NCBI GenBank assembly: GCA_904063045.1
Contig: CAJFCJ010000070.1
Location: 95,496-159,495, forward strand
DNA length: 64,000 nucleotides
Origin: Dimorphilus gyrociliatus
Taxonomy: Eukaryota > Animalia > Annelida
Direction of reading: 5' to 3'
Numbering within the stretch: the stretch's first letter is position 1; each line of letters opens with the position of its first letter. This document shows positions 1 to 64,000 of this stretch, in pieces. The position numbers were made by a program, and so were the translations under genes. The notes under the pieces are model-generated. The model was given only the letters and a program-made list of their open reading frames with translations. It was not told where the DNA came from and made no database searches.

Positions 1-1310
1 ATTTTCGGCCAATCTTTCCAATGCTGCATTATCATCTGTTAAAACAAAAGGAAAATGTAAATCTATTAATATTTATTGTTAATGTTTTTACAGGATATGC
101 AAATGGTATTTAGATAGACCAAATCTGTCATTATTTCTACAATATCATTCTCTTGTACCGGAAATAATCCAGGATTTTGAAAATAATTTTTGTCTTGCAT
201 AAAATCTACTTTATCTGTGGCGAGATCATTAGAATTTTGCGATATTTTATTAATAATTCCTTTATGCTGAACTGACGAAGCTGATGAATATTCAAATTAG
301 TATTCATTTATTAGAAAAGATAATCATTTTTTCTTATCGTACAATAATAATCTCCTTTATCGACTAATTTTCCATAAAGGTGCAACTCTTGCATTTCCAT
401 TATGCTCTTTGAAGTATCGGTTGATGAATATTGATGAAAGAGAAAATATAGACCAATGTGAACTTTTTCACATCTAATTGCCAATGTTTCGTACCGTTTC
501 AATAGTTTATATGTATCACCATTTCTACTACAAAATTTAGCATCTGATTGGTACAGAGTATCAGGTGTCATTTTAACAGAGGTATGTAAATAAGGCACAA
601 TATTTCTATTTTCTATGGGTTTTTTTTAAATAGTTGTAAGTAAAAGAGAGATAAATCGAATTGAAATTACCTGGCTGTCTACGCCGTATTAAAACGAATC
701 CAAAGAGTTTGTACAAATTTTTCAGTATAATCAACAAGAACGGCTTCTGGTAATGAGTATCAGAAGAATGATACGAAGTTAAGTAATTTCTATCAATTGC
801 ATATTCCCCTTTGTAATCTTCATAGAGAAAAGAGTATCTCATCTTAAAATTTTCAATACTAATCTTCTTATTTTCTGAAAAATATGAAAAGAGAAAATGT
901 ATAATTTAATCTATTTTATTATTTAAAGTATCATTATTTTTACCTCTTTCATTATAAAATAATCCTTTAACGTCAATGTCACAAAGTTCAATTACTGAAC
1001 TATGTAATTGTTTTTCTATAAAAACAAAAGAACCAATGACGTCATCATTCTCACATGTGAAACACTCATAATTAGAGAAGCTAGTTGAAGTCGACATTTT
1101 AATTGGACCTTTTATATATGTACAGAATTTGTTCTCCTTATTAAAATACTTTCCAACAGTAACATTAAGTTCTTTGAGAGATGTTCCTACAAATTAATCC
1201 GAAGCGTTTTGAATATTTAAAAACTACTCAAAAAATCTTCTCTCTATAACAGCGAACCAGGACTTGGATGTTGAATGATGATAGGTTTTCGCACAATTTT
1301 CCTATGATGA
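1..1310 (-). CDS. Multi-exon gene with two F-type lectin (FTP/galactose-binding-like) domains; runs off the left window edge
   Basis: Spliced minus-strand exons read KFCTYIKGP...CENDDVIGSFVFIEKQ...IELCDIDVKG and EYAIDRNYLTSYHS...KPFLLIIL...AIRCEKVHIGLYFLFH...MEMQELHLYG (FTP pattern C..G.YV.I...LCEVEV.G). GT-AG introns; intron positions and peptide (TDLVYLNTICIS) match the paralog at 49320-50498. 5' limit approximate. Confidence 0.55.
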
Positions 1311-2025
1311 AAAATTTTAATAGTTAGAAATTTCAAATTTTTTTATTATTTTAAATTAGAGACAATGCTTATGTTGGAGTCCGTTGCGAATTGTGGCGTA
1401 TATGTTACAGAGCCCGAATAGTCAGTTGTGCTCTGAAATGAAAGCTTTTCTCTTGCAAGGTTAACAAAAATGTAGCAATTGGGTTGTAGTGCTGCATAAG
1501 TAAAATATATTTCAAATGTGAGATTGTAACTAAATGTCCAAAATAAAGGACTCTTCTCTTATATCAGTTTAACTAACCACTAAAGAAGAGAAATAATAAA
1601 GGCTTTATATTCGTTTTCATCATTCAAAACCTATCTTTCTATTCCAACCGCAAATGTTTCATACAGAGAAAACTCTCTGTGCAACTTTGTAGAAAACTCA
1701 TAGAATAATTGTAAATATTGTATATCCTTTGTGTTTGTGATAAAAGATTCATTTTTGATGGTATGTTTTCAATGTAAATTTTAGCAATGGAATGTCTATT
1801 CAACTGATGTTTTAAAGATCTAAACAAAAATTACACATTTAAGTATACATATATAGTTATTGATAAAGTCCAAGAATTGCTATTGATTTTTAATTGCTAC
1901 CAGTTTTTAATTGGTTAGGAATCTTTTTCAATTTGTAAAGTACTTAAAAATTTTTTTACAAATTGATCTAAAGCATTGGCTCTTTATAAGCTTACTAATA
2001 ATTGTTGCTGTCTAGAAAGTTGTGT

Positions 2026-2052
2026 AGAGAGAGAGAGAGAAAGAGAGAGAGA
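2026..2052. repeat. (GA)n microsatellite
   Basis: agagagagagagagaaagagagagaga seen directly. Confidence 0.9.
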
Positions 2053-2129
2053 ATATGCTATATAAACAATCAATTCATTGATAACTAACTTCCAGTCTAA
2101 AAACTTTAAAAATTTTGTCACAATAAACT

Positions 2130-2735
2130 TTTTCAACAATTTTCAACAATTGTTGAATTTTCTAAAATGCTGAAGAGGTTCGGCCGCCTTCTTTTTACTT
2201 TCATCATAGAAAAGGAGATCAGAATTTGTTCTCTCCATAATGATATCTCTCATTTAGCGGTGAATCTATGAGAAGATACAGGAATTTTCATTTTAAATCA
2301 TCTTCAAACACCTCAAATATCCATCTGAAAAGTTGCTAAGGTTTTTAAATATAGCACAAGAACTGTTTAAACTATAAAAGAAAATTTTATTAATGTTAAA
2401 ATAGTGAAAGATAGACCAAGTGATGGAGAGAAAACAAAAACGGTTCAAATGACGTTTTATGGTCGTCTGTCAATCAGAGACTCATGCAGCTTTTTCATCT
2501 CTGCCTTTCTCTTTCTATTGATTTTCTTCGCAATTTTTTCATTCTTCTTTCATAATTCCTCCTTAGTTTTTAACTGAAATCTGTCATAGACAGTATCTTG
2601 TGTCTTATTAATCCAATCTCTTAAAGCTTGAACAGCTGAAAAACTGTCACTTGGTATTTTGTTTAATTCATCTTTAGCTTCCTTAATATACTTTTTATCA
2701 ATACTGCAAATGTAGCCATCCTCTGCCGTGCTTTA
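2130..2735 (-). pseudogene. CRAL-TRIO (alpha-tocopherol transfer/clavesin-like) pseudogene, copy 1
   Basis: N-terminus YICSIDKKYIKEAKDELNKIP...VQALRDWINK and C-terminus KKAAEPLQHFRKFN match copy 2 (YICSLDEKYIKKSKDEL; KKSAANPLQHFRKLNID). Start codon is ACG where the paralog has ATG; the middle is disrupted. Confidence 0.65.
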
Positions 2736-2770
2736 TGGTAGAAGTGATCACAAATTGAAAAATTCTCTAC

Positions 2771-2785
2771 TTTTATAGACAGGTG
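2771..2785 (-). promoter_or_regulatory. E-box (CACCTG) + TATAAAA upstream of CRAL-TRIO copy 1
   Basis: Minus strand cacctgtctataaaa, conserved with 18212-18226, about 40 bp upstream of the start-codon position. Confidence 0.45.
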
Positions 2786-2834
2786 TCGCTCTAAAGAATC
2801 AAATTGTGATCGATAATATAGTTTGTTAAAAAAC

Positions 2835-3430
2835 TCATGGTCATACCTAAAAAAGAAGGATTGGTAAACATATGCGCACAAATGTAGATGATCTATGGAG
2901 GGCAACACAGCAAGAATTCAATAATATTCCGACTGACTATGTTTTAGAAAGAGGCTACAGCTGTGTCTTTTCAATAAGGGTGGTCATAACAAGTACTAAA
3001 AAGATTTTAAAGTATTATTACTATTTTTTTATAAAATATTATAATAAATCATGTATATAAGTTGTAACACAGTGTCCTAAGGTAGATTTAATGTGAAATA
3101 TTTAATAAAATAGATAGATACTATATACAACTGTCAACTATTTGTGTATTTTTACATTCAGAATATGAACTGTGGGCCATCATAGACCATTGTTTCAGTC
3201 AAGTGTCACTATTCTCAATTGGGCTGAGGTCAGGGCTCCTTGCTGGCCAATCAATGGGCTTGATGTTATTATTTTTAAAGGCTGTTTTAATGCTCCTTGC
3301 AGAGTGACAGACGGCATTGTCTTGGTGGAAGATGTACTGCCTGTTCATTATTGCCTCAATTTCTTCTATGACAGGAAGAACATCTTCCACACTGAAGGAG
3401 CTATTATTTTGTGCATTCAGCCTTCTGCTT
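2835..3430. mobile_element. Tc1-like transposase remnant split by a local inversion
   Basis: Minus 3430-3211: IFHQDNAVCHSARS...WPARSPDLSPIEN. Plus from 2835: SWSYLKKK..NVDDLWRATQQEFNNIP...KGGHNKY*, the normal continuation after PIEN. Confidence 0.8.
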
Positions 3431-3709
3431 GCTGTTGCAAAAATATTTTTCTTCTACAATAAAAACTAGGTTAAGACAGAAAACTACCACAAAAGATAGA
3501 AAATGTCCATAAAATTAAAACAGTGAAAAAAGGCAAAAAAACCAAAAAAAACTCTTTCTTTGGAAAGCTTTCTAAAAAAGTATTAATTTAATATGTATAA
3601 TTAATTATATATTCAAAAAAATAATTCTGAGCTTTTGCTAAAAAATTCTTGGTTTAAAAAACTTATTCTGTATATTTAAAGTAGATGATTGATTTATTGG
3701 AAAAAATAA

Positions 3710-4582
3710 TTAATCAGTCATGTTGTCTTCAATCCATTGACGATAAAAGGAAACACGGGCATATCCAGCTGGTCTATTTGGTGGGCAGAAGATGATACCA
3801 AAAGATGTGATACCAGCTATTTGCATAGAGTTGTTGGGTCCAATTGGACAGTTCAATGGGCCACCAGAATCACCCTGTAATAGTATTATATGCACATTTG
3901 TTAAAAGTTCACATTAGTATTTAAAACTTACATTGCATGAATTAGTGGTTTGATCATCATTGTTTAGGCAAATGTGCATGTCATCATCAGCTTGAGGAAT
4001 TCCTTGTGCTTGGCATTCAGCAGTTGAGAGAACACGGGTTTCTGCCTTTTGGAGAATGTTAGCCAAAGGAGCTCCACCAGCTGTACGACCCCAACCAGAA
4101 ATAGTACAAGCTTGTCCAGCCAAAGTTCCAACATTTGATGAGACAAGTGTAGCTGCAGCAACATTTCCAGAAAGGTTGATAGCCTCATCAAATTTCATGA
4201 CACCAATGTCATTAGGAAATCCTAAACTTCCATCATTGACAAAATCAGGGTGAGGTGTAACAATGGATGGAGTTCTAGCTTGAGTCCCAGTTTCATCACT
4301 ATGGGTGTGAAGACCAAAAACCAATCTGTGAGAAGAGAGAACTGGGTTTTGGATACAATGAGCAGCAGTCAAAACCCAGTTTGCATTCATGACAACAGCT
4401 CCACAATTGTGAGAGCATGAGGCTCCAGAGCATCTTTGCAAAGAAACTTGCCATGGAAATTCACCAGGAGAAGCATTTTCTCCACCAACAATGTAGCCAA
4501 CATCAGTGGTCAAATGAACAGGATCACATGGTTTTGCCTCAATGGCAACAGCTACAACAACAAGTAAAGCTAAAACTTTCAT
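3710..4582 (-). CDS. Secreted S1A serine protease, chymotrypsin/elastase-like, resembling earthworm fibrinolytic enzymes (lumbrokinase); 2 exons (4582-3932, 3874-3710)
   Basis: Signal peptide MKVLALLVVVAVAIEA, activation site IVGGENASPGEFPWQVSLQR, triad TAAHC / PNDIG / GDSGGP; a 57-bp GT-AG intron (3931-3875) joins SCN|GDSGGP in frame; no Asp at the S1 position. Confidence 0.95.
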
Positions 4583-5173
4583 TCTGTAAGTTTCTCTGTC
4601 TATTGAACATAAATTTTACCTTATATAATTTTTGAATTTTACATATGCAAGATTATAATAATTTCCCATAGTATTTCATATCTTTTGAATGCCTATTTCA
4701 AAATTTGTTAATTACACTAACTTTTTATACTAAAGTTGTATGTGAAACAATTAGAAATTTAATAAAAACTTCTGTATAGTTTATGTTCATTCACTGACCT
4801 AATCAATATCAACAACAAGATGCTTTTTTGTATCAAATTAGCTTCAACACAGGAACAGAAAAAAAAGGAGAGATAAAATGTTAAAAGTACAATTCATATG
4901 GTGTATCTCACATAAACATAAGACATAAATAGTTTTTTATCAATGATAGTATAAAGAAAAGTTCAAATGCAACAAGGAGTCTGATATATTACACACACTA
5001 TTAGCACTTTATTAAATATATTAATTTATGACATTCTTGGAAATTTTTAATAAAATTCCCTTCATTTGCATAACAATATCTTGATCGAAGTGGTGTTTGT
5101 TTAAAACTAGATTATCTTTTAAAAAGTTAATTCATAGATTTACTTAGTAATATACCCTCCAGCCAGGGAGACA

Positions 5174-5830
5174 TTAAAAGTGAGATTTAAACCCTAACCC
5201 TTCAACATTGATATTGCTATTTTGATTTATAGCAAACTTTGAGATGAATATATTATTGATGTTCATAAGGTTGTTGGCACACCAATTTGCAGGTTTGTTA
5301 ATGAATAAAAAGATATAAGTAATAAAAAACATTGTTAGTGCTTTTAGTTTAAATGTTAAAGAACTAGATGGCATTGAACTATTTCAATCTACTTTAAATG
5401 TACTTTAAATCATCTCCTCTGCTACTGACCTTTTATATTGCTACTTGCTTAAGTATTTTATTTCGTGTAAACCAAATGGTATAAATAATGTTGTTAAACT
5501 GGTTACCATAAATAGACCAATAACTATTCTATTGCAATTTCTTAATGAAGACCATAACTTTGCCTTTGTTGGAAAAGCATTACATAATTATCTGTCTACA
5601 GTTACTGCTAGAAGATTTAATGATGAAAACTGACGGAACGAAATGTAAAAATACACAAATAGTTGACAGTTGAATAGTATGTAGAGTGATAGTGGAATAA
5701 TTACAGTTCTAAATGGAGCCACTCCTGTAAATGAATTACCAATTAGTGCCATTAAAATCTCCACTTGAAAATACTGCCAAATAGCGAAAAATTGTCATCT
5801 TTCATACATTTCCTCTTACAATGAAGAAAA
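5174..5830 (-). pseudogene. Class A GPCR pseudogene
   Basis: LMALIGNSF...CQLFVYFYISFRQFSSLNLLAVTVDR*LCNAFPTKAK: the DRY tyrosine codon is TAA; further TM-like segments with stops and deletions. Confidence 0.6.
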
Positions 5831-6019
5831 TAGATAAAAAAATTCAAAGGAATTCAAATTAGTATACTGCAAAGTAAAACAGAATAGACAACTAATCTAC
5901 TAGCAAGAAACTCATTTCTAAAAAGGTTTGACTAGAATCTGCACTGTTGTAACCTGTAAATGTATAAATTTGCCAAGTAAGATCAGTAAAATCTCTTAGT
6001 CAATATTTCTTCTTTTTCA

Positions 6020-6570
6020 GAACAGTTTTATAAAGCGCTGTGGCTCTGATTTCTTAAAACATTGTTTACATGAAACCACATGACTACATAGTAATAACAA
6101 AATGTTTGCCATTTGAACAAAATGAAGACTAGTTTACTTGATGATTGGCAGCTATTTCTCCTTTAGCTGAACTATCCAAATTATCATTGTTATTTTCACT
6201 GAAATAAAAAAAACTGGTAAGTTTAAAATGAAAGGTAAAAATAGAACTAAAGCAAACAGTACTTTTTTGACATCTAGTGGTACATTTTGAAACTTTTATA
6301 TTTGCTATGATTCATTGATGGAGACTTGCCCAGAAATATTGACTCAGATTGTTTATACAAGTCAGCAGATATCTATTTGGATAATAGGAATTGCAATGAC
6401 ACGCCTGTTCTTTTGTATTGACACTTTTTCTCATTTTGGATGAAACAGGAAAAGGAAAGACAGAAGTTTTACAATCTTGTTTACAATAATATAGAATTTG
6501 TAGCAAAATGGCACTTATGACAATTTGATAAGGCTATAGGATGGTTATAATGTCAGTCTGTTTGTATAAG
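6020..6570 (-). pseudogene. RING-finger E3 ligase pseudogene (possibly Neuralized/NHR-RING), copy 1
   Basis: ANILLLLCSHVVSCKQC aligns with the RING at 19960-20100; DNA similarity upstream (gatggagacttgcccagaa vs gatgacttgccagaa); last CxxC lost. Confidence 0.45.
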
Positions 6571-7498
6571 CGATACACTGGTTTATTTTTCAAGAGTTGT
6601 GAGTAATGGGAGAAAATGACTATCTCTTTTCGGTGTTTTACCCTAATCTAAACCACCCCAATTAACAAGATTCTTTCTACTTTATGCAAAATCACTTTAT
6701 AGTCTTGAAGATGAGCAAAATGAACTGATCTTGTCCCAGTAATACAAAAAATGGGTTGTTGAAAAAATCCACAGTTTTGTGGTTTTACCCTAACCCAGCC
6801 CTGGTCCATATTTTAAGGGGTTTATTGTTCATAATCCTTAGTTATTAAAAGCCCCCCTCCCCCCAAAAAAATGCTATCTGAAAAATAATTTCAGTTGGAA
6901 TGAGCAAGAAACTCCTTAAAACTACAGCAAAACAAAATACATTTCTATTTTAGCTGTGTTCTGATATCTTTTTTGCTAAAATAAAGCTGGCTAGTTTTAA
7001 TTTTCAACACCCTTAAGTTAAGATGGAAAAAGAAGCCAAGAAATATAATTTGACTAGTGGGTGTATACAATATCAACATTGATTGGCTGTTTAAAAAAAC
7101 CAGTTTAAGGATTGATCAATATAGGATTTGTAGCTGCAAAATAAATTACTTTAAGATTAGAAAGAAATAATATATAAAGATTGATATGCTGTTATTTCAT
7201 TTTGGCAAAATGCCAACAGTTATTAGTATATATTTATATATATTTATATTTAGAGACGTGTTAGCTATACTCTTATATTGTTTAAAATATTTAGTGGAAA
7301 ATATTTCTCATTTTCCTGAATGCTGTATATACTAACATAATCTCCAATAGCGACAAAGACTTGTTGAGACAAGTTGAACTAAAAATATATATATATATAT
7401 TAGTATATACAATGGTTGCTAAAGTGAGCTCATTGGAGCTGTCACTAGCAAGCTTAGTAAACTTTTAAAATCTGAAAAAAAGACCTTTTACAAAAGAG

Positions 7499-7970
7499 AT
7501 GAAACTTTTCATTAGTGTAACTCTTTTTGCAATAATTGCTTTGAGTATTATCACAGGTGAAAAAATTATAAAAACAAAAACAACAAATTTATTGAAACTT
7601 TCTAACGTTTTTTTTTGAAGTTGGCGAATCACTAAAGTGTTATTTATGCTTTAACTGTGAAGCGGATCCAACATCTTCAACACCAACTTGTACAACAGAT
7701 GGATTTTGTGGAAAAAGAATTGGTATTGTATTAAAGTTTTGTTTATAGAATTGGATTATTGTTTTGTTTTTTTTTAAAATAGATAATGGAGTTACTAGTA
7801 GGGGATGTGTAGACAAATCATTCAGAGTGAAAAATACATGTGTAGATGAAAACGGAAGCCATGGTTGTACTTGCAGTACAGATTTATGTAACACTTCAGC
7901 AAGAAGTAAACCCATTCTCATGCTAATGTTCTGTTCGATTTTTTTTGCTTTGTACTCTCTTTTCATATAA
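7499..7970 (+). CDS. Ly6/uPAR three-finger (quiver-like) GPI-anchored protein; exons 7499-7556, 7621-7722, 7783-7970
   Basis: Signal peptide MKLFISVTLFAIIALSIIT, then LKCYLCFNC...C...C...RGC...C...GCTCSTDLCN and a hydrophobic C-terminal GPI signal; two phase-1 GT-AG introns (64 and 60 bp) keep the frame. Confidence 0.85.
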
Positions 7971-8311
7971 TTTAGGAAAAAGGTATGATGCTTGTCATAA
8001 AGGCTTAAATCACCTTGAAAAAAATATCATTTGCTGGTTTTTTGCTTAGTAATACAATAAAATAGAAAATACATATACAATTTCTTGTTTAATTAAACAG
8101 AGTCCTAGCTAAACTGTGAGCTTGATTGATATTTAAATATGGATTTAGCATTAAGTATATAATTTACAATTGTCAAATATATTTCTATTAAAAAGTCATC
8201 AAGCAGCCATGAGACTTAGGAATAAAATATTTTAACCAATATTTAATCACTTTCATGTTACTACTCAACTTAAAACAGTACTAAAATCAAAATTATTTGG
8301 CTAAAGTGATA

Positions 8312-8674
8312 AAAAGATAAACAATGAACTACACAGTTTGGCAACTGTAAAGTGGTGATTGGATATCAGAGGCAGACCTCAAAGTGTATAAATCCTCATT
8401 ATTTTCATTCTAAGCATTCCTATCTGAACCCAAGAAACCTGGGAAGATAACCTGGAAACAAACCTCCACTGGAGCCATCCATCTACTCCTCAATATTGGA
8501 AAACAGTTTGGTAATTTGGCAACCTGCTGTTACGAACAATCTACTATGCTATTGAACTCTCGTATTGCTACTTGCTTAAGTATTATTATTGCGAATAAAC
8601 CGTTTTAATTTAAACATTTGTTTAAAGGTTTGAGAAGAAGCAGTATTGTTGTAACTCGCAAACGCATAAATTTA
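8312..8674 (+). mobile_element. Repeat family A (retroposon-like), 5'-truncated copy with 30-bp target-site duplication
   Basis: Homologous to 36565-37045 and 61460-62015; flanked by taaaatcaaaattatttggc(t/c)aaagtgata at 8282-8311 and 8675-8704. Confidence 0.75.
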
Positions 8675-9289
8675 TAAAATCAAAATTATTTGGCCAAAGT
8701 GATATCTAAGAGTCATTTTGTCAAAAGTCACTGATACCACCAAAATGTAACAGTGCTTAGCAGACAGCTAACAATATTTTTGTTAGCTTTTAAGCTGAAC
8801 ATGTCTGAAAAGGGTTAGTCCTCATTCCAGACTATGCTAACAAATACAACACAAAGCAGGATGGTATTCAAATCTCTAACTATAAAAATATAGGGAGAAA
8901 ATACTATTAAAATGTTGGCATTTTTCCAAAAAAAAAGAAATATCAGTCAATAGAAAATAAATTTTTTACAGAGACAGAAGTTTGTATTGCAATGAATTGA
9001 AAGTAATTAAAACATAAAAATGTTATCCTACTCTATATGTAGAATTTTCTACTCCAATACTGGATTGAATGATGATAGGCTAAAAAATTGATTTCTTACC
9101 TGAAAGGAAAAAAGATTTAATCTTCTTCTATGGGTCATTATGAGGATGTTAGGTTATATATAATGGGCTGCAGGAGAAAATGTCCACAGGAAAAAACATC
9201 CACGTATCTTTAAAGTTCTCTCCTTCTTTAACAATTCAGAAGTGGCTCTATCTGTTAAGGCTAAAACTTGACGTTATAATGATCATAGA

Positions 9290-9660
9290 ATCTAATAACT
9301 ACCTACTCTGCTATGGAACTTTTATGGATGTGGCAGAAAAGGATGTGGTAGAAAACAGCCATAAATCTATGGTTTTACCCTAACCCTAACCCAGCCCTTG
9401 TTTTTGCCTGACCTTTTCGAATACCCCTAACCCTTAGATGGGACCCTCCTAAGAACATATCAACAGTTATCTTATCCCTCCTAACCATTTCCCAGGCTGA
9501 AATCTAACTTTCAAATATTTCATTTATGGCCGTTTTCGACTGGTGCCAACTTTTATATTGTAATGAGCTTAAGCACTTTATTTCAAATAAACCATTTAAA
9601 TTAAACACTTTTGTTTAAGGGTTCAAGTAGAACCAGTACTGTTGTTAAATTTGGCGAAAG
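9290..9660 (+). mobile_element. Repeat family A 3' portion interrupted by a MITE
   Basis: ctactctgctat..gaact left of the MITE and aaataaaccatttaaattaaacac...gtagaaccagtactg right of it match the family A tail. Confidence 0.6.
9325..9547 (+). mobile_element. MULE-type MITE (family B, subfamily 2)
   Basis: Near-identical to 41659-41865; ccctaaccctaa core; degenerate TSD aact(t)ttat; 5' terminal 15-mer is tandemly duplicated. Confidence 0.8.
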
Positions 9661-9790
9661 TTACAAGAGTATTATTTTGGTTTATTTAAAAGTTTGGAGA
9701 AAGTAAATTTGGCAGAAGGAGGAAATGAAAATGCCATTGGGGTAGTTACATACTCTAATCCTTCAACCCCAGCAACTCGAACAATTACAA

Positions 9791-10470
9791 TTGAACCAGC
9801 AGAAATGTCAGAAAGGCATTAGATTAATTGAAGACTATGATAGATTGGTAAGTGAAATGGAAAGAAATAGAATTACAATTCCACCAGATTTTGGAAATGG
9901 AACACCTCGCCCAGCACAGAGCCCTAATGTTGATATCATAACAGTATTTCAAACATTAAGGGCTGCTTGGGACTGCCCTCAAAGAACTATCATCAAGTTA
10001 TATGATGGAAGGAATGACATTCAACATTCAAGGAAGACATTAATCAGGCACGTCATGCTTATGACTGGGTTGACGAAGATGTTGTGAAAGCAAATCTTTT
10101 AGATTATTTAACTAGTCCTGCAAAGGATTTGGTGCTAGCTCTTGATGGAGAGCCTACTGTAGAAAAAATATGGAAAGCTCTCCATGACAAATTTAATCTT
10201 GATTCTATGGAGTATCAAGAGAAACTGTTTACCTTAAAGCAAACAATGGTGAAAATGTGGTTCAGTTTGTTAAAGAGATTTTCTCCACCTAGACCAATAA
10301 ACCTACAATTGCTTGCATCAATGAAAAACGTGCAACTGATGGAAGTTTTACAAAAAGCATTAAATGAGGGTATTTTGCATTTAATGAACACCCTACATCC
10401 TAGATGTCAAACATTGGCAGAACGAAAAGAGAAAAGAGGCCAAAAAGACCCAAGTAATGAGAAAAGATGA
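9791..10470 (+). mobile_element. Ty3/Gypsy gag (capsid, PNMA-like) remnant
   Basis: Across frameshifts: LYDGRNDIQ.FKEDINQARHAYDWVDEDVVKANLLDYLTSPAKDLV...EKIWKALHDKF...LFTLKQ.GENVVQF; no pol or LTR pair recognised. Confidence 0.65.
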
Positions 10471-10949
10471 TAATACATAAAACCCCAAATTTTTGGAATA
10501 GAAAGCATGTACCTGACTAAAAAACACTACTAAAGCAAAGTGGACAAACCAAAAAGTAGGGTATATGGATGGAACTTTCAAAGCTGTAAAGCTGTCTTCT
10601 TACCAACTATTTTCAATACATTCATTCATAAAAAAGGGTTAGAAGTTAAATATTAGGTATTAGCGCAATCAGTGTAGACTGCTAACCCCTCACAATTGCA
10701 CTCACACTGCTAACATTGTTAGGCTAAAGGTTGATGTAGTTGTTTAGGAATTGCTATCTAAAGTAGCCCTTCTAGCCTAAGCTATTACTGTATCTCCAAC
10801 AAACACAAGATACAAATTGGAAATTCAAAAGACAAAAGAGCTGAAATTAAAAGAAAAATTAAGCAGCAAAGTTGATCATGAAGCTACAAAATTTGGAAAC
10901 ATTGAACAATGACAAGATGTCAGAAAACAATAAAGTTAAAAATATTCTC

Positions 10950-11100
10950 TGTTTTGAGATAGTGAAAAATCCATATGTGAGTTCTTACAAAGTAAACAAC
11001 ATGAAAGGAATAGCATCTGCTGTTGAATAAGATGTAACAACTTTGACCTGCATCTTTTCCATGTTCTTTGTACCTTTGTTAATTCCCAAGTAAAATATCT
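10950..11100 (+). pseudogene. GPCR TM5-like fragment homologous to 47950-48045
   Basis: gcatctgctgttgaataagatgtaacaactttgacctgc matches gcatctgtttttgaataagatgtaacaagtttgacatgc; reads VTTLTCIFSMFFVPLLI. Confidence 0.35.
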
Positions 11101-11723
11101 AAGTGTACAATAGCTTGTATTGTGCATATATCACTTTTTCCTTTTGAATTGTGACCTATCTGCTATTCTATGTAAGCTTTTATTGATTTTTTTATTCATT
11201 CATAAAATATAGATTACTGTGACGGCTGGTAATATTGAGATATGTTGGAATTTCCCTGTCTTTTAAAATCATATCTGCAACTACAAGAAACACCAACAAC
11301 TGTAATCATTTTTGCTGTTGAATTTTATCATAGGATAGAATTATAATTTGCAGAAAGTCTTAGTATGTATTAATGTATTATATCAATTTATGTTTTCAAA
11401 TCTCTCTGTCTCTTATAAGGTGTATTATTTCATGTCAGAAATGACATTTTGTATATCAGTGGAGGGGGGAGGGGTGTGGCAATATAAATGTATGAGGCCT
11501 GTTCGCTATTTGCAATCAATTAGGGGTTGTAATCTGCAATCTGTGTAATCCAGGATTCAAGTATTTGCGGATTGCGTGGGGAAGTCTTCAGTAGGAGTGT
11601 GTTGAAGATGTGTTTTAAAGCACAGGACAGTCTTGCCAAAAAAGAAATTTCCGTATTTAAAAAGTCAATCGTTGTGTAAGAATGATGTGCTGTACATTTA
11701 ATTTAGTATTACTTTTAGGCAAG

Positions 11724-14700
11724 ATGTCAATTGACAGTCACAACTCAAGACTCTCAAAGAAAAGTGCTATCAATTATGCTTTCACAAAGTATTACAATGA
11801 ATTTGCTGCATTGGCAGAAAAATCTTATTTCTTCAAGGTGATTCTATATACATATTTCATTGAAGGAAAAAAAATGGATTCCCTTACTCTAGACTATATA
11901 AAGGATGTATATGAAAAAGAAGATAAAACAGAAGCAATTAAGATGGCATGGGGTTATTTAAAATATGAAGGAATTCCTCAAACAGTAAAAGTCTTAAAAA
12001 CTTTTCACGAATCGAAAGAACTCGCCGAAAGGATGAGCATATCTTGGCAAACATTAATCAATGAAGTTAAACAACACCATCTAACAAAAAATATGAATAT
12101 TCAACTTCTTCCTTTTGATGAAAATTCAAAAGCCAAAATTCAAAATATTATATCTCCATTAGAAATTTTAAAAGTTAATGCTGAGACAATATTTTCAACA
12201 AATTCTGAAAAATCTAACTACAATTATAAAAACTTTCATAATATTTTCAATACAGAATTCAATAAAATAATTGTTCAAGGTGAACCAGGAATTGGAAAAA
12301 GTGTTCAAGTTAAATATCTTATGAATTGTTGGGCTTTGAATAAATGGGATGATGTTTTAAATGATAAACTATTTCTTGTTATCTATATAAAGAATGTTTT
12401 AAACAATGAAGACATATTCGACTCGATATTGAAGAGTAACTTTCCAGGAGATACAACTGTAACAAAGGATAATATCAGAGATTTTTTCGAAGAGAAACAA
12501 ATGAGAGACGTCTTTCTCTTATTGGATGGAGGTGATGAAATTGACAAATTGAAATTATTAAATGAAAATAAAGAATATTGTATTCAAAATTTCATCGATA
12601 GTTCAAATTGTCCAATTCCAACAGTTGTTTGGTGTAGAAATTGGAAATCAATAGAAATTTTGTCTACTTGCGATGTTGCCTTTGAATTAATTGGTTTCAA
12701 TTCTGATCAATTGAAAAAGTATTTTGAAACAAATTTTATTAATATGCCATGTGATGAGTTTGTTTATGCATTGAACAAAGGAAACGGAAATATAAAGAGT
12801 TTTTGTAGAATTCCTCTCCTAGCAACAATTATTTTCTACTTGTATCATGAAAAGAAATTTGAATTTGAATATGATAATTTATACACAATTTATGAGAATG
12901 CAATTGAACTTATCTTTATAAAAAATGGAATAGAATTGAATGATTTAACAATGGAAACTATTTATAGGCAAAGTTTCCTCTGTTTAGCTGATAATAGAAT
13001 TGGAATGAAAATTGATAAAAACCAATTGAAATCATTTCATAAAGTTTTTAAATGCTTTGCACAAATTTTTAATAATTCTGATAATCCGGAAGAACTTGAA
13101 ATTCAATATTTTCATTTGTCTATTCAAGAATTTTTCGCCGCTAAACATATAATAACAAAATATATGGAAAATCGAATACAGACATCATTATATATTGACA
13201 AACAGTTAAAGGATAAAAAAGTACTCAACATTTATAATACAATGAATCTATTAAAGGAAAAAGATGAAAGTATTTTTAAGCATGTTCTTCTCAATTCTAT
13301 GATATTGGAAAAAGCTTTTCAACTTAGTGATAATATCAAAAGTATCCTTACTGATGATTCTGGTAATAATTCAAAAGTTCAGTTAACAGATGAAACAATC
13401 AGCTATTTAATTCTTGATTTAGTCATTGAAAAGATTAAGAATTCTATTCAAGAACTTATATTACAAAAGGTCAAGACAAATTTCAAGAGATTACTACTCA
13501 AAATTTCAAATACAAGTATGATAAAACTGAAAAAAATCCATTTATCAATAGAAAATTTCAATCATTTAGTTTTGAATGATGCAGAAGTAATGAAACAATT
13601 TTTGGTTTTACTACAAAATGATACATTGAGATATTTTGACACTCAAAGATTTCATTTAAACGTAATCTTTGAAAATGATGTCAAATGTATTAAAATTGGT
13701 AATAGATTTAACAGTTTTAATATTTCTGCTAATAGAAATTTATCAAATTCAAATAATAAAAGAATGGAAATTCAGGATAATGGATCTAAATTTAAAAAAA
13801 TGTGGCAATTATTATCAATAACTGATGGATTTGATAATCTTATAAATGAGATTATCAAATATTATAGTTTAACTACATTTGATATTCATGAACAATATTT
13901 ATCTGAGAATCAACTCAAAGCTTTGACAATTATGTTTTCTACATTTTCCCAAACTCTTTCAAATGTTAAATTGAATGTAGGAAAATTGAATGAGAGTACT
14001 GCAAAAATTCTATACAGTTTTATGGACAGTTTAACATACTTGAAATCATTTTCTCTCACATCTTCTAAATCAGATAGCGGGACTAAGTGTTTTATAGATA
14101 AGATAATGGAATACAAGCGTACCTCTTTAGAAAGTTTAAAGATAAAACTGTTATCCTATACATCACTGGAGTGTATATCATTGAGTGGTCTACTAGAAAA
14201 ATTTCCTAAACTAAGATACTTGGAGATTTCAGGTTTAAATGTTACATTTGCAAATCATGAAATGAATGATATTCTCTTGGATGAGATTGAAAATATATGT
14301 CTGGAAAACTGTTTTTTGAATGACAAGCAAGCTGAAATAATTGTCAACAAGATACATAATAATAGTAATTTTGATGATTTATTACGAAATCGGCAATTAG
14401 GTGATGCGTTGATAGTTCTGCAAAGACACTTTTTAGATTTCAACAAGACATTGAGAAATATATCAATAAAATTTTCACAAAGATTTACCTATATGGATTT
14501 AAGAGGAAAAGTCATCTCATTGTCCAATTGTCATCTGCAGACAATTGAAAATGTGTCATCTTTTGACAAGAATAATGTTTTTCAGCAAAGTCTTGGCTTG
14601 AGAAATTTCGAAGAAAGTATTCCATCTCTCTCCATTTTTAAATGCCATTCAAGTGATAAGAATAATGATTGCCAGCAAGAAATCTTGTGCAGTTACCTAA

Positions 14701-15929
14701 GATCTTGTAAGAATTTGGAACATTTTCATATTCAATCAGAAAATGACGTTTTCGAATATAAAACAATTTTTCATTCACTCTCATCATCTTCTAAAAACTT
14801 CCTTAAAGTTATCAATGTTAGCTCTGCCATCCAATCGGAGGCTTCCGGTTTGGCATTTGCGGAACTGCTTGACAATTGTAAATGTTTGGAAAATATTGAT
14901 ATAAGCTCAAATAGTTCAATTGGAGAAAGAGAATTTGAAAAGATTTTATTATCCCTAGCAAATTCATTGGCAAAGTTGAGCCATCTAAATCTAAGTAAAT
15001 GCAATTTGTCAACTTTAAACATTAAAACTCTTAACAAACTGCTGAAACAATGCTCATCAGTTGTTTATATTGATATAAGTTTTAACAAATCAGTTTATTC
15101 ACTGTTTAATTCACTTGTAGAATCTTTAAAGCAATCATCTGGTGTGTTTAAACACCTCAATGTAAGCAATTGCTCTATAACAAATGAATCAGCTCATGAA
15201 GGTTTAAATAATTTAAGATATTTTCCTCATCTGGAATTTTTGGATGTCAGTTCAAATGCAGAAATTGGTAGTGCTATTGCTAGATTGAAAAAATCTTTGG
15301 AGAATTCTAATTCATTGAAATATTTAAAATTCAATAATTGTAATATATCTAAACAGTTCAGAAGACGGCAGACAGTAAAAAATCAGTGGTTTCCTGCTCT
15401 TGAATATTTAGATTGTAGTTGTAATCCGGGTATTGATAATGATATTGGTATTATTGTCACCCTTTTGGGAAGATCATTTGAGACTCTAAAGTATATCAAT
15501 TTGAGTAATTGTCATATAACTGAAGATATTGGTAAACAGTTTGCTGTAAATCTTCAAAGATTTCAGTATCTAGAACATTTAGATTTAAGCTCAAATAGAG
15601 CAATTGGGAATTCTATAAATGATATATTAAGTTCTCTGGAAAGCTCTTCAGAAACAATGAAATATCTCAACTTTAGTGACTGTAAAATGACAGAAGAGTC
15701 TGGTAATTATCTGGAAAAGTATTTGAAAACTTTTTCCTCACTAGAATATTTGAATATCAGAAGAAATGGAAATGTTTGCAAGAGTTTAAAAAATATTACA
15801 AAATCTTTATTGGAACTATCAAAAACATTAACTCATGTGTATATTGATTTCTGCGGCCTTTCTACCTCAGACAGGCCTATAGTTGAATCCTTACTACAAT
15901 CACTATCTCTTGAGGACTTTGAATTGTAA
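11724..15929 (+). CDS. NLR-type receptor: death-fold (CARD-like) N-terminus, NACHT, C-terminal RNI-like LRRs; single coding exon (ORF open from 11682)
   Basis: Walker A IIVQGEPGIGKS, Walker B FLLLDGGDE, CRIPLLA, FHLSIQEFFAA, then repeated LxxLxLSxN/CxL units; 1415 codons without a stop in very AT-rich DNA. Likely ATG at 11724, just after an AG acceptor. Confidence 0.93.
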   Translation: MSIDSHNSRLSKKSAINYAFTKYYNEFAALAEKSYFFKVILYTYFIEGKKMDSLTLDYIKDVYEKEDKTEAIKMAWGYLKYEGIPQTVKVLKTFHESKELAERMSISWQTLINEVKQHHLTKNMNIQLLPFDENSKAKIQNIISPLEILKVNAETIFSTNSEKSNYNYKNFHNIFNTEFNKIIVQGEPGIGKSVQVKYLMNCWALNKWDDVLNDKLFLVIYIKNVLNNEDIFDSILKSNFPGDTTVTKDNIRDFFEEKQMRDVFLLLDGGDEIDKLKLLNENKEYCIQNFIDSSNCPIPTVVWCRNWKSIEILSTCDVAFELIGFNSDQLKKYFETNFINMPCDEFVYALNKGNGNIKSFCRIPLLATIIFYLYHEKKFEFEYDNLYTIYENAIELIFIKNGIELNDLTMETIYRQSFLCLADNRIGMKIDKNQLKSFHKVFKCFAQIFNNSDNPEELEIQYFHLSIQEFFAAKHIITKYMENRIQTSLYIDKQLKDKKVLNIYNTMNLLKEKDESIFKHVLLNSMILEKAFQLSDNIKSILTDDSGNNSKVQLTDETISYLILDLVIEKIKNSIQELILQKVKTNFKRLLLKISNTSMIKLKKIHLSIENFNHLVLNDAEVMKQFLVLLQNDTLRYFDTQRFHLNVIFENDVKCIKIGNRFNSFNISANRNLSNSNNKRMEIQDNGSKFKKMWQLLSITDGFDNLINEIIKYYSLTTFDIHEQYLSENQLKALTIMFSTFSQTLSNVKLNVGKLNESTAKILYSFMDSLTYLKSFSLTSSKSDSGTKCFIDKIMEYKRTSLESLKIKLLSYTSLECISLSGLLEKFPKLRYLEISGLNVTFANHEMNDILLDEIENICLENCFLNDKQAEIIVNKIHNNSNFDDLLRNRQLGDALIVLQRHFLDFNKTLRNISIKFSQRFTYMDLRGKVISLSNCHLQTIENVSSFDKNNVFQQSLGLRNFEESIPSLSIFKCHSSDKNNDCQQEILCSYLRSCKNLEHFHIQSENDVFEYKTIFHSLSSSSKNFLKVINVSSAIQSEASGLAFAELLDNCKCLENIDISSNSSIGEREFEKILLSLANSLAKLSHLNLSKCNLSTLNIKTLNKLLKQCSSVVYIDISFNKSVYSLFNSLVESLKQSSGVFKHLNVSNCSITNESAHEGLNNLRYFPHLEFLDVSSNAEIGSAIARLKKSLENSNSLKYLKFNNCNISKQFRRRQTVKNQWFPALEYLDCSCNPGIDNDIGIIVTLLGRSFETLKYINLSNCHITEDIGKQFAVNLQRFQYLEHLDLSSNRAIGNSINDILSSLESSSETMKYLNFSDCKMTEESGNYLEKYLKTFSSLEYLNIRRNGNVCKSLKNITKSLLELSKTLTHVYIDFCGLSTSDRPIVESLLQSLSLEDFEL

Positions 15930-17122
15930 TTTATGTCATGATTATCATTGAGTAACTTAAACGAATATTTTGAATGCCAAACATTTCCAATAAATGTGTG
16001 TTTTAATAAATTTGAAAAAAATCCCTGTGTCTGATAATGTGTAATCTATCTGATATGTAAATTCCAGGTATAGTTGCACCTTCTTTCCTTCAATTCTAAT
16101 TATGACTTTTATTTGTTCCATGATTTTTTATCACTCTTGTAAAAAAGTTCTAACCACTTATTTCAAACTGGATGCTGAGTATGTATGATACTACAAATTT
16201 TCGCCCTAAGCTTAATAAATTGTTCCTAACATTGTTGAAAACCCATTGGTTCAAACTCTCAACTGGAGGTGTTGAAGTAAATGAACCACTATAACTTTTA
16301 AAGAATAGAAAGAATATATAAACTGGATAAGGTGAATGGTTTATACCAGTATCATTCTGAAGAGGTCCAACTCTAGCTTCAAATTTGAAATTAATTTAAT
16401 TATTTAAAAAACTAAATATGAATGGCAGTTCAACAGTAATTTAATCAGCAAGTTTTTTCTGTTCTTGTTACCCAGAAATTATATTGAAAATCTTGTGCAT
16501 TTATATTATTTATTAACTGCTGAAGCAGCATGTTTTGACAAAAGGTGGGCAGTTAAAACTCAAAATAATCAGCATTTTTATTCCTCTAACCCTGAAAATC
16601 ATCAGGTTTTTTTCAATCTTCTAACAGTATAGATAAATATCTTTTAAACATTTCATTCACTTATCAAATTTATAAAATAGAAAAAATAGTCACTTGCTTT
16701 GATAGAATTTGTTCTGCATTTTAGTGATACCAGAAAATATTTTTAAAATACAACCACGCGATAAAGTCACCTATTATCTACCAATTGAATTCAGATCTAT
16801 AGTATTTGGTTACTATAGTAAGAAGATAAGTATATGTTCGATGCTGCTAACACTTTTTTAAAAATAGGAGATGAAAGAAATCTAGACAGACAATTGAGCA
16901 AATGAAAAAAAAGAGAGGAATAGATATTTTGCATATGCGAATAGTGAATTATTTTTGAATCGAGGTGAAACCGTACCCATAAAAATATTAGGTTTTTTTA
17001 ATTTTATTAATACTAAAGAAAAGTATATATAACACTAAGATTATGATAATAAATTAAGACATAACTTTGAAAGATAGAAGAATGGAAAAAGTGAAGAAAA
17101 AAACCATTTAAAAAACAGAATA

Positions 17123-18000
17123 TTATGGAACATAAATATTAGATGTTTGAACTAATAATTCATCTGCTAAAAGCCCTCCTAGTCTATAATTTTCCCAAAT
17201 TTCAAATATTTTTCTTTCTATCTCAATATACTGCTTTTTTTGGTATTTGATAATCTTCTTCTCAGACATAAGGTTTTCATAGATAATAACTAAATCAGCT
17301 TCTCTCTTCAGTTCATCAAGCAGCCAATAAAATGATCCTTTAGATGGTACTTTATTATTCATTCTATTGTGCCATCCTTCCACACTGTTATTAGTCGTTA
17401 TGGATAATCCATATATAGACCAATTCTCTGTTTTCCATATAGAGTTCATAATCCAAGTTGCTTCAAAATATTCCAACAAGTCTGCAAATTTTTCTTTTTC
17501 TGTAAGTTGAGATATCAATCTGTAAAATGTTGGAGCAATGATATGAGCAGGCAGAAAAGGTAAAGCCATCAGCTTTCTCATGTCTCTCCAGTCTTCTCCT
17601 TTCTCCATATACTTTCCAGAGTATCCAAGAAACTTGAAGGATCATAATTGTAAAAACAAACCTTAAAGGTAAAATTAAATGTTTTACCTGTATTTTCCTA
17701 TATATTGCTAGTGTAAAATGGAATACACATCCATGAATTTGTGATTCTGGATATATTTTGGACACAGCTCTCCACAGACCCATCTCAAAATCAATTGTTA
17801 TCTTCTCAGGCTGTGACATAAAAATAAATGCGAATGGAATATGTTTCATTTCACCATCTTTTTTGATATAGCTGTGTATAGATAAGAGCTGATAAAAAGG
17901 ATCCTTTACCATTTTAAATGTCCCATCAATGAACCAGTGTTTTGACTGACCAAGCAAATTAAGTTGATGGCTGCTACCAAAAATAAGAATTCTCTCTTTA
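17123..18000 (-). mobile_element. Mutator/MULE transposase with a spliceosomal intron (17687-17633)
   Basis: WFIDGTFK...DFE...GCVFH...RKLMALPFLP...TTNNSVEGWHN (D,D,E + CxxH). Removing a 55-bp GT-AG intron fuses ORF 17463-17957 to ORF 17123-17608 in frame; about 20 aa appear missing between FMSQ and PEKITIDFE. Confidence 0.85.
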
Positions 18001-18211
18001 TTTTCACAGATGTGTAGTATTGCTCTAAATCAACTAGATTTAATAAAAGGAAGACATTTACTATACTAATAATAATGATTTAAAATAAAATTTGCTAAAA
18101 AATTTGGTATTAAAGTAATATACACAACTATCAGAGATAAATCGACTAGGTTTTTATCATGAATTTTCTAAGAAACTATATTATTGCTCACAGCTTGATT
18201 GTTTGCAGCGA

Positions 18212-18226
18212 CACCTGTCTATAAAA
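18212..18226 (+). promoter_or_regulatory. E-box (CACCTG) + TATAAAA upstream of CRAL-TRIO copy 2
   Basis: cacctgtctataaaa, 43 bp upstream of the ATG at 18269; conserved in the paralog. Confidence 0.45.
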
Positions 18227-18268
18227 CTAGAGAATTTTTTCAATTGATAATCACTTCTACCATAAAAC

Positions 18269-19040
18269 ATGGCAGAGACTGGCTACATTTGCAGTCTTGA
18301 CGAAAAGTATATTAAAAAATCAAAAGATGAATTAAGCACAATTATTATTTAAATTTAGATTCTCGATGTGATTTAATTCTAGATAGTGTTAGAAGAGGGT
18401 AAATATCAGCTGTTAAATGCAATCTAACAATTTTATCTCCTGTTTTTAATCAAGTCAAGGACTGTTGCCTGAATATTACGATGAAGGTAGAATGATAGTA
18501 CTCTATAAATTAAGTATGTCTTTCAATAAAATTCCCTTATAGTAGCAGTTCTTTTCTAATTCTTGATCAATGTATGAACTATACATTTTTAGATCTGATT
18601 TCCTATGAAGAGTTGAAGAAAAAATACAAATTTTAAACTTTTATTAAGACTCTTAATGCCATTTTTTGACCTTAATGGATGATGAAATGTTTCAAGTGAA
18701 TAGCATTCAACTGATTTTTGATATGACTGGTTTCAATCTGAAAATGTTACCATTATTACATGATCCTGAAGCTGTTAAGTTTAATAAAGAGAGTCAGGAC
18801 ACAAATATTTGGACAATGTTCCTTTTTAAATATTAAAATTCTCCGACAAAAAAAACTATATCTTGAACAAAAATAAATTCAATTATTCTTTATTCTCTTT
18901 CCAGCTGAAATGGGAGAGAGGTTACTGAAATATAAGGATTACATTCTCGAATCTACTAATCCAGATAACTTTGGCTTTGATGAGAACAAGAAATCTGCTG
19001 CCAATCCTCTACAGCATTTCAGGAAATTAAATATTGATTA
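18269..19040 (+). pseudogene. CRAL-TRIO pseudogene, copy 2
   Basis: MAETGYICSLDEKYIKKSKDEL; LLPEYYDEGRMIVLYK; MDDEMFQVNSIQLIFDMTGFNLK; PAEMG; PLQHFRKLNID*; internal deletions and stops. Confidence 0.7.
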
Positions 19041-19914
19041 AAAAGAATTCTTGATTGACTATTATTCAAAATTTCAATGTCTGTTCTAATTTGTTTCATG
19101 CTTGAATATTTTTTCGAATAAATTTTTTGTTACATTTTAAAGAGTTTTTCAATTTTATAAATCTAGAATTTTAGGGTTACATGCATGTAAAGATGTCACG
19201 GAAAACATCTACAAATCTTTGCTTTTACTCTACTAAAATCTGTATTAAATTTAAAATTTGACATTTACTCAAATTTAAAAAAAATTATTCGAAATCTTAA
19301 AATTTTTTTAAATTAATGTGTAAAATGTGAATGTTGAGTAATGAGTCATTCTATAATTTTAGCTAAAAAATGTAGGTGAGTGGTGTCAGTTGGATTTAGA
19401 ATGTTTAAAAAGGGTTTTTTATCAGATTGGGCCCAGTGGAAGGGGCACCCTTTATTTATAAACTTAGGATAAACAGATGATAATACTCTCCAGATCTTTC
19501 TCTGTTAATTTCTGTGTACGAAAACTAAATCAACTTCTATCCTTTTTTCAATATGTTCACTTTTTTTTGGATGTTGAAGGATTTTTTTTTAAAAGTTGCT
19601 CCCATTTCTTGATATAAAATGGTCACGAGATATCTAATGCTGAATAATATTTATTTGCAGATAGCTATTAATCAAAAGGCTGCACTAAATATAGATTTTT
19701 TTCTATGGACACTGTATTTATTTGGAAACATTTTCATTATATAAGCAAAACATAATGATTTCACAATAAAAAATTGCAATAACATATTTAATGATAGAAC
19801 TCAGAGATTATTTGTAAAAATAAAACCGAAAAGTTAAAATATTTTTATAAATTTGTCCTGGTCTGTTTGACTAAAATCTTGTTAATTCTGTGATGATAAC
19901 ATATTTTCTGTTCA

Positions 19915-20860
19915 ACTCAGCTTTAAATTGAGATTTAAATTATCCAAATCTGTATGGATAATCACATACCCTCTAATGGCAGCTCTGCAAGAAGGACACT
20001 CAGGTTTTGGAAGACTCAATATACATTGTTTTCAAGCCAGCACATGACTGCAAGGTAATAGCAAAGTATTAGCCAAATTACTGCAGCATAGTTTACACTC
20101 TAAACTATTCAAAACTTGATAAAAAGATGTTGCTTGTTCATTTGAAGAATCAACCGAATTATTTGTATTTCTGAAATAAAGAAGTTTATATAAATATTCT
20201 TCAAGATGATGAAATGAAAAAAAAATGACAACACTAACCCATTTGACATATGTTAAAAAGCAGTGAAACACTTTCAGCATCACTTTATATAGGAAAAATT
20301 GGTATTTTGTCATGTGTTGAAATGATGACTTGCCAGAAGTTCCAAATATAATAGCAGAATATTTCATAAGGAATGACTAAACTTTGTATGATAATTACTC
20401 AACTAGAATGATTAGTAATGAATATTTGAATATGAACATGAATATTCTAGAAACAGTTTAGAATTGTCACCTCTGAGTTTGAATTTGGAAATACTGTAGA
20501 TATTCTTTTCAGTTAATATTCTAATTGAAGCTGCTTCACAAACCTTCTTCGTTTACCTTCATGTGTTAAAAGTTCAAAGTAAGTTTGTCAAATACAGATT
20601 TCAATTAACAGATAGCATTTAACTGTCCATATTGCAGATTTGCAGTTGAATGTCTGCAAGTCCTAATTAGCTATATTACTTATAGGTGAGTCCAACTTAT
20701 GGAAAGAAAAATCAACACTTTTAACGTTCTTATTATAACCTATAGGCCTATAAAAGTTAAGAGAATACATGAAAGATATAATTTTAAAGTTATCTACCAG
20801 GTGTACCAGATGTCCTGACAAAAGATTTAATTCTATAAAACGATACTTTATCAATTGTTA
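19915..20860 (-). pseudogene. C3HC4 RING E3 ligase pseudogene (possibly NHR-RING), copy 2
   Basis: ECKLCCSNLANTLLLPCSHVLA*KQCILSLPKPECPSCRAAI: TGA replaces a zinc-ligand Cys; upstream FYRPIGYNKNV weakly resembles an NHR domain. Confidence 0.65.
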
Positions 20861-22411
20861 ATTATCATTTTGGATAACAATGAGAAGACAAGAGTAAAAT
20901 TTTTTAAAACTTTGTACAATTAACATCTTTTCATTTGTTTTTTTTTTGCTTTTCCTTTAAAAAAATACAGAAACCCAATGAATTATAAGCAATTTCAATG
21001 TGTTATTTAAAAACATTAGATAATATTGCTCAATTACCAAGTTTTTTTTATCTGATAAAATAACTGATAAAGAAAAATTTCTATATAAAGAGGTTATAAA
21101 GACTAGGAGAAAAATAAAGAAAAAAACATTCAACAGGAATAGATAGAAATGTATACAGCAATAACTATATTTATTAATATTCTCACTTTTAATGCAGTTT
21201 CTTCAATTGGCCAGATGTAATTTTCAAGGTTGGCTATCCAGTTCACCATTTACAATATTCAAAAGAAATGGGTCAACAAAAAAATAAAATTTTGAAAGGT
21301 GAACTAACCCCTTTACGAATTGCTCCATTGTTGATGGAAAATATTCTTTGAAGTTTTATCTATTGTTCATGGATGTAAATTTACAAAATTTAGCATCTAA
21401 TTGTCAATTAGAAAGGGAAAAGATTCTTATAGAATTGATAAAAGGAGAGAAGGAATGGGCAAACAAATGTCTGTAATCTCATTCAACTCTTGTATTGAAT
21501 TTTAAATATTCCTGTCAAATATTTAGTCAAAGATTCTCACTGAGTAGATTTGTCAGGTACATTGTGAGGTCAAAAAGAATCATTTGGCAAATATGATCAA
21601 TGTAAAAGTATTTCAACAAATGTATCCATCAATGGAATAGATGAAAAATGGAATGGATTCTATTCTCTCTTTGATGGTCTTTGACCCAATTCACAAAAAT
21701 TAGAGTCAGTTATGTTAGGATTTTGTCTAGCTCCAAAATGTAGAAAATTTGTGGAAAATACACCAAACTGTTGAGTATTAACAACAGTTGTGGGTGTTTG
21801 TTTTGATAGATTTGCTAGTATTCTTTTTTTCAGTTACAGTATCAGATGAATCTTGCACCAGCATTGGTAATGGTAGATTTATTCTTGAAGAAACATTAAT
21901 ACCACTTAAAGACGATAAATTATCAATTGAAGGAAAATTTGTTTTTTTATTTAACAATTCTATTATTATACATTCATTCATATAGAAAAAAGAAATGGAT
22001 CGCTGTTCTACATTTCAAAAGGCGAATTTAAATTCTTTTCCACTAATAGAGAAATTAAGGAAACACCATTTAGAGTATCTGTAAGAGAAGTTCCAGGAAG
22101 TACTGCTACTATTTGATTAATAGACAATTTGATGCTTATTATCCCTTTTACTCTTTCTATAGAATTAAAAGTAGTTAAAGATATAAATGAGAGAGATATT
22201 CTCGTCTATGACGACAGAAAGCCATATGAACAATTCAATACCTATTCAATTGATTTGTGATCACGTTAACTATTGCATAAATAAATTAGATGAAATCAAT
22301 TGTGGTTAGTAAGCTAATTTTTGTTACCAGTTTTGTCCAAATTAAGTTTTGTCCAAATATTTTAGAAGCTAAAGCCTGTTCAAAGGGGAAAATGTATTAA
22401 GTAGTCCATAT

Positions 22412-22618
22412 GGTTACGACAGAAAACATCCCCAAATGCATGATTTAACCCTAACCCTAACCCAGCCCTTGTCACTCCCTAACCTTTTTGATTACCCCTG
22501 ACCCTTAGAAGGAACCCCCCTAACTACAAATCAATGGCTACTTCACTCATCCTAACCATTTTTCAATCCGAAATGTTGCTTTCAAAAATCTCACTTGGGG
22601 ACGTTTTCTGTCGGCCCC
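22412..22618 (+). mobile_element. MULE-type MITE (family B, subfamily 1)
   Basis: TIR gacagaaaacatccccaaatg / cacttggggacgttttctgtc; perfect 9-bp TSD agtccatat (22403-22411, 22619-22627). Confidence 0.92.
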
Positions 22619-22849
22619 AGTCCATATAAATATTGCAGAAAATGTTCATAATAAGCGAGGATAGGCAGAAGAGTATAGTATACAGTTCAGACAAATAATC
22701 TTCTCATTGGATTGATGTCTAGTAGTTTCAATCAATGAGCCATTTTAAATTTCACATCTATGAATATTTTCTGCTAAATTCTTTAATTGTATAAAGAAAC
22801 ACGCAAAATTCAGTAATAATTCAACGAAATGCAGGTGTGACAAAAGGCA

Positions 22850-23250
22850 ATGTCTAGATGAAAATACTTTTGCGTTGAAGAGAAAAACTGCTATGATGAA
22901 AGTGATGAGAAATGCTCAATTCAGAGTCTAAAAATTGTTTCTAAGTAACATTGCTATGGTCTTAATTTCAAAATTTAATGACATAAGCTAACATATTCTA
23001 ACAATGCATTTAACATTTTTCAATACGGTTTTGATACATTTCTATTTGGCATCAATAGCAACTGAATTGTTTTAAGAGTTGAAGTTCTTGTAAAGATAGA
23101 GAGAAACTAGTTTTCAAAACTGTACATTCCAGTGCATTCAATCATTTAGATATGTATAATTCTGTACACTCAGAAATAGTGATATATTAATATTTAGACT
23201 TTAGATATAAAAGGAACATTAGAAGTACTTTTATTTCATAGAATGGGATT
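22850..23250 (+). pseudogene. LDLa + LRR remnant (GRL101/LGR-like ectodomain)
   Basis: CDKRQCLDENTF..EKNCYDESDEKC followed by VHSSAFNHL-type LRR fragments, heavily disrupted. Confidence 0.35.
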
Positions 23251-23299
23251 GATGGAACTTTAGATAATAGATGGGACTATTACATAATCAATAAAGGAA

Positions 23300-24480
23300 A
23301 AAATAACTTTAAAAAAGATGGATGTCAAAGTGGTTTTATATTACCTAAAACCAGGTGGTGATAAGACAGACTAAACTGCTCTTTTGGATTAGAACTCATT
23401 TACTCAATACTCTATAATCCTTTGACCAATTGAACCCAAGCTTTGGGAAATGTATAAAAGGAAATGCATTTCCCCAGCTTGTCAGTTCAGTTCTTTAACT
23501 GGTTGTTTAAAGTTCATAAGTTTTTAATTTGTTTGGTTTAATACCACACCAGTTGTTTTGGTAATAGAACAGATATAGATTAACATTACTGGCACTACTA
23601 AAATTGATATTTTTTAATAGAGAACTTTTACATAAAAGTCAAATCTTAAAGGTAAGAAGGCTTTTATTTTCTAACAATTATCATATTTATATAGAAATTT
23701 CTTTTTAGCCTTTGATATTTTTAAAGAAAGAGAAAAACTAAATTTTTCACTAAAGTTTTGAACATTCTTTCCAGGATTAACATTAATAAAGAATTTTATG
23801 AAAAATGCAATCATTTTTATGTATTAAAATCATTAATTGGATCTATTGCTTTTATGCTTAATAAATCAATATCTTTTAAAGACAAAAATAGCAAGGTAAT
23901 TAAAGATAGAATTTGTAAATAAAAGGCCTAATTACAGAAAACTTGTTAGTTTTAATTTTTTTTGTTAAACAGGAATGTGGAACATTTGTTTATTAATTTT
24001 CATTAGAAAAACTTGCTGTTGAGTGATAAAGAAATTATTCTTTGGACGAAATACTGGTGTTTTGTTGATTCATTTCTAATTACATTTGTTAGACTATTTG
24101 TTGACGAACTTGAAAGGTTCTATTTGTGTGAGTACTTTGGCAAATTGGTAAATGATTGGAAAGGACAATTACAGCTGCGATGAACCAGAAATTCCTACTT
24201 TCGTTTGTTGCAAACAATTCATATCTCCCCAACTTCTCTCTATTTCTTTGTATATAGCACATTCATAGTCTAATTAGTTATGGAGACTTCTCAATTTTCA
24301 GTTAGTTAATCCAGGTTTTAGGTAGTTTTTAAAGAATGGATTGGGGCAAACCTTTTTGTTTTTCTAACATTAGTTTTTAAAAAAGGTTTGTTGAGGAGTT
24401 AAGATTGTATGAAATTTTACAGGCTTAATGATTTCTAATGAAAAGACTTTTCAAATTTCTGGTCATCATAGCATATTGAA
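23300..24480 (-). pseudogene. LGR-like 7TM GPCR remnant (family C)
   Basis: NESRNFWFIAAVIVLSN (TM1-like) and NAFPFIHFPKLG...VLSK (ICL2/TM4-like); DNA homology with 42190-42500, 47700-47870 and 48920-49245. Confidence 0.45.
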
Positions 24481-24559
24481 ATACTTAATTCAAAGGCAGT
24501 TTGATGTTTTAAATTTATTTCCTCTGTGTTCGAAACAATGAGTTTTATGTTCCATTCAG

Positions 24560-25661
24560 TACTGTCCATGTTTTAGGAATACCCTTTAAAAACTAACAGC
24601 CATTTTAAAATGTCATCCAAATCATATAATATTTTTGACATTCTATTTTTATGTGGAATTATAAAAAACATACTTGTTTTCCATTTATTAAAACTTAAGG
24701 ATTGCAAAAATCCTTAAACATTAATGAATCTCAAAGATTATGATTTAGCTTTATTTTGACTATGGTGAGCCATATGAACAATGAAGAGAGGTTGGAAAAT
24801 TTAATCTTACCCTGTTCCAGATAAAAAACAAACTATCTGAGAGAAGAAAAATGGATACTGAAATATTGAATATTTGTAAAGGACTTAAAATGTCATCCAA
24901 TACTTTGAACAGTCTTTGTTTCATAGATTGTGATTTAAATGAAGAGCAAAGTAGAGAGATTGGAATGTTTCTCATAGAATGTTCAACAATGGAAACAATA
25001 AATGTATCAAAGAATAGAAGGATGGGTGATGGAATATTTAATATTTGTGAAGGACTTAAAACATCATCAAATTCTTTGAAACATCTTGATTTAAATGTTT
25101 CGGTGTACAACAAAGTATAATGATTGGAGATTTACTCAAACATTGTTCCAGAATAGAAACAATAAATTTATCTGTGAATATAGGGATGGGTAATGGAATA
25201 TTGAATATTTGTGAAGGACTTAAAATGTCATCAAATTCTTTGAACAGTGTCATTTTCCAGAATTGTAATTTAGATGAAGAACAAAGTACAATAATTGGAG
25301 ATTTACTCAAACAATGTTCTAGATTAGAAACAATAAATCTATCTGGGAATAGAACAATGGAAGATGGAATGTTGAATATTTTTGAAGGACTTAAAATGTC
25401 AACAAATACTTTGATCAATCTTTATTTTGAGGATTGTAATTTAAATGAAGAACTAAGTGCGGAGTTTGGAAATGTCTTAAAACGTTGTTGCAAAATAGAA
25501 ACAATCGATCTATCTGGTAATAGAAACATCTGTGGTGGAATATTGAATATTTGTGAAGGACTCCAAATGTCATCAAGTATGTTAAACAATCTCTATTTTG
25601 AAGATTGCAATTTAAATAAAGAACAAAGTACAGAAATTGGAAATTTACTCAAACATTGTTG
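24560..25661 (+). repeat. Tandem 171-bp (57-aa double-LRR) coding array, RNI-like, frameshifted
   Basis: The ggact(t/c)aaaa(t/c) anchor recurs at 24881, 25052, 25216, 25387, 25558 (171,164,171,171 bp); unit GILNICEGLKMSSNTL..L.F.DC.LNEEQS.EIG.LLK.C..IETINLSGNR; the 164-bp unit shifts the frame. Confidence 0.85.
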
Positions 25662-26491
25662 NNNNNNNNNNNNNNNNNNNNNNNNNNNNNNNNNNNNNNN
25701 NNNNNNNNNNNNNNNNNNNNNNNNNNNNNNNNNNNNNNNNNNNNNNNNNNNNNNNNNNNNNNNNNNNNNNNNNNNNNNNNNNNNNNNNNNNNNNNNNNNN
25801 NNNNNNNNNNNNNNNNNNNNNNNNNNNNNNNNNNNNNNNNNNNNNNNNNNNNNNNNNNNNNNNNNNNNNNNNNNNNNNNNNNNNNNNNNNNNNNNNNNNN
25901 NNNNNNNNNNNNNNNNNNNNNNNNNNNNNNNNNNNNNNNNNNNNNNNNNNNNNNNNNNNNNNNNNNNNNNNNNNNNNNNNNNNNNNNNNNNNNNNNNNNN
26001 NNNNNNNNNNNNNNNNNNNNNNNNNNNNNNNNNNNNNNNNNNNNNNNNNNNNNNNNNNNNNNNNNNNNNNNNNNNNNNNNNNNNNNNNNNNNNNNNNNNN
26101 NNNNNNNNNNNNNNNNNNNNNNNNNNNNNNNNNNNNNNNNNNNNNNNNNNNNNNNNNNNNNNNNNNNNNNNNNNNNNNNNNNNNNNNNNNNNNNNNNNNN
26201 NNNNNNNNNNNNNNNNNNNNNNNNNNNNNNNNNNNNNNNNNNNNNNNNNNNNNNNNNNNNNNNNNNNNNNNNNNNNNNNNNNNNNNNNNNNNNNNNNNNN
26301 NNNNNNNNNNNNNNNNNNNNNNNNNNNNNNNNNNNNNNNNNNNNNNNNNNNNNNNNNNNNNNNNNNNNNNNNNNNNNNNNNNNNNNNNNNNNNNNNNNNN
26401 NNNNNNNNNNNNNNNNNNNNNNNNNNNNNNNNNNNNNNNNNNNNNNNNNNNNNNNNNNNNNNNNNNNNNNNNNNNNNNNNNNNNNNNNNNN
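25662..26491. other. Assembly gap (830 N)
   Basis: Run of N beginning inside the LRR array. Confidence 1.
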
Positions 26492-26899
26492 CTCCCCTCA
26501 CACCCCTTCATTTATCTCTCCTAATGTTCATATGGAAAATTTATCAAAAATCCACTTTTAATCTTTCCGCAGAGATTTGCCAGAGCATGATACCTTCTAC
26601 CATTGTCATAATGCCTTAAAATCTCGATAACAATATTCCTTAACTTGATATATATAATATGCATGTGTGTGTGTGTGTAAACGCAATTGGTTTAAAAAAA
26701 AGAGAACATAGATATTTTAAGTAGGCCTAACTGCTATTCACTATGCTTTTATATTGATCACTCCCCCTCCTGGTTGTCTTGGCCACCTTAGTCATATGGC
26801 CTCCAGTATCAAAATGTACAGTAAATTTTTAGCTATAGCTAATCAGAAAAGTATAAACAAGCTTGTAGAAAAAATAATGCCTTATTGTAGTCTGGAAAT

Positions 26900-28245
26900 G
26901 CCGAATTGATGTCAAAATCAAAGGAATTGTTAGATGTCTTCACTTTGATATGTGAAACATTTCAAAACTCATTCAAAACTACTTTAAACACCATTAGTTT
27001 TCAAGGTTATAATCTAAATGACGCTATGTGCTCAGTCATTGCACAACTGTTTGGTCACTGTTCTCAAATTAAATCTGTCAATCTAGCGGAAAATCAAGCA
27101 AGTCTACTAACAATTTTTAAAGAACTAAAAAATCTTCTATTTGCTTAAAGATTATAGAAATTACAAGATGTAATTTAGATGAAGGTACAGTGCAAAATTT
27201 TGGAAATATTTTGTTAGATTTTCCTGCAATTGAAGAAATATATCTAGGGTACAATCCAAATATGAAAAGTGGGTTATTTAATATTTGTGATGGACTATAA
27301 AAATCATCTGCTACTTTAAGGGTACTGGATATATATAATTGTGACTTAGATGAAATTATGTGCAATTATATAAAAAAACTCCTTATAAATTGTTCAAATA
27401 TTGAAAGAATAAACACAATTGAAAATCCAAACATGGGATATGGAATAATAGAGATATGCACTGGTCTTCAAAACTCTACAACAAAGCTAAATTATCTTTT
27501 TTTTAAAAATTGTAAATTAGATGAAGATAAATATGCATTATTTTTAGTATAAAATATCTTTTAACAAATTTCTCACAAATTAAAGGAATATATCTAAATG
27601 ATAATAAAAATATGAAAGATGGATTTTTTGAAAAATGCCAGGCACCACAAACTATTAAAAATAATAAAAAGAATTTTGTAATGAAAATTTATATGATATT
27701 CATTTGAAAAAATGTAAAATTGATGAAGATATGAGTATTTGTTTAGGAAAAGTTTTAAAGAATTGTTCAAAAATTTAGAAAGATGCAAATTGAGTATGGC
27801 GAAAGATGTCGGATATCTTTTCGCAAGTTGCTGTCAAATTGAAACAATACTCTTGAAAAGAAATAAATCTATGACAAATGAAGGTGTTAGAGCCGTTTGT
27901 CAAGGTTTTGTAAAATCTTGTGAAACTTTAAAGATTATTGATTTCGAGAATTGTAACTTGAATAAATCAATGAGTAAGAAAAATGCTTTTCCCGGTTGCA
28001 ATCTAAACGAAGAAACATGCAAACATATTGGAAATCTCTTGAAAAACTGTACAATCATTAAAGAATTTCATATTTCAAATAATGAATATTTAAAGGAGGG
28101 ATGGATAATAATGTGAAGGTCTTGAAAAATCATAAAAAAACCTTGGAAATAATTGATTTTACAAATTGTAATTTAAGTGAAAGCAACATTAATCGAATTA
28201 TTAGCAAATTCGGATCAAGTATTAAAAAAACTAAAAGAGAAATGT
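26900..28245 (+). pseudogene. Degenerate RNI-like LRR array (same family as 24560-25661)
   Basis: IKSVNLAEN, IEEIYLGYNPNMKSGLFNICDGL, MGYGIIEICTGLQNS, GCNLNEETCKHIGNLLKNC; many stops and frameshifts. Confidence 0.75.
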
Positions 28246-28949
28246 AGAAAATTTTTAGTTGACTCAATAAATAACTATAATGACTTATAATGAGTATGTT
28301 TGGTTTAGTTTATCATCAAGAGTCTTGACTTGTTACCAAATTTATAAAATAGAATGAGGTTTAGAATAAGAAAATGTGTTCTCTCTTTCGAGAGGGCAGT
28401 CACAATGAAAAATAATAAATATACTAGTCCCAAAACCATTGATATAATACCAAAGTAATTAAAAGCTAGCAAATATTGTAATTAAAAACATTGCTATCAA
28501 AACTGTTCCACTCTTCTGCTAATTCATCTTTACATCACTGCCGCTTATAGAAAAAATAATACTTTTGACTTGTTCAACGATAATAAGACATTTTCCTATG
28601 GAAGACTAAAAATAATAATAAACAGAGTCAATACAATAATACTAAAGGAGCATTTTGCATTTTGACTGATTCCATTCTACAAGAACTGTCTATCACTGCG
28701 ATTTATGACGTATTAACATTACAATATCCATAGGAGATGGTGTAGCAGATTGATCATTGTGTAGGAACGAAATATTTATTATCACGTTCGACAATTTATG
28801 ACAACTAAAGGAATTGGAAGCTAGAAACAGTTTTAGTAAATGAAAATTAATATCAGTTAATGAAATACAGCAAATTTACGTCAACCAATTTTTAATGTTG
28901 TAGGTTTGATTGCCAAAAAAAGAAAATTTATTAATCTCTTCAGAAAAAG

Positions 28950-30240
28950 CCAATTTAGGTCCTGATACCAATATATCAGCACGTTACAAAAAAAGAAATA
29001 TGAGAACTGTGAAAGCACTTTTTCTTATTTGTTTATTCGTCTTAAGTGTTAGACACTTTTCTATTAAAGATGGTTGAATTTTCACAATGACCTCTTTTGT
29101 CGAGATGAATAATACACTCCCGGTATCTTTCGTTAATTTCTTGTTAAATAATTTTGTGGAAAGTTCAACGTTTCCATAAACAATATATCTGATTTATTCA
29201 CTTTTATCTACAAAGAGGGTGTTTTTGTTAGCATTTTTAAAAAACGTCCTGTAAGATTCATTTCTTCCAAGATGAAGCAATGATGAAAAGGAAGATAACT
29301 TTGAAGAATTTTTTTATTAAAAGCGAGAGAAGCTTTTTCTCCTACCGCTTTTATCCAATATTATTGTTATCAGGTTTTCGTTGAACACTACTTCTGTTTA
29401 CAGTGTCAAAAATGATAAAGTTGTTATATAGATATGAAGTATATATAGGAAATATTTTTATCATAAGATTTTTTACAATCATCTTCAATTAATTCACACT
29501 GACAAATTAACATATTTTAAATACTCCTTTCTTGAATACAAAAAAAGCACTTGATAAACATCAAATAGACAATTTCCTATATTCTCATTTTCCGCTGGAT
29601 TGAATCCTTCAATTAAGGAACATTTTTTTAGAAAAGTTGCTCTCTTTTTATAGTTTTTTTTCACTTCAAGTACAGAGAAAACAATTTTTTGTATGGATTG
29701 TCACTGCTGTTGATGGAAACTCTCAGCTTAATTGAAAACAAAGATGTAAATATTTCAATCCAAAAATATTTGAAAAAACAAAAAACTTGCACTATTCATA
29801 ACTTTTTCCCTCTTAAAAGCAAATGAAGAATTTTTCTCCAGTCTAATTGATAATGGCTAGTTTCCATAAAGTACTGTTTCAATAAAATTCAGTCAACTTC
29901 TTTCCCTAAGTTTCACAAAAAATTGAATGAAAATTTTTCAAACAATTAAATTTTCATACTTTTGTTGAGGAACTTTAATAGCTATATTTTTAAAGATAGA
30001 GACAGATAAATGAAGAAACAAACAAAAATGAATAGTGTTAAATAATTTAGGCAAAGTTTTTAACTTATATGATGTGATAATATAGTTGATTGAATATTTC
30101 TCAAATGCTTTTGACCATAAGGGATTTAAAACAATAAACATTGGGAAGACACTATTGGTGATATTATAAAAAGAATTTTGAAATATTCTATCATCACGAT
30201 ACATATATCTAGATCACTACATCAGGAACAAAACTTTAAA
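28950..30240 (-). pseudogene. Possible NACHT winged-helix/HD2 remnant of an NLR
   Basis: FCLFLHLSV resembles FxFxHLS(I/V)QE; the rest is too decayed to confirm. Confidence 0.3.
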
Positions 30241-33049
30241 TATAGGATAGTCAGATTTGTTAGATAAATATAGCGCACAGAGAGAGACAACGCCTCGGTA
30301 ATGTTAATAGAAGTTTAAAGCGTTTCTTATAATAAGTGTAACATAACCCCAAAAACTCTTGTAGACCCCTCTAAGACGATCGATTATTGAATCATTGTTT
30401 AGTTATGACAAGTTGTATTTGACTACTAATATCTATCATCAAAATACATATAAATAACAGAAAACAACAAAACCTAAACCAAAAAGTTGGCTAGATAACA
30501 TCTCTTAATGGCTGCGTGTTAAAAGTTAATAATTTCTATTTATACTGTCATAGATTTATCGTGTTCGCTATTTTGTATGACGGAGAAAACATTTAGGTTG
30601 TCTATTGCGATTTCGCATCGAAAAATTTTCCTTATTTTTTTCAGCAAGTCCTTCGAACATGACCTGTGCCCAACCCAAATTTGATCTCAGATATTTAAAA
30701 TACCTACTTATTGCATGCATTACGTTTATTTCGCATATGTCTATATCTTGATTAAAATGCTTTAGTTTGAGTACTATATAATGGTTTAATTTTTAGTTTC
30801 CAAAAACTTGTAGTAAAATTTTCAATTCTGAATTTCAAATTATTGTTTTTCATATTGGTTGTTATTTTTATTGTTTTTTCTTCGCAGTCTGAACTATTTA
30901 TGGAAGTATTCAATGTTTCATAAAACTAAAAATTGAAATTGAAATGTCTATTGACAACGAAAACATCGAAAATTTCTGTTCTAGAACAATATAACTTACC
31001 AAGAATGTAGAGCGTTGACAATTTACAACTAAGTTGTAGACATTTTTAGACTATTTAGCGTACAAATTCGTATGTTTAGGATTAGAAAATTTTGCAAACG
31101 ATAAAATTTTAAAGGAATTATTTCAAAGAATTGATCTGAAAGGAAGTATTTGAAAAAACATAAAGCAAATTTTACTTTGATCAGTAAACAAATCAAAATC
31201 AAAAATTGTTCAATCAAATATTCAATCATTGAATCAAATCCTCGCTAAAAAAAATATACAAAGAGTTTATATACTATTTACTATTGAAAATTTTTTCACA
31301 ATTTAATTATATTCCAACCAGAATTTTTTTCAAAAGATTGGATAAATTTAAAATATTTTTAGATAAGATTCGAATATTATATTATATTTTCCGAAAATTG
31401 AAATGTCCTGCTCAAAGAAAAAGTTTTAAATATTAAATTAAATAATTAGGATATTGAAGTTAATATTTACTTACATGAACTGAAAAACTAAATGGGAGGG
31501 TAAAACTATAAAGAACTCGTCCACAATCAAGTTTTATTAGTTTTTAATTTATTAATATTTAAATTGCATCGACAAATTATTGAAGAGATGAAAGAGATAT
31601 AATTACTTCCTTCTGTAATAATTTTTGCAAAAAAGATGAAGTAAAGTAATTGTCATGCATTATATGATGTAGAAAAAGGAAACCAAATTTGTAGTAAAAG
31701 TCGAAATGTTTCGACTTCGACATCTGAGTTTGGTGATCCAAGCTATGGAATATTTAAATACCTAAATGTAACTTATACTTACTTATGTATACTTATACAT
31801 TGCAGTATAAGTAGAAAAACAAATTGAGAATATTCTAAAACTCAACAGAAAAATGATTTGAAAAAAAAAAATAAATTAAATACAAAAAGTTTTAACTGAA
31901 AATCCATTTTTTTATTTGCCATTTTGTTCTTTTGCAGACCTAATTATGGTGGGTAAATAATGATAAAAAAACTGGAAGTATATATTTACATTTTTTTTGA
32001 TAAAAGTTGTTACACTATTAATCTATTTTTTTTTTATGTGTCCAGGAGCAAAAGCAAAATCAAAATATACTTTGAATATTAAATGCACTTAAGGAAAAAT
32101 TCTCAAAATTCGAGTGCTCGTGTTTTCTTTTTTAAATACAAAGAGACAAAACGTTCCTTTATATTCAACTTTACATCTATAAACTATTTTGCAAAACACT
32201 AAATATTAGCACTAAAGATCTGAATTAATCTGAAATCTGAAATTAATTTGGTTTGTATTATTGTTCCTGAAACAAAGAAAGCATAAATAACATTTCGGAA
32301 ACTGCAAAGTAAAGTGAAATTTCACACCAAAATTTTATAAACTGGTAGAAAATGTATTTATGTATAAATTCTGTAACGCTAAGATAAATTTTTTGACATA
32401 GGGTTTCTAATCAGAAAACACATCTACTTGCTATTTTCCAAACTATATGGAAAGGAAAAGGCTAGCTAACTATCTAATTCGAAAGATTCTCTTCTAGCAA
32501 TTCCTAAGCTGTTTTTTTAAGATTAATAGAGAATAACAGATACACATTGAAAAATGGGACAACAATTGCACTGACACAATTGATATTCTATTGACTTCTT
32601 CATACGTAGAGTGAAGAGGAGTGCATAATTTTCTTTGATAAATTTTCCCATAAACTCTAAAGGTTTGGTTGAAACACCCCATTACGCAAAAGTTTAATGA
32701 ATGATACGGGCATTTCTAGGCTAAGGAAAATTTGGAGTCTTTTCAGATTATGAAAGGCTCTAATTTTAGAAACTACAAAATATAAAGAATCTTGTTAATT
32801 GTTAGGTTAAAAGAAGAAAAGAATGAAATATTTTATCCGAAAAACTATAGCAATTTTGCCCATATAGCCTTGAACTAAATAAGATATTAAGGATTTTTTA
32901 TCTGTTGCACAGATTACCATCTATTTGAGATAATTTTTTAAATATCAATGTTAAAAAGAAACTCTAGATCATGGACATTAATCACACATCTTTTTCTACT
33001 CCTTAATGTAAACATCGCTGATTACACTAGGCAAAAAACCCGCTGAATC

Positions 33050-33617
33050 ATCGCTAATCGAACTCTTCAAATAGCATGACAACTCTAGTTACAGATAATA
33101 CCAGCACAATCATGTGGCATAGTACATTCATTAGCGCATTTTTCAAGATTGACACTCTTTAGATTTTTAATGTCGGATCCAGAATATGTTTTAGCAGAAA
33201 GCATGTCATAATATTTTAACGTGGCTGTAAAATAACAATATTAAAATCACCTAAGTCTTTTAAGCGGCTTTAAGTGGAAGACAGAAATGTTCGACTCGAA
33301 GATATTTCCTTATGCTGGAGCATGGCTTACCAAATATTTTTTTTGATGCTGTAACACATTCTTTATGATTACAGGCTTCAGACATTTTTGACAAACTGAT
33401 AGTCAAAGTATAAAACTACCAAATTTGGTACTGGTAATTGTAAGCCTGTTTCCATAAAACATTTCCAAATTCATAGTTTGATGTTCACATACTAAACTGG
33501 TTTCTCAAACTGTTCAAAACATTAGAATAAAATTTCAATTTGTATTTCTCATTTTACCTGCAAAATGAAATTCTGTAAAAACATATAAAACAATGAAATT
33601 ATAAAATTTTTCAACAT
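33050..33617 (-). pseudogene. SUEL (rhamnose/galactose-binding) lectin + PAN/Apple domain pseudogene
   Basis: Signal-like MLKNFIISLF; LVCEHQTMNLE..GNRLTITSTKFG; MSEACNHKECVTASKKIFGKPCSSIRKYLRVEHFC; KTYSGSDIKNLKSVNLEKCANECTMPHDCAGI; stops and frameshifts present. Confidence 0.6.
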
Positions 33618-33625
33618 ATATTATT

Positions 33626-33831
33626 GGATGGGACAGAAAACGTCCACAAATGAGTGCTTTTACCCTAACGCTAACCCAGCCGTTAACTGTACCTAACCTT
33701 TTCCACTACCCTCACCCTTAGGGGAGACCCTCCTAAGTACAAATCAGTTCCTGTTTTCTTCTGCCTAACCATTTCTCAATCCAAATTTTTGTCTTGAAAT
33801 TTCTCATTTGTGGAGGTTTTCTGTCGACCCC
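33626..33831 (+). mobile_element. MULE-type MITE (family B, subfamily 1)
   Basis: TIRs gacagaaaacgtccacaaatg / catttgtggaggttttctgtc; perfect 9-bp TSD tatattatt (33617-33625, 33832-33840). Confidence 0.92.
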
Positions 33832-34429
33832 TATATTATTTATTTCTTGCTTTTGTGTTCCAGCACATAGATAGATCTTTAAATGTTTGTTGTCAGATCT
33901 GTTTCCTAGTTTTTTTAGTATTCTTATTTTATGACAGTATTGAATTATTCATTCATCTGTTCATCTATTCATAAATGTTGTATTCTGTCCTAACTTTATC
34001 ACCTGTTCTGGACCCATCTTGCTTATCTTTCCTAATTTTCCAAAGTTCTCATTCATTCATTTATGGCTTTTGCATTCTAAACTAGACAAAGTCTATATAT
34101 TCAGGAATAATAACGGCAATGATTCAGTTGACATCATTAATAAGTCGTTTACTTACTTAACCCTTTGGAATATAGTTGCTCACTAATCCATGATATTAGT
34201 GCAATTTTAATCTCTCTAAACTAATTTTCAGCTAGAATAGATGGAATTGGCATCTATCATCTTTTATATTTTATTATACTTTTTTTATTCAATTTGATAT
34301 ACTGTCAGGTGACTATAATTAAAAATACACAAATGTAAACTATTCAGTACTGCATAAAATGTTGAAGTAATATCTATCCAATTTTTAAAATTCACTGTTG
34401 TAGATCTGAAAAAAAACAGATAATAAATA

Positions 34430-34730
34430 TCACCATTTCACATTGAAAAGATCTGTAGAAATGTTTTAAAGTTGCTTAACAGAAAAAATAATGAAAAACC
34501 TTGCATTTTGTGAAAACTGGTTAATAAGCAAATATTCTTGTTAGTATTTATCATATTTTCAGTAGTATGAAAATTGATTGATAAATTCGTATTTATTGCT
34601 AGAGGTTTAAAAGAATGTTGACCATTTAATTGCTGTAATTCCAATATTTCTTTGTAACCCATTTTGTTTATTAGTAGAAATAGAAAAATTCCTCAGAAAA
34701 TTGGAAAAATACGCCAGGTTTAATGCTTTA
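34430..34730 (-). pseudogene. Class A GPCR TM2-TM3 fragment (family D), paralog of 42620-42900
   Basis: atgggttacaaagaaatattgga...cattcttttaaacctct shared with 42729 onward. Confidence 0.5.
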
Positions 34731-34949
34731 TTGAATACTGTGATCTGGGTTAATTTTGGGGTCGGCAGAAAACGTCTACCAATGAGAAATTTCAATACTA
34801 GATTATGGATTGAAAAGTAGTTTGTAAGACAAAAACAGCAACTAAGTAGTTGTTTGATTCTTTGAAAGGGATTGAGAAAAAGAAATTTTTAATTTTCAAT
34901 TGAAGTAAACGATAATCTTAAAATTTATTCAGTTACAAGTTAAATGTAT

Positions 34950-36450
34950 ATTTAGAGGCTATAGGGGTTCATTTATATATAGATAAATTTAACTCCAACA
35001 ACTTTGGAAAATTTTAAAGTTGTTTTCTAATCATTCTAAACTCATTTTCATCAATAGAATTTATGTTAAAAGATATAATCTTTAAAGTGTTCAATGAGGG
35101 AACCAACCCTGCACACAGACTTTCCAGAAATTTTTGAGAAAAGTATTGTCTCCAATTTACAGCAATTTTTAAAAAGCTTTGCAATTTCTTTATCAAACTT
35201 ATAATATGAAAAATCGATATTCTTCAAATTACTTGATGAATGCACGAGTTCATTAATAACAATGAATTAATGTTCGAGAGATAAATTGATTCTAGATTGG
35301 AACATTTTTTGAACAGTTGACCTATCTCTTCAAAGGTGTTTTTATTGGTTATACAGAACTTAAAATTGGCATTCTTCACTGTATTTGATGAATGAAATAC
35401 TACTTCACAAATAATGAATAGGCCAACTTGTAAATATTCATTTTCTTCTAGATTGATTGCTTCTATCTTTAAACATTTTCGGAAGAGCTATAAATTATAT
35501 AAATTATAATATAATTTATATGGTAAGCTTGTAAACTTAATTTATAATTTCGAAAATTGAGACTTTTTAAAATATATAATGATGAAAAAAGTGATTGATA
35601 ATAGAAAGAGCTTCTTTAGAATATCCAAAGTGCCAGGTACATCCTTAATTGATTTTTTCTATTTTGAAACATTTACCCAAAAGCATTCCAATCCATTCAC
35701 AACTTGCTTCACTTAAAAGCAATTCTGCTCTTTAATGTACTTTCTAGGTGAAAAAGTTTTTGGCAAATATTAAAAATCATTCGATTTCCTTCTAAATCTA
35801 TTGTCTTAATTTTAAAGCATATTTTAAATAGTTTTCAAATCTCTAAACATGTCCTACTTAGAATTGCAAAATGAAAAATTGATATTCTTTATAAAATATA
35901 TTGATTGTTTCTATTTGGGAGCATACTTTTGAAAGATTTTCAACTTGATGACAAGTGTCTTTTTGTAAATTGCAATAAAAAAATGATGTTTTTCAAAGGA
36001 TTTGATGAGAATGACAATCCTGAACAAATACTGATCAATCCATTACCCATGAAAGGGTTCCCTGTTAAATTAATTGTTTCGATTTTGGTACAATTTTCCA
36101 ACAGATTTCCCAAGCATTTGCAATCTTCTCTATTCAATTTAGAAGATTCCAAATGGATTTCCTTTCAAGTATTTGCAGAGGAGCAAATATGAAACATTCC
36201 ATTTCCAATTAAAAAATTCCCTTCCAGGCTAATTATTTCTAAGTTATGAGATCTTTTAAAAATTTGTCTAATCCTAGAGCATTCTTCTTTTTAATTCAAA
36301 TCTAAGAAACTGATATGCTTTAATGTATTTAAAGATAAGGAAAGCGTATCACAGATATGAAATAATCCACTATTCATATTCCCATTTCCTTCTAAGTTGA
36401 TTGTTGCAAATATTGAAACAGTGTTCAAATTTTCTAAAATGAATTCTTAT
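34950..36450 (-). pseudogene. RNI-like LRR pseudogene
   Basis: INLEGNGNMNSGLFHICDT; LNREDCKCLGNLLENCTKIETINLTGNPFMGNGLISICSGLSFSSNPLK; LESLCAGLVPSLNTLK; stops. Confidence 0.7.
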
Positions 36451-36564
36451 TAATTGGTCTGTACATGATTTAAGCCTATTGGAAATGTATTTTAGACGCT
36501 TATCATTGTACAATTTTCATGATATTTTATGCTTATACTATGCTACTATATACCACTTATTCAA

Positions 36565-37045
36565 AAACCTACGCTAGAAATACAATGACCATTTAGCCAA
36601 ACTCAGACCTTGTCACACTTAAGGTTCATCTTCAAATGCCACTTAAGGTTTGGCCAAGTTGTGATTGATGATCTTGCTTCTTTAGGGTTTTGCCAAAGTA
36701 TGATTAATTAGTTTGAACTTTGTAACATTGTTCCTAGACCACCAACTGTTTAGGGGTGATTGGATATTGGAGACAAACCTACAAGTATAAAAATCCTCAC
36801 TGTTTTACTCTAACTGTCTTACCTTAAACTGGAAAGATCAACTGGATACAACAACCACTGGGACAAGCATTCTACCCTTTCAACATTGAACGCTAGTTTG
36901 GTAACTTGGCAATCTACTATTACAAACTATCTACTCTGCTATTCAACTTTTATATTATTACAAGCTTAAGTATTTTATTTCAAATAAACAATTTAAATTA
37001 AACACTTTGTTTAAAGGTTTGGTGTAGAACCAGTACTGCTTTAAA
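36565..37045 (+). mobile_element. Repeat family A, longer copy
   Basis: aaaacctacgc...ggtttggccaagtt...ggtaacttggcaatctactattacaaactatctactctgc...gtagaaccagtactg homologous to 61460-62015. Confidence 0.75.
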
Positions 37046-37096
37046 GTGTGTGGATCATTTGGGAATGATTAGTGCCGTAAATAGGGAAGAAGCTGA

Positions 37097-37360
37097 AGAA
37101 AAACACTTTTTGTCTTTTGCGGTGTAGGAAATAACGGAGGGGATGGCCTTGTCATTGCGAGGCACCTAACAAGCATTAACTTTAAGGTGAAAGTTTATAT
37201 TTTGGAGTTCTCAGAAAATCGATCTGAAGATTTTGAAACCAATTTATTGAAAGCTTCAGGCTTTTGGAGCGCAAATACTCTTAGTACAAAATGCCGCTGG
37301 ACTTAGTGAAGATGACTTCCAACAAGGTATTATTAATGATGCTTTGTTTGAAATTGGACT
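37097..37360 (+). pseudogene. nnrE: Bacterial-type YjeF_N / NAD(P)HX epimerase fragment (Bacteroidetes-like)
   Basis: KTLFVFCGVGNNGGDGLVIARHLTSINFKVKVYILEFSENRSEDFETNLLK, then after a +1 frameshift LQAFGAQILLV...IINDALFEIGL (GNNGGDG and DALFGxG motifs); no introns. Confidence 0.85.
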
Positions 37361-37855
37361 ATTGAAAAAATCAAAAGCTTGATAACTATGTTTTTCGATA
37401 TAACTGTCTACTCTGTACGAAGCATCTGTTGCATCTTTAAGGTTCAAATAATCTCATGAAAAATTAAAATCCTCCATATTTAAAATATATTGACGTGGAG
37501 TTCCGTTCTCATCTTCTCGGAAGACAGTTCTAAGAATTTCATGTCGTTCAATTACTTGATGTCTGCGTTGAGAAGAGGAAAGTGGATAACTTTCAGCTTC
37601 TGGTGCTTTTTCATTACCACCTTCTTGACTTTCATATAGGGAAGAAGTAGTCTTTAAATAAGCAATAAGCTCCTTCTGATTTTCTTTTATTGTTTCAATA
37701 GTTTCAGAAGCAATATCTTCTGAAAATAGAGATATCCAAATCCGTGTGTCTACGTTTGCAAAGATGGTAACAGTCTCGTTTTGTTGTGTAAATTGAATTT
37801 TTTCTAATATCGGGTGGCATTTAAGTAACAAAATATCTGGTATTTCTTTTATCAT
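37360..37855 (-). pseudogene. Bacterial NRPS fragment (N-terminal docking region + condensation domain start)
   Basis: IETIKENQKELIAYLK...KAPEAESYPLSSSQRR|HQVIERHEILRTVFREDENGTPRQYIL...FS*DYLNLKD...YIEKHSYQAFD: YPLSxxQ and RHExLRTxF C-domain motifs, with an in-frame deletion and one TGA. Confidence 0.8.
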
Positions 37856-38107
37856 TTTAGTGATGTGTACATTTATTTATGTCTCCATTTACTGAAATAG
37901 ACAGTCTACTAATTTGAGGGTCAAATTGCTACCAATAAAATCTCCAGCCCCTAGCAAATCAATTATGACGAACTTCTGGATCAGCACTTGACCGATTCTT
38001 TTGAGGAAAGAACACTCAACTCCTTCCCTATTCCGGTAATATTTGATAATTATCATTCGTTAGACACTCCGACAGCGACCACTTGCTATGAAATTAGTTG
38101 CTTATTA

Positions 38108-38252
38108 AAGAAGTTCACTTGATTTTGATTTTCAGTAAGAATACAGACAGTGAAACCATGGCCTATCGATCCGTTTGTCATTATTTAAGAGCTTCAAGGA
38201 AGAGGTGTCAGAGAAGTTACCACAGAGATAAGTGTTCATGGTGACGTTGCTA

Positions 38253-38286
<34 letters not shown>

Positions 38287-38295
38287 CGAAGAATT
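38108..38295 (+). rRNA. 28S rRNA fragment (3' domain; non-functional)
   Basis: ttgattttcagta.gaatac...gaggtgtcaga.aagttaccacag.gataa...tttgatccttcgatgtcggctcttcctatcattg is the conserved eukaryotic LSU segment; about 20 nt deleted after gataa. Confidence 0.92.
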
Positions 38296-38409
38296 TTGTC
38301 TTAGTACGCTTCCAGTAGAATAGCCAGTATTGTTCTTGATTGTGGTGACAGTGTTACCCATACTGTCCCAAACTATGAAGATTACGCTCTGCCCCAAGCC
38401 ATTCTTCGT
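38296..38409 (+). pseudogene. Actin fragment
   Basis: [35 protein letters not shown] vs actin [35 protein letters not shown]. Confidence 0.9.
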
Positions 38410-40211
38410 AAATAAATTAATTTCGGTTGAAATTTTTGTATTCTATAGAAAAAGATGGAAAATGATAAAAAAATTAACATTGGACTTAATCAAGATTATT
38501 CTAGATTGAGAATAATTATTTTGAAGAGAATATATAGGGCACTAAAAGCATTATCTATCCTTCTGTTCCTTTCTTTCCGTTGCTTATTTTTATGTTTTAG
38601 CTATGTCTTACTTTATCATTTACAAATTCATCAACGAATCTTTAAAATGAGAAAGGTGTGAATGGCAGCGATACTAAGAGAACAACTATATTATCTGTAA
38701 GTCCTGAAGGCAATTGCTTTTTTCCATTTGGCGTTTCCTGCTGTCAGCTACAACGTCCAGTTTTCTTCTAGTTTTCTAAGGAATGAATGCTTTAATAATG
38801 AATGCTTTAATAATGATTCTTAAATAAGTAAAGCAACTTTACCTTCTCTTGATAATTTGGAGCTGAAGGAATAGATGGAAATGTACAGACAATAACTCAG
38901 ACGCATCTTTTTCTTTGTAATGAAATCATCTTTAAATACAGTTCTTTTTCCAGATTTCTTTCATTCAGATGGAGGTCGACTAACACACTGTCGTTTGGCG
39001 TCTCCCTAACAACTCAATCTCAAATTAACTTAATTATTTCTCAAAAAATTGCCAATCGATTATAGATAATGAAAATGACCCTTAAGCCTATAGCTATGGC
39101 ATGTTACAGGTTAATTATTTATCTATCGCAATTATAATCTATCTATGACAAATCAATCCAGGTAACCATCTAAACAGACAGACATCCGACCACCCTTATA
39201 CTCTTCCTTCAGCATGTTTCTCTAGGTTACATTCATTTGAAGTCTTTTTCTTTCTCCTCCCTAAAGAGGGGATTCTCTATTTCCAAACTACAAATGGAGT
39301 TTACTTTCTGGTAGGAAACTTTGTTGGGGACCATTTCAATCTTCTGATCTAGCTTTGACAAAGGCCAAACCTGTGTAAAGTTCTCCCAACTAAAACACTC
39401 GTCTGTTATTTTAGAAGAAAAATGTCTGGTTCATCTCGCCTATTTCCTCTTCCTTTACTCTAAAATGGTGTCGCAAATATGCTAAACATCTAGCAAAAGT
39501 AGGATTTGATCCTTTGATTAAGAAGGATTGAAGAGGATAGAAGCCAAATTTCTTTTTTTATTAACTAGGAAATTCAGCGAAATTGAATGCGGCGAATTTC
39601 CATTCTGTTCTAAAAAGTCACACAAACACCTTACTGTTGTAAAGGTGAAATGCTCTGTACATTCTTATTTATAAACGAAAAGTCTATTCCTAAAAAGGAT
39701 CAACTATGCCCAACCGCTTTTCAATTCTACAGCAGGTGGTAACAGCACACTGAAATTGAATTACCCCGGTTAGTCATTCGGGGATTGTAGTGAGTTTAAC
39801 TCAAGTTAAACAATTTCTCCTCTTCTCATTCTCTTTTTTGAAGACTGAGGTTATACTTTCTTTCGTCGAATAATCAATCACAGCCATTTCCCTTATATAG
39901 TGGAGGTTAGGGACACTTCGAGAATCTTCTCTGATCTCAGCTAATCAATACTGAATGCAGTAATAGCGTTTTATATGCTTATAATCAATAACATATTGCT
40001 TAGTAGACATGGAGGTAAACATCTTCAACAGTAGTTAAGCAAAATTCCTATCATGTTGATAACATCAGATTGATTGTTTTCATTATCAACAATTGGCAAT
40101 ATTAATTCCTTTTGAAATTTATTTATTTAATCTGGTTTAGGGAGAGAAGAAAAAATATATAAAAGAACATCTAATTAGTATTCACAGGGAAAAAAATTAA
40201 CTTTAACTCTC

Positions 40212-40533
40212 ATGGAGCTCACCAGAAAACCAAACAGATTCCCAATGGTCAAGGAACTAAATGATTCAATTTCCGGGTTAGGTAAAATCTGTGTTACTAT
40301 AAAAACGATTACCCCATACGAAAAGTTTGATAGTACTTCCTGGAAGCTAATATTGAAGATTCTGAGAAATGATAATGAAGAGCTTCTTGACTCTAGTAAG
40401 CACCTTGAATTTCTTCTACAAATCTTTAAGAAAAGAGGGACATTTCCCTTCTTGCTTTTGCAGATGATATGGTTATTATTGGATCAAAACTCGAAGAAAT
40501 TCCAGCTAACCTCGACACATAGTGCTGCAAAGA
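40212..40533 (+). mobile_element. Non-LTR (LINE) reverse transcriptase remnant
   Basis: EKFDSTSWKLILKIL (KAFDxVxW-like) and, in another frame, ISLLAFADDMVII; internal deletion; cut at 40534 by a MULE terminus. Confidence 0.7.
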
Positions 40534-41105
40534 GGGATCAACAGAAGTCACCCAGGACAGACGACGCTGAGAAATAGGCATAAGTCGCCCAGAACTGTGA
40601 TTGAAGTTGCCCACAGACAGAACTTGCAATTAAGAATTCCTCCACATCCTTATTAGTTCTAATTGCATGTTGATATACTGACCATTGTTTTAGTGACCAA
40701 GTATCATTCATAATCTGAGACCTGAACAAATCTGTCATTCTATATCTTTGTACTGAAATGCTCCCGTTTCTATTCTTACGCCCTCAACATATTAATATTT
40801 AGAATATCATCAAGGATAATGTTCGGCTACCAGAAGACGTAACAAACACGCCACCACAGCTATATTTATGTGTCGAATATGTAAGCAATTTGTTGCTGGC
40901 TTATTACTACTTTCCAGTCCACGGCTTTGAGCATCTACAAACTTTGCCTGGACCTTTTGACTTCCGGGGGGGATTGTAGATCCATTTCGGATATTATTTG
41001 TAATATTCGTTATTGTTTTATGCAGTTCTTTTACGGGTGAATTGAAGTCAAAGGAATGGTTAAAAACGATATGTCCGACCTCTTGCTGGATTTGTCTTGG
41101 CAATT
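40534..41105 (-). mobile_element. MULE transposase remnant with family-E terminal repeat
   Basis: gggatcaacagaagtc(a/g)ccc sub-repeats at 40534-40620 identical in design to 47489-47580; minus strand WSLKQWSVYQHAIRTNKDVE and LLRLLVAEH are MULE C-terminal motifs. Confidence 0.7.
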
Positions 41106-41299
41106 TGAAAGAGCAATAAATGAAGAGCAGGAATAGTTGTAAATAATAATAATTTATAATAATTTAATTGATGATACTAGAAGGGGCGTTGACATTTTAT
41201 TCAATAGTTCTAACAATTCACTTCGCTGTTGATGCCATCTTCCTCTTCTTTCCCGTCCTAGTCGCTGCGATCCTGTTTGCGGCGTTAATAAGGGTGAGT

Positions 41300-41658
41300 T
41301 CAAATGATTATGAACGACACTTGAAACTTAGCCAGCTTAGAATTTTTACTATTCATAAAAGGAGAAATGACCATACTAAATTGATACTCTTTGTCACTTT
41401 GTTTATAAAATTCTTGAGTAATGTTCTTCCCCCAGCGCTTCTTAAAGTGCATACGTGGTTTATCTTGGTAACCAAGTTCTAGAGTATGGAAGTAATTAAG
41501 GAACCCTTCCAATAGATTGTCCAGGATAGCTTTGTGTTCGATCATTATTACCAAATTACCAAATAACAAATAAGTGGGATTCATGGACAATGCAATTGGA
41601 ATTAGTGTATATTGTTGCGCCATGAATACATATGGCTTTTTATCAACAATTGTTTTAG
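41300..41658 (-). pseudogene. Uncharacterised ORF resembling the C-terminus of SAMD3-like transposon-associated proteins; bounded by a MITE
   Basis: NPTYLLFGNLVIMIEHKAILDNLLEGFLNYFHTLELGY; similarity by eye only. Confidence 0.3.
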
Positions 41659-41865
41659 GGATGTGGTAGAAAACGGTCATAAATCTATGGTTTTACCCTA
41701 ACCCTAACCCAGCCCTTGTTTTTGTCTAACCTTTTTGAATACCCCTAACCCTTAGATGGGACCCTCCTAAGAACATATCAACAGTTATCTTATTCCTCCT
41801 AACCATTTCCCAGGCTGAAATCTAACTTTCAAATATTTCATTTATGGCCGTTTTCGACCGGTCCC
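41659..41865 (+). mobile_element. MULE-type MITE (family B, subfamily 2)
   Basis: Ends ggatgtggtagaaaac / gttttcgaccggtccc; perfect 9-bp TSD ttgttttag (41650-41658, 41866-41874). Confidence 0.92.
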
Positions 41866-41964
41866 TTGTTTTAGTCGTATTGTCTAAAATATTTATGATA
41901 AAACTTTTGTAAAATAATTAAAAGGTAAAATATTTATTATAGAAAGTAAATAATGTTTTTAATT

Positions 41965-42080
41965 GGAAGTCTTAGATTTAACTTTTTATTTGAAATAAAC
42001 CATTTAAATTAAACACTTTGTTTAAAGGTTCGGGTAGAACCAATACTGCTGTAACTTGTGAACAAGTAAATTTGCCAAGC
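41965..42080 (+). mobile_element. Repeat family A 3' tail
   Basis: aaataaaccatttaaattaaacactttgtttaaaggttcgggtagaaccaatactgctgtaacttg. Confidence 0.6.
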
Positions 42081-42189
42081 AAGAGAAATACATTATTAAA
42101 TTTTATTTCTGAAACATCAATTGTTTTTGACCATTCTATATCCAGGTTTTTTGATTCTCCCTAAAAAAGAGGCTTCCATGTTAGTTCCC

Positions 42190-42500
42190 GTTTTCAAAGC
42201 AGCATTCCAATATTCTTCTCTCTTTTCATAGCTTGTCAGTTCAGTTCTCTAACCGTTAACTAGTTGTTTAAACTTGCTTGTTTAGAACTAGAAAATCATT
42301 TACTCAGCATTTTGCTAATTAATTTCTACCGAAATTACATTGATTAAGACTATTTGTGGACGAACTTGGAAAGTTCTATTTGTGTGAGTACTTTGATAAG
42401 TTGATAAATAATTGGAAAGGACGAATACTGTTCTGAAGAAACAGAAATTCCTACAATTACTATACAACAAAGATATTGTTCACAAAAATTTCAAGATTTA
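42190..42500 (-). pseudogene. LGR-like GPCR fragment (family C)
   Basis: gttctatttgtgtgagtacttt and cttgtcagttcagttct shared with the 23.4-24.2 kb and 49.0-49.2 kb copies. Confidence 0.45.
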
Positions 42501-42619
42501 TTTGTCTATTCATTCTGCTTGAATTTAATAACACTAGTTTTTTCTGCTCATGTTTTCTTTATATTGGAAATACTTAAAGAAAGAATTTTTTTTAACTCTA
42601 CCAAAATATTAAAGGTTAC

Positions 42620-42900
42620 ATGGCAACAGAAAATTATACCTTTCTTAGTCAATGCAGAAATCTGTCTTATTGTTTTTACTATCACTTTTTGTGGATTTTT
42701 TGTTTTTCTCTTTGCATTAATTTATAAAATGGGTTACAAAGAAATATTGGACTTTTAGCAATGAATTTGTCAACATTCTTTTAAACCTCTGGCAACAAAT
42801 ACCGGTTTATTACTCACGGAAAATTTTCATATTATTGAATATATGATAAATGTTGATAAAAATATTTGCTTAGCAACCAGATTTCACAAATTGTAAGTTT
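42620..42900 (+). pseudogene. Class A GPCR TM2-TM3 fragment (family D)
   Basis: LSLFVDFLFFSLH*FIKWVTKKYWTFSNEFVNILLNLWQQIPVYYS, then (frameshift) INVDKNICLA; paralog at 34430-34730. Confidence 0.5.
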
Positions 42901-43734
42901 TTTTGAGTGGAAAAAGTGAATTATTTAACTGATAGAACTTCCTTAATTATCTTTTGTTTATTTAGAATGAAGATTATGACATTTATACAACCGAATTTAT
43001 AGAAAGGACTCTTTAAAAAATTTTTTTTTACTTTACAGTAATTTTTATATATTTCAAATTTTCACTAAAACGGAGGAAAAGAGTTCTGTCTTGATCCCTT
43101 TTCATTCAAAAAAGTTAGATAATACTCAATTAAAAATTTTTTATGACATTTTCTGACTAGTGTTAGACAACTCTAGAACAAAAAAAAAATAGAGAATATT
43201 TCATAATGAGGAAGAAAAGACTTGAATCGAGGGAAAAAATCTTTGGATTAAATAAAAGATGGTTATCTAGAATATCCAAAGAACTAAATGCAGCTCGCAG
43301 TGTTATACAGTAAAACCTAAAGAAGAGGATCAAATGTCCTTGAATGGAAGACAAATCCGGGCCTGATCTCCCCAAGAGACAAGAGAAGTCTTATAATTAT
43401 TCAAAAGAAAAACTCTGTCAAAATTGACACTTTGTCTTATGGTTGTGAGGGTGATAACGGGGTGAATATATGATGGCGTGAATGTTTGACTGTAAACGCC
43501 ATCCATGATTCGTGTTCCATGAACTACCATTCTCAGTCGCGAACCATAGTCGCGGATTGTGCGTTCAAGAATTCACCCCTTGAAATATGTATATGTTGTA
43601 AGTGGGTCAAGTTTGCTTAGTGACCTTTAGACAGGCGTTGAGCAGTGCCTGATAGTCATATATAAAGGCACGAACAAGAACCCTTATGAGCCTATAGCTC
43701 GAAGCGAAAAAACCAAAAATAGATTAAAGACGGA

Positions 43735-44600
43735 TGGCTAACAAAGCATATCCATATATCTAGAACAAAAAAAGCGGACAGCAGCGACGTTTAATACAAA
43801 CCGCTTTATTCAGCAAGACAAGCTTATAAACGACTTATAACAATATTGCTTAAAAGCGCAACAAATATCTAAATATTTGTTAAATAAGTTCTGCAGTTTT
43901 GGAAGTTTTAAGAGTATATTAAATTTATTTTCATAAAGATATAAAGAATTATTTAATTGTAATATTTTCAAATTTAAAAATCTTGAAAAGTACTTTTACT
44001 GATTGAAGATATTGAGCAGTATGCTATTTTTAAAATTTGAAGTTTATGTAAATGTTTACATTTTATTTTAGATAAAATTGATATTTTTGTTTTTGATGTC
44101 AAGATCAATACGAAGTGGAATTTTTTTAAAAGATATATCCTTTTAAAGTGTGTTCACTTATATCAAGAATTTTAAGAAGTTTAATCATACTTATTACTTT
44201 CAAATTGTGAAGATTATTTTCCTAAGATTTAAATGAATAGCATTGTTAATTGTGATTTTTTCAATTTGGCTGAAAATGCAACTTTCCATTTTTCTAGAAC
44301 TCAACGATCCAAAAAAAATTTTAAATTATCAAGCCGAATTATTTCTGTAGAATTAATGATTTCGCTTAAATCTTTCAAATTAAAGTTACTTTTCTACAAT
44401 TGTCTATCACATTCTATTGAACTATATATGGAATATGTACAATTGTTAGGACAATTTAATTCGTCACTTTCCTCTCTACAATTCACAAATTCTAAAAGTT
44501 TCAATCATTTTTCTTTCATTTTTACATTTAAAATAATTAGAAAGAAAAAAATTGTCTAAATTTTCTTTTATAAAAGAAAAGAATTTAGTATAGATCTTAT
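43735..44600 (+). pseudogene. Possible F-box/LRR-like remnant
   Basis: TATA-like tatataaagg near 43660, ATG at 43735, LxxL-periodic fragments; weak. Confidence 0.25.
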
Positions 44601-46000
44601 AACGATTCTTTCCATCACAAATTTGAACAACTGATATGCAAAAAGAAATAAATTTGCACTTATATTCACCTTTCTCCACATTCAACATTTATACAATTTT
44701 CAAGATCCAGAAAAGGAGAATGAATTCTATTCCTTAAATTTCCCATAGTATCATAAATTAGTTTACATTGTGCAGAATAAATATTTCTTAATAGTCCTTT
44801 TGGATTGTATGACTGATATTCATTTCTTTTTAAATATTTCCAAGATACTTTATTAAAAAATTTGAGCACCTTTTTATAGTGTAAAAATAAGTTTGTTTTT
44901 TAGTCATAAAATGCTTGGAAAAGTCAGGAACTCTAATAAAACGATATAGACAACTAATTCCAACTTAAAATCTATTAACTAACATAAAAAAAATGGAAAA
45001 GATTCAGCCTATAATATTAGATTTACTTTTAAAAATTAAGAATATACTTTTATCTAATAAATTTTTTGAAAATAATGAAAATTCTTTACCAAATTCATAT
45101 TTTTTCTACCAAAATTGAAAACTGCCTTATGACGGGTAATTAACTCCTGCTTTTTTGCTAAGCAAGAAGATAGGACTTCATTTACTTTATCTTCATCCTC
45201 GGCATGTACTTCAATAATACAATGATAAAGTTTCCTTTCCTTAGTTCTCATTAACAGTTGTTAAGAATCTTTTAAATCATTCTAGAGTATTCTAGAAAAT
45301 ATTTCATTAGTAAATTGCTCAAATGCTTCATTATGTGGGAATCTTCAAACAAGTTTACTTCTATAATTCGACATCTACTCCACTTTTCTTATTCCACATA
45401 ATATCATAAAGAAATCTATTAATAGTTAAGTTTCTTCAATTGGAAAGTCTGATAGCTATTTTATTATCTTACCTTTTATTTCTTTTATTCAATCGAATAA
45501 ATTGCTGACTGTTTATTTTGATATCCAATATTAGGCCTCTAACAAATTCTATATCTTTATTAGAAATATCAAACTGTTTTCTGCATTCTTCTTTTAAATT
45601 ATTCTCATCAATAATTGGATTAAATACTTCAACAGAATTTTTCCTTTCATTTAAATTGAAATCATTTTGAAATCTCTCTTTAAAATCAGCAAGTAAAGGA
45701 GCATTTGCCAAATTTCTACAAAGAGCTACAAGAGAAATTAGAAAGATGTCCCTTTCTTCTATTGAAACGGCTAATTCTGAACTGATATTTCGCTTAAGAG
45801 ATCGAAGTAGTTCATTTGCCAAATAGCATGTTCCCAAACTATGTTCAAACTATTTTGAGTAGCAGTTGGATAAACCAAAAAACATGGGCCAAGTTGTTTG
45901 ATATACCGTAAACGTTGAAATTGAGGTGTGTCAATGACTTTAATAAGTAGAAGATGAAATATGCAATTTATAATTATGGATGTATTGATAGATATATTTC
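44600..46000 (-). pseudogene. SAMHD1: SAMHD1-like HD-domain gene (decayed, HD motif substituted) followed by RNI-type LRR-like sequence
   Basis: [41 protein letters not shown]...ERDIFLISLVALCRNLANAPL; after a phase-2 intron FLYDIMWNKKSGVDVE; EAFEQFTNEIF; LMRTKERKLYH; FNFGRKNMNLVKNFHYF: collinear with the SAMHD1 HD domain. Then MGNL...FLDLENCINVECG...QICDG. Confidence 0.85.
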
Positions 46001-47209
46001 GTATAATCAGAATGATTCATGCGCTTTGTTCTTTTAGAGATAGTTACTTAACTACTTTTAATAATTTTTTTTAAACATTACATCTTATAGTCTACTCTCA
46101 AAAATTATTAATTTGATTTTTCAATAATAGCTCCCTCCATTATCTAAAGTAGATTTATAAAAATCATGAGACAATTGTTATAACTGTAGCTAATTACTTG
46201 AAAAAATGGTCTTTAAGATATACCTAAAATATATTTAATCAAATCCATTCAGACATATAATACCCCAATTTTAAAAATGATCACGCAACCATCAAAATGC
46301 AGAAAAAGAGGTATATTAAAGTAGGACATTTCTACTAATAAACGTAATTAATGATTGACAATTGACAGTGAGAGTTCCTTTTTTTTGTTTTTAAAGCATA
46401 TTTAATCAATTTACAGATGATTTTCTTCTTTCAATTCATTGTTTGTTAAGTTAATGATGAATAAATAAAAAATGAATATAGATGAATAAATATCATTTTT
46501 GTATTTTTGTTTGTTTATCTCTGGAGAGATGTCAATACTGACTGTTTTTAAAAAAATACCCACTAATCAATGGAAGATCCAAAAAATGTGATCAATAAAG
46601 CACTCATTTTCATTACCCACTGACCTAATCTTTTTTGCAATGACTGGTAAATTCTTATCTTTATCCGCTGGGACTTAAACTACTTGTTATTTTTTAAAAG
46701 TTTGTCAAAAATTTTTGATTTTGTTTCTTTTTAGCTATTCTTCTCCTGACTGCAGAAGATGATATTGCGAGGAATAAATGGCATTTCAGAGTTCAACCAT
46801 TTATCTCAATTCCTAGTTTGGCTACTGATAGTAATGTTGAAATTGACAATGTTTTTTGATAAATGAGATCAAAGTTCACGAAAATTTTTTTTTCTAAACG
46901 ACTTTATTTTGTATTTCCAGCTTTTGAAGTATTTAAAAACCGATCAAAAGTTAACAAAATAAATCCCTTGTTTGGGAAAACTGGTTGATATTAAACTCTG
47001 TATTACCAGGCGTAATTCCTGACAAAGAAAGTAGTTACTTACTTCCTGTTTACAAGATTTGAGAGTGGAAAAGTAAAATTTAAAAAGTTTCCTACAATAT
47101 TGGTGAGTCGATTAAAGACAAAATATTGCGAATAAAGGTTTAATGTTAGATATTAATACAAAATTATGATTCATATCAAATATAGGGTGTAAAATATGTT
47201 TTTTCTGAC

Positions 47210-48702
47210 AGGAGAATAGGCCTATAACATCAAATGATCCTTTTTTGAAATAAATATTGAATTTCTTCCTGACAATTTCCTGCAAAGAGATGCTTCATTT
47301 GGAAATCAGAGAATAATCAAATTTGTAATCTATTGTCCCAAAACAAAGTTTGGTATTTGGATGGTATGTTTATGGTTGTCAAAGAACCATTTTTTCAACT
47401 TTTCTCCAATCCTTCCTTTATAAAGAAAGATGAAGAAACAAAGTAGATTCCTTTGACATTTATGTCCATGACATCAAAGAAGAAGAAAGGGATCAACAGA
47501 AGTCGCCCACTACCCATGGCAGAAGTCGCCCAGAACTGTGATTGAAGTCGCCCAGGACAAAGCAGAACTCGCCCTGTGCACTTATTAAAATTGTATAAAT
47601 AGACGAAGTTGAATAGAGACTATTTTTTCTTGTTCATTTCAAATAGAGAGTAATTTCTGAATAAAGTTCAGAACATTTTTGCAAAACTTCTGATGAAGTC
47701 ATCTGAAATGATATGTATGAGTTTCTAGTTCTATATAAGCGAATTTAAACAACCAGCTAATGGTTACAGAACTGAACTGAACTGTCAAACTGGAGAAATG
47801 TATTTCCTTTGATACATTTACCAAAGCTTGGGTTACCTTGGTCAAAGGATTGCAAACTTGAAATGTAACAGTCTCACAATGCATATATAACAAAAACATG
47901 AAAAACTATTGCATCACTTATGGCTAAGATGTGGCACTGCAAAAACAAACCTGCCTCTTCTGCATCTGTTTTTGAATAAGATGTAACAAGTTTGACATGC
48001 ATTTTTTCTATATTGTTTGTTCATTTGTTAATTCCATAATGACACCATCTTTTATGGTCAAAGAATCTATTTCCCACGAAATAAAGGTCTTTTTAAAGTT
48101 ATAGAATCTAATTCTACTAAATAGAAGTCTTTCTCAAGCTCGATAATTATAATTCCTATGAAATTACCTTTTTTGTAAACTTCCACAAATATAATTCCTA
48201 CGACATAAAAGTCATTCTATAGTTGCACCATTATAATTGCTATGAAATAAAAGCCTTTCTAAAGTTCTATGATATCTGAAGTCTATTACATTATTATTTC
48301 TAAGTGCACATCATTTCTTGTTTTATCCCTGAAAAACTTAAATAAATCAACAAAAGACTTTAAATATTTAAAACAACAAGAAAAAAGATATTTTCCCACT
48401 TACTGGGGCGACTTCTGTCATTCATCTGGGCGACTTCTGCCTTAGTTCTGGGCGACTTCTGCCATGGGCGACTTCTGTCCTGGACGACTTCTATCGTATT
48501 CAAGAAGAAAGCATATATACAAGTATTAAGGGTAACTTAACAAATATTTCATCTGCCCTCATATTCTTGAGGAAATTCCAACACTTACAAGTTAATAAAG
48601 TTTCTCATTTTGCACCAACTATATTATTTTATTATTTGCTTCTATTTCCTTTAAAATTAAAACGGTTGCTTTGCAAAAAGGGGACGAGTTTTCCAGTTCC
48701 CC
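47210..48702 (+). mobile_element. MULE transposase remnant (intron-bearing) interrupted by element E
   Basis: EFLPDNFLQRDASFGNQRII...WYLDGMFMVVKEPFF...KKDEETK.IPL...MTSKKKK|AYIQVLR resumes in frame across the duplicated TSD; TIR-like end ggggacgagttttccagttcccc at 48680-48702. Confidence 0.75.
47489..48501. mobile_element. Non-autonomous MULE (element E, Pack-MULE-like) carrying a GPCR gene fragment
   Basis: Inverted terminal arrays of agaagtcgccc (47489-47580) and gggcgacttct (48405-48501); perfect 9-bp TSD aagaagaaa (47480-47488, 48502-48510); interior 47700-48045 homologous to GPCR families elsewhere in the window. Confidence 0.88.
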
Positions 48703-48919
48703 AAAATTAATAGTACTGCATGTGTTCATTAATAAAGAATACGTGAGTAGGCGGATCAAAAACATTCAAATGTAACATTCAAACAGTAGAATAGTACATA
48801 TTTTCCTGCCACGATCAGTACAATTCTAAAACACACTAGAATTGTTTATTTTCCTAAATTTCATGGTCATTATTGATATCACTCAATTTCATTAAGTCCA
48901 AAAAAAGTGGAATGAAATT

Positions 48920-49245
48920 TTCAATTGTTTAAAGACATTCCAGAACAAGGTATCATGTGGATTGATATAATTTCTGTACTTTGTTACATTGTAATTGTAG
49001 GAATTTCTGCTTCTTCAGAACAGTATTTATCCTTTCCAACCATTTACCAACTCACCAAAGTACTCACACAAATAGAATCTTTTGAAGTTCCTACACAAAT
49101 AGTCTTAATCTATGTAAGTTTGGTAGAAATCAATCAACAAAACACCAATATTACGTGCAAAGACTATATATTGAGTAAATGAGTTTCTAGTTGTAAACTA
49201 GCAAGTTTAAACAAGAAGCTGACGGTTAGAGAACTGAACTGACAA
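48920..49245 (+). pseudogene. LGR-like GPCR fragment (family C), ends at a 10-N gap (49246-49255)
   Basis: Reverse-complement match to 42190-42500 and 24050-24200. Confidence 0.45.
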
Positions 49246-49319
49246 NNNNNNNNNNCAGAACACAATGATTCGACTATATTTAAATATTTAAAAAAATAGT
49301 AAATTGTTTAAATTACATA

Positions 49320-50498
49320 GTGGGTTCTAATTTTATGAATCATTTATATACATCTGTGAAAATGATACCGGATACAAATTATCAGATTGATGCAAAGTTT
49401 TGCAGTAAAGGAAAGACATATGCAAAATCTGGAATGCATGAATCATTGGTTGTCAAATGTGATGAAGTGTATTCTGGTAAGTATTTCCTTTTTCACCTCT
49501 ACTTGGAAGGATCAAGTTCAAAGAGAACAATAGATATAAATGAACTCTATATGTATGCTAAATTATTGAATAAGGCAAAAACTCATGGTAAATTTTAAAA
49601 ATCATTTTTTTGATAATATTAATTCTTTACCTGTTCAACAGTTTCCTTAACAACTTATAAAAATGTTATTAAAAAGATTATAAGAGACGGAAGTGACGTC
49701 AGTACAGATATATTAAATATTATGCAAGATGCAGTATATTATTTATCTTCTTCATTATTGGAAGATGTAAATATTGAAATAGAAATATTAACTGATTTAA
49801 TCTACTTAAATACAATTTGCATATCTTGTATGTAAAAATTCTTTGTCTTTAATTCAGCTTTTAAAATTTATTCATATTTTTTTCCAGGCTCTAATGAAGG
49901 CATTGCTGCTGATGATGAAACTGTAGAAATTACAGATTATTTTAAAAATGAAATTGTAACTACAAAAATAAAGGGAGATTTTTTATCACAACATACAACT
50001 TGTGGAACTTTTAACACTGTATTCTCAAAATATTTAAAACTTTTATCTTTAAGGAAAAGACCAATTTTTGAAATTGAACTTTCTGCAACAACAATTGCAT
50101 CAAAAGAATGTTTGTAAATCGTGTTTATTTCTCTAAAATTTCCTATATTTATTTTCTTAAATTTTCTTTTAAAAGATGATCCTAGAAGAAATGAATTGGA
50201 AATATGTGAAATACAATCTTCAGAGCTTGTTTTAAATCTTACAAGTTTGCCAAGGCCACAAAATGATAATTTCTTTATGGTAAAACATTCATCTGAGATT
50301 GAAGATGATCAGGCAGTGATAGTTAATAAAAAAGAGCTATTAAATGGAAATTTAAAACTCTGTGATGAGATACAACTGCCAGAAAAGAATGCATTTTTCA
50401 AAAACGAAAAATTTTTCAATTGCTCAACAACTTTTGAAGAGATTCAAGTTTTTAATACTAATATACACTTGAGATCATCTGTGCATGTCTATGTTTAA
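49320..50498 (+). CDS. FTP-domain protein, paralog of 1-1310; at least 4 exons, 5' part lost at the gap
   Basis: HLYTSVKMIPDTNYQIDAKFC...VKCDEVYSGKYFLFH...DINELYMYAK; same phase-1 introns as the left paralog (after THG and after ICIS); spliced frame stays open to a stop at 50498. Confidence 0.6.
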
Positions 50499-50520
50499 AA
50501 TTTTTGAATATGTGTTATTG

Positions 50521-50670
50521 GGATATGTAAATGCATTGTTTAACCCTACCCCTAACCTAGCCCTTGTCTCTCTCTAACCTTTTTGAATACCCCTAAGCCC
50601 TTAGATGAAAGCCCTCTATTACAAATCAATAGCTACTTTACTCCTAACCATTTTTCAACCCAAAACCCTT
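50521..50670 (+). mobile_element. Partial family B MITE (other partial copies at about 6603-6810, 34758-34830 minus, 59785-59820)
   Basis: aaatgcattgtttaaccctacccctaacctagcccttgtc...ctaaccatttttcaa; termini missing. Confidence 0.6.
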
Positions 50671-51011
50671 AGGGGAAATTGGGAACTAAAACAGTATCAC
50701 CTATTTTTAATTTTAACAATCCTGATCTGCTCATACTTTCAAAACTTGATGTCTGTCTCATTCTTCTCATACATAATTTTCCTTCAGTATTTATATATAA
50801 TATTATCATACTTTTCATAATCTAAAAATTACTGTTCACCTTCACCTCCCTTTATAACCCTAAATTTTATTGAAGAAAACATTATATGACAATTTTTCCA
50901 CAAGGATATCATTTGTTGAATATAATCGATTGTCAACAGTCATTAAAAGTGATTATTCATAAAATAGACATTTTAAGATATTAATTGACCTTTATTTTTT
51001 GTACACTCTTG

Positions 51012-52690
51012 TCAAGTTTCATTTTTACAATGTTTAGACATTTCCATTGAGCTAACAAAACTATATGTTCTACTGGAAAGCTTTTTAATTGGAAATTTTG
51101 AAGATTGGCGCCATGTATAAATTATACCACCAAAAATTCCAATGAGAATACAAATAGCAATTATTAAGCCAATGCCAAGTCCAATTTTTAAACCAGTTCT
51201 ATCATCAGAAGTCACAATCTTTGTGTTTATATCTAATGAAAACTGTACACAAGTTTAAGATATTAGATAGAAAAGATAAGAGCTCAATAGATAATAAGAG
51301 AATAGATAATATAAGAGTAGAGATTTATACCTTTTATCAGATCAGTTTGGCATACAAAGGGAAAGATATTTTCAGAGCAAATATGGCTTCTCCGATGGCC
51401 ATACAAAGAAGTACATAATGTCACACAATGTCCTTCTCTGTCATCAATATGATAAAAATATCAAAAACCTAAGTGATTTCCATTTTCCCAAATATAATTA
51501 CCACTATTTCCTCTCTTTAGGCCAATCCATAATCCCTCCATAAAATTAGGTAATTATTTTGTGGCATATTTTTCAATGAAAAAATTTTCTTCAAATGATG
51601 TTACTTCTGCTAAAGTGCCATTAATTCTTCTGCAAAATGCTTTTCAAAATTTACAAATATTTTCATTTCAAATACAAAACATTTATTATCAAACACTTTC
51701 CAAATGCCAGATTGAGAAAGTTTTGTGGGACAATGTCCTCATTCTGGGCTAGGAGTTGTTGGATAAGGCAGTTTTGGAACTTTGCATATGTAACCTGATG
51801 TTGAATGGCTATCACTACACAAGCGTCTCCTCCAGGAGCCAGATGTTTCTTGATGCCCACCATTATAAAGCACAACACATTTGCCCTGTTTATGACCAGT
51901 CCTGCTCCAAAATTGAAATGTTAGAGGAGTGTTATCCATCCAGTTATATGGACAGCCATAGTCTTTCCAAAATAGACCAATCTTCAAACTAACAGTATTT
52001 GGATATCTTTTAGCCATCATAGCTAGCCAAACTTGTTCTGAAAGGTCCTTAATACTGACCAGTCTGCTTTTGCTCCAGCCTTTTCGAATACATCCATGAA
52101 GTGCTTCTTTAAATGAGTTGGTTTTGTGTTCATCAAACAGATAGCAATAACTGCCATGACTGATCCACTTTTCACTATTAGGGCAAAGTCCATGAACAGA
52201 AGAGGTTGTCAGTGGAATGCCAGCTTGTATTTTACATATACTTTCAAGCTTTGTGCTACAAGGAAAGCCTTTCCATTTTCCATTTGGTGAAAGAGCCACA
52301 CAGTGATCTTCATCTCCAGGATATACATCCCAAATTGTAAAACCACTGTTGTATGATCACTCCAGTTATATAAGTCTGTAGCATTATTCCTATACATTCC
52401 AATCCAAATGTGATAATGTAGTCCTTCATTTAATGACATAGAATGAACAGAAGCCAAATTCATTTCCTAAAAAGTGTAACACTTAATAGAAAATAATTGT
52501 TAATAAACAATCAATTGATTTACCTGATTTTTACAGGAATTTAAAGATTCTTTCCAGGTTTTCTTGTCTTTTTGTATACTATAACATCCATCCCCTAGAA
52601 ATTCTCCTTTCTGACAAATTGTTTTCTTTGGAGGGGTTGTAGATGTCAAATTAATTTGATCTGAGTTCAAATATATAATTAAAAGCAAGT
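51012..52690 (-). pseudogene. Multi-C-type-lectin type I membrane receptor (mannose-receptor-like) pseudogene
   Basis: Three CTLDs (GCYSIQKDKKTWKESLNSC..WIGM..CVALSPNGKWKGFPC; YCYLF..SFKEALHGC..IGL..SWRRRLC; KCFVF..WIGL) and a TM segment IGLGIGLIIAICILIGIFGGIIY; 1-bp frameshift near 52340, TGA at 51739 and later stops. Confidence 0.85.
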
Positions 52691-52792
52691 CAACAAAGGT
52701 CTAAAATCCTAATCTTAAAATACATTAAAAGAAGGACAACTCAAAAACATGTTTTTGTGATAAGCTTTACATGTAATGGTATATACCTTTCT

Positions 52793-52890
52793 GGATAAGA
52801 CAGAAAGCATCCCCAAATGCATTGTTTAACCCTAACTTTAACCTAGCTCTTGTCTCTGCCTAACCTTTGAGGACATTTTCTGCTAGCCCC
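52793..52890 (+). mobile_element. Internally deleted family B MITE
   Basis: ggataagacagaaagcatcccc ... ttttctgctagcccc; TSD tacctttc(t/c). Confidence 0.8.
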
Positions 52891-53318
52891 TACCTTTCCA
52901 GATACTGCATACATAGCCTCTTCAAACTGAACGGTCACTTTCTTTCCAAACACCTGCTGTTAAACTTTGATAAGGGACTGCATTAGTTGACAGGAAATCA
53001 TAATTCTGAATGAATTTGACATTAGTGTAACAAATTACAACAAAGACATTGATTATATATACAATGAAAATTAATAAATAAATTTTGCTAATAATTTTCA
53101 CAAATATGATAATTTTCTATAATTTTTTTCAGTATTACATAAATATAACTCTTTCTTCATGGAAATTTAGACAAAAAAAACCAATTTAAAACAAAGATAA
53201 CATTTTTGGGGTGTTTTCAAAATTGGCATATCAGAATTTACAGTGTCCGGGTATTATAGGCCTTGACTTTATACATATATATGAAAAATTAATAATTATT
53301 ATCCTTATCTCTGTTTAG

Positions 53319-53811
53319 ATGTATTTTTCAAAAAGTCCAATCTGCTGTACTTTACATATAACGAGTGAAGAAGCCAAAGGATGGGGTTTTTCATTCATAG
53401 TTTTCGGCCTATTAATATCACTAATTTGCATAATAATTTTAATATTTTATATTAAAATATGGAAGCAAACTTTAGATAGAAAGAGATTAATTAATAGAAA
53501 TCAATTTAAAACTCAACAAAAGAAACTCAAATTTAATGCTTTTATCATTGTTGCTACAAATTTATGTTGTTGGTTTCCAATCTCCTTGTTAGGTAATTCA
53601 AACAAACAAATAAACAAACGTCTCTTGAACGATCCTTTGTTCAGGAATATATTCTGTACTCTTTCATTTGGTGTTGAAGAAGGAAATCTATATTATGTTT
53701 GTTGTTGTCATCCTACCATTAAATTCAATCATCAATCCCTTTATATACACTTTAAGGGATGTGAAATTGTATTATGAAAGGAATCAGGCTAAACTCAAGA
53801 AACATATGTAA
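53319..53811 (+). pseudogene. Orphan ECL2-TM5-TM7 end of an LGR/GRL101-type GPCR
   Basis: SPICCTLHITSEEAKGWGFS...IIVATNLCCWFPISLLG|52-bp intron 53593-53644|IFC...(+1 frameshift)EIYIMFVVVILPLNSIINPFIYT; no upstream TM1-4 nearby. Confidence 0.75.
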
Positions 53812-53984
53812 AGTATTCAGGGAAACAGTTTTTCCAGATACGTAGGCCTAATAATTTACTCTTTTTCTCTCTTTCATAGAGAACAACAAGTTAATTATGC
53901 AATAACAGTAAATCTTGAAGAATGTAAACATTTTGAAGAGAAAATGTTTTCAATTCATTCATTTATTCTTCTATTCAAAAAAGG

Positions 53985-54900
53985 TTTGCAATGGATGAGA
54001 GAAAATGAAAAATCACTGCTGCGCAATACAACAACAACGTCCGTTGAATTATTAAAGAAATCTTTGCCGTTTTATTTCCTTTCAAATATTTTTCAAATTA
54101 CAAACATCTCTGCAAAGGATTAGAATTGCGATCTCACATAATAAAACATTGACAAACTAAACAAAATATTTTCTTTAGATTCGGATCAGGTAGCCAGACT
54201 ACTCGGTTTTTCGGTATTATTCTTAAAATCTTACAAGTTACAAATTTTTTAATATTCAATTTAAAATATTCTAATGCTGTTGCTACTAAGCCAGAAATTC
54301 TGGCCTCGATATCGATTTGTGACCTCCGAGTTCTACAAGGCATAGGCCTAATGTATAAATACAGCAGCCTTCCATTTCTATTTTTGAATTATTCAGGTTG
54401 GAGCGTGAAGATTATCTAATCAAACCTTTGGCAGTTGTATATTATAATGGTTTCATTCTTGTTGTCCCTTCCAAGAAATATGTTGTAAGTTGACGGCAAC
54501 GACGATGCCGACGTCGGTTCTTGGACTTATAGCACAAATGATATAAATCTTATGTTAAACTGGATTTGGAAATGTACGAAAATAAGGACTTTGAGATTGT
54601 CGACAGTAATGTTGTTCATCCAGAGAAAAAGTATCCGTGCTGTCCCGAATTGTATGTTAGCTTAAAGTATACTATTCAACTTGGACGAAAAGTGTGACCT
54701 ACTTTAAATGTACTACCATTTTTCTTTTTGAATAAACAATATATCTATTAGTTTGAAAGTATTTGGCATATAAATTAATTAATAGATTTTATCCGTCAGC
54801 CATTATTATATTGTTAATTTCCTCTTATAGATTATATTGTATTCCAACTACAGTAGCGACATCTCTATTCCTATAATACAAACAGTTTGGAATTACCTAA
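53985..54900. pseudogene. Nicotinic acetylcholine receptor alpha-like subunit pseudogene, 5' half inverted
   Basis: Minus 54450-53985: SQIDIEAR..KILRIIPKNRVVWLPD..STDVVVVLRSSD. Plus 54485-54691: GSWTYST..LDLEMY..EIVD..KKYPCCPELYV.LKYTIQLGRK; intron 54692-54799 then a frameshifted PL.YIVNFLL (M1 start). Confidence 0.7.
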
Positions 54901-55000
54901 CAAATCCAATTGAATAGACATATTTATTGTTTATATATATATTATGGAATAAGAAATATGAAATGTTAAATAATAGATTTATATAAGCAAAAGAAAAGAC

Positions 55001-55255
55001 TTAAGCATTAAAACCCACAAAACCATTCAATAAATGCCTTTGGTCAAATTTAATTGAACAAATAATCATATATTTTATGATGTTTTGCCGTCCAATCAAA
55101 AATTCTCCATTTTGAATGAATAGGAGGAATTTGAGCATAAGCGTTCCCTTTAAAACGATTATATTCTGATCTTTGATAAACTTCTTCAAATTTTCCATCT
55201 GCTGTTTAGAAGCGGCGAAGCAGATGAAGCATTTCAACTTTCCTTCATTAGTCAT
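55001..55255 (-). pseudogene. Possible TIR-domain remnant
   Basis: KCFICFAAS..ENLKKFIKDQNIIV..EFLIGRQNII and, in an alternative frame, AFIEWFC resemble TIR boxes 1-3; weak. Confidence 0.35.
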
Positions 55256-55342
55256 ATTCTGTTAATGCAAATTATTCGTTGAACTAACCCTTGAAATTAA
55301 ATTAATAACCACGTGGTTATTGGACCATTCATTTAAATAATA

Positions 55343-56323
55343 TTACTCGACCAAAGCGACATCTACATTTCTAGAAGAAATCCTCCCCATAATATTTTTA
55401 TAGAATGTTTTTGTTTGAATTCTTATAGAGGATTTAGTATAGCCGTGAACCAGCGGGTTTACTGTTGAATTTGAAGCCATAATCGCCGTAAATGAATCAA
55501 ATAGTAATATAAACTGGGAATCAGAAAGAGTATATTTCATTCCTTGTCGATTGTAATGAATGACAATTAATACGGCTGATAAACTCCAAAACAAACAATT
55601 CATTATCAATAGACATGTTAAAACTGGTATACTACTGCCTTTAGATTCTAAATTAACGGCGTTCACTCTATCAGAAATTCTTTTTCTGTGTCTTCTGATC
55701 GCTTGAAGAATGGGAATGTAGAGTAAAAGGCTTGCAAATGAACTCGGTAACACTGTACTAAACGACCAAAAGTGAAGATAAGAAAATGAGAAAACTCTTA
55801 AAATATCGCATTGAAAACTATCATTCCTATTCAAACTTAATTCGTAACGATTCCAACCTAAAACCGGAAGTGAACAAACAAAAACGTTAAAGAACCATAT
55901 AGCAGAGAGTAGGATAAAAGCCCTTCTAGTTGTCCATAGTTTAGAGAAGGTTAACGGTTTTACAACTGCCATAAACTTTTCAAATGTGATTAGAGTCAAT
56001 GTAAAACAGGAGATTGAAACTACAAAGAAAATAACTTGAAATCCGCAAAGACAACTGTAATAGCTTATATCATAATTATGCAGAATTATGAATATGAGTA
56101 ACGTCATTGAATATAAGATATCGGTAAATGTCAATGCAGTCACACCAAAGTTATGTAATTTCCATAAATCTTTATTAACCGTATGAATTATTATTAAATT
56201 ACTGTTTAAAAGTAGGCCAATAATTTGAGCGCAACCAGAAAATATCGATATATAAATGCTCACGTACGCCATCTTTATTAATCTACAATTTTTTGATAGA
56301 AAAAGAAGCATCAAACCAAACAA
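55343..56323 (-). CDS. Intact single-exon rhodopsin-class orphan GPCR
   Basis: Seven hydrophobic segments; GLLLNSNLII (TM1), LTFTDIL (TM2), ITFEKFMAVVKPL (DRY variant EKF), LPVLGWN (TM4), CLFWS (TM6), NSTVNPLVHG (TM7). Confidence 0.9.
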   Translation of the reverse strand: MFGLMLLFLSKNCRLIKMAYVSIYISIFSGCAQIIGLLLNSNLIIIHTVNKDLWKLHNFGVTALTFTDILYSMTLLIFIILHNYDISYYSCLCGFQVIFFVVSISCFTLTLITFEKFMAVVKPLTFSKLWTTRRAFILLSAIWFFNVFVCSLPVLGWNRYELSLNRNDSFQCDILRVFSFSYLHFWSFSTVLPSSFASLLLYIPILQAIRRHRKRISDRVNAVNLESKGSSIPVLTCLLIMNCLFWSLSAVLIVIHYNRQGMKYTLSDSQFILLFDSFTAIMASNSTVNPLVHGYTKSSIRIQTKTFYKNIMGRISSRNVDVALVE

Positions 56324-56789
56324 AACTACATTATAGCAATGATTATAAAAATGAATAATAAATATTTATCATTTGCTCAACGCTGATTGGCTGAATAATA
56401 AAATATCCCTATAGTAGTTTATTATTTATATATTTAGTATCTGCGTCAGAGTAAAGACTCTTTAACCTTCATCTTTCGACTACTAATTGGATGAAAGCTC
56501 TCAAAAACAGGGAACAAATTGTATAGATTGATAAAAATAACTGGGAGGAATGAGATACCTATCTATTTATTTCTTACCAAAGGCTATTCCATCAAAGGGT
56601 GTTTTTAAAATCTGAATGTCCTACATTGTATATATTGAATAGACAGTTTGGCAGTAATTTTGTCCGCAATTTTCATAAATATGAAAGATTGATTATGATT
56701 TCTACCATTAAATTGTCATTCAAAATGTCGGCCATTGAAAGCTGGTTCAATCTCTAAATCTAATAGAATATATAATAAGAGGCTGTTGG

Positions 56790-57030
56790 AAAGATGATTA
56801 AGGAGTTGGGATATAGAAAAACCTATACAAAATAGACCCCATGTGATCGTAAAGGGTTAATAGAATGAGGTGAAGGTGAGCCATTGTTGTTCTTAGCTAC
56901 TCCAAGATAGAAAAGAAGACTTTTTGGAAAAAACAGTTACTGGAGATGAAACTGGGTTACATCTTTATGATCCAGAATCAAAGAGGGCTTCTTTGACCTA
57001 TATGAAGACCCTGCAAAGGCTAAGAAAACC
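56790..57030 (+). mobile_element. Mariner-like transposase remnant hosting a MITE
   Basis: LGYRKT; FLEKTVTGDETGLHLYDPESKR (mariner VTGDETW..YDPE motif). Confidence 0.65.
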
Positions 57031-57219
57031 GGGGCCGACAGAAAACGTCCCCAAATGAGATTTTTGAAAAATGGTTAGGAGGGGTAAAGTAGCTTTTGAT
57101 TTATAGTTAGGGGGGGTTCCATCTAAGGGTTAGGAGCAATCAAAAAGGTTAAGGAGAGACAAGGGCTAGGTTAGGGTTAGGGTTAAATCATGAATTTGGG
57201 GACGTTTTCTGTTGTATCC
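57031..57219 (-). mobile_element. MULE-type MITE (family B, subfamily 1)
   Basis: Ends ggggccgacagaaaacgtccccaaatg / atttggggacgttttctgttgtatcc; perfect 9-bp TSD aagaaaacc (57022-57030, 57220-57228). Confidence 0.92.
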
Positions 57220-57849
57220 AAGAAAACCATTACATAGTCATCATATTGAAGCATATTGACTGGCAGTCTTTATACTATGTTTTGGATAACTAAATCGTAT
57301 CGTTCATCAATTCTTTAGCTTGTCATAAACTGTTCAAGTTTTGTTTTTCTTTTAAAATGGCTGCCTCTCTTTTACTCCAATTGAACGAATGACTTATCCT
57401 AAAATATATCATCATCTCTTTCTCCTACATTTCAAAATGACTTATGAATATTTGATTAAATTATTTTTACAAGATAATTGCTTTTCACTTTTCTCATTTG
57501 TCTTTATTAATTATTCAATTTTTAATTTAACCAATTCCAAGTCATAGTCAGTTGATGGAATCCTTTATATAGGTCATAATCTAATTCCAATTGATTAATG
57601 ATTTTCATCTAGTATGATAACCTTCTCCTTTTTCAAAGTTCTACTTATGGAGCTCATACCAATCACAACAAACTGCAATTTGCTAATGATACTGGAAGAT
57701 GTCTGTGAAATAGATTTTCAAAATAGTGAAAAAAAAACTGTATATATATAGGCCTAATTGTTTATTCAATGTGTCTTTTTAAAAGTTGTCTCCAAATCTA
57801 ATAGATGGCACTAGTAGTTTTCTTTGTATAACTTGAATTAAATTAATGA

Positions 57850-58620
57850 AACTCTGTCTGCAAAACATTCCAATAAATTCCAATATTGCGACCAAGTACA
57901 GTTGTTGTGAACTATCAAATGTAAATTGAATTTCTTCTTAGGAATTCTTTTAAAAAATCAATAAAAATAAATTTAAATGGCGTTTTTAATTTGAATATTT
58001 TCAAATTAGAAAAACATGTCGATATTTGATTTTCATTGTTTAAAATTTCATTTAAAAATCTATTTTCCAAATCATAAAATATATCTGGATTTATAATTTC
58101 TAAATGTTGTAGATTTTTACATTTTTTTAAAAGTTTCCCACAATTCAAATTTCAGTATCTTTATCATTGGAGATGATGAAATTAGCCATCAAAAATATAT
58201 AAAATCCTATTACCAGGATTAGATTTTGGTGAAAAAATAAATATTTTATTGTTGAGTAGTTTCTTAAGAAAATATCCAAATTGTTTATAATTTGAATTTG
58301 AATTATTTAACAATACAATTGAATTTAAATTTCTACTCCAATTATTTATGATTGTTTCATTTAAAAATTGTTTACAAAATATTGATAATCCTCCATTAGA
58401 GCATATAAAATATTTCAAATTTTCGCATCTGTTCAAGAATTGTCTGACAAACTTTTTCGATGAAATATTTTCACACAAATTGAATTTTATAAAAATTAAT
58501 AATTTGGGTTCAACCATTTTTCTCAGCTCAACCAATTGAAAAATAGTTTTTCCCTATTGAATATTTTGAAGGAAATTCAAACAATAGCAAACAATTGAAA
58601 TCCCAAAAAACATAAAAGTA
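57850..58620 (-). pseudogene. LRR-like remnant
   Basis: LLKKCKNLQHLEII; FLNRCENLKYF; multiple frameshifts. Confidence 0.35.
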
Positions 58621-58644
58621 AGAAAAGGTCAGATTATATATAGA

Positions 58645-58650
<6 letters not shown>

Positions 58651-58677
<27 letters not shown>
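58651..58677. repeat. (AT)n microsatellite (others at about 7385-7400, 62036-62053, 63866-63890; (TGAT)n at about 61000-61025 and 63228-63245)
   Basis: Seen directly. Confidence 0.85.
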
Positions 58678-58703
58678 AGTACAAGGATATAAATAGCATT
58701 ATA

Positions 58704-59602
58704 CAGTGCATGACAATGACTTATAGCCACCTGTTTTATTTTTATATTTTTTCCTAAAATTTTTGTTTTGTAGAATTTCCAAATAACAATTAGAGGAAAT
58801 GTTTTAGACATTTGAAATATTCCATGCAGATGAAAATTCTGCTTCAAATATTTTTATTTTGTGTTTTCTGTACAATGAAAGTTTTACTCTATATACAAAA
58901 TCAAGACATTAATTTATAGCCAGGGATAAAAAAAATAAGGAATATTTTTTATTTAATAATCTCAAGGGTATCCTTGCTTTTCTAACACTCCTGGTCTCTT
59001 TGGAGACATGAATTGGTGCATTATCCTGTTGCAAGATGCAATCATTGCCATACAAGGCATGTGCACCAGGTATTATGTGATTATCAATCACATCAGTAAA
59101 TTTTGTTGAATTTCATGTTCTTTTCTACAATCTTTAGATGTAACTCTCCCACCATTGATATCCCTCCCCATACCATGAAAGACCCCTGTTTGAAATTTCT
59201 GTTGGAGAACCACCTCTCTTCTTTCCTGATATCATGTAGTAATAATCTAGCCCATCAGGACTATCCAAATTCCATTTCTTTTCATCAGTGAAAATAATCT
59301 TATTCCACTCTTGATAATTATGGAACTAATGGGCATAGCTTAATCTGGCATCTCAATTCCTGTTTTTAATTTTTGGTATTTGGTTCATTTTTTTGTATTT
59401 TAGAGACATTATGTTCAAAACTCTCTGAATTGTTCTGACACTTCCTCCTAGTCCTGCCCATTCCTTTATTTTTCTGGCACCAATGGCCTTATTTGAACCA
59501 GCATCTCGAATTTTTGCTCATATGGAGTGTGAATTCTTTTCTGAAAATTAATGGAAAAAAAAAAAGAAAAAGCAGGTGGCTATAAGTCATTATCATGCAC
59601 TG
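58704..59602 (-). mobile_element. Internally deleted Tc1/Tc3-like element with both TIRs
   Basis: TIR cagtgcatga(c/t)aatgacttatagccacctg at both ends, TA target duplication; WNKIIFTDEKKWNLDSPDG and ILQQDNAPIHVSKET. Confidence 0.9.
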
Positions 59603-60121
59603 TATATTAATTTACTTCTTTTTCCATTGATTCTTCTGATTTTTCTTAAGCTACAAGAGGTTTTTTAACGAATTCCCTCTCTGTTTGCTTATGAATTTCT
59701 GTCTTATTTCTCATTTAGGCAATCATTATCAAGATCATCCTCAGTTTCCTTATTATGCTCTCTCACTCAAATGTACAGTTTTACTCTAACCCTAACACTA
59801 ACCCTAACCCTTGTCACTTTTTGTCTATGCACATTATTCTGCTATCATTTCAACTTGGAAGTTCAACTTTAACCTGAGGATATAAAATTATATTACATGT
59901 TTTAAACTTATCTCTTTTCTCGGCCCTAATAACCTAACCATTCGAGTCTTTTCTTCCAACTTGATTTTGCAACTTGGCTAAAACTGCCTTCAAATAATTT
60001 TAAAACTAAAACTGCTAGTGATTATTCACATTCCTCATATTGTTAACTGGATTCCCTAGTAGTTTACTTATAACCCTGAAATATAGATTTCATATTTCTA
60101 AACATTTTAATAACCAAAAAT

Positions 60122-60560
60122 ATGTTTTTCTCGCAAATAGACTTTACTTTTAGACTGTGGAAGAATGATACTCATCAATTATACAATAAAACATCAGAGG
60201 GAGAAAAATTTTCTGGAATTGCTCAAGTTTCGTTTGACAACATTTTTTATAATGTTAATCCAAAGTTCATTAGGATAAAAGAAGTGGACCTTTTAGGTCA
60301 ATACTTTGGATTTAGTCAAGGAAGTCAAATTTTTTGATGAAAAGCAGAGATCAATAACAACAGTAAAATCTGTAAACTTTTATGATACTTGCTATTATTT
60401 ATTTGTTTCCAACAAGAAATATGATGTTTATGAAATTGAAAGCTTTTGCAACAGAAATGGTCTATCAATTGTTGATTTATCATTTATCAATACACATTAT
60501 ATTATTTATTTATTATTCATTGCAAAAAGATATTTAACATATTCCAAAAGCTAGACAAAC
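60122..60560 (+). pseudogene. C-type-lectin-like ectodomain remnant upstream of the LGR
   Basis: DTCYYLFVSNKKYDVYEIESFCNRNGLSIVD; disrupted. Confidence 0.3.
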
Positions 60561-61125
60561 AAGCATGGACTGAATGCTTTCATTTGATTTCCAATGATTT
60601 ATTAAAATTATCTAGAATTAAAAATACCAAATGTTCTAGTAAATATAAAAAGTATGTTTGTCAGTTTCTTCTAGGTATTGCATTTGGACAAAAAAAGTCT
60701 ATGGATGATATTAATGATAATACATTTGAACAGATATTGTCAATAAAAGAACAACCATTATTTCCTGGCTTCCTTCTAATTTCAACCAATTCTTCTATTG
60801 TTCTAAAGAAAGCTGTTATATTAATATCATTTTTGTTTGCGATGGAATTATTGATTGGAGAATGTTTGGACAAAAGTGAAATATATAATCAAGAGAAAAA
60901 TTGTCTTGATAATTCTGATGAACAAAACCAACATTTCCGTTAGTGTTAAAAATCAATGTACAAATAAGTGTCAATTTTTTGACATACATTAAAATGATTG
61001 ACTGATTGATTGATTGATTGATTGATTCAAAACTAGTTTAGCTAACTATAAATCTATTGACACACTTTCTGTTGAAATCACCTTTAAGAATAATTTTACA
61101 TACACATCTTCTAATCTTGCCACAG

Positions 61126-63146
61126 AGTATTGTAAACGTACCATATGTGACTTTAAATGCTCTGACGAGAATGAACTTTGTCCGCCCTCTTGCCAGCTAT
61201 GTGAAGATTATAGCTACAATGGTAACTGATTGATAACTGAAATATGGAATACTAAAGGTTTACGTTTCTAAAAAATATATAAACAGCGTGTCGCAAGCTA
61301 GCCAATTTGCATCTTTCTTTTTCAAAAAATTCTCCTATTTTTTAATTCATTCAATTTTTAAAAATTTTTGAAAAGGATTATTTTTCAAAAATATATTGTA
61401 CAACTTTGGTTATATTTTACATGCTTGAACTCTATTATTTTATGCAACATATACATGTACATCTTAAAACCTACGCAAGAAAATGCTATAACATTGGCCA
61501 AACATAAGTCTGATTAGTCAGCTTGAAGGCTCATCTTTAATTACCAATAAAGGTTTGGCCAAGTTATAATTTAATTAACTTGCCTAGGGTGTGGCCAAGT
61601 TATAATTCAATTAACCTTCCTAAATGTTGAACCTTGTAACATCCTGTTACTAAAGATAAATATGAACTACACATTTCGGCAACTGTAAAGTGATGATTGG
61701 ATGTCAGAGACAAACCTCAAAGTATATAAATCCTCATTATTCTCATTTGGCATGCAGCTTCCATCTGGACCCAAGGACCTGGGAAAATCATCTGGAAACA
61801 ACCTCCACTGGAACCATCCATCTACTCCTCAACATTGGAAGACAGTTTGGTAATTTGGCAACCTGCTATTACAAACTATCTACTCTGCTATTGAACTCTC
61901 ATATTGTTACTTGCTTAAGTATTATTATTGCGAATAAACCATTTTAATTTAAACATTTGTTTAAAGGTTCGAGTAGAACCAGTATTGTTATAACTTGCAA
62001 ACGCATAGATTTTGCCAGCAAGAGCAGTACAATATTTATATATATATATATATGTATACCAGTTTATTTTATCTTATCATTAAACTTGAATAATTCTACA
62101 TTAAAACAATTTCTAACTGAATTTTATTTCCCCAATCTTATATTTCTACAACTTTCAAATGTCTATTTTGAGATTGGATATGTATCAAAATCAATTTTTA
62201 ATCTAACACAAATTCAAAGTTTCAAACTGGAAAATGTTCATATTGAATCACGTGATAATTATATTTCTTTTTCTGGTATTATTCAATTACGTAATTTACA
62301 CTTGAATCGGATAAACATACATTATTTAAGTAGTGAATCATTTTTTAAACTTTCAAAACTTAAATATTTGAAAATAATCAATTGTCCAATTAAATCTATT
62401 GAAGAAGATGCATTTAAACATATTTCTAATCTAATAAGTTTGATATTTCATCGGGTAGTTCTTCCATCAAATTTAACCAAGAATTTTTTTAAACCATTAA
62501 TAAAACTTGAGTATTTCCGGAGTGAAAATTTCAAACTATGCTGTTTTATATCACAAATTCTTTCTCAGAAGATAAAATGCTATCCATTCATTTCAAATAA
62601 TCAAATTTGTGAACTATTACTAGGTTCACACGTGCTCAGAGTGTTTACTTGGATTTTAGGAATATGTGGATTAATTTTCAATATCCTATCAATCTTCTTG
62701 AGAATTTTCACATTCAAAAAATCAACAGCTATATTTTATTGTACTCTAGCATTTGCTGATTTGGTAGGATCTATTCAAACTGTAATATTTGCAATCAAAG
62801 ACAGCGAACTTAATGGCATATATATGGAAAATGAAAGTTTATGGAAATCCAGCAAACTATGTTCTATTGTAGGCTTATTTTCAACATTTTCGCTTATTCT
62901 ATCAACTACCAGTTTATTATTAGTGACTGCAGAAAAATATAGCGAAATTGATAATATAGGCGTTGGTAAATTCAGCCTATTAAGAGTAGTTATTTTATCA
63001 TTATCTAGCTGTCTTTTTGCATCGATATTGGCTGTGTTACCTTTATTCCTCTATAAAGTGAGCAACAGTATATTGTTTTTCTTCCATTTGTATAATTTAA
63101 TAATTCACAGGCCTACTACGAGCAATTTTCCACCTGTGTGTTTTAG
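61126..63146 (+). pseudogene. GRL101/LGR-type LRR-GPCR, truncated after TM4/ECL2; exons about 61126-61221, 62063-63057, 63111-63146
   Basis: Cys-rich exon (CDFKCSDENELCPPSCQLC) splices in phase 1 to LRRs (IEEDAFKHISNL), hinge FKLCCF..C..ICELLLG, TM1 LRVFTWILG, LAFADL, W.SS.LC, LLLVTAEKY; after a phase-0 intron AYYEQFSTCVF* stops. Confidence 0.8.
61460..62015 (+). mobile_element. Repeat family A, longest copy, inside the LGR intron
   Basis: Continuous homology with 36565-37045 and 8312-8674. Confidence 0.75.
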
Positions 63147-64000
63147 TAAATCCACTGCTCTTTACAGGCATGCTAATATCACAGATTTTGAAACAAAGAA
63201 AACTTAATAACAGAAATAAAAGGTCATTGATTGATTGATTGATTGAAATTAAGAAAAACCTTGTAGAATGATTATTGCTTTCATTGCAAACTGCAGTTTA
63301 TTGAAAATATTCAATTGGAAACAAATAATAAAAGTAAATTTGTTATTTCATACTTTCATGATCACTCATTCACACCTTTTTTTCAATATAGATTTAATAT
63401 TTTTGAAAGGCCTATACAAGAACTTTATAATACAAGATGAAGATCAAAAACCATTTGAGAAAACAGATACAAACAAAAAATTGACTTGAAAGATTTACAA
63501 CATATACATTCTTTCCTTTTGTCCAATGACAGCAATGGATTACTGTGTAAAGAATTCATATTCACTCAATTTTAAAGAAAATGCTATTTATCCACTGGCT
63601 AGTGATTAATTACACATATATTTGTTACATATTCATAATCAAATCATTTTTTTCCCTTCAGAAGAGATGTTATTACTATTCTTATGACGCTATTGAATGT
63701 TTTAATGAACAATACCAACAAAAATACATGTTCGATTTTGGATTTTATATTAGGCAGGCGTTGCAAAAAGAATATGTTCAAAGAAAAATGGGTGATCAAT
63801 TTGTTTGTTCAAGCAACAAACAACTTTATACATTATCACCTATGAATCATATGTACAAATCATAAATATATATATATATATATATATATACTGCATATAT
63901 TTAATAAAACATTAACAACTATTGAAATTTCATCCCTTCAACTTTACAACCAGTAATTCCTTTTCAAAATTTTCTAAATGCCCAACATTTGTATTTTCAC

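Follow-up and report, generated by a model that had tools for sequence, protein, structure and literature searches.

The 64-kb window analysed here is AT-rich (29% G+C) and contains animal genes for a NACHT-LRR protein, a trypsin, two rhodopsin-type GPCRs and a C-type lectin. Within it lies a patchwork of ~1.3 kb (37097-38410), in which two pieces of bacterial-type genes are joined to scraps of 28S rRNA and actin. The orientation is mixed: an Nnr/YjeF_N piece (+), an NRPS piece (-), a spacer, a 28S piece (+) and an actin piece (+). The first-pass annotation of this DNA had dealt with the two bacterial pieces and gave too little weight to their occurrence in a patchwork with 28S and actin scraps. 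Elsewhere in the window, the ORF of the NACHT-LRR protein runs uninterrupted over 1415 codons at 11682-15926 (+) and encodes an NLR-type immune receptor, in which the LRRs lie C-terminal to the NACHT domain. Two LRR-like frames, at 35900-36500 (-) and at 61957-63204 (+), hint that the neighbourhood is rich in receptors. Assembly gaps (N runs) lie at 25662-26491 and 49246-49255, and the long 'ORFs' at 25120-26619 merely cross the first of them.

The plus-strand stretch 37097-37361 is, as judged by profile searches, a frameshifted piece of a bacterial-type bifunctional Nnr/YjeF_N protein. Pfam PF03853 (YjeF_N) matched 37097-37303 (+) with an E value of 6.4e-13 and 49.4 bits against a curated cut-off of 24.9; the firm part of this match spans only profile positions 26-77 of 169. 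TIGR00197 also matched (E 5.9e-13, 48.9 bits), and its score lies under the whole-protein cut-off of 88.6 because only part of the protein is there. The plus-strand translation of 37097-37303 reads 'RKTLFVFCGVGNNGGDGLVIARHLTSINFKVKVYILEFSENRSEDFETNLLKASGF...', and the GNNGGDG nucleotide-binding loop is conserved as 'CGVGNNGGDGLVIARHL' at 37118-37168. A +1 frame change near 37255-37275 divides the piece into part 1 (37097-37264), which represents residues ~47-102 of the ~500 in the protein and in which the GNNGGDG motif is intact, and part 2 (37269-37361), which represents residues ~105-140. With a profile built from 58 bacterial Nnr proteins, part 1 was recovered at E 6.7e-24; part 2 was weak alone (E 0.33), yet among the window's 2724 six-frame pieces it ranked next after part 1, with which it is exactly colinear. 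In the Nnr alignment (A4), 'IINDALFEIGL' of part 2 aligned with 'IDALxGxGL', the conserved G of 'GxGL' being replaced by E. The colinear profile match and the alignment thus bear out the +1 frameshift that had been read from the letters, with the Nnr reading resuming in 37269-37361.

The Nnr piece covers residues ~47-140, and the first ~46 residues are missing. The Carb_kinase (ADP-dependent dehydratase) half was absent from the 64 kb, ten full-length Nnr tblastn queries matching 37097-37273 only, and tblastn detected no second Nnr or NRPS piece elsewhere in the window. A complete YjeF_N domain in one open frame is not present at 37097-37361. By sequence homology, the source of the piece is a gene for a bacterial bifunctional NAD(P)HX epimerase/dehydratase (Nnr, YjeF), from which the piece differs in being broken and in holding so small a part of the protein.

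Similarity searches identified the minus-strand stretch 37340-37855 as the N-terminal ~205 residues of an NRPS subunit from bacteria, comprising a putative TubC_N-type docking domain and the start of a condensation domain. An intact 133-codon ORF (37457-37855, -) holds the docking domain, a linker, and the 'YPLSSSQRR' and 'HQVIERHEILRTVFRED' segments of the condensation domain. It is closed by a TGA (37454-37456, -), noticed earlier, that lies within the condensation-domain frame, and the homology runs on across this stop; the continuation at 37340-37453 (-), which contains 'SYQAFDFFNSP', was colinear with bacterial NRPS loci by tblastn (E 1e-4). Residues 6-202 of a bacterial metagenomic NRPS N-terminus aligned to 37828-37328 through the TGA (tblastn, E 5.6e-21). 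Pfam Condensation (PF00668) matched the last 33 residues of the ORF at E 1.3e-6 and 27.8 bits, just below the cut-off of 30.6, and phmmer matched the ORF to short bacterial proteins with TubC_N and Condensation domains (E 1e-9 to 3e-3). A docking-only profile of 60 columns, built from 11 N-termini, matched ORF residues 40-71 (E 9e-8). TubC_N itself (PF18563) gave no direct Pfam match at E<=1; the closest relatives of the ORF carry PF18563, and its Atlas neighbours are TubC_N clusters with scores of 0.93-0.94.

An in-frame deletion of roughly 50 codons between YPLSSSQRR and RHEILRT had also been proposed. In the NRPS alignment (A2), the N-terminal motifs YPLSxxQ and RHExLRT are both invariant, and all five relatives hold ~35 residues between them, where 'YPLSSSQRR' of the ORF runs straight into the next motif, between R98 and H99 (37561|37562). 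The in-frame loss was therefore confirmed, but at ~35 residues rather than ~50. The catalytic HHxxxDG motif is absent: the NRPS piece stops at 'FDFFNSP' (about 37340-37355), and in relatives P0003 and P0005 'HHIISDGWS' sits ~25 residues beyond that point. The homologous source would be a bacterial NRPS subunit starting with TubC_N beta-hairpin docking, of which residues ~1-205 of >1400 are left in broken form. With the Nnr piece lacking its beginning and the dehydratase half, and the NRPS piece lacking HHxxxDG, neither could form a working enzyme; both scraps are relics of their source families, not working members. Large protein collections and the ESM Atlas list the broken 133-codon ORF, in identical letters, as a predicted protein, which is an annotation artefact.

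The two pieces meet with their truncated ends at about 37340-37361, perhaps overlapping by a few bases, in agreement with the earlier description of intronless fragments converging near 37360. Beyond the NRPS start lies a spacer of 249 bases (37856-38104), which showed no Pfam match, no match in 78 bacterial NRPS loci and no Atlas lead. It contains a 56-codon open frame at 37892-38059 (-), upstream of the NRPS start; we considered this frame as a preceding bacterial operon gene and rejected it, as it had no match in NRPS loci, Pfam or Atlas. A decayed eukaryotic 28S rRNA piece follows at 38105-38295 (+; Rfam RF02543, 52.8 bits, E 1.3e-11, model positions ~2716-2905), with an internal loss of ~20 nt and several changes at universally conserved positions. 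No Rfam family attained its gathering score anywhere in the window, and no tRNA genes were found in 33000-45000. The actin piece (38293-38410, +) is joined directly to the 28S piece, sense to sense, and carries an internal stop; it matched the Pfam Actin profile over positions 137-171 of 410, at E 1.5e-5.

On the left, the patchwork touches a copy of a high-copy, retroelement-like repeat, family A (36505-37086, +), which was recognised by self-blastn and in the repeat alignment (A1); the blastn match runs up to 37044, and a diverged tail follows to about 37086. Its 3' end carries an A-rich stretch, AAGAAGCTGAAGAAAAACA, at 37087-37105 (+), which overlaps the first Nnr codons and may be read as a degenerate poly-A tail. 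The Nnr piece begins exactly at this A-rich end, so that the earlier placement of the fragments directly after a family A repeat held in self-blastn. Five family A copies were found in the window by self-blastn (36505-37044, 61395-61993, 8342-8654, 9547-9649 and 41984-42060). Their 5' ends are cut at varying points and their 3' end is common, a pattern that is the hallmark of a non-LTR retroelement or a SINE-like companion. Summed contig depth over the copy reaches 57,000, compared with about 90 in single-copy flanks.

We also considered a single insertion into family A with a 72-bp flank duplication (36973-37045 and 41984-42060). We discarded this candidate, since the second copy is part of a longer related element, which occurs at 9300-9690 too. 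A 17-nt inverted pair (37080-37096 and 38016-38032, 15 of 17 positions complementary) brackets the bacterial pieces and part of the spacer and is probably meaningless. A telomere-like motif, TTAGGGTTAGGG, occurs 11 times in the window against 0.11 expected, at 9378-9436, 22449, 33663, 41696-41754, 50544, 57171 and 59784-59807; in two places it stands at equal spacing inside a repeat, just 5' of family-A-type tails. A scrap of a phosphodiesterase catalytic domain (PDEase_I; E 3.6e-9, profile positions 166-213 of 238) was found at 41309-41452 (-) in the open frame 41303-41692. It has changes at conserved residues, and could be either a decayed exon or another captured scrap.

To whom the two genes belonged was examined by searches against large protein libraries. 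With the Nnr piece as the phmmer query against 1.84 billion representative proteins, 1048 matches were obtained, the best at 55-65 bits and 55-62% identity. Most of the best matches are bifunctional Nnr proteins of ~500 residues, in which the matched part is residues ~48-100; the very best is a truncated gene in a bacterial MAG. One top cluster holds Roseivirga and Urechidicola MAG proteins, and the contigs of three other top matches carry PorP_SprF, Por_Secre_tail or a SusC-like receptor. Every relative that could be placed taxonomically belongs to the Bacteroidota. For the NRPS ORF, the nearest Atlas clusters are 100% Bacteria of mixed phyla, and the named relatives of the piece are a Pedobacter protein and a Chitinophagales MAG. 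A scan of genome contigs with the ORF returned only a generic internal condensation domain, from a Chitinophagales MAG, at 57% over 35 residues. A metagenome scan returned 78 NRPS loci, of which the top one reaches only 33% identity over residues 10-133; the best loci are AT-rich (30-37% G+C), and their flanks are filled with NRPS genes, so they yield no taxonomy. Tblastn against plasmids was uninformative.

These searches make it firm, at the level of sequence similarity, that the nearest relatives of both pieces are bacterial. No close donor was found: identity to the Nnr piece is at most 62%, and identity to the NRPS piece is ~30-36% in the docking part and 55-67% in the condensation core. 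A Bacteroidota affinity appears well supported for the Nnr piece and plausible for the NRPS piece, for which the donor phylum is only suggested because no close donor was found. The first-pass annotation had called the motifs of both typical of Bacteroidetes (Flavobacteriaceae) proteins; the phylum thus stood for Nnr and is suggested for NRPS, and the family was not established.

The same annotation had stated that best hits to eukaryotic NAXE or to an animal NRPS would overturn a bacterial origin, and we weighed the reading in which the pieces are eukaryotic, namely a host NAXE and an animal NRPS-like gene. The YjeF_N piece is indeed matched best, among solved structures, by yeast YNL200C and mouse AIBP (NAXE), at 30 bits, slightly over the 25 bits of Thermotoga Nnr. 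A eukaryotic NAXE origin had been considered from these structures alone, and it was overturned by the whole-library search, in which the top matches among all proteins are bacterial bifunctional Nnr proteins at 55-65 bits. The piece also shows the bacterial 'FSE(K/N)xSxDFxxNL' and 'DALxGxGL' pattern in alignment A4, and the TubC_N docking domain is found in clusters that are 100% Bacteria. A eukaryotic origin appears refuted already at the level of best hits, and we regard it as extremely improbable.

To judge whether the bacterial pieces are part of the animal chromosome, we compared two runs, X1 and X2, with the assembly over 34000-38255. All runs were available as contigs, as distinct from raw or long reads. 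The studies that support the junctions date from 2017 and 2020, and the 2020 study holds two species labels; this pattern fits the genome paper of that year, which sequenced D. gyrociliatus alongside Trilobodrilus axi (PMC7854359). The stretch 36700-38060 is present in two runs, each from a different study, the word shares being 0.83 and 0.76. An X1 contig covering 36969-37229 crosses from the host repeat into the Nnr piece with 0 differences at a depth of 117, and the X1 contig of the unique flank (34000-36464) has a depth of 90. In X2, one contig covers 37022-37229 and another 37203-38066, both with 0 differences, and the latter bridges the Nnr|NRPS and NRPS|spacer junctions. Two independent data sets therefore show the bacterial pieces physically joined to repeat DNA of the host. 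Besides the exact sequence, X2 contains another version of 37059-37229, ~9% diverged (15 letters changed and 8 gap letters); this might represent an allele, a further copy or a tract of conversion, and 37203-38066 is found in X2 in exact form only. The right-hand junction between the spacer and the 28S piece (about 38066-38105) was bridged by no listed contig of the runs. Run X3 (other species, same study) shares next to none of the words; it lacks the unique flanks too, so it is uninformative.

These contigs also bear on whether the stretch is an assembly chimera, or contaminating bacterial reads misjoined to animal sequence. X1 has no listed contig over 37266-37975, and this coverage hole would fit such a misjoin; the X1 contig of this part probably extends into the 28S core and would have been filtered out for that reason. 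The junction letters, however, are identical in the 2017 and 2020 studies, and the depth, in one run, is like that of the host flank, which is how the coverage check suggested in the first-pass annotation came out on contigs. The pieces are only 0.3-0.5 kb long and are joined as no bacterial genome would encode them. They also carry a frameshift, a stop and a 35-codon deletion, none of which would be shown by a live contaminant. Together, the junction contigs, the depth and the broken frames exclude a live contaminant and make a chimera very unlikely. The chimera or contaminant reading is thus largely refuted, and we give it very little credence. Both the decay, which had been argued to speak against simple contamination, and the proposed insertion of bacterial DNA into an animal chromosome were upheld by the bacterial relatives, the broken frames and the junctions seen in two studies.

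The reading that we consider likely is that the patchwork is non-functional foreign DNA in the animal nuclear genome, several unrelated scraps having been captured at germ-line break repair and having decayed since. Of the bacterial scraps, one amounts to about 270 bp of an Nnr/YjeF gene, the other to about 520 bp from the 5' end of an NRPS gene. Loose DNA scraps would have been present in the germ-line nucleus, the bacterial ones presumably from food or associated bacteria, and those of 28S and actin from host DNA or cDNA. They would have been ligated into a chromosome break by end joining, as 'filler' capture, and would then have drifted neutrally. Break-repair capture is suggested because the scraps are unrelated, 0.1-0.5 kb long, in both orientations and abutting without spacers, as end joining yields; the host 28S and actin scraps in the patchwork point to capture of DNA scraps rather than gene transfer. 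In yeast, end joining inserts extranuclear DNA at breaks and joins up to four fragments of mixed source, and rDNA is a frequent nuclear donor in such insertions (PMC11372161). By a count in the alignment, roughly 7-8% of the conserved positions in the 28S scrap depart from the universal consensus, host rRNA being assumed to equal the consensus; such a divergence is in keeping with a frameshift, a stop and two deletions within about 1 kb. Neither an empty-site allele nor an orthologous site was seen; the insertion is therefore neither dated nor proven to be single, and the pieces need not share one arrival event.

Alternatively, a reverse transcriptase might have switched templates onto abundant RNAs (28S, actin, even bacterial), with the chimeric cDNA then inserted. 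28S rRNA and actin mRNA are very abundant, both of their pieces are in sense orientation and abut without filler, and the A-rich 3' end of a retroelement-like repeat borders the patchwork. Against this, the NRPS piece is opposite in orientation to Nnr, 28S and actin, there is no poly-A behind the actin piece, and the patchwork lies downstream of the 3' tail of the repeat, whereas switch products would be expected at the 5' end. Bacterial mRNA would also need to reach a germ-line reverse-transcription complex. We consider template switching improbable.

The patchwork might also be cargo of a gene-capturing transposon (Pack-MULE- or Helitron-like), possibly present in several copies. The remnant of a MULE transposase domain was detected at 17463-17954 (-; E 8.7e-7), and the diverged version of 37059-37229 in X2 could be taken as a further copy. 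Terminal inverted repeats around the patchwork, however, were at chance level only; the best pair matched at 15 of 17 nt, and ~1 such pair is expected. The depth of the Nnr piece is single-copy, and the 133-codon ORF was found only once, on one 283-kb contig, in a collection of 15 billion proteins. Moreover, such elements capture host, not bacterial, DNA. Transposon cargo therefore appears quite improbable.

The locus can be set beside several known systems. Non-functional bacterial DNA in animal nuclear genomes includes insertions derived from Wolbachia, known from filarial nematodes and from insects, and bacterial pseudogene fragments of the aphid genome (PMC12693587, PMC2829048). The locus resembles them in consisting of short, promoterless, frame-broken bacterial scraps in repeat-rich animal DNA at host read depth. 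It differs from them in its donor, which looks like a free-living or associated member of the Bacteroidota and not an intracellular germ-line symbiont, and in that two genes without relation to each other meet at their broken ends, next to scraps of host rRNA and actin. In this joining of unrelated 0.1-0.5 kb fragments end to end, in either orientation and with an rDNA donor, it is like yeast Break-Ins (mtDNA, Ty cDNA, rDNA; PMC11372161) and mosaic NUMT/NUPT. Unlike yeast Break-Ins, it is a fixed germ-line relic in an animal and includes two bacterial fragments, and the break, the enzymes and any microhomology at the junctions are not observable here.

The locus thus represents a further, well-supported example of the known dead bacterial DNA in animals. 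It is modestly unusual in its non-symbiont, Bacteroidota-like donor and in its patchwork with host rRNA and actin, which hints at the mechanism of capture. Bdelloid rotifers carry bacterial sequences from several donors, including NRPS-type genes, near retroelements and telomere-like repeats, and many of these imports are intact, intron-bearing and expressed. Here, in contrast, there are only dead sub-genic scraps, and the telomere-like motifs of the window are not at the junctions. A bolder reading, which we hold only tentatively and consider rather unlikely, is that this is one germ-line repair scar among many, made of environmental bacterial scraps and host rDNA and actin scraps (possibly cDNA), in an animal with an unusually permeable, bdelloid-like germ line, and that the mechanism could be read from the junctions.

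By itself, the locus is a dead relic with no function. It offers a caution for gene annotation, as the dead 133-codon ORF is already held in protein collections as if it were a gene. Its value lies in clean evidence, proof against contamination, that DNA of free-living or associated bacteria, and not just that of germ-line symbionts, reaches the chromosomes of this animal and gets fixed there. Taken with further bacterial fragments of the genome, it could support a study across a compact annelid genome of how often foreign DNA is captured, from which donors and with what junction signatures.

Follow-up and report, generated by a model that had tools for sequence, protein, structure and literature searches.

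Does the SAMHD1-like sequence at this locus belong to an innate receptor of a new class? A sequence-only reading of the window (the whole 64,000-nucleotide stretch analysed, positions 95,496 to 159,495 of Dimorphilus gyrociliatus contig CAJFCJ010000070.1) had proposed that a dead SAMHD1 domain, replacing NACHT, was fused here to RNI-type LRRs, this copy being a pseudogenised member of such an HD-LRR family. If true, the proposal would describe a new innate immune receptor architecture, and its removal avoids a false lead. Our analysis makes it highly probable that the sequence is a unitary pseudogene, namely a decayed DNA-level duplicate of a SAMHD1-like paralogue with a rewritten active site (the RN type), and that the LRR-like sequence downstream belongs to a distinct fragment, also decayed.

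A SAMHD1-like remnant on the minus strand

The minus strand shows homology to the SAMHD1 HD domain from about 46020 to 45063 (window positions, used throughout unless another locus is named). The piece 45472-45849 matched SAMHD1 chains in a phmmer search of the PDB (E=3.7e-7), and its best match among the representatives was the D. gyrociliatus protein DgyrCDS14884 (E=4.4e-27, 55% identity); the homology noticed in the sequence-only reading was thus upheld. The tblastn blocks of the remnant corresponded to aa 16-187 and aa 299-393 of DgyrCDS14884. The Pfam HD profile gave no score on the window pieces, nor on intact DgyrCDS14884. Read against this protein and its gene, the remnant and its flank contain the following features, from 5' to 3' on the minus strand.

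45979-46020, minus strand: degenerate N-terminus with a probable start codon, ATG, at 46020-46018 (read against the N-terminus of DgyrCDS14884)
45960-45978, minus strand: former site of intron 1, intron absent (intron map of the DgyrCDS14884 gene and alignment)
45850-45959, minus strand: first part of exon 2, 83% identical to DgyrCDS14884, with the equivalents of the allosteric-site-1 residues D137, Q142 and R145 retained (alignment)
45847-45849, minus strand: 1-bp deletion in a T run, AGTTTCGAACAT in the intact gene against AGTTT-GAACAT in the window (alignment columns 318-330)
45473-45849, minus strand: second part of exon 2 with the rewritten catalytic motif, 54% identical to aa 53-171 of DgyrCDS14884
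45416-45472, minus strand: retained intron 2, 57 nt, GTAAGA...TAATAG (position and phase as in the DgyrCDS14884 gene)
45367-45415, minus strand: start of exon 3, FLYDIMWNKKSGVDVE, with E as the D311 equivalent, terminating at the deletion breakpoint near 45368
45361-45368, minus strand: junction of a 410-bp deletion, with TAG after it at 45363-45361 (abutting blastn blocks)
45063-45329, minus strand: distal block, aa 299-393 of DgyrCDS14884, 51-54% identical (tblastn and alignment)
44690-45062, minus strand: 3' flank, SAMHD1 C-terminus unrecognisable and all frames closed (shuffle test and stop counts)

Both altered motifs that had been reported were present. CRNLANAP is encoded by TGT AGA AAT TTG GCA AAT GCT CCT at 45720-45697, in which R-N is AGA AAT (45717-45712) and is followed by LANAPLLADF, and D-V-E-L-stop is read at 45375-45361. 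The homology had also been called near-complete and collinear; this description failed, as the 410-bp block is absent at 45368 and the last ~56 codons are undetectable. Local alignment of the C-terminal tails of DgyrCDS14884 and the canonical paralogue DgyrCDS6560 to 44600-45075 gave best scores that 113 and 172 shuffles out of 300 also reached. The stop codon of the intact gene, projected onto the window, would lie near 44895. There was no SAM domain upstream of the start of the remnant, and this was also the case in the intact D. gyrociliatus paralogues, including the canonical enzyme. An exact-protein look-up returned no gene on record with precisely the 122-aa ORF product of 45472-45837, a result that is compatible with a gene model over the locus.

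The remnant is a DNA-level duplicate of an RN-type gene

DgyrCDS14884 is an uninterrupted protein of 449 aa, encoded on contig CAJFCJ010000095.1 (locus L001) by a gene with four introns of 55-62 nt, the first of which is 62 nt long and follows aa 14. Its R-N motif, LCRNLANAPLLADF, has AGA AAT codons identical to those of the window copy and reads RN...LANAPLLADF. The tree placed the window copy and DgyrCDS14884 in one clade (support 100/99), to which canonical DgyrCDS6560 was sister (100/100). The two RN genes share the active-site motif with its codons, the position of intron 2, 50-55% amino-acid identity and about 70-73% DNA identity; in contrast, intron 1 and aa 188-298 are missing from the window copy, which contains frameshifts and nonsense codons and has an unrecognisable C-terminus. 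Judged by sequence, the RN type is a D. gyrociliatus-lineage-specific SAMHD1-like paralogue, of which DgyrCDS14884 is the intact member.

The retained intron also bears on how the copy arose. Intron 2 is still in place, intron 1 is absent, and introns 3 and 4 would fall in the deleted block. Since intron 2 was kept, the window copy is a DNA-level duplicate and no retrocopy, and an origin as a processed pseudogene was ruled out.

The dN/dS between the window copy and DgyrCDS14884 was 0.29 (dS 0.90, 260 codons), a pairwise estimate with dS near saturation in an AT-rich genome; it suggests that the window copy was once functional, probably during part of its history. Unique amino-acid changes numbered 39 in the window copy against 22 in DgyrCDS14884 (p=0.04).

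Another explanation for the juxtaposition of the remnant with LRR-like sequence is that both are host pieces captured together by a transposon, in the manner of a Pack-MULE. Dispersed repeats do flank 43.0-47.5 kb, MULE transposase remnants lie nearby, and 42236-42299 and 47717-47780 form an inverted 64-nt pair with 86% complementarity. However, this pair does not extend past about 70 nt and belongs to a repeat with more copies in the window, for example at 49179-49242. The SAMHD1 copy, moreover, spans the start codon to near the end, keeps an intron and has a dN/dS well below 1; therefore, a once-functional duplicate fits better than a captured fragment, and we consider transposon capture very improbable.

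The window copy is broken at several points

The sequence-only reading had placed a frameshift at FEH and had called the copy a pseudogene on account of its stops. Comparison with the intact paralogue gene confirmed the former as the 1-bp deletion at 45849-45847, and the latter was borne out by lesions along the length of the copy, which has no uninterrupted coding sequence. Two blastn blocks, 45368-45960 (73% DNA identity) and 45093-45368 (69%), abut in the window and are 410 bp apart in L001, where the intervening 10681-11091 encodes aa 188-298 of DgyrCDS14884 (~111 codons) and contains introns 3 and 4. At the former intron 1 site, the window has 10 nt and the spliced DgyrCDS14884 message has 6, as counted by eye from both sequences, so this 4-nt excess also shifts the frame. 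Within the well-aligned coding sequence of the distal block, two nonsense codons are in frame, TAG at 45284-45282 and TAA at 45263-45261.

Could these lesions be assembly errors or unrecognised introns in a gene that is whole or almost whole? One region that seems to hold stops is indeed the conserved 57-nt intron, and T runs such as the one with the 1-bp deletion are prone to sequencing error. Neither point accommodates a 410-bp deletion that removes ~111 conserved codons, the two nonsense codons inside well-aligned coding sequence, or the loss of the C-terminus, and an intact gene is even less probable than transposon capture. In the preferred reading, a gene of the RN type would have been duplicated at the DNA level to give the copy in the window, which would then have been inactivated by the two deletions, the 4-nt excess and the two nonsense codons, with loss of its 3' end. 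The copy is predicted to make no protein now and is part of no fusion.

The active site was rewritten before the copy died

The window copy and DgyrCDS14884 share the replacements H206R, D207N, H210N, H215A and H233E, and D218 is replaced by R or K. The roles of these and other residues are taken here to be those seen in published human SAMHD1 structures. The metal-binding H...HD...D tetrad is incomplete in the window copy: H is kept at the H167 equivalent, R and N replace H206 and D207, and E stands at the D311 equivalent, where DgyrCDS14884 retains D. Among the equivalents of the allosteric nucleotide site, D137, Q142, R145, R451 and K523 are present in the window copy, K116, V117 and N119 are lost, and R333, R352, K354, H376 and K377 fall in the deleted block, which also removed Y315 and D319. 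Intact DgyrCDS14884 retains nearly all allosteric nucleotide-site residues.

The sequence-only reading had supposed that the remodelling of the site preceded the death of the gene. This supposition was strengthened: intact DgyrCDS14884 carries the same rewritten motif, with identical codons and shared derived states, which places the remodelling of the active site earlier than the inactivation of the window copy. In this scheme, the metal-binding H-D pair and four more active-site positions would have been replaced before the duplication, with most allosteric residues kept. By analogy with the residue roles in human SAMHD1, we infer that the RN type is without dNTPase activity.

Canonical SAMHD1 (PDB 6brg and 7ujn, and DgyrCDS6560) and the window copy belong to the same HD-domain fold family and are collinear in their homology, and both have the allosteric-site-1 motif and the histidine of FEHSLG; they differ in the replacement of H206, D207, H210, H215, D218 and H233, and in the broken state of the window gene. 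The best PDB match was 6brk_A, an engineered dead SAMHD1 ('HD to RN' mutant), because it has exactly R-N at the H-D position. Two residues are altered in that mutant, whereas the natural RN type also alters the flanking GHGP...SH residues and others and is therefore more deeply remodelled.

The pseudogene provides independent evidence that the rewrite, from H-D to R-N with at least four further active-site changes, is old. At least two gene copies appear to have inherited the rewrite, with purifying selection maintaining it. An old, inherited rewrite is a reason to regard DgyrCDS14884 as a true pseudoenzyme that merits biochemical study. The dead RN copy lies within a stretch rich in NLR, LRR and GPCR genes, and the intact RN gene is followed, 3.2 kb downstream and in the same orientation, by an NLR gene. 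These positions could fit a small, turning-over family of RN-type pseudoenzymes in dinophilids, in which two or more members were once functional and one has since died, that is linked to NLR/receptor clusters and acts with receptors as a separate polypeptide, for example as a nucleotide-binding sensor, regulator or decoy; we regard this as improbable.

Some SAMHD1-like paralogues in freshwater snails and in fishes also had degenerate HD motifs, and therefore catalysis may have been lost repeatedly in the SAMHD1 family while the fold was retained.

The remnant is not joined to LRRs

In favour of the proposed fusion, LRR-like sequence is present on the same strand, 0.7-1.2 kb downstream of the remnant, and the region is rich in NLR and LRR genes; the intact RN paralogue beside an NLR gene at the other locus also speaks for it. 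The C-terminus of the remnant had been said to continue into MGNL with no obvious break. Instead, the three frames contain 14, 13 and 7 stops between 45062 and 44600, and HD domain and LRRs share neither a reading frame nor a gene. The two peptides cited as one LRR unit, 'FLDLENCINVECG' (piece 44669-44899) and 'QICDG' (piece 44479-44688), come from two different frames, and the pieces overlap at 44669-44688.

Nor did these peptides resemble the RNI-type unit, as had been claimed. We built a custom HMM from 8 array units of the window, and it recovers those arrays at E 4e-44 to 0.08; with filters off and E<=50, it listed neither cited piece. tblastn with the window arrays and NLR found nothing in 43.4-46.4 kb, and Pfam LRR_6 had no match on the cited pieces. 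The LRRs further downstream appear to belong to the 'typical' class of extracellular proteins and are accompanied by cap-like Cys motifs.

A wider HD-LRR family likewise found no support among relatives. DgyrCDS14884 and DgyrCDS6560 (449 and 452 aa) both terminate after the SAMHD1 C-terminal region without an LRR. The HD piece retrieved 83 cluster representatives, all without an LRR Pfam domain, and an LRR domain was likewise absent from the best 120 of 646 DgyrCDS14884 homologues; the longest relatives listed carry a second HD, crystallin, RVT, C2 or SH3 domains. According to the sequence-only reading, intact paralogues that ended after the HD domain with canonical residues would speak against it. 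The first part applies to both intact paralogues, and the second to DgyrCDS6560 but not to DgyrCDS14884, which has R-N.

The NLR beside DgyrCDS14884 has a gene call of its own, and its match is to the NACHT-containing part of the window NLR (aa 223-605), in which Pfam places NACHT at 196-353. The NLRs, with NACHT and RNI-type LRRs (for example the 1415-aa window gene at 11682-15929), have only their genomic neighbourhood in common with the remnant, and the oligomerising nucleotide-binding domain is an analogy; unlike them, the remnant has no NACHT, no RNI-type LRR and no frame continuous with any LRR. A pseudogenised HD-LRR receptor is thus the least probable of the explanations considered, and, because the remnant is not joined to LRRs, a new class of SAMHD1-LRR innate receptor is not supported.

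The downstream sequence resembles a decayed receptor ectodomain

The LRR-like impression would be due to a distinct decayed fragment on the strand of the remnant, which begins ~0.4 kb beyond the point where SAMHD1 codons are last recognisable. Three features were assigned to it.

44605-44673, minus strand: tentative LDL-receptor class A-like half-motif (Y-x-C...C-I...C-D-G) that includes 'QICDG' (Pfam PF00057 E=0.66, profile positions 5-26 of 37)
44397-44504, minus strand: SDELNC, then CPNNC...IEC...L, tentatively an LDLa end and an LRR N-terminal cap, assigned by eye (no Pfam match)
43813-44393, minus strand: about five decayed 'typical'-class LRR units in shifting frames (Pfam LRR_8 E=0.0099, cut-off 27 bits)

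'QICDG' fits better as part of a weak LDLa-like motif that would open this fragment. A PDB search with the LDLa-like piece gave only a chance match to the viral M152 protein. The LRR units at 43813-44393 matched the LRR region of the window LRR-GPCR ORF (tblastn E=0.002), found only extracellular LRR proteins in the PDB (E about 1), and were scored as LRR-like (0.91) by Atlas features. The downstream LRR fragment had no match in L001, and therefore the juxtaposition is specific to the window locus.

tblastn with the window's two GPCR ORFs found no 7TM match on the minus strand in 40-43.8 kb. A word search with the LRR-GPCR ORF (62032-63204) gave 5210 candidates, none of which scored, and no variants of the GPCR ORF were on record by exact-protein look-up. 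Rfam found nothing in 36-49 kb, and a plasmid search with the GC-richer block 43380-43830 found nothing.

The fragment resembles the N-terminal ectodomain of a GPCR with LRRs. As a comparison we took the architecture of the LDLa-containing LRR GPCRs (type C LGR / relaxin-receptor-like proteins). The fragment shares their motif order of an LDLa-like motif, a Cys cap, typical LRRs and a CCAF-like hinge; in contrast to them, it has no 7TM, shifts between frames, contains an in-frame stop and scores weakly throughout. The hinge-like motif, C-C-A-F at 43863-43852, closes the LRR units. The character of the sequence changes at about 43.81 kb.

Identity and decay of the SAMHD1-like copy

In the AT-rich window (~29% G+C), SAMHD1-like peptides were visible in the three-frame translation of the minus strand. 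A 126-codon piece (45472-45849) matched SAMHD1 chains in the PDB (E = 3.7e-7), and the window's HD piece, run with HMMER against 1.84 billion representatives, returned 83 matches, the best being P0001 (DgyrCDS14884), an intact 449-aa D. gyrociliatus paralogue (E = 4.4e-27, 55% identity). These results bore out the SAMHD1 HD-domain homology proposed in the sequence-only reading. The codons it gave for the altered motifs, including AGA for the His to Arg change, were also correct: TGT AGA AAT TTG GCA AAT GCT CCT at 45720-45697 and GAT GTC GAA TTA TAG at 45375-45361. The top PDB match was the mutant chain 6brk_A, which has R-N at the H-D position, as does the window, and ranked first because of this shared replacement pair. 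The natural R-N pair is identical to that of this engineered SAMHD1 mutant (protein P0129).

The P0001 gene (L001:10001-11586, contig CAJFCJ010000095.1) served as the reference for anatomy; it contains four introns, each 55-62 nt long, which follow aa 14, 170, 232 and 262.

Features of the window copy, by comparison with P0001 and its gene
46020-46018, minus strand: probable ATG, with a degenerate N-terminus that lacks the SAM domain
45960-45978, minus strand: intron 1 missing (compared by reading with L001:10044-10105); 10 nt against 6 in the spliced message, a 4-nt excess that shifts the frame
Exon 2, minus strand: well kept; amino acid identity 83% (part A) and 54% (part B)
45849-45847, minus strand: 1-bp deletion in a T run
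45472-45416, minus strand: intron 2, kept at the same site and in the same phase
45329-45063, minus strand: distal block, equivalent to P0001 aa 299-393
45284-45282 and 45263-45261, minus strand: nonsense codons in the distal block

Two blastn blocks, 45368-45960 (73%) and 45093-45368 (69%), adjoin in the window and lie 410 bp apart in L001; a clean 410-bp deletion removed aa 188-298 and introns 3 and 4 from the window copy. The final ~56 codons were not found, the best local alignment scores being equalled by 113 and 172 of 300 shuffles. The earlier description of the homology as near-complete and collinear was therefore overstated. The frameshift noticed at FEH is the 1-bp deletion in the T run, and the stops inside 45472-45416 are intronic. 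With both deletions, the 4-nt excess, two nonsense codons and an undetectable C-terminus, the copy is truly dead, as had been claimed. It is a DNA-level duplicate, since one intron is retained. Intron 1 of the RN-type gene (R-N at the H-D position) is lacking almost precisely, with 4 extra nt in its place; the difference reflects either a loss in the window copy or a gain in the P0001 gene. The SAM domain is also missing from both intact D. gyrociliatus paralogues.

Remodelling of the active site

We aligned the window copy and P0001 with P0084 (DgyrCDS6560), the canonical enzyme of D. gyrociliatus, and with a primate SAMHD1 of 626 aa whose H-D pair is at 206-207. P0084 showed canonical motifs (LCHDLGHGP, DVDKFDY). 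At the equivalents of H206, D207, H210, H215 and H233, both P0001 and the window copy carried R, N, N, A and E; the D218 equivalent was R in P0001 and K in the window copy. In a maximum-likelihood tree of 27 rows, these two sequences paired with support of 100/99, and the pair was sister to P0084 (100/100), separate from all other animals sampled, indicating that the RN type is a lineage-specific offshoot. Because an intact paralogue shares the altered states, the suggestion that the active site was remodelled before the gene died was upheld, and the dead second copy adds evidence that the rewrite is old.

Over 260 aligned codons, the window copy and P0001 gave a dN/dS of 0.29, a rough estimate because dS (0.90) is near saturation. 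With P0084 as outgroup, 39 unique amino acid changes fell in the window copy and 22 in P0001 (p = 0.04). These values suggest that purifying selection acted on the window copy through much of its past and was later lifted.

The window copy itself is a relic without activity. Its parent RN type would have lost dNTP hydrolysis, because substitutions affect two of four metal ligands (H206, D207) and another four residues of the active site (three histidines among these four). P0001 retained nearly all equivalents of K116, V117, N119, D137, Q142, R145, R333, R352, K354, H376, K377, R451 and K523, which we take, from human SAMHD1 structures, to be allosteric-site positions; this suggests that the RN type may still bind nucleotides and oligomerise, possibly together with the canonical enzyme in mixed assemblies.

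Degenerate H-D motifs also occurred in other natural SAMHD1-like paralogues, from Physella acuta (RG, FN), Lymnaea stagnalis (LS) and the fish Chanodichthys erythropterus (YN), and tandem HD-HD proteins in Physella (853 aa) and Myxocyprinus (1171 aa, with C-terminal beta/gamma-crystallin domains); proteins of these two kinds are P0003, P0026, P0030, P0045 and P0005. Judging from these sequences, the family may have lost the catalytic pair repeatedly.

The proposed LRR fusion

The C-terminus had been read as running, with no evident break, into sequence resembling an RNI-type LRR unit. The last recognisable SAMHD1 codon lies at ~45063 and the stop of an intact gene would fall near 44895, so the cited peptides, "MGNL...FLDLENCINVECG" (44749-44675) and "QICDG" (44625-44611), are in the 3' flank. 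They are read in separate frames, on pieces that share 44669-44688, and the three frames contain 14, 13 and 7 stops between 45062 and 44600. With the NLR and the RNI-type arrays of the window as queries, tblastn recovered every array and found no RNI-LRR similarity in 43.4-46.4 kb, and Pfam gave no LRR match on the peptide pieces at E<=10. A custom HMM of eight 57-aa units from the window's own arrays, run unfiltered on all 2718 six-frame pieces, recovered the arrays (E 4e-44 to 0.08), with neither of the two peptide pieces in its output even at E<=50.

The same strand does carry another decayed coding fragment, at ~44.69-43.81 kb.

Features of the downstream fragment
44479-44688, minus strand: weak LDL-receptor class A-like match, Y-x-C...C-I...C-D-G (Pfam E = 0.66, profile positions 5-26 of 37), which includes QICDG
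44397-44504, minus strand: ...SDELNC then CPNNC...IEC...L, by motif reading an LDLa end and an LRR N-terminal cap
43863-43852, minus strand: C-C-A-F motif closing the LRR run

About five LRR-like units with shifting frames follow the cap, backed by Pfam LRR_8 (E = 0.0099), tblastn similarity to the LRR portion of the LRR-GPCR ORF in the window (E = 0.002), PDB matches that were all extracellular LRR proteins (E about 1) and LRR-like language-model features (0.91). Related ORFs lie at 60.6-63.2 kb, and tblastn found no 7TM region 3' of the fragment. From these motifs, we lean slightly towards reading the fragment as what is left of the ectodomain of an LRR GPCR with an LDLa module. Cysteine-rich modules of this sort lie outside the cell, and a cytosolic SAMHD1 fusion would clash with that placement. 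The juxtaposition is local, because the fragment had no match at L001.

Relatives gave no sign of an HD-LRR family. The two intact D. gyrociliatus paralogues, of 449 and 452 aa, each stop after a normal C-terminal region. A Pfam scan found HD, PDEase_I, HD_assoc_2 and SAM, with single cases of crystallin, RVT, C2, SH3 and ATP_bind_1, and an LRR domain in none of the 83 representatives; precomputed Pfam for the best 120 of 646 P0001 homologues contained only HD and SAM-type domains, PF09235 and PF09606. The searchable literature yielded no SAMHD1-LRR fusions or SAMHD1 pseudoenzyme paralogues, and the paper describing the D. gyrociliatus genome (PMC7854359) does not refer to SAMHD1 or to NLRs. 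Thus, the observation was partly confirmed and its interpretation partly supported: remodelling before death stood, and a receptor in which a dead HD domain replaces NACHT did not.

Genomic neighbourhood

Within the window, the 43.0-47.5 kb segment has no second copy, and dispersed repeats flank it. The pseudogene and the LRR fragment lie between the arms of a 64-nt inverted pair (42236-42299 and 47717-47780, 86% complementary). This pair is part of a dispersed repeat (other copies e.g. at 49179-49242) and extends no further, so it probably does not represent a transposon end. A G+C-richer block (43400-43810), unique in the window, begins at the end of the LRR fragment and matched no Rfam family or plasmid.

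Similar gene company was noted at L001:8774-21586 and in the window at 11682-36430. The RN-type gene at L001 lies just downstream of sequence resembling the window's 326-aa GPCR ORF and is followed, 3.2 kb further downstream on the same strand, by a NACHT-LRR gene of 1424 aa. That gene is homologous to the window's 1415-aa NACHT-LRR ORF (11682-15929), itself an exact match to a gene of CAJFCJ010000070.1, which puts window position 1 at record position 95496. The window copy likewise has NLR, LRR-array and GPCR genes as neighbours; such linkage could arise by chance where a region is prone to duplication. A tblastn search with the NLR of the window found no NACHT region beside either the RNI-type array at 24.8-28.1 kb, which contains an assembly gap (run of N, 25660-26500), or the one at 35.1-36.4 kb. 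In the record portion up to window position 25929, these arrays were not called as genes.

A dispersed repeat at 61396-62032 is 98.6% identical to L001:20086-20722, and this identity between contigs marks it as a young mobile element; further copies lie at 8313-8673, 36506-37044, 41983-42092, 9567-9643 and 5412-5473. The LRR-GPCR ORF of 416 aa (61957-63207) takes its first 25 codons from this repeat, and its start is therefore probably not genuine.

What the first reader, a model, noticed from the sequence alone, without database searches (positions are those of the whole stretch)
47489..48501. Pack-MULE-like element in an animal carrying a host GPCR fragment
Seen: a 1013-bp element with sub-repeated inverted termini and a perfect 9-bp TSD. 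Its interior 47700-48045 matches GPCR-like sequences elsewhere (ccaaagcttgggtt...ggtcaaaggatt 27/31 with the 23.4-kb copy; the TM5-like block with 11.0 kb) and reads roughly TM3-TM5, followed by imperfect ataattcctatga repeats. Known: Pack-MULEs that capture gene fragments are well documented in plants and rarely in animals. Inference: MULE transduction may explain the scattered GPCR fragments in this window.
Basis: partly seen in the sequence, partly recalled or inferred. Interest (0 to 1): 0.75.

Follow-up and report, generated by a model that had tools for sequence, protein, structure and literature searches.

The report
Mutator transposon carrying a retrotransposon scrap
The 1013-base element is a real, recently mobile, non-autonomous Mutator-type (MULE) transposon, but its interior is a piece of a retrotransposon's long terminal repeat rather than a captured receptor (GPCR) gene, so this is ordinary transposon-in-transposon debris.

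Summary
The observed anatomy is confirmed. Window 47489-48501 is a discrete element with the 11-nt motif GAAGTCGCCCA repeated near both ends and a perfect 9-bp target-site duplication (AAGAAGAAA). The assembly holds two more intact copies with the same interior, each with its own 9-bp duplication, plus one older interrupted copy.

Elements with the same ends encode a FLYWCH zinc finger and a MULE-type DDE transposase. The Mutator call is therefore right.

The GPCR reading fails:
- No frame of the interior matches 7tm_1.
- The window's real GPCR genes have no similarity to the interior.
- The "GPCR-like" matches at 23.4 kb and 11.0 kb are other fragments of the same repeat.

That repeat is a ~755-bp long terminal repeat (LTR) with TG...CA ends and a polypurine tract upstream. 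Its 27-nt end motif occurs 490 times in the genome. It belongs to an RT- and env-bearing Ty3/gypsy element, probably the published "Dingle" family.

The element keeps ~600 bp of this LTR, and the LTR's own terminus sits exactly at one junction. The most likely history is that a retrotransposon inserted into a MULE, a deletion removed most of both, and the remnant was then mobilised in trans.

The scan has already noted FLYWCH-MULEs, and one MULE with an LRR gene fragment, elsewhere in this genome. This element has low novelty.

The parts
47480..47488 (.). Left copy of the 9-bp target-site duplication AAGAAGAAA
   Evidence: The empty-site comparison with paralogue L033 is gap-free across the junction.
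47489..47579 (-). MULE terminus on the transposase-3' side: GGGATCAACAG followed by GAAGTCGCCCA-type subterminal repeats (three exact, one degenerate)
   Evidence: The same end is seen in L033, L065 and the 957-bp MITEs.
47580..47706 (-). MULE 3' UTR plus the last ~54 nt of the transposase ORF, read antisense on the + strand
   Evidence: Element positions 165-218 match the end of the transposase ORF in L031-L034 (89%) and L073 (98%). tblastn places residues 125-153 of the last transposase exon at 47652-47738 (-). Junction alignment.
47707..48310 (-). Fragment of a Ty3/gypsy (Dingle-like) LTR: LTR nucleotide 1 at 48310, running leftward to about nucleotide 568, with an 8-bp internal deletion. 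This is the supposed 'GPCR cargo'.
   Evidence: 83-88% identity to many genomic copies of a ~755-bp repeat with sharp ends. LTR features. No 7tm signal.
48068..48270 (.). 42-bp minisatellite that belongs to the LTR; the window copy has one unit more than the C76 and C128 copies
   Evidence: (families D1, D2) and alignment. The minisatellite is present in free LTR copies (reference sequence).
48311..48405 (-). Unique MULE sequence on the transposase-5' side, resuming exactly at the LTR terminus
   Evidence: Homology to MULE relatives L066, L070, L071 and L072 starts at element position 821/822.
48406..48501 (-). Five inverted GGGCGACTTCT-type subterminal repeats and the terminus CTATCGTATTC
   Evidence: Matches the first 105 bases of the L033 MULE copy at 82%.
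48502..48510 (.). Right copy of the 9-bp target-site duplication AAGAAGAAA
47244..47488 (+). Insertion target: decayed exon of an older MULE transposase (VWYLDGMF...MTSKKKK). It continues after the element at 48511 to about 48560 (AYIQVLRV).
   Evidence: tblastn at 59.6% identity to the L033 transposase. DNA identity about 70%. Alignment and translation.

Best explanation
Window 47489-48501 is a non-autonomous Mutator-like element (MULE). It keeps both ends of a FLYWCH/DDE-transposase MULE family: an 11-nt terminus, several GAAGTCGCCCA subterminal repeats that are probably the transposase binding sites, the 3' UTR, and the last ~54 nt of the transposase ORF. The rest of the transposase gene has been replaced by ~600 bp of the LTR of an env-bearing Ty3/gypsy retrotransposon (Dingle-like).

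Most likely history (inferred):
1. The retrotransposon, or its solo LTR, integrated into a MULE about 190 bp from the MULE's transposase-5' end.
2. One internal deletion, or an interrupted gap repair after excision, removed everything from inside the LTR to 54 nt before the transposase stop codon.
3. The remnant kept functional ends and was moved in trans by transposase from full-length relatives. This gave at least four insertions, each with a 9-bp duplication.

The window copy landed inside an older, decayed MULE transposase exon. The element carries no GPCR sequence and no coding capacity.

Shown: element boundaries, duplications, copy set, shared junctions, LTR identity of the cargo, transposase family of the partners. 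Inferred: the order insertion then deletion, and mobilisation in trans.
For: Element and mobility:
- Three intact copies share both internal junctions letter for letter and are 97.3-97.8% identical to each other. Each has a different 9-bp duplication: AAGAAGAAA, TGTTTTAAA, and CCTTAACCC/CCCTAACCC.
- Each junction sequence occurs exactly three times in the assembly, always together.
- A fourth, older copy in L071 has the same LTR/MULE junction, interrupted by a ~206-bp insert.
- The empty-site paralogue aligns gap-free across the insertion point.

MULE identity:
- Long copies with the same ends (L031, L033, L034) encode FLYWCH PF04500 at 36-37.5 bits.
- Searched exon by exon, L033 gives the two colinear halves of MULE PF10551: profile positions 1-50 at 15.0 bits and 62-98 at 15.6 bits.
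- DGTF, LDYE, CLFH and NNDVEGFH motifs are visible in the translations.
- The window paralogue at 17463-17957 scores 29.7 bits on PF10551, above the 27.6 cut-off.
- L065 is colinear with the element except that its transposase region stands where the LTR piece sits.

Cargo is an LTR:
- The ~755-bp repeat has sharp ends, TGTGCAC...AAAGTACA on its true strand.
- Its 27-nt end motif occurs 490 times, against 0 for the control.
- Five-bp duplications CTGCA and GATTA flank two solo copies.
- A purine tract AAAAGGGTGGGATATC lies directly upstream where the repeat follows a 673-aa ORF with a C-terminal membrane anchor.
- That ORF family lies at a constant ~1117 bp from the LTR's far end at six loci. 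RT (PF00078) lies at a constant 2611 bp (2590 at one locus) at five loci.
- One direct LTR pair, C63:44982 and C63:55472, brackets both env and RT.
- The genome paper describes such an env-bearing gypsy, Dingle, as the most abundant TE class and lists MULEs among the DNA transposons (PMC7854359).

Insertion then deletion: the LTR's terminal nucleotide lies exactly at the junction with MULE sequence.
Against: - No progenitor survives in the assembly, meaning a MULE with a whole LTR or whole retrotransposon at this site. The order of events is therefore inferred.
- The second copy of the retrotransposon's own 5-bp duplication would have been lost in the deletion, so it cannot be shown.
- An exact LTR 5' end could also come from a reverse-transcription intermediate used as filler DNA.
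- phmmer of the env-like ORF against PDB gave no glycoprotein B hit. Identity with the published Dingle sequences was not tested.
- Only 2 of about 13 distinct LTR copies show a perfect 5-bp duplication.
Confidence: 0.75

Rival explanations
1. Pack-TIR-style acquisition. The LTR piece was never integrated into the MULE by the retrotransposon's integrase. It was copied in as filler DNA during repair of a MULE excision gap or by replication-fork or template switching. The template would be either a genomic LTR copy or a reverse-transcription intermediate, such as plus-strand strong-stop DNA, which naturally begins at LTR nucleotide 1.
For: - The left junction has at most 1-3 nt of microhomology, as in end-joining or template-switch products.
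- Multicopy Pack-TIRs formed by fork switching and then transposition are documented in animals (PMC8277862).
- Three independent breakpoints cluster at LTR reference positions ~183-205: the L033-type MULE 3' UTR, this element, and the C104 copies. This hints at a preferred end such as a U3/R boundary.
Against: - A genomic-template switch would hit the exact LTR terminus only by chance, roughly 1 in 750.
- Insertion plus deletion explains the exact terminus without further assumptions.
- No U3/R boundary has been mapped.
- Other LTR fragments in the genome have many different breakpoints.
Confidence: 0.2
2. One reading: a Pack-MULE that captured TM3-TM5 of a host GPCR gene, with MULE transduction spreading GPCR fragments around the window.
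For: - Real 7tm_1 genes lie 5-8 kb away, at 55343-56323 (73.6 bits) and 53319-53777.
- The interior does match other places in the window.
- Another agent reported a MULE in this genome with an LRR gene fragment (note s1-080393, not checked here).
Against: - No 7tm_1 hit in any stop-free piece at E<=10.
- No tblastn hit of the window's GPCRs in the element at E<=10.
- The matching places are LTR fragments lacking MULE ends and ORFs.
- The repeat has hundreds of copies with LTR hallmarks.
Confidence: 0.02
3. Not one element: two unrelated solo MULE ends happen to flank an LTR fragment, and the 9-bp repeat is a chance match in A/G-rich sequence.
For: - The duplication AAGAAGAAA is low-complexity.
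- A solo MULE end does exist at 40534 in the same window.
Against: - The whole structure recurs at two other loci with identical internal junctions and different 9-bp duplications.
- The empty-site paralogue shows exactly one copy of the 9 bp.
Confidence: 0.01

Closest known systems
Internally deleted non-autonomous MULEs (general knowledge, for example maize Mu1-type elements relative to MuDR); animal FLYWCH-bearing MULEs of the Phantom/Muta group and PHD-bearing Rehavkus (PMC6446971, Table 1)
   Same: - 9-bp target-site duplication and inverted ends.
- Partners encode a FLYWCH zinc finger plus a MULE DDE domain. A small PHD-like first exon is visible in L033.
- A minisatellite downstream of the transposase is listed for Rehavkus and for aphid Phantom elements.
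- The non-autonomous copy keeps only the ends and depends on transposase supplied in trans.
   Different: - The terminal 11 nt are only loosely inverted (6/11). Recognition probably rests on 4-5 subterminal 11-mers per end rather than on a long perfect TIR.
- The minisatellite here belongs to the inserted LTR and not to the MULE.
- Placement within Phantom, Rehavkus or another clade was not tested, because no reference transposases were at hand.
Pack-MULEs of plants (Jiang et al. 2004, cited in PMC6446971) and Pack-TIRs of animals (Tan et al. 2021, PMC8277862)
   Same: A MULE with non-MULE DNA between its ends that has transposed with that cargo, giving several copies with the same cargo and different duplications.
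   Different: The defining feature, cargo copied from a host gene, is not met. The cargo is another transposable element's LTR, and its exact LTR terminus points to nested insertion plus deletion rather than transduplication.
Dingle, the env-bearing Ty3/gypsy LTR retrotransposon family described for Dimorphilus gyrociliatus (PMC7854359)
   Same: The cargo's parent repeat behaves as the LTR of an abundant element with RT and a downstream envelope-like ORF that ends in a membrane anchor. This is the architecture the paper describes.
   Different: Sequence identity to published Dingle copies was not tested. The organism name comes from earlier scan notes and from agreement with the paper (genome size, TE classes), not from a direct test here.

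Membership tests
Mutator-like element (MULE), non-autonomous | Target-site duplication of 8-11 bp | tested here: met
   Nine bp in all three intact copies: perfect in the window and C128 copies, 8/9 in the C76 copy. The empty-site paralogue agrees.
Mutator-like element (MULE), non-autonomous | Inverted termini shared with transposase-encoding elements | tested here: met
   43-nt arms are 88% complementary. The same ends bound the 2.5-5.9-kb copies L031-L034 and L065, and many ~957-bp MITEs.
Mutator-like element (MULE), non-autonomous | Partner transposase carries the MULE DDE domain (Pfam PF10551) | tested here: inconclusive
   Searched exon by exon, by reference, with the spliced join deliberately not made. 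The end of L033 exon 2 scores 15.0 bits on profile positions 1-50 and exon 3 scores 15.6 bits on positions 62-98. The two halves are colinear, but each is below the 27.6-bit cut-off. The D/D/E and CxxH motifs are visible. The 46-47% identical window paralogue passes at 29.7 bits.
Mutator-like element (MULE), non-autonomous | WRKY/FLYWCH-type zinc finger N-terminal to the DDE domain, common in animal MULEs | tested here: met
   PF04500 at 36-37.5 bits (cut-off 23.6) in L031, L033 and L034.
Mutator-like element (MULE), non-autonomous | No transposase of its own | tested here: met
   The longest stop-free piece is 68 aa, with no Pfam family. Only the last ~54 nt of the transposase ORF remain.
Pack-MULE / Pack-TIR | Internal sequence copied from a host (non-TE) gene | tested here: not met
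   The interior is a fragment of a ~755-bp LTR whose end motif occurs 490 times. No host-gene similarity was found.
Pack-MULE / Pack-TIR | Same cargo in several copies with different target-site duplications | tested here: met
Rhodopsin-type GPCR (7tm_1) fragment | Match to Pfam PF00001 or to neighbouring GPCR genes in some frame | tested here: not met
   No 7tm_1 hit for ten stop-free pieces at E<=10. tblastn of both window GPCR ORFs finds nothing in 47489-48501 at E<=10. The whole-genome PF00001 scan was uninformative, because only the top 147 of 1132 candidates were scored.
LTR of a Ty3/gypsy retrotransposon (Dingle-like) | TG...CA termini and a polypurine tract upstream of the 3' LTR | tested here: met
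   TGTGCAC...AAAGTACA on the true strand. AAAAGGGTGGGATATC abuts the LTR where it follows the env-like ORF.
LTR of a Ty3/gypsy retrotransposon (Dingle-like) | Direct pairs flanking gag-pol(-env) | tested here: met
   Shown by coordinates only. The pair C63:44982(+) and C63:55472(+) brackets env at C63:46099-48009(-) and RT at C63:52376-52861(-). The RT-to-LTR distance is constant at 2611 bp at C12, C40, C45 and C63 (2590 at C61). The env-to-LTR-end distance is ~1117 bp at C5, C35, C49, C59, C60 and C63. No full-length copy could be read.
LTR of a Ty3/gypsy retrotransposon (Dingle-like) | Short (4-6 bp) target-site duplication around solo LTRs | tested here: inconclusive
   Perfect 5-bp duplications in 2 of about 13 distinct copies (CTGCA, GATTA). 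The other copies are 8-25% diverged from the reference copy and show none.
LTR of a Ty3/gypsy retrotransposon (Dingle-like) | Sequence identity to the published Dingle elements | not tested
Only the architecture agrees (PMC7854359).

The most novel reading that the evidence does not exclude
The LTR piece may not be a leftover of an integrated retrotransposon. It could be a captured reverse-transcription product: a U3-only fragment that starts at LTR nucleotide 1 and stops near a putative U3/R boundary. The R-U5-like piece fixed in the 3' UTR of the L033-type MULEs would be its counterpart. That would mean this MULE family repeatedly patches its excision gaps with retroelement cDNA and then spreads LTR promoter modules around the genome.
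Probability: 0.12. Interest if true: 0.4.

Novelty: new member of a known kind. Interest (0 to 1): 0.15.

Why it matters
The main value is as a correction. There is no receptor-gene capture here, and the "scattered GPCR fragments" in this window are LTR debris, so they should not be counted as evidence for MULE-driven gene shuffling in this animal.

On the positive side, the locus documents four things:
- A young MULE lineage: three copies 97.3-97.8% identical to each other, each with its own duplication.
- The recognition ends of that lineage.
- A clean example of how nested insertion plus deletion makes chimeric non-autonomous elements.
- MULE and gypsy elements repeatedly inserting into each other in the TE islands of a very compact genome.

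Tried and rejected
- Whole-genome PF00001 scan. Uninformative: only the best 147 of 1132 candidates were scored, and even the window's own GPCR is not listed.
- Rfam on the element and on a full LTR copy. Only sub-threshold noise, so there is no tRNA or SINE head. The SINE idea was dropped.
- Helitron, Transib and hAT readings of the ~755-bp repeat. Rejected because the ends are TG...CA, a polypurine tract and an env ORF adjoin it, and it pairs around RT.
- phmmer of the env-like ORF against PDB. No glycoprotein B match. The paper needed profile methods for this, so the env call rests on position and the C-terminal membrane anchor.
- Phage collection search with the element. Nothing found, and the collection is not relevant to this element.
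- Fetching full-length retrotransposon copies. LTR pairing was shown from coordinates instead.
- Search for a progenitor with only one of the two junctions. None exists.
- The spliced transposase model was not joined or searched as one protein. Its exons were searched apart by reference.
- The large protein searches were not used, because family scans and genome searches settled the question.

Full report
**1. The observation**

The sequence at 47489-48501 is as described.
- The element begins GGGATCAACAG and ends CTATCGTATTC.
- The nine bases AAGAAGAAA stand directly outside both ends.
- The 11-mer GAAGTCGCCCA, allowing one mismatch, occurs 11 times in the 64-kb window against 0.13 expected by chance. 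Eight of the matches lie in the two ends of this element, in opposite orientation. The other three lie at 40544-40613.
- The interior matches the window at 23416-23511, 11013-11086, 42236-42299 and 49179-49242.
- It carries a 42-bp minisatellite at about 48068-48270.

**2. It is a mobile unit**

A search of the window's own assembly (77.9 Mb, 349 contigs) found two further near-complete copies, at C76:5948-6852 and C128:60966-61824.
- Their flanks show different 9-bp duplications: TGTTTTAAA (perfect) and CCTTAACCC/CCCTAACCC (8/9).
- The three copies are 97.3-97.8% identical over ~820 aligned bases. They differ by one minisatellite unit and by the number of subterminal repeats.
- Both internal junction sequences occur exactly three times in the genome, always together.
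- A fourth, older copy (L071, C72) has the same right junction, split by a ~206-bp insert that has its own 8-9-bp duplication.
- The window copy sits in a decayed transposase exon. With the element and one duplication copy removed, the flanks align without a gap across the junction to the homologous exon of another copy (L033). They read ...MTSKKKK|AY....

**3. Superfamily**

The same termini bound many ~957-bp MITE-like elements and several long copies of 2.5-5.9 kb: L031, L032, L033, L034 and L065.
- The long copies encode a FLYWCH zinc finger, PF04500, at 36-37.5 bits.
- The L033 gene is split by introns.
- The end of exon 2 matches positions 1-50 of the MULE domain PF10551 (15.0 bits). Exon 3 matches positions 62-98 (15.6 bits). 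The halves are colinear, but each is below the 27.6-bit cut-off.
- The translations show the usual MULE signatures DGTF, LDYE, C-x-x-H and NNDVEGFH.
- A 46-47% identical paralogue in the window (17132-18092, minus strand) passes PF10551 on its own at 29.7 bits.
- L065, the closest long relative, is colinear with the 1013-bp element, except that ~2 kb of transposase gene stands where the element has its foreign interior.
- Element positions 165-218 are the antisense of the last ~54 nt of the transposase ORF.

The element is thus a deletion derivative of a FLYWCH-MULE.

**4. The cargo is not a GPCR**

The window has genuine rhodopsin-type receptor ORFs at 55343-56323 (7tm_1, 73.6 bits) and 53319-53777.
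- tblastn of both ORFs against the whole window gives no hit inside the element, even at E<=10.
- The ten longest stop-free pieces of the interior, in all frames, gave no 7tm_1 hit at E<=10.
- The sites at 23.4 kb and 11.0 kb have no ORF of note.

**5. What the cargo is**

Element positions 229-823 match more than 500 candidate places in the genome. Aligning copies shows a discrete ~755-bp repeat with sharp ends. The first look with a full copy gave 866 candidates, and a 27-nt end motif occurs 490 times against 0 for the reversed control.

Read on its true strand, the repeat runs TGTGCACTTAG...CAAAGTACA, that is TG...CA.
- Two solo copies have perfect 5-bp duplications, CTGCA and GATTA.
- In at least four copies the repeat's start is preceded by the same sequence. 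This is a purine tract, AAAAGGGTGGGATATC, about 120 bp after the stop of a 673-aa ORF that ends in a hydrophobic anchor.
- That ORF has dozens of relatives, some inside open frames of 1700-2850 aa.
- RT domains (PF00078) lie upstream of it on the same strand.
- The RT-to-LTR distance is 2611 bp at C12, C40, C45 and C63, and 2590 bp at C61. The distance from the env-like ORF to the far end of the LTR is ~1117 bp at C5, C35, C49, C59, C60 and C63.
- At C63 two LTR motifs 10.5 kb apart, in direct orientation, bracket both env and RT.

The repeat is therefore the LTR of an env-bearing Ty3/gypsy element. Earlier scan notes name the animal as Dimorphilus gyrociliatus. The genome paper for that species gives a 73.8-Mb genome, an env-bearing gypsy family called Dingle as the most abundant TE class, and MULE and Mariner as the DNA transposons (PMC7854359). 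That fits, but I did not test the species or identity with Dingle directly.

The other "GPCR-like" pieces in the window map to LTR reference positions as follows:
- 11013-11085: positions 443-515.
- 23163-24198: a decayed whole copy.
- 42230-42472: positions 5-272.
- 48975-49245: positions 1-269.

None of these has MULE ends.

**6. How the chimera arose**

At the right junction the LTR ends with its terminal ...GTGCACA at 48310. MULE homology in four relatives resumes at the very next base, (A)TCATTTCTTG.

At the left junction the MULE runs to ...GTCATCTGA at 47706. The LTR picks up at about reference position 187, with at most 1-3 nt of shared bases.

An exact LTR terminus is what integrase leaves behind. 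The simplest history is integration of the retrotransposon (or its later solo LTR) ~190 bp inside the MULE's transposase-5' end. A single deletion or aborted gap repair then ran from inside the LTR to just before the transposase stop codon. Transposition of the remnant followed.

The alternative is copying in of LTR DNA or cDNA as filler. It cannot be excluded, because no progenitor survives. One oddity also keeps it alive: three independent breakpoints fall at LTR positions ~183-205. These are this element, the C104 copies with a different junction, and an older LTR-end remnant fixed in the 3' UTR of L033-type MULEs and of the 957-bp MITEs. I give this alternative about 0.2.

**7. Comparison and verdict**

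The element works like any non-autonomous MULE and meets the tested membership features. The one caveat is that the DDE domain of its own partners was seen only as two sub-threshold exon halves.

It resembles a Pack-MULE or Pack-TIR (PMC6446971, PMC8277862) in carrying foreign DNA and transposing with it. It fails the defining feature of host-gene cargo.

The scan has already noted FLYWCH-MULEs, and one MULE with an LRR gene fragment, elsewhere in this genome. I used those notes only as leads.

Nested TE debris of this kind is common, so interest is low. The useful result is the correction of the GPCR reading and a clean description of a young MULE lineage and its ends.

Noticed in passing
window 40534-40723: A solo MULE end of the same family (GGGATCAACAGAAGTCACCCA plus two more subterminal repeats), followed by a scrap of the transposase C-terminus on the minus strand (40634-40723). 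No matching opposite end occurs in the window.
   Followed up: partly
window 17132-18092 (-): Another MULE transposase paralogue, 46-47% identical to the L033 protein. One ORF (17463-17957) passes Pfam MULE PF10551 at 29.7 bits. It lies just downstream of the 1415-aa NACHT-LRR ORF at 11682-15929.
   Followed up: partly
L033:3396-3524 (also L031, L032, L034 and the 957-bp MITEs L035, L036): The 3' UTR of this MULE subfamily contains an older remnant of the same LTR (reference positions 1-32 and 86-182, 75-84% identity), starting at the LTR's other terminus. With this element (~187-754) and the C104 copies (~203-754), three independent breakpoints cluster at LTR positions ~183-205, next to a TATA-like TTTAAAT.
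   Followed up: partly
L071:974-1188 (C72): A ~206-bp MITE with inverted ends GGATGCAACAGAAAACATCCACAAATGAG / CTCATTTGTGGATGTTTTGC and internal CCCTAA-like repeats. It is inserted with an 8-9-bp duplication exactly at the LTR/MULE junction of an older copy of the element. The C76 copy of the element is in turn inserted in a similar CCCTAA-rich element.
   Followed up: no
L075 (C104:7000-16999): A 6.18-kb unit repeated at least four times in tandem. Each unit holds a truncated LTR copy and a 191-aa ORF with a sterol-sensing domain (PF12349, 24 bits).
   Followed up: no
L074:215-2236 (-) (C100): An intact 673-aa envelope-like ORF with a C-terminal membrane anchor, next to a 3' LTR. The upstream pol region of that copy is replaced by FLYWCH-MULE insertions, so MULEs also insert into the retrotransposon.
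   Followed up: partly
window 3914-4582 (-), 11682-15929 (+), 51739-52299 (-), 61957-63207 (+): Host-type ORFs in the window: trypsin domain, NACHT-LRR, C-type lectin and an LRR protein, besides the two GPCR ORFs at 53319-53777 and 55343-56323. This looks like an immune- and receptor-gene neighbourhood riddled with TE fragments.
   Followed up: no
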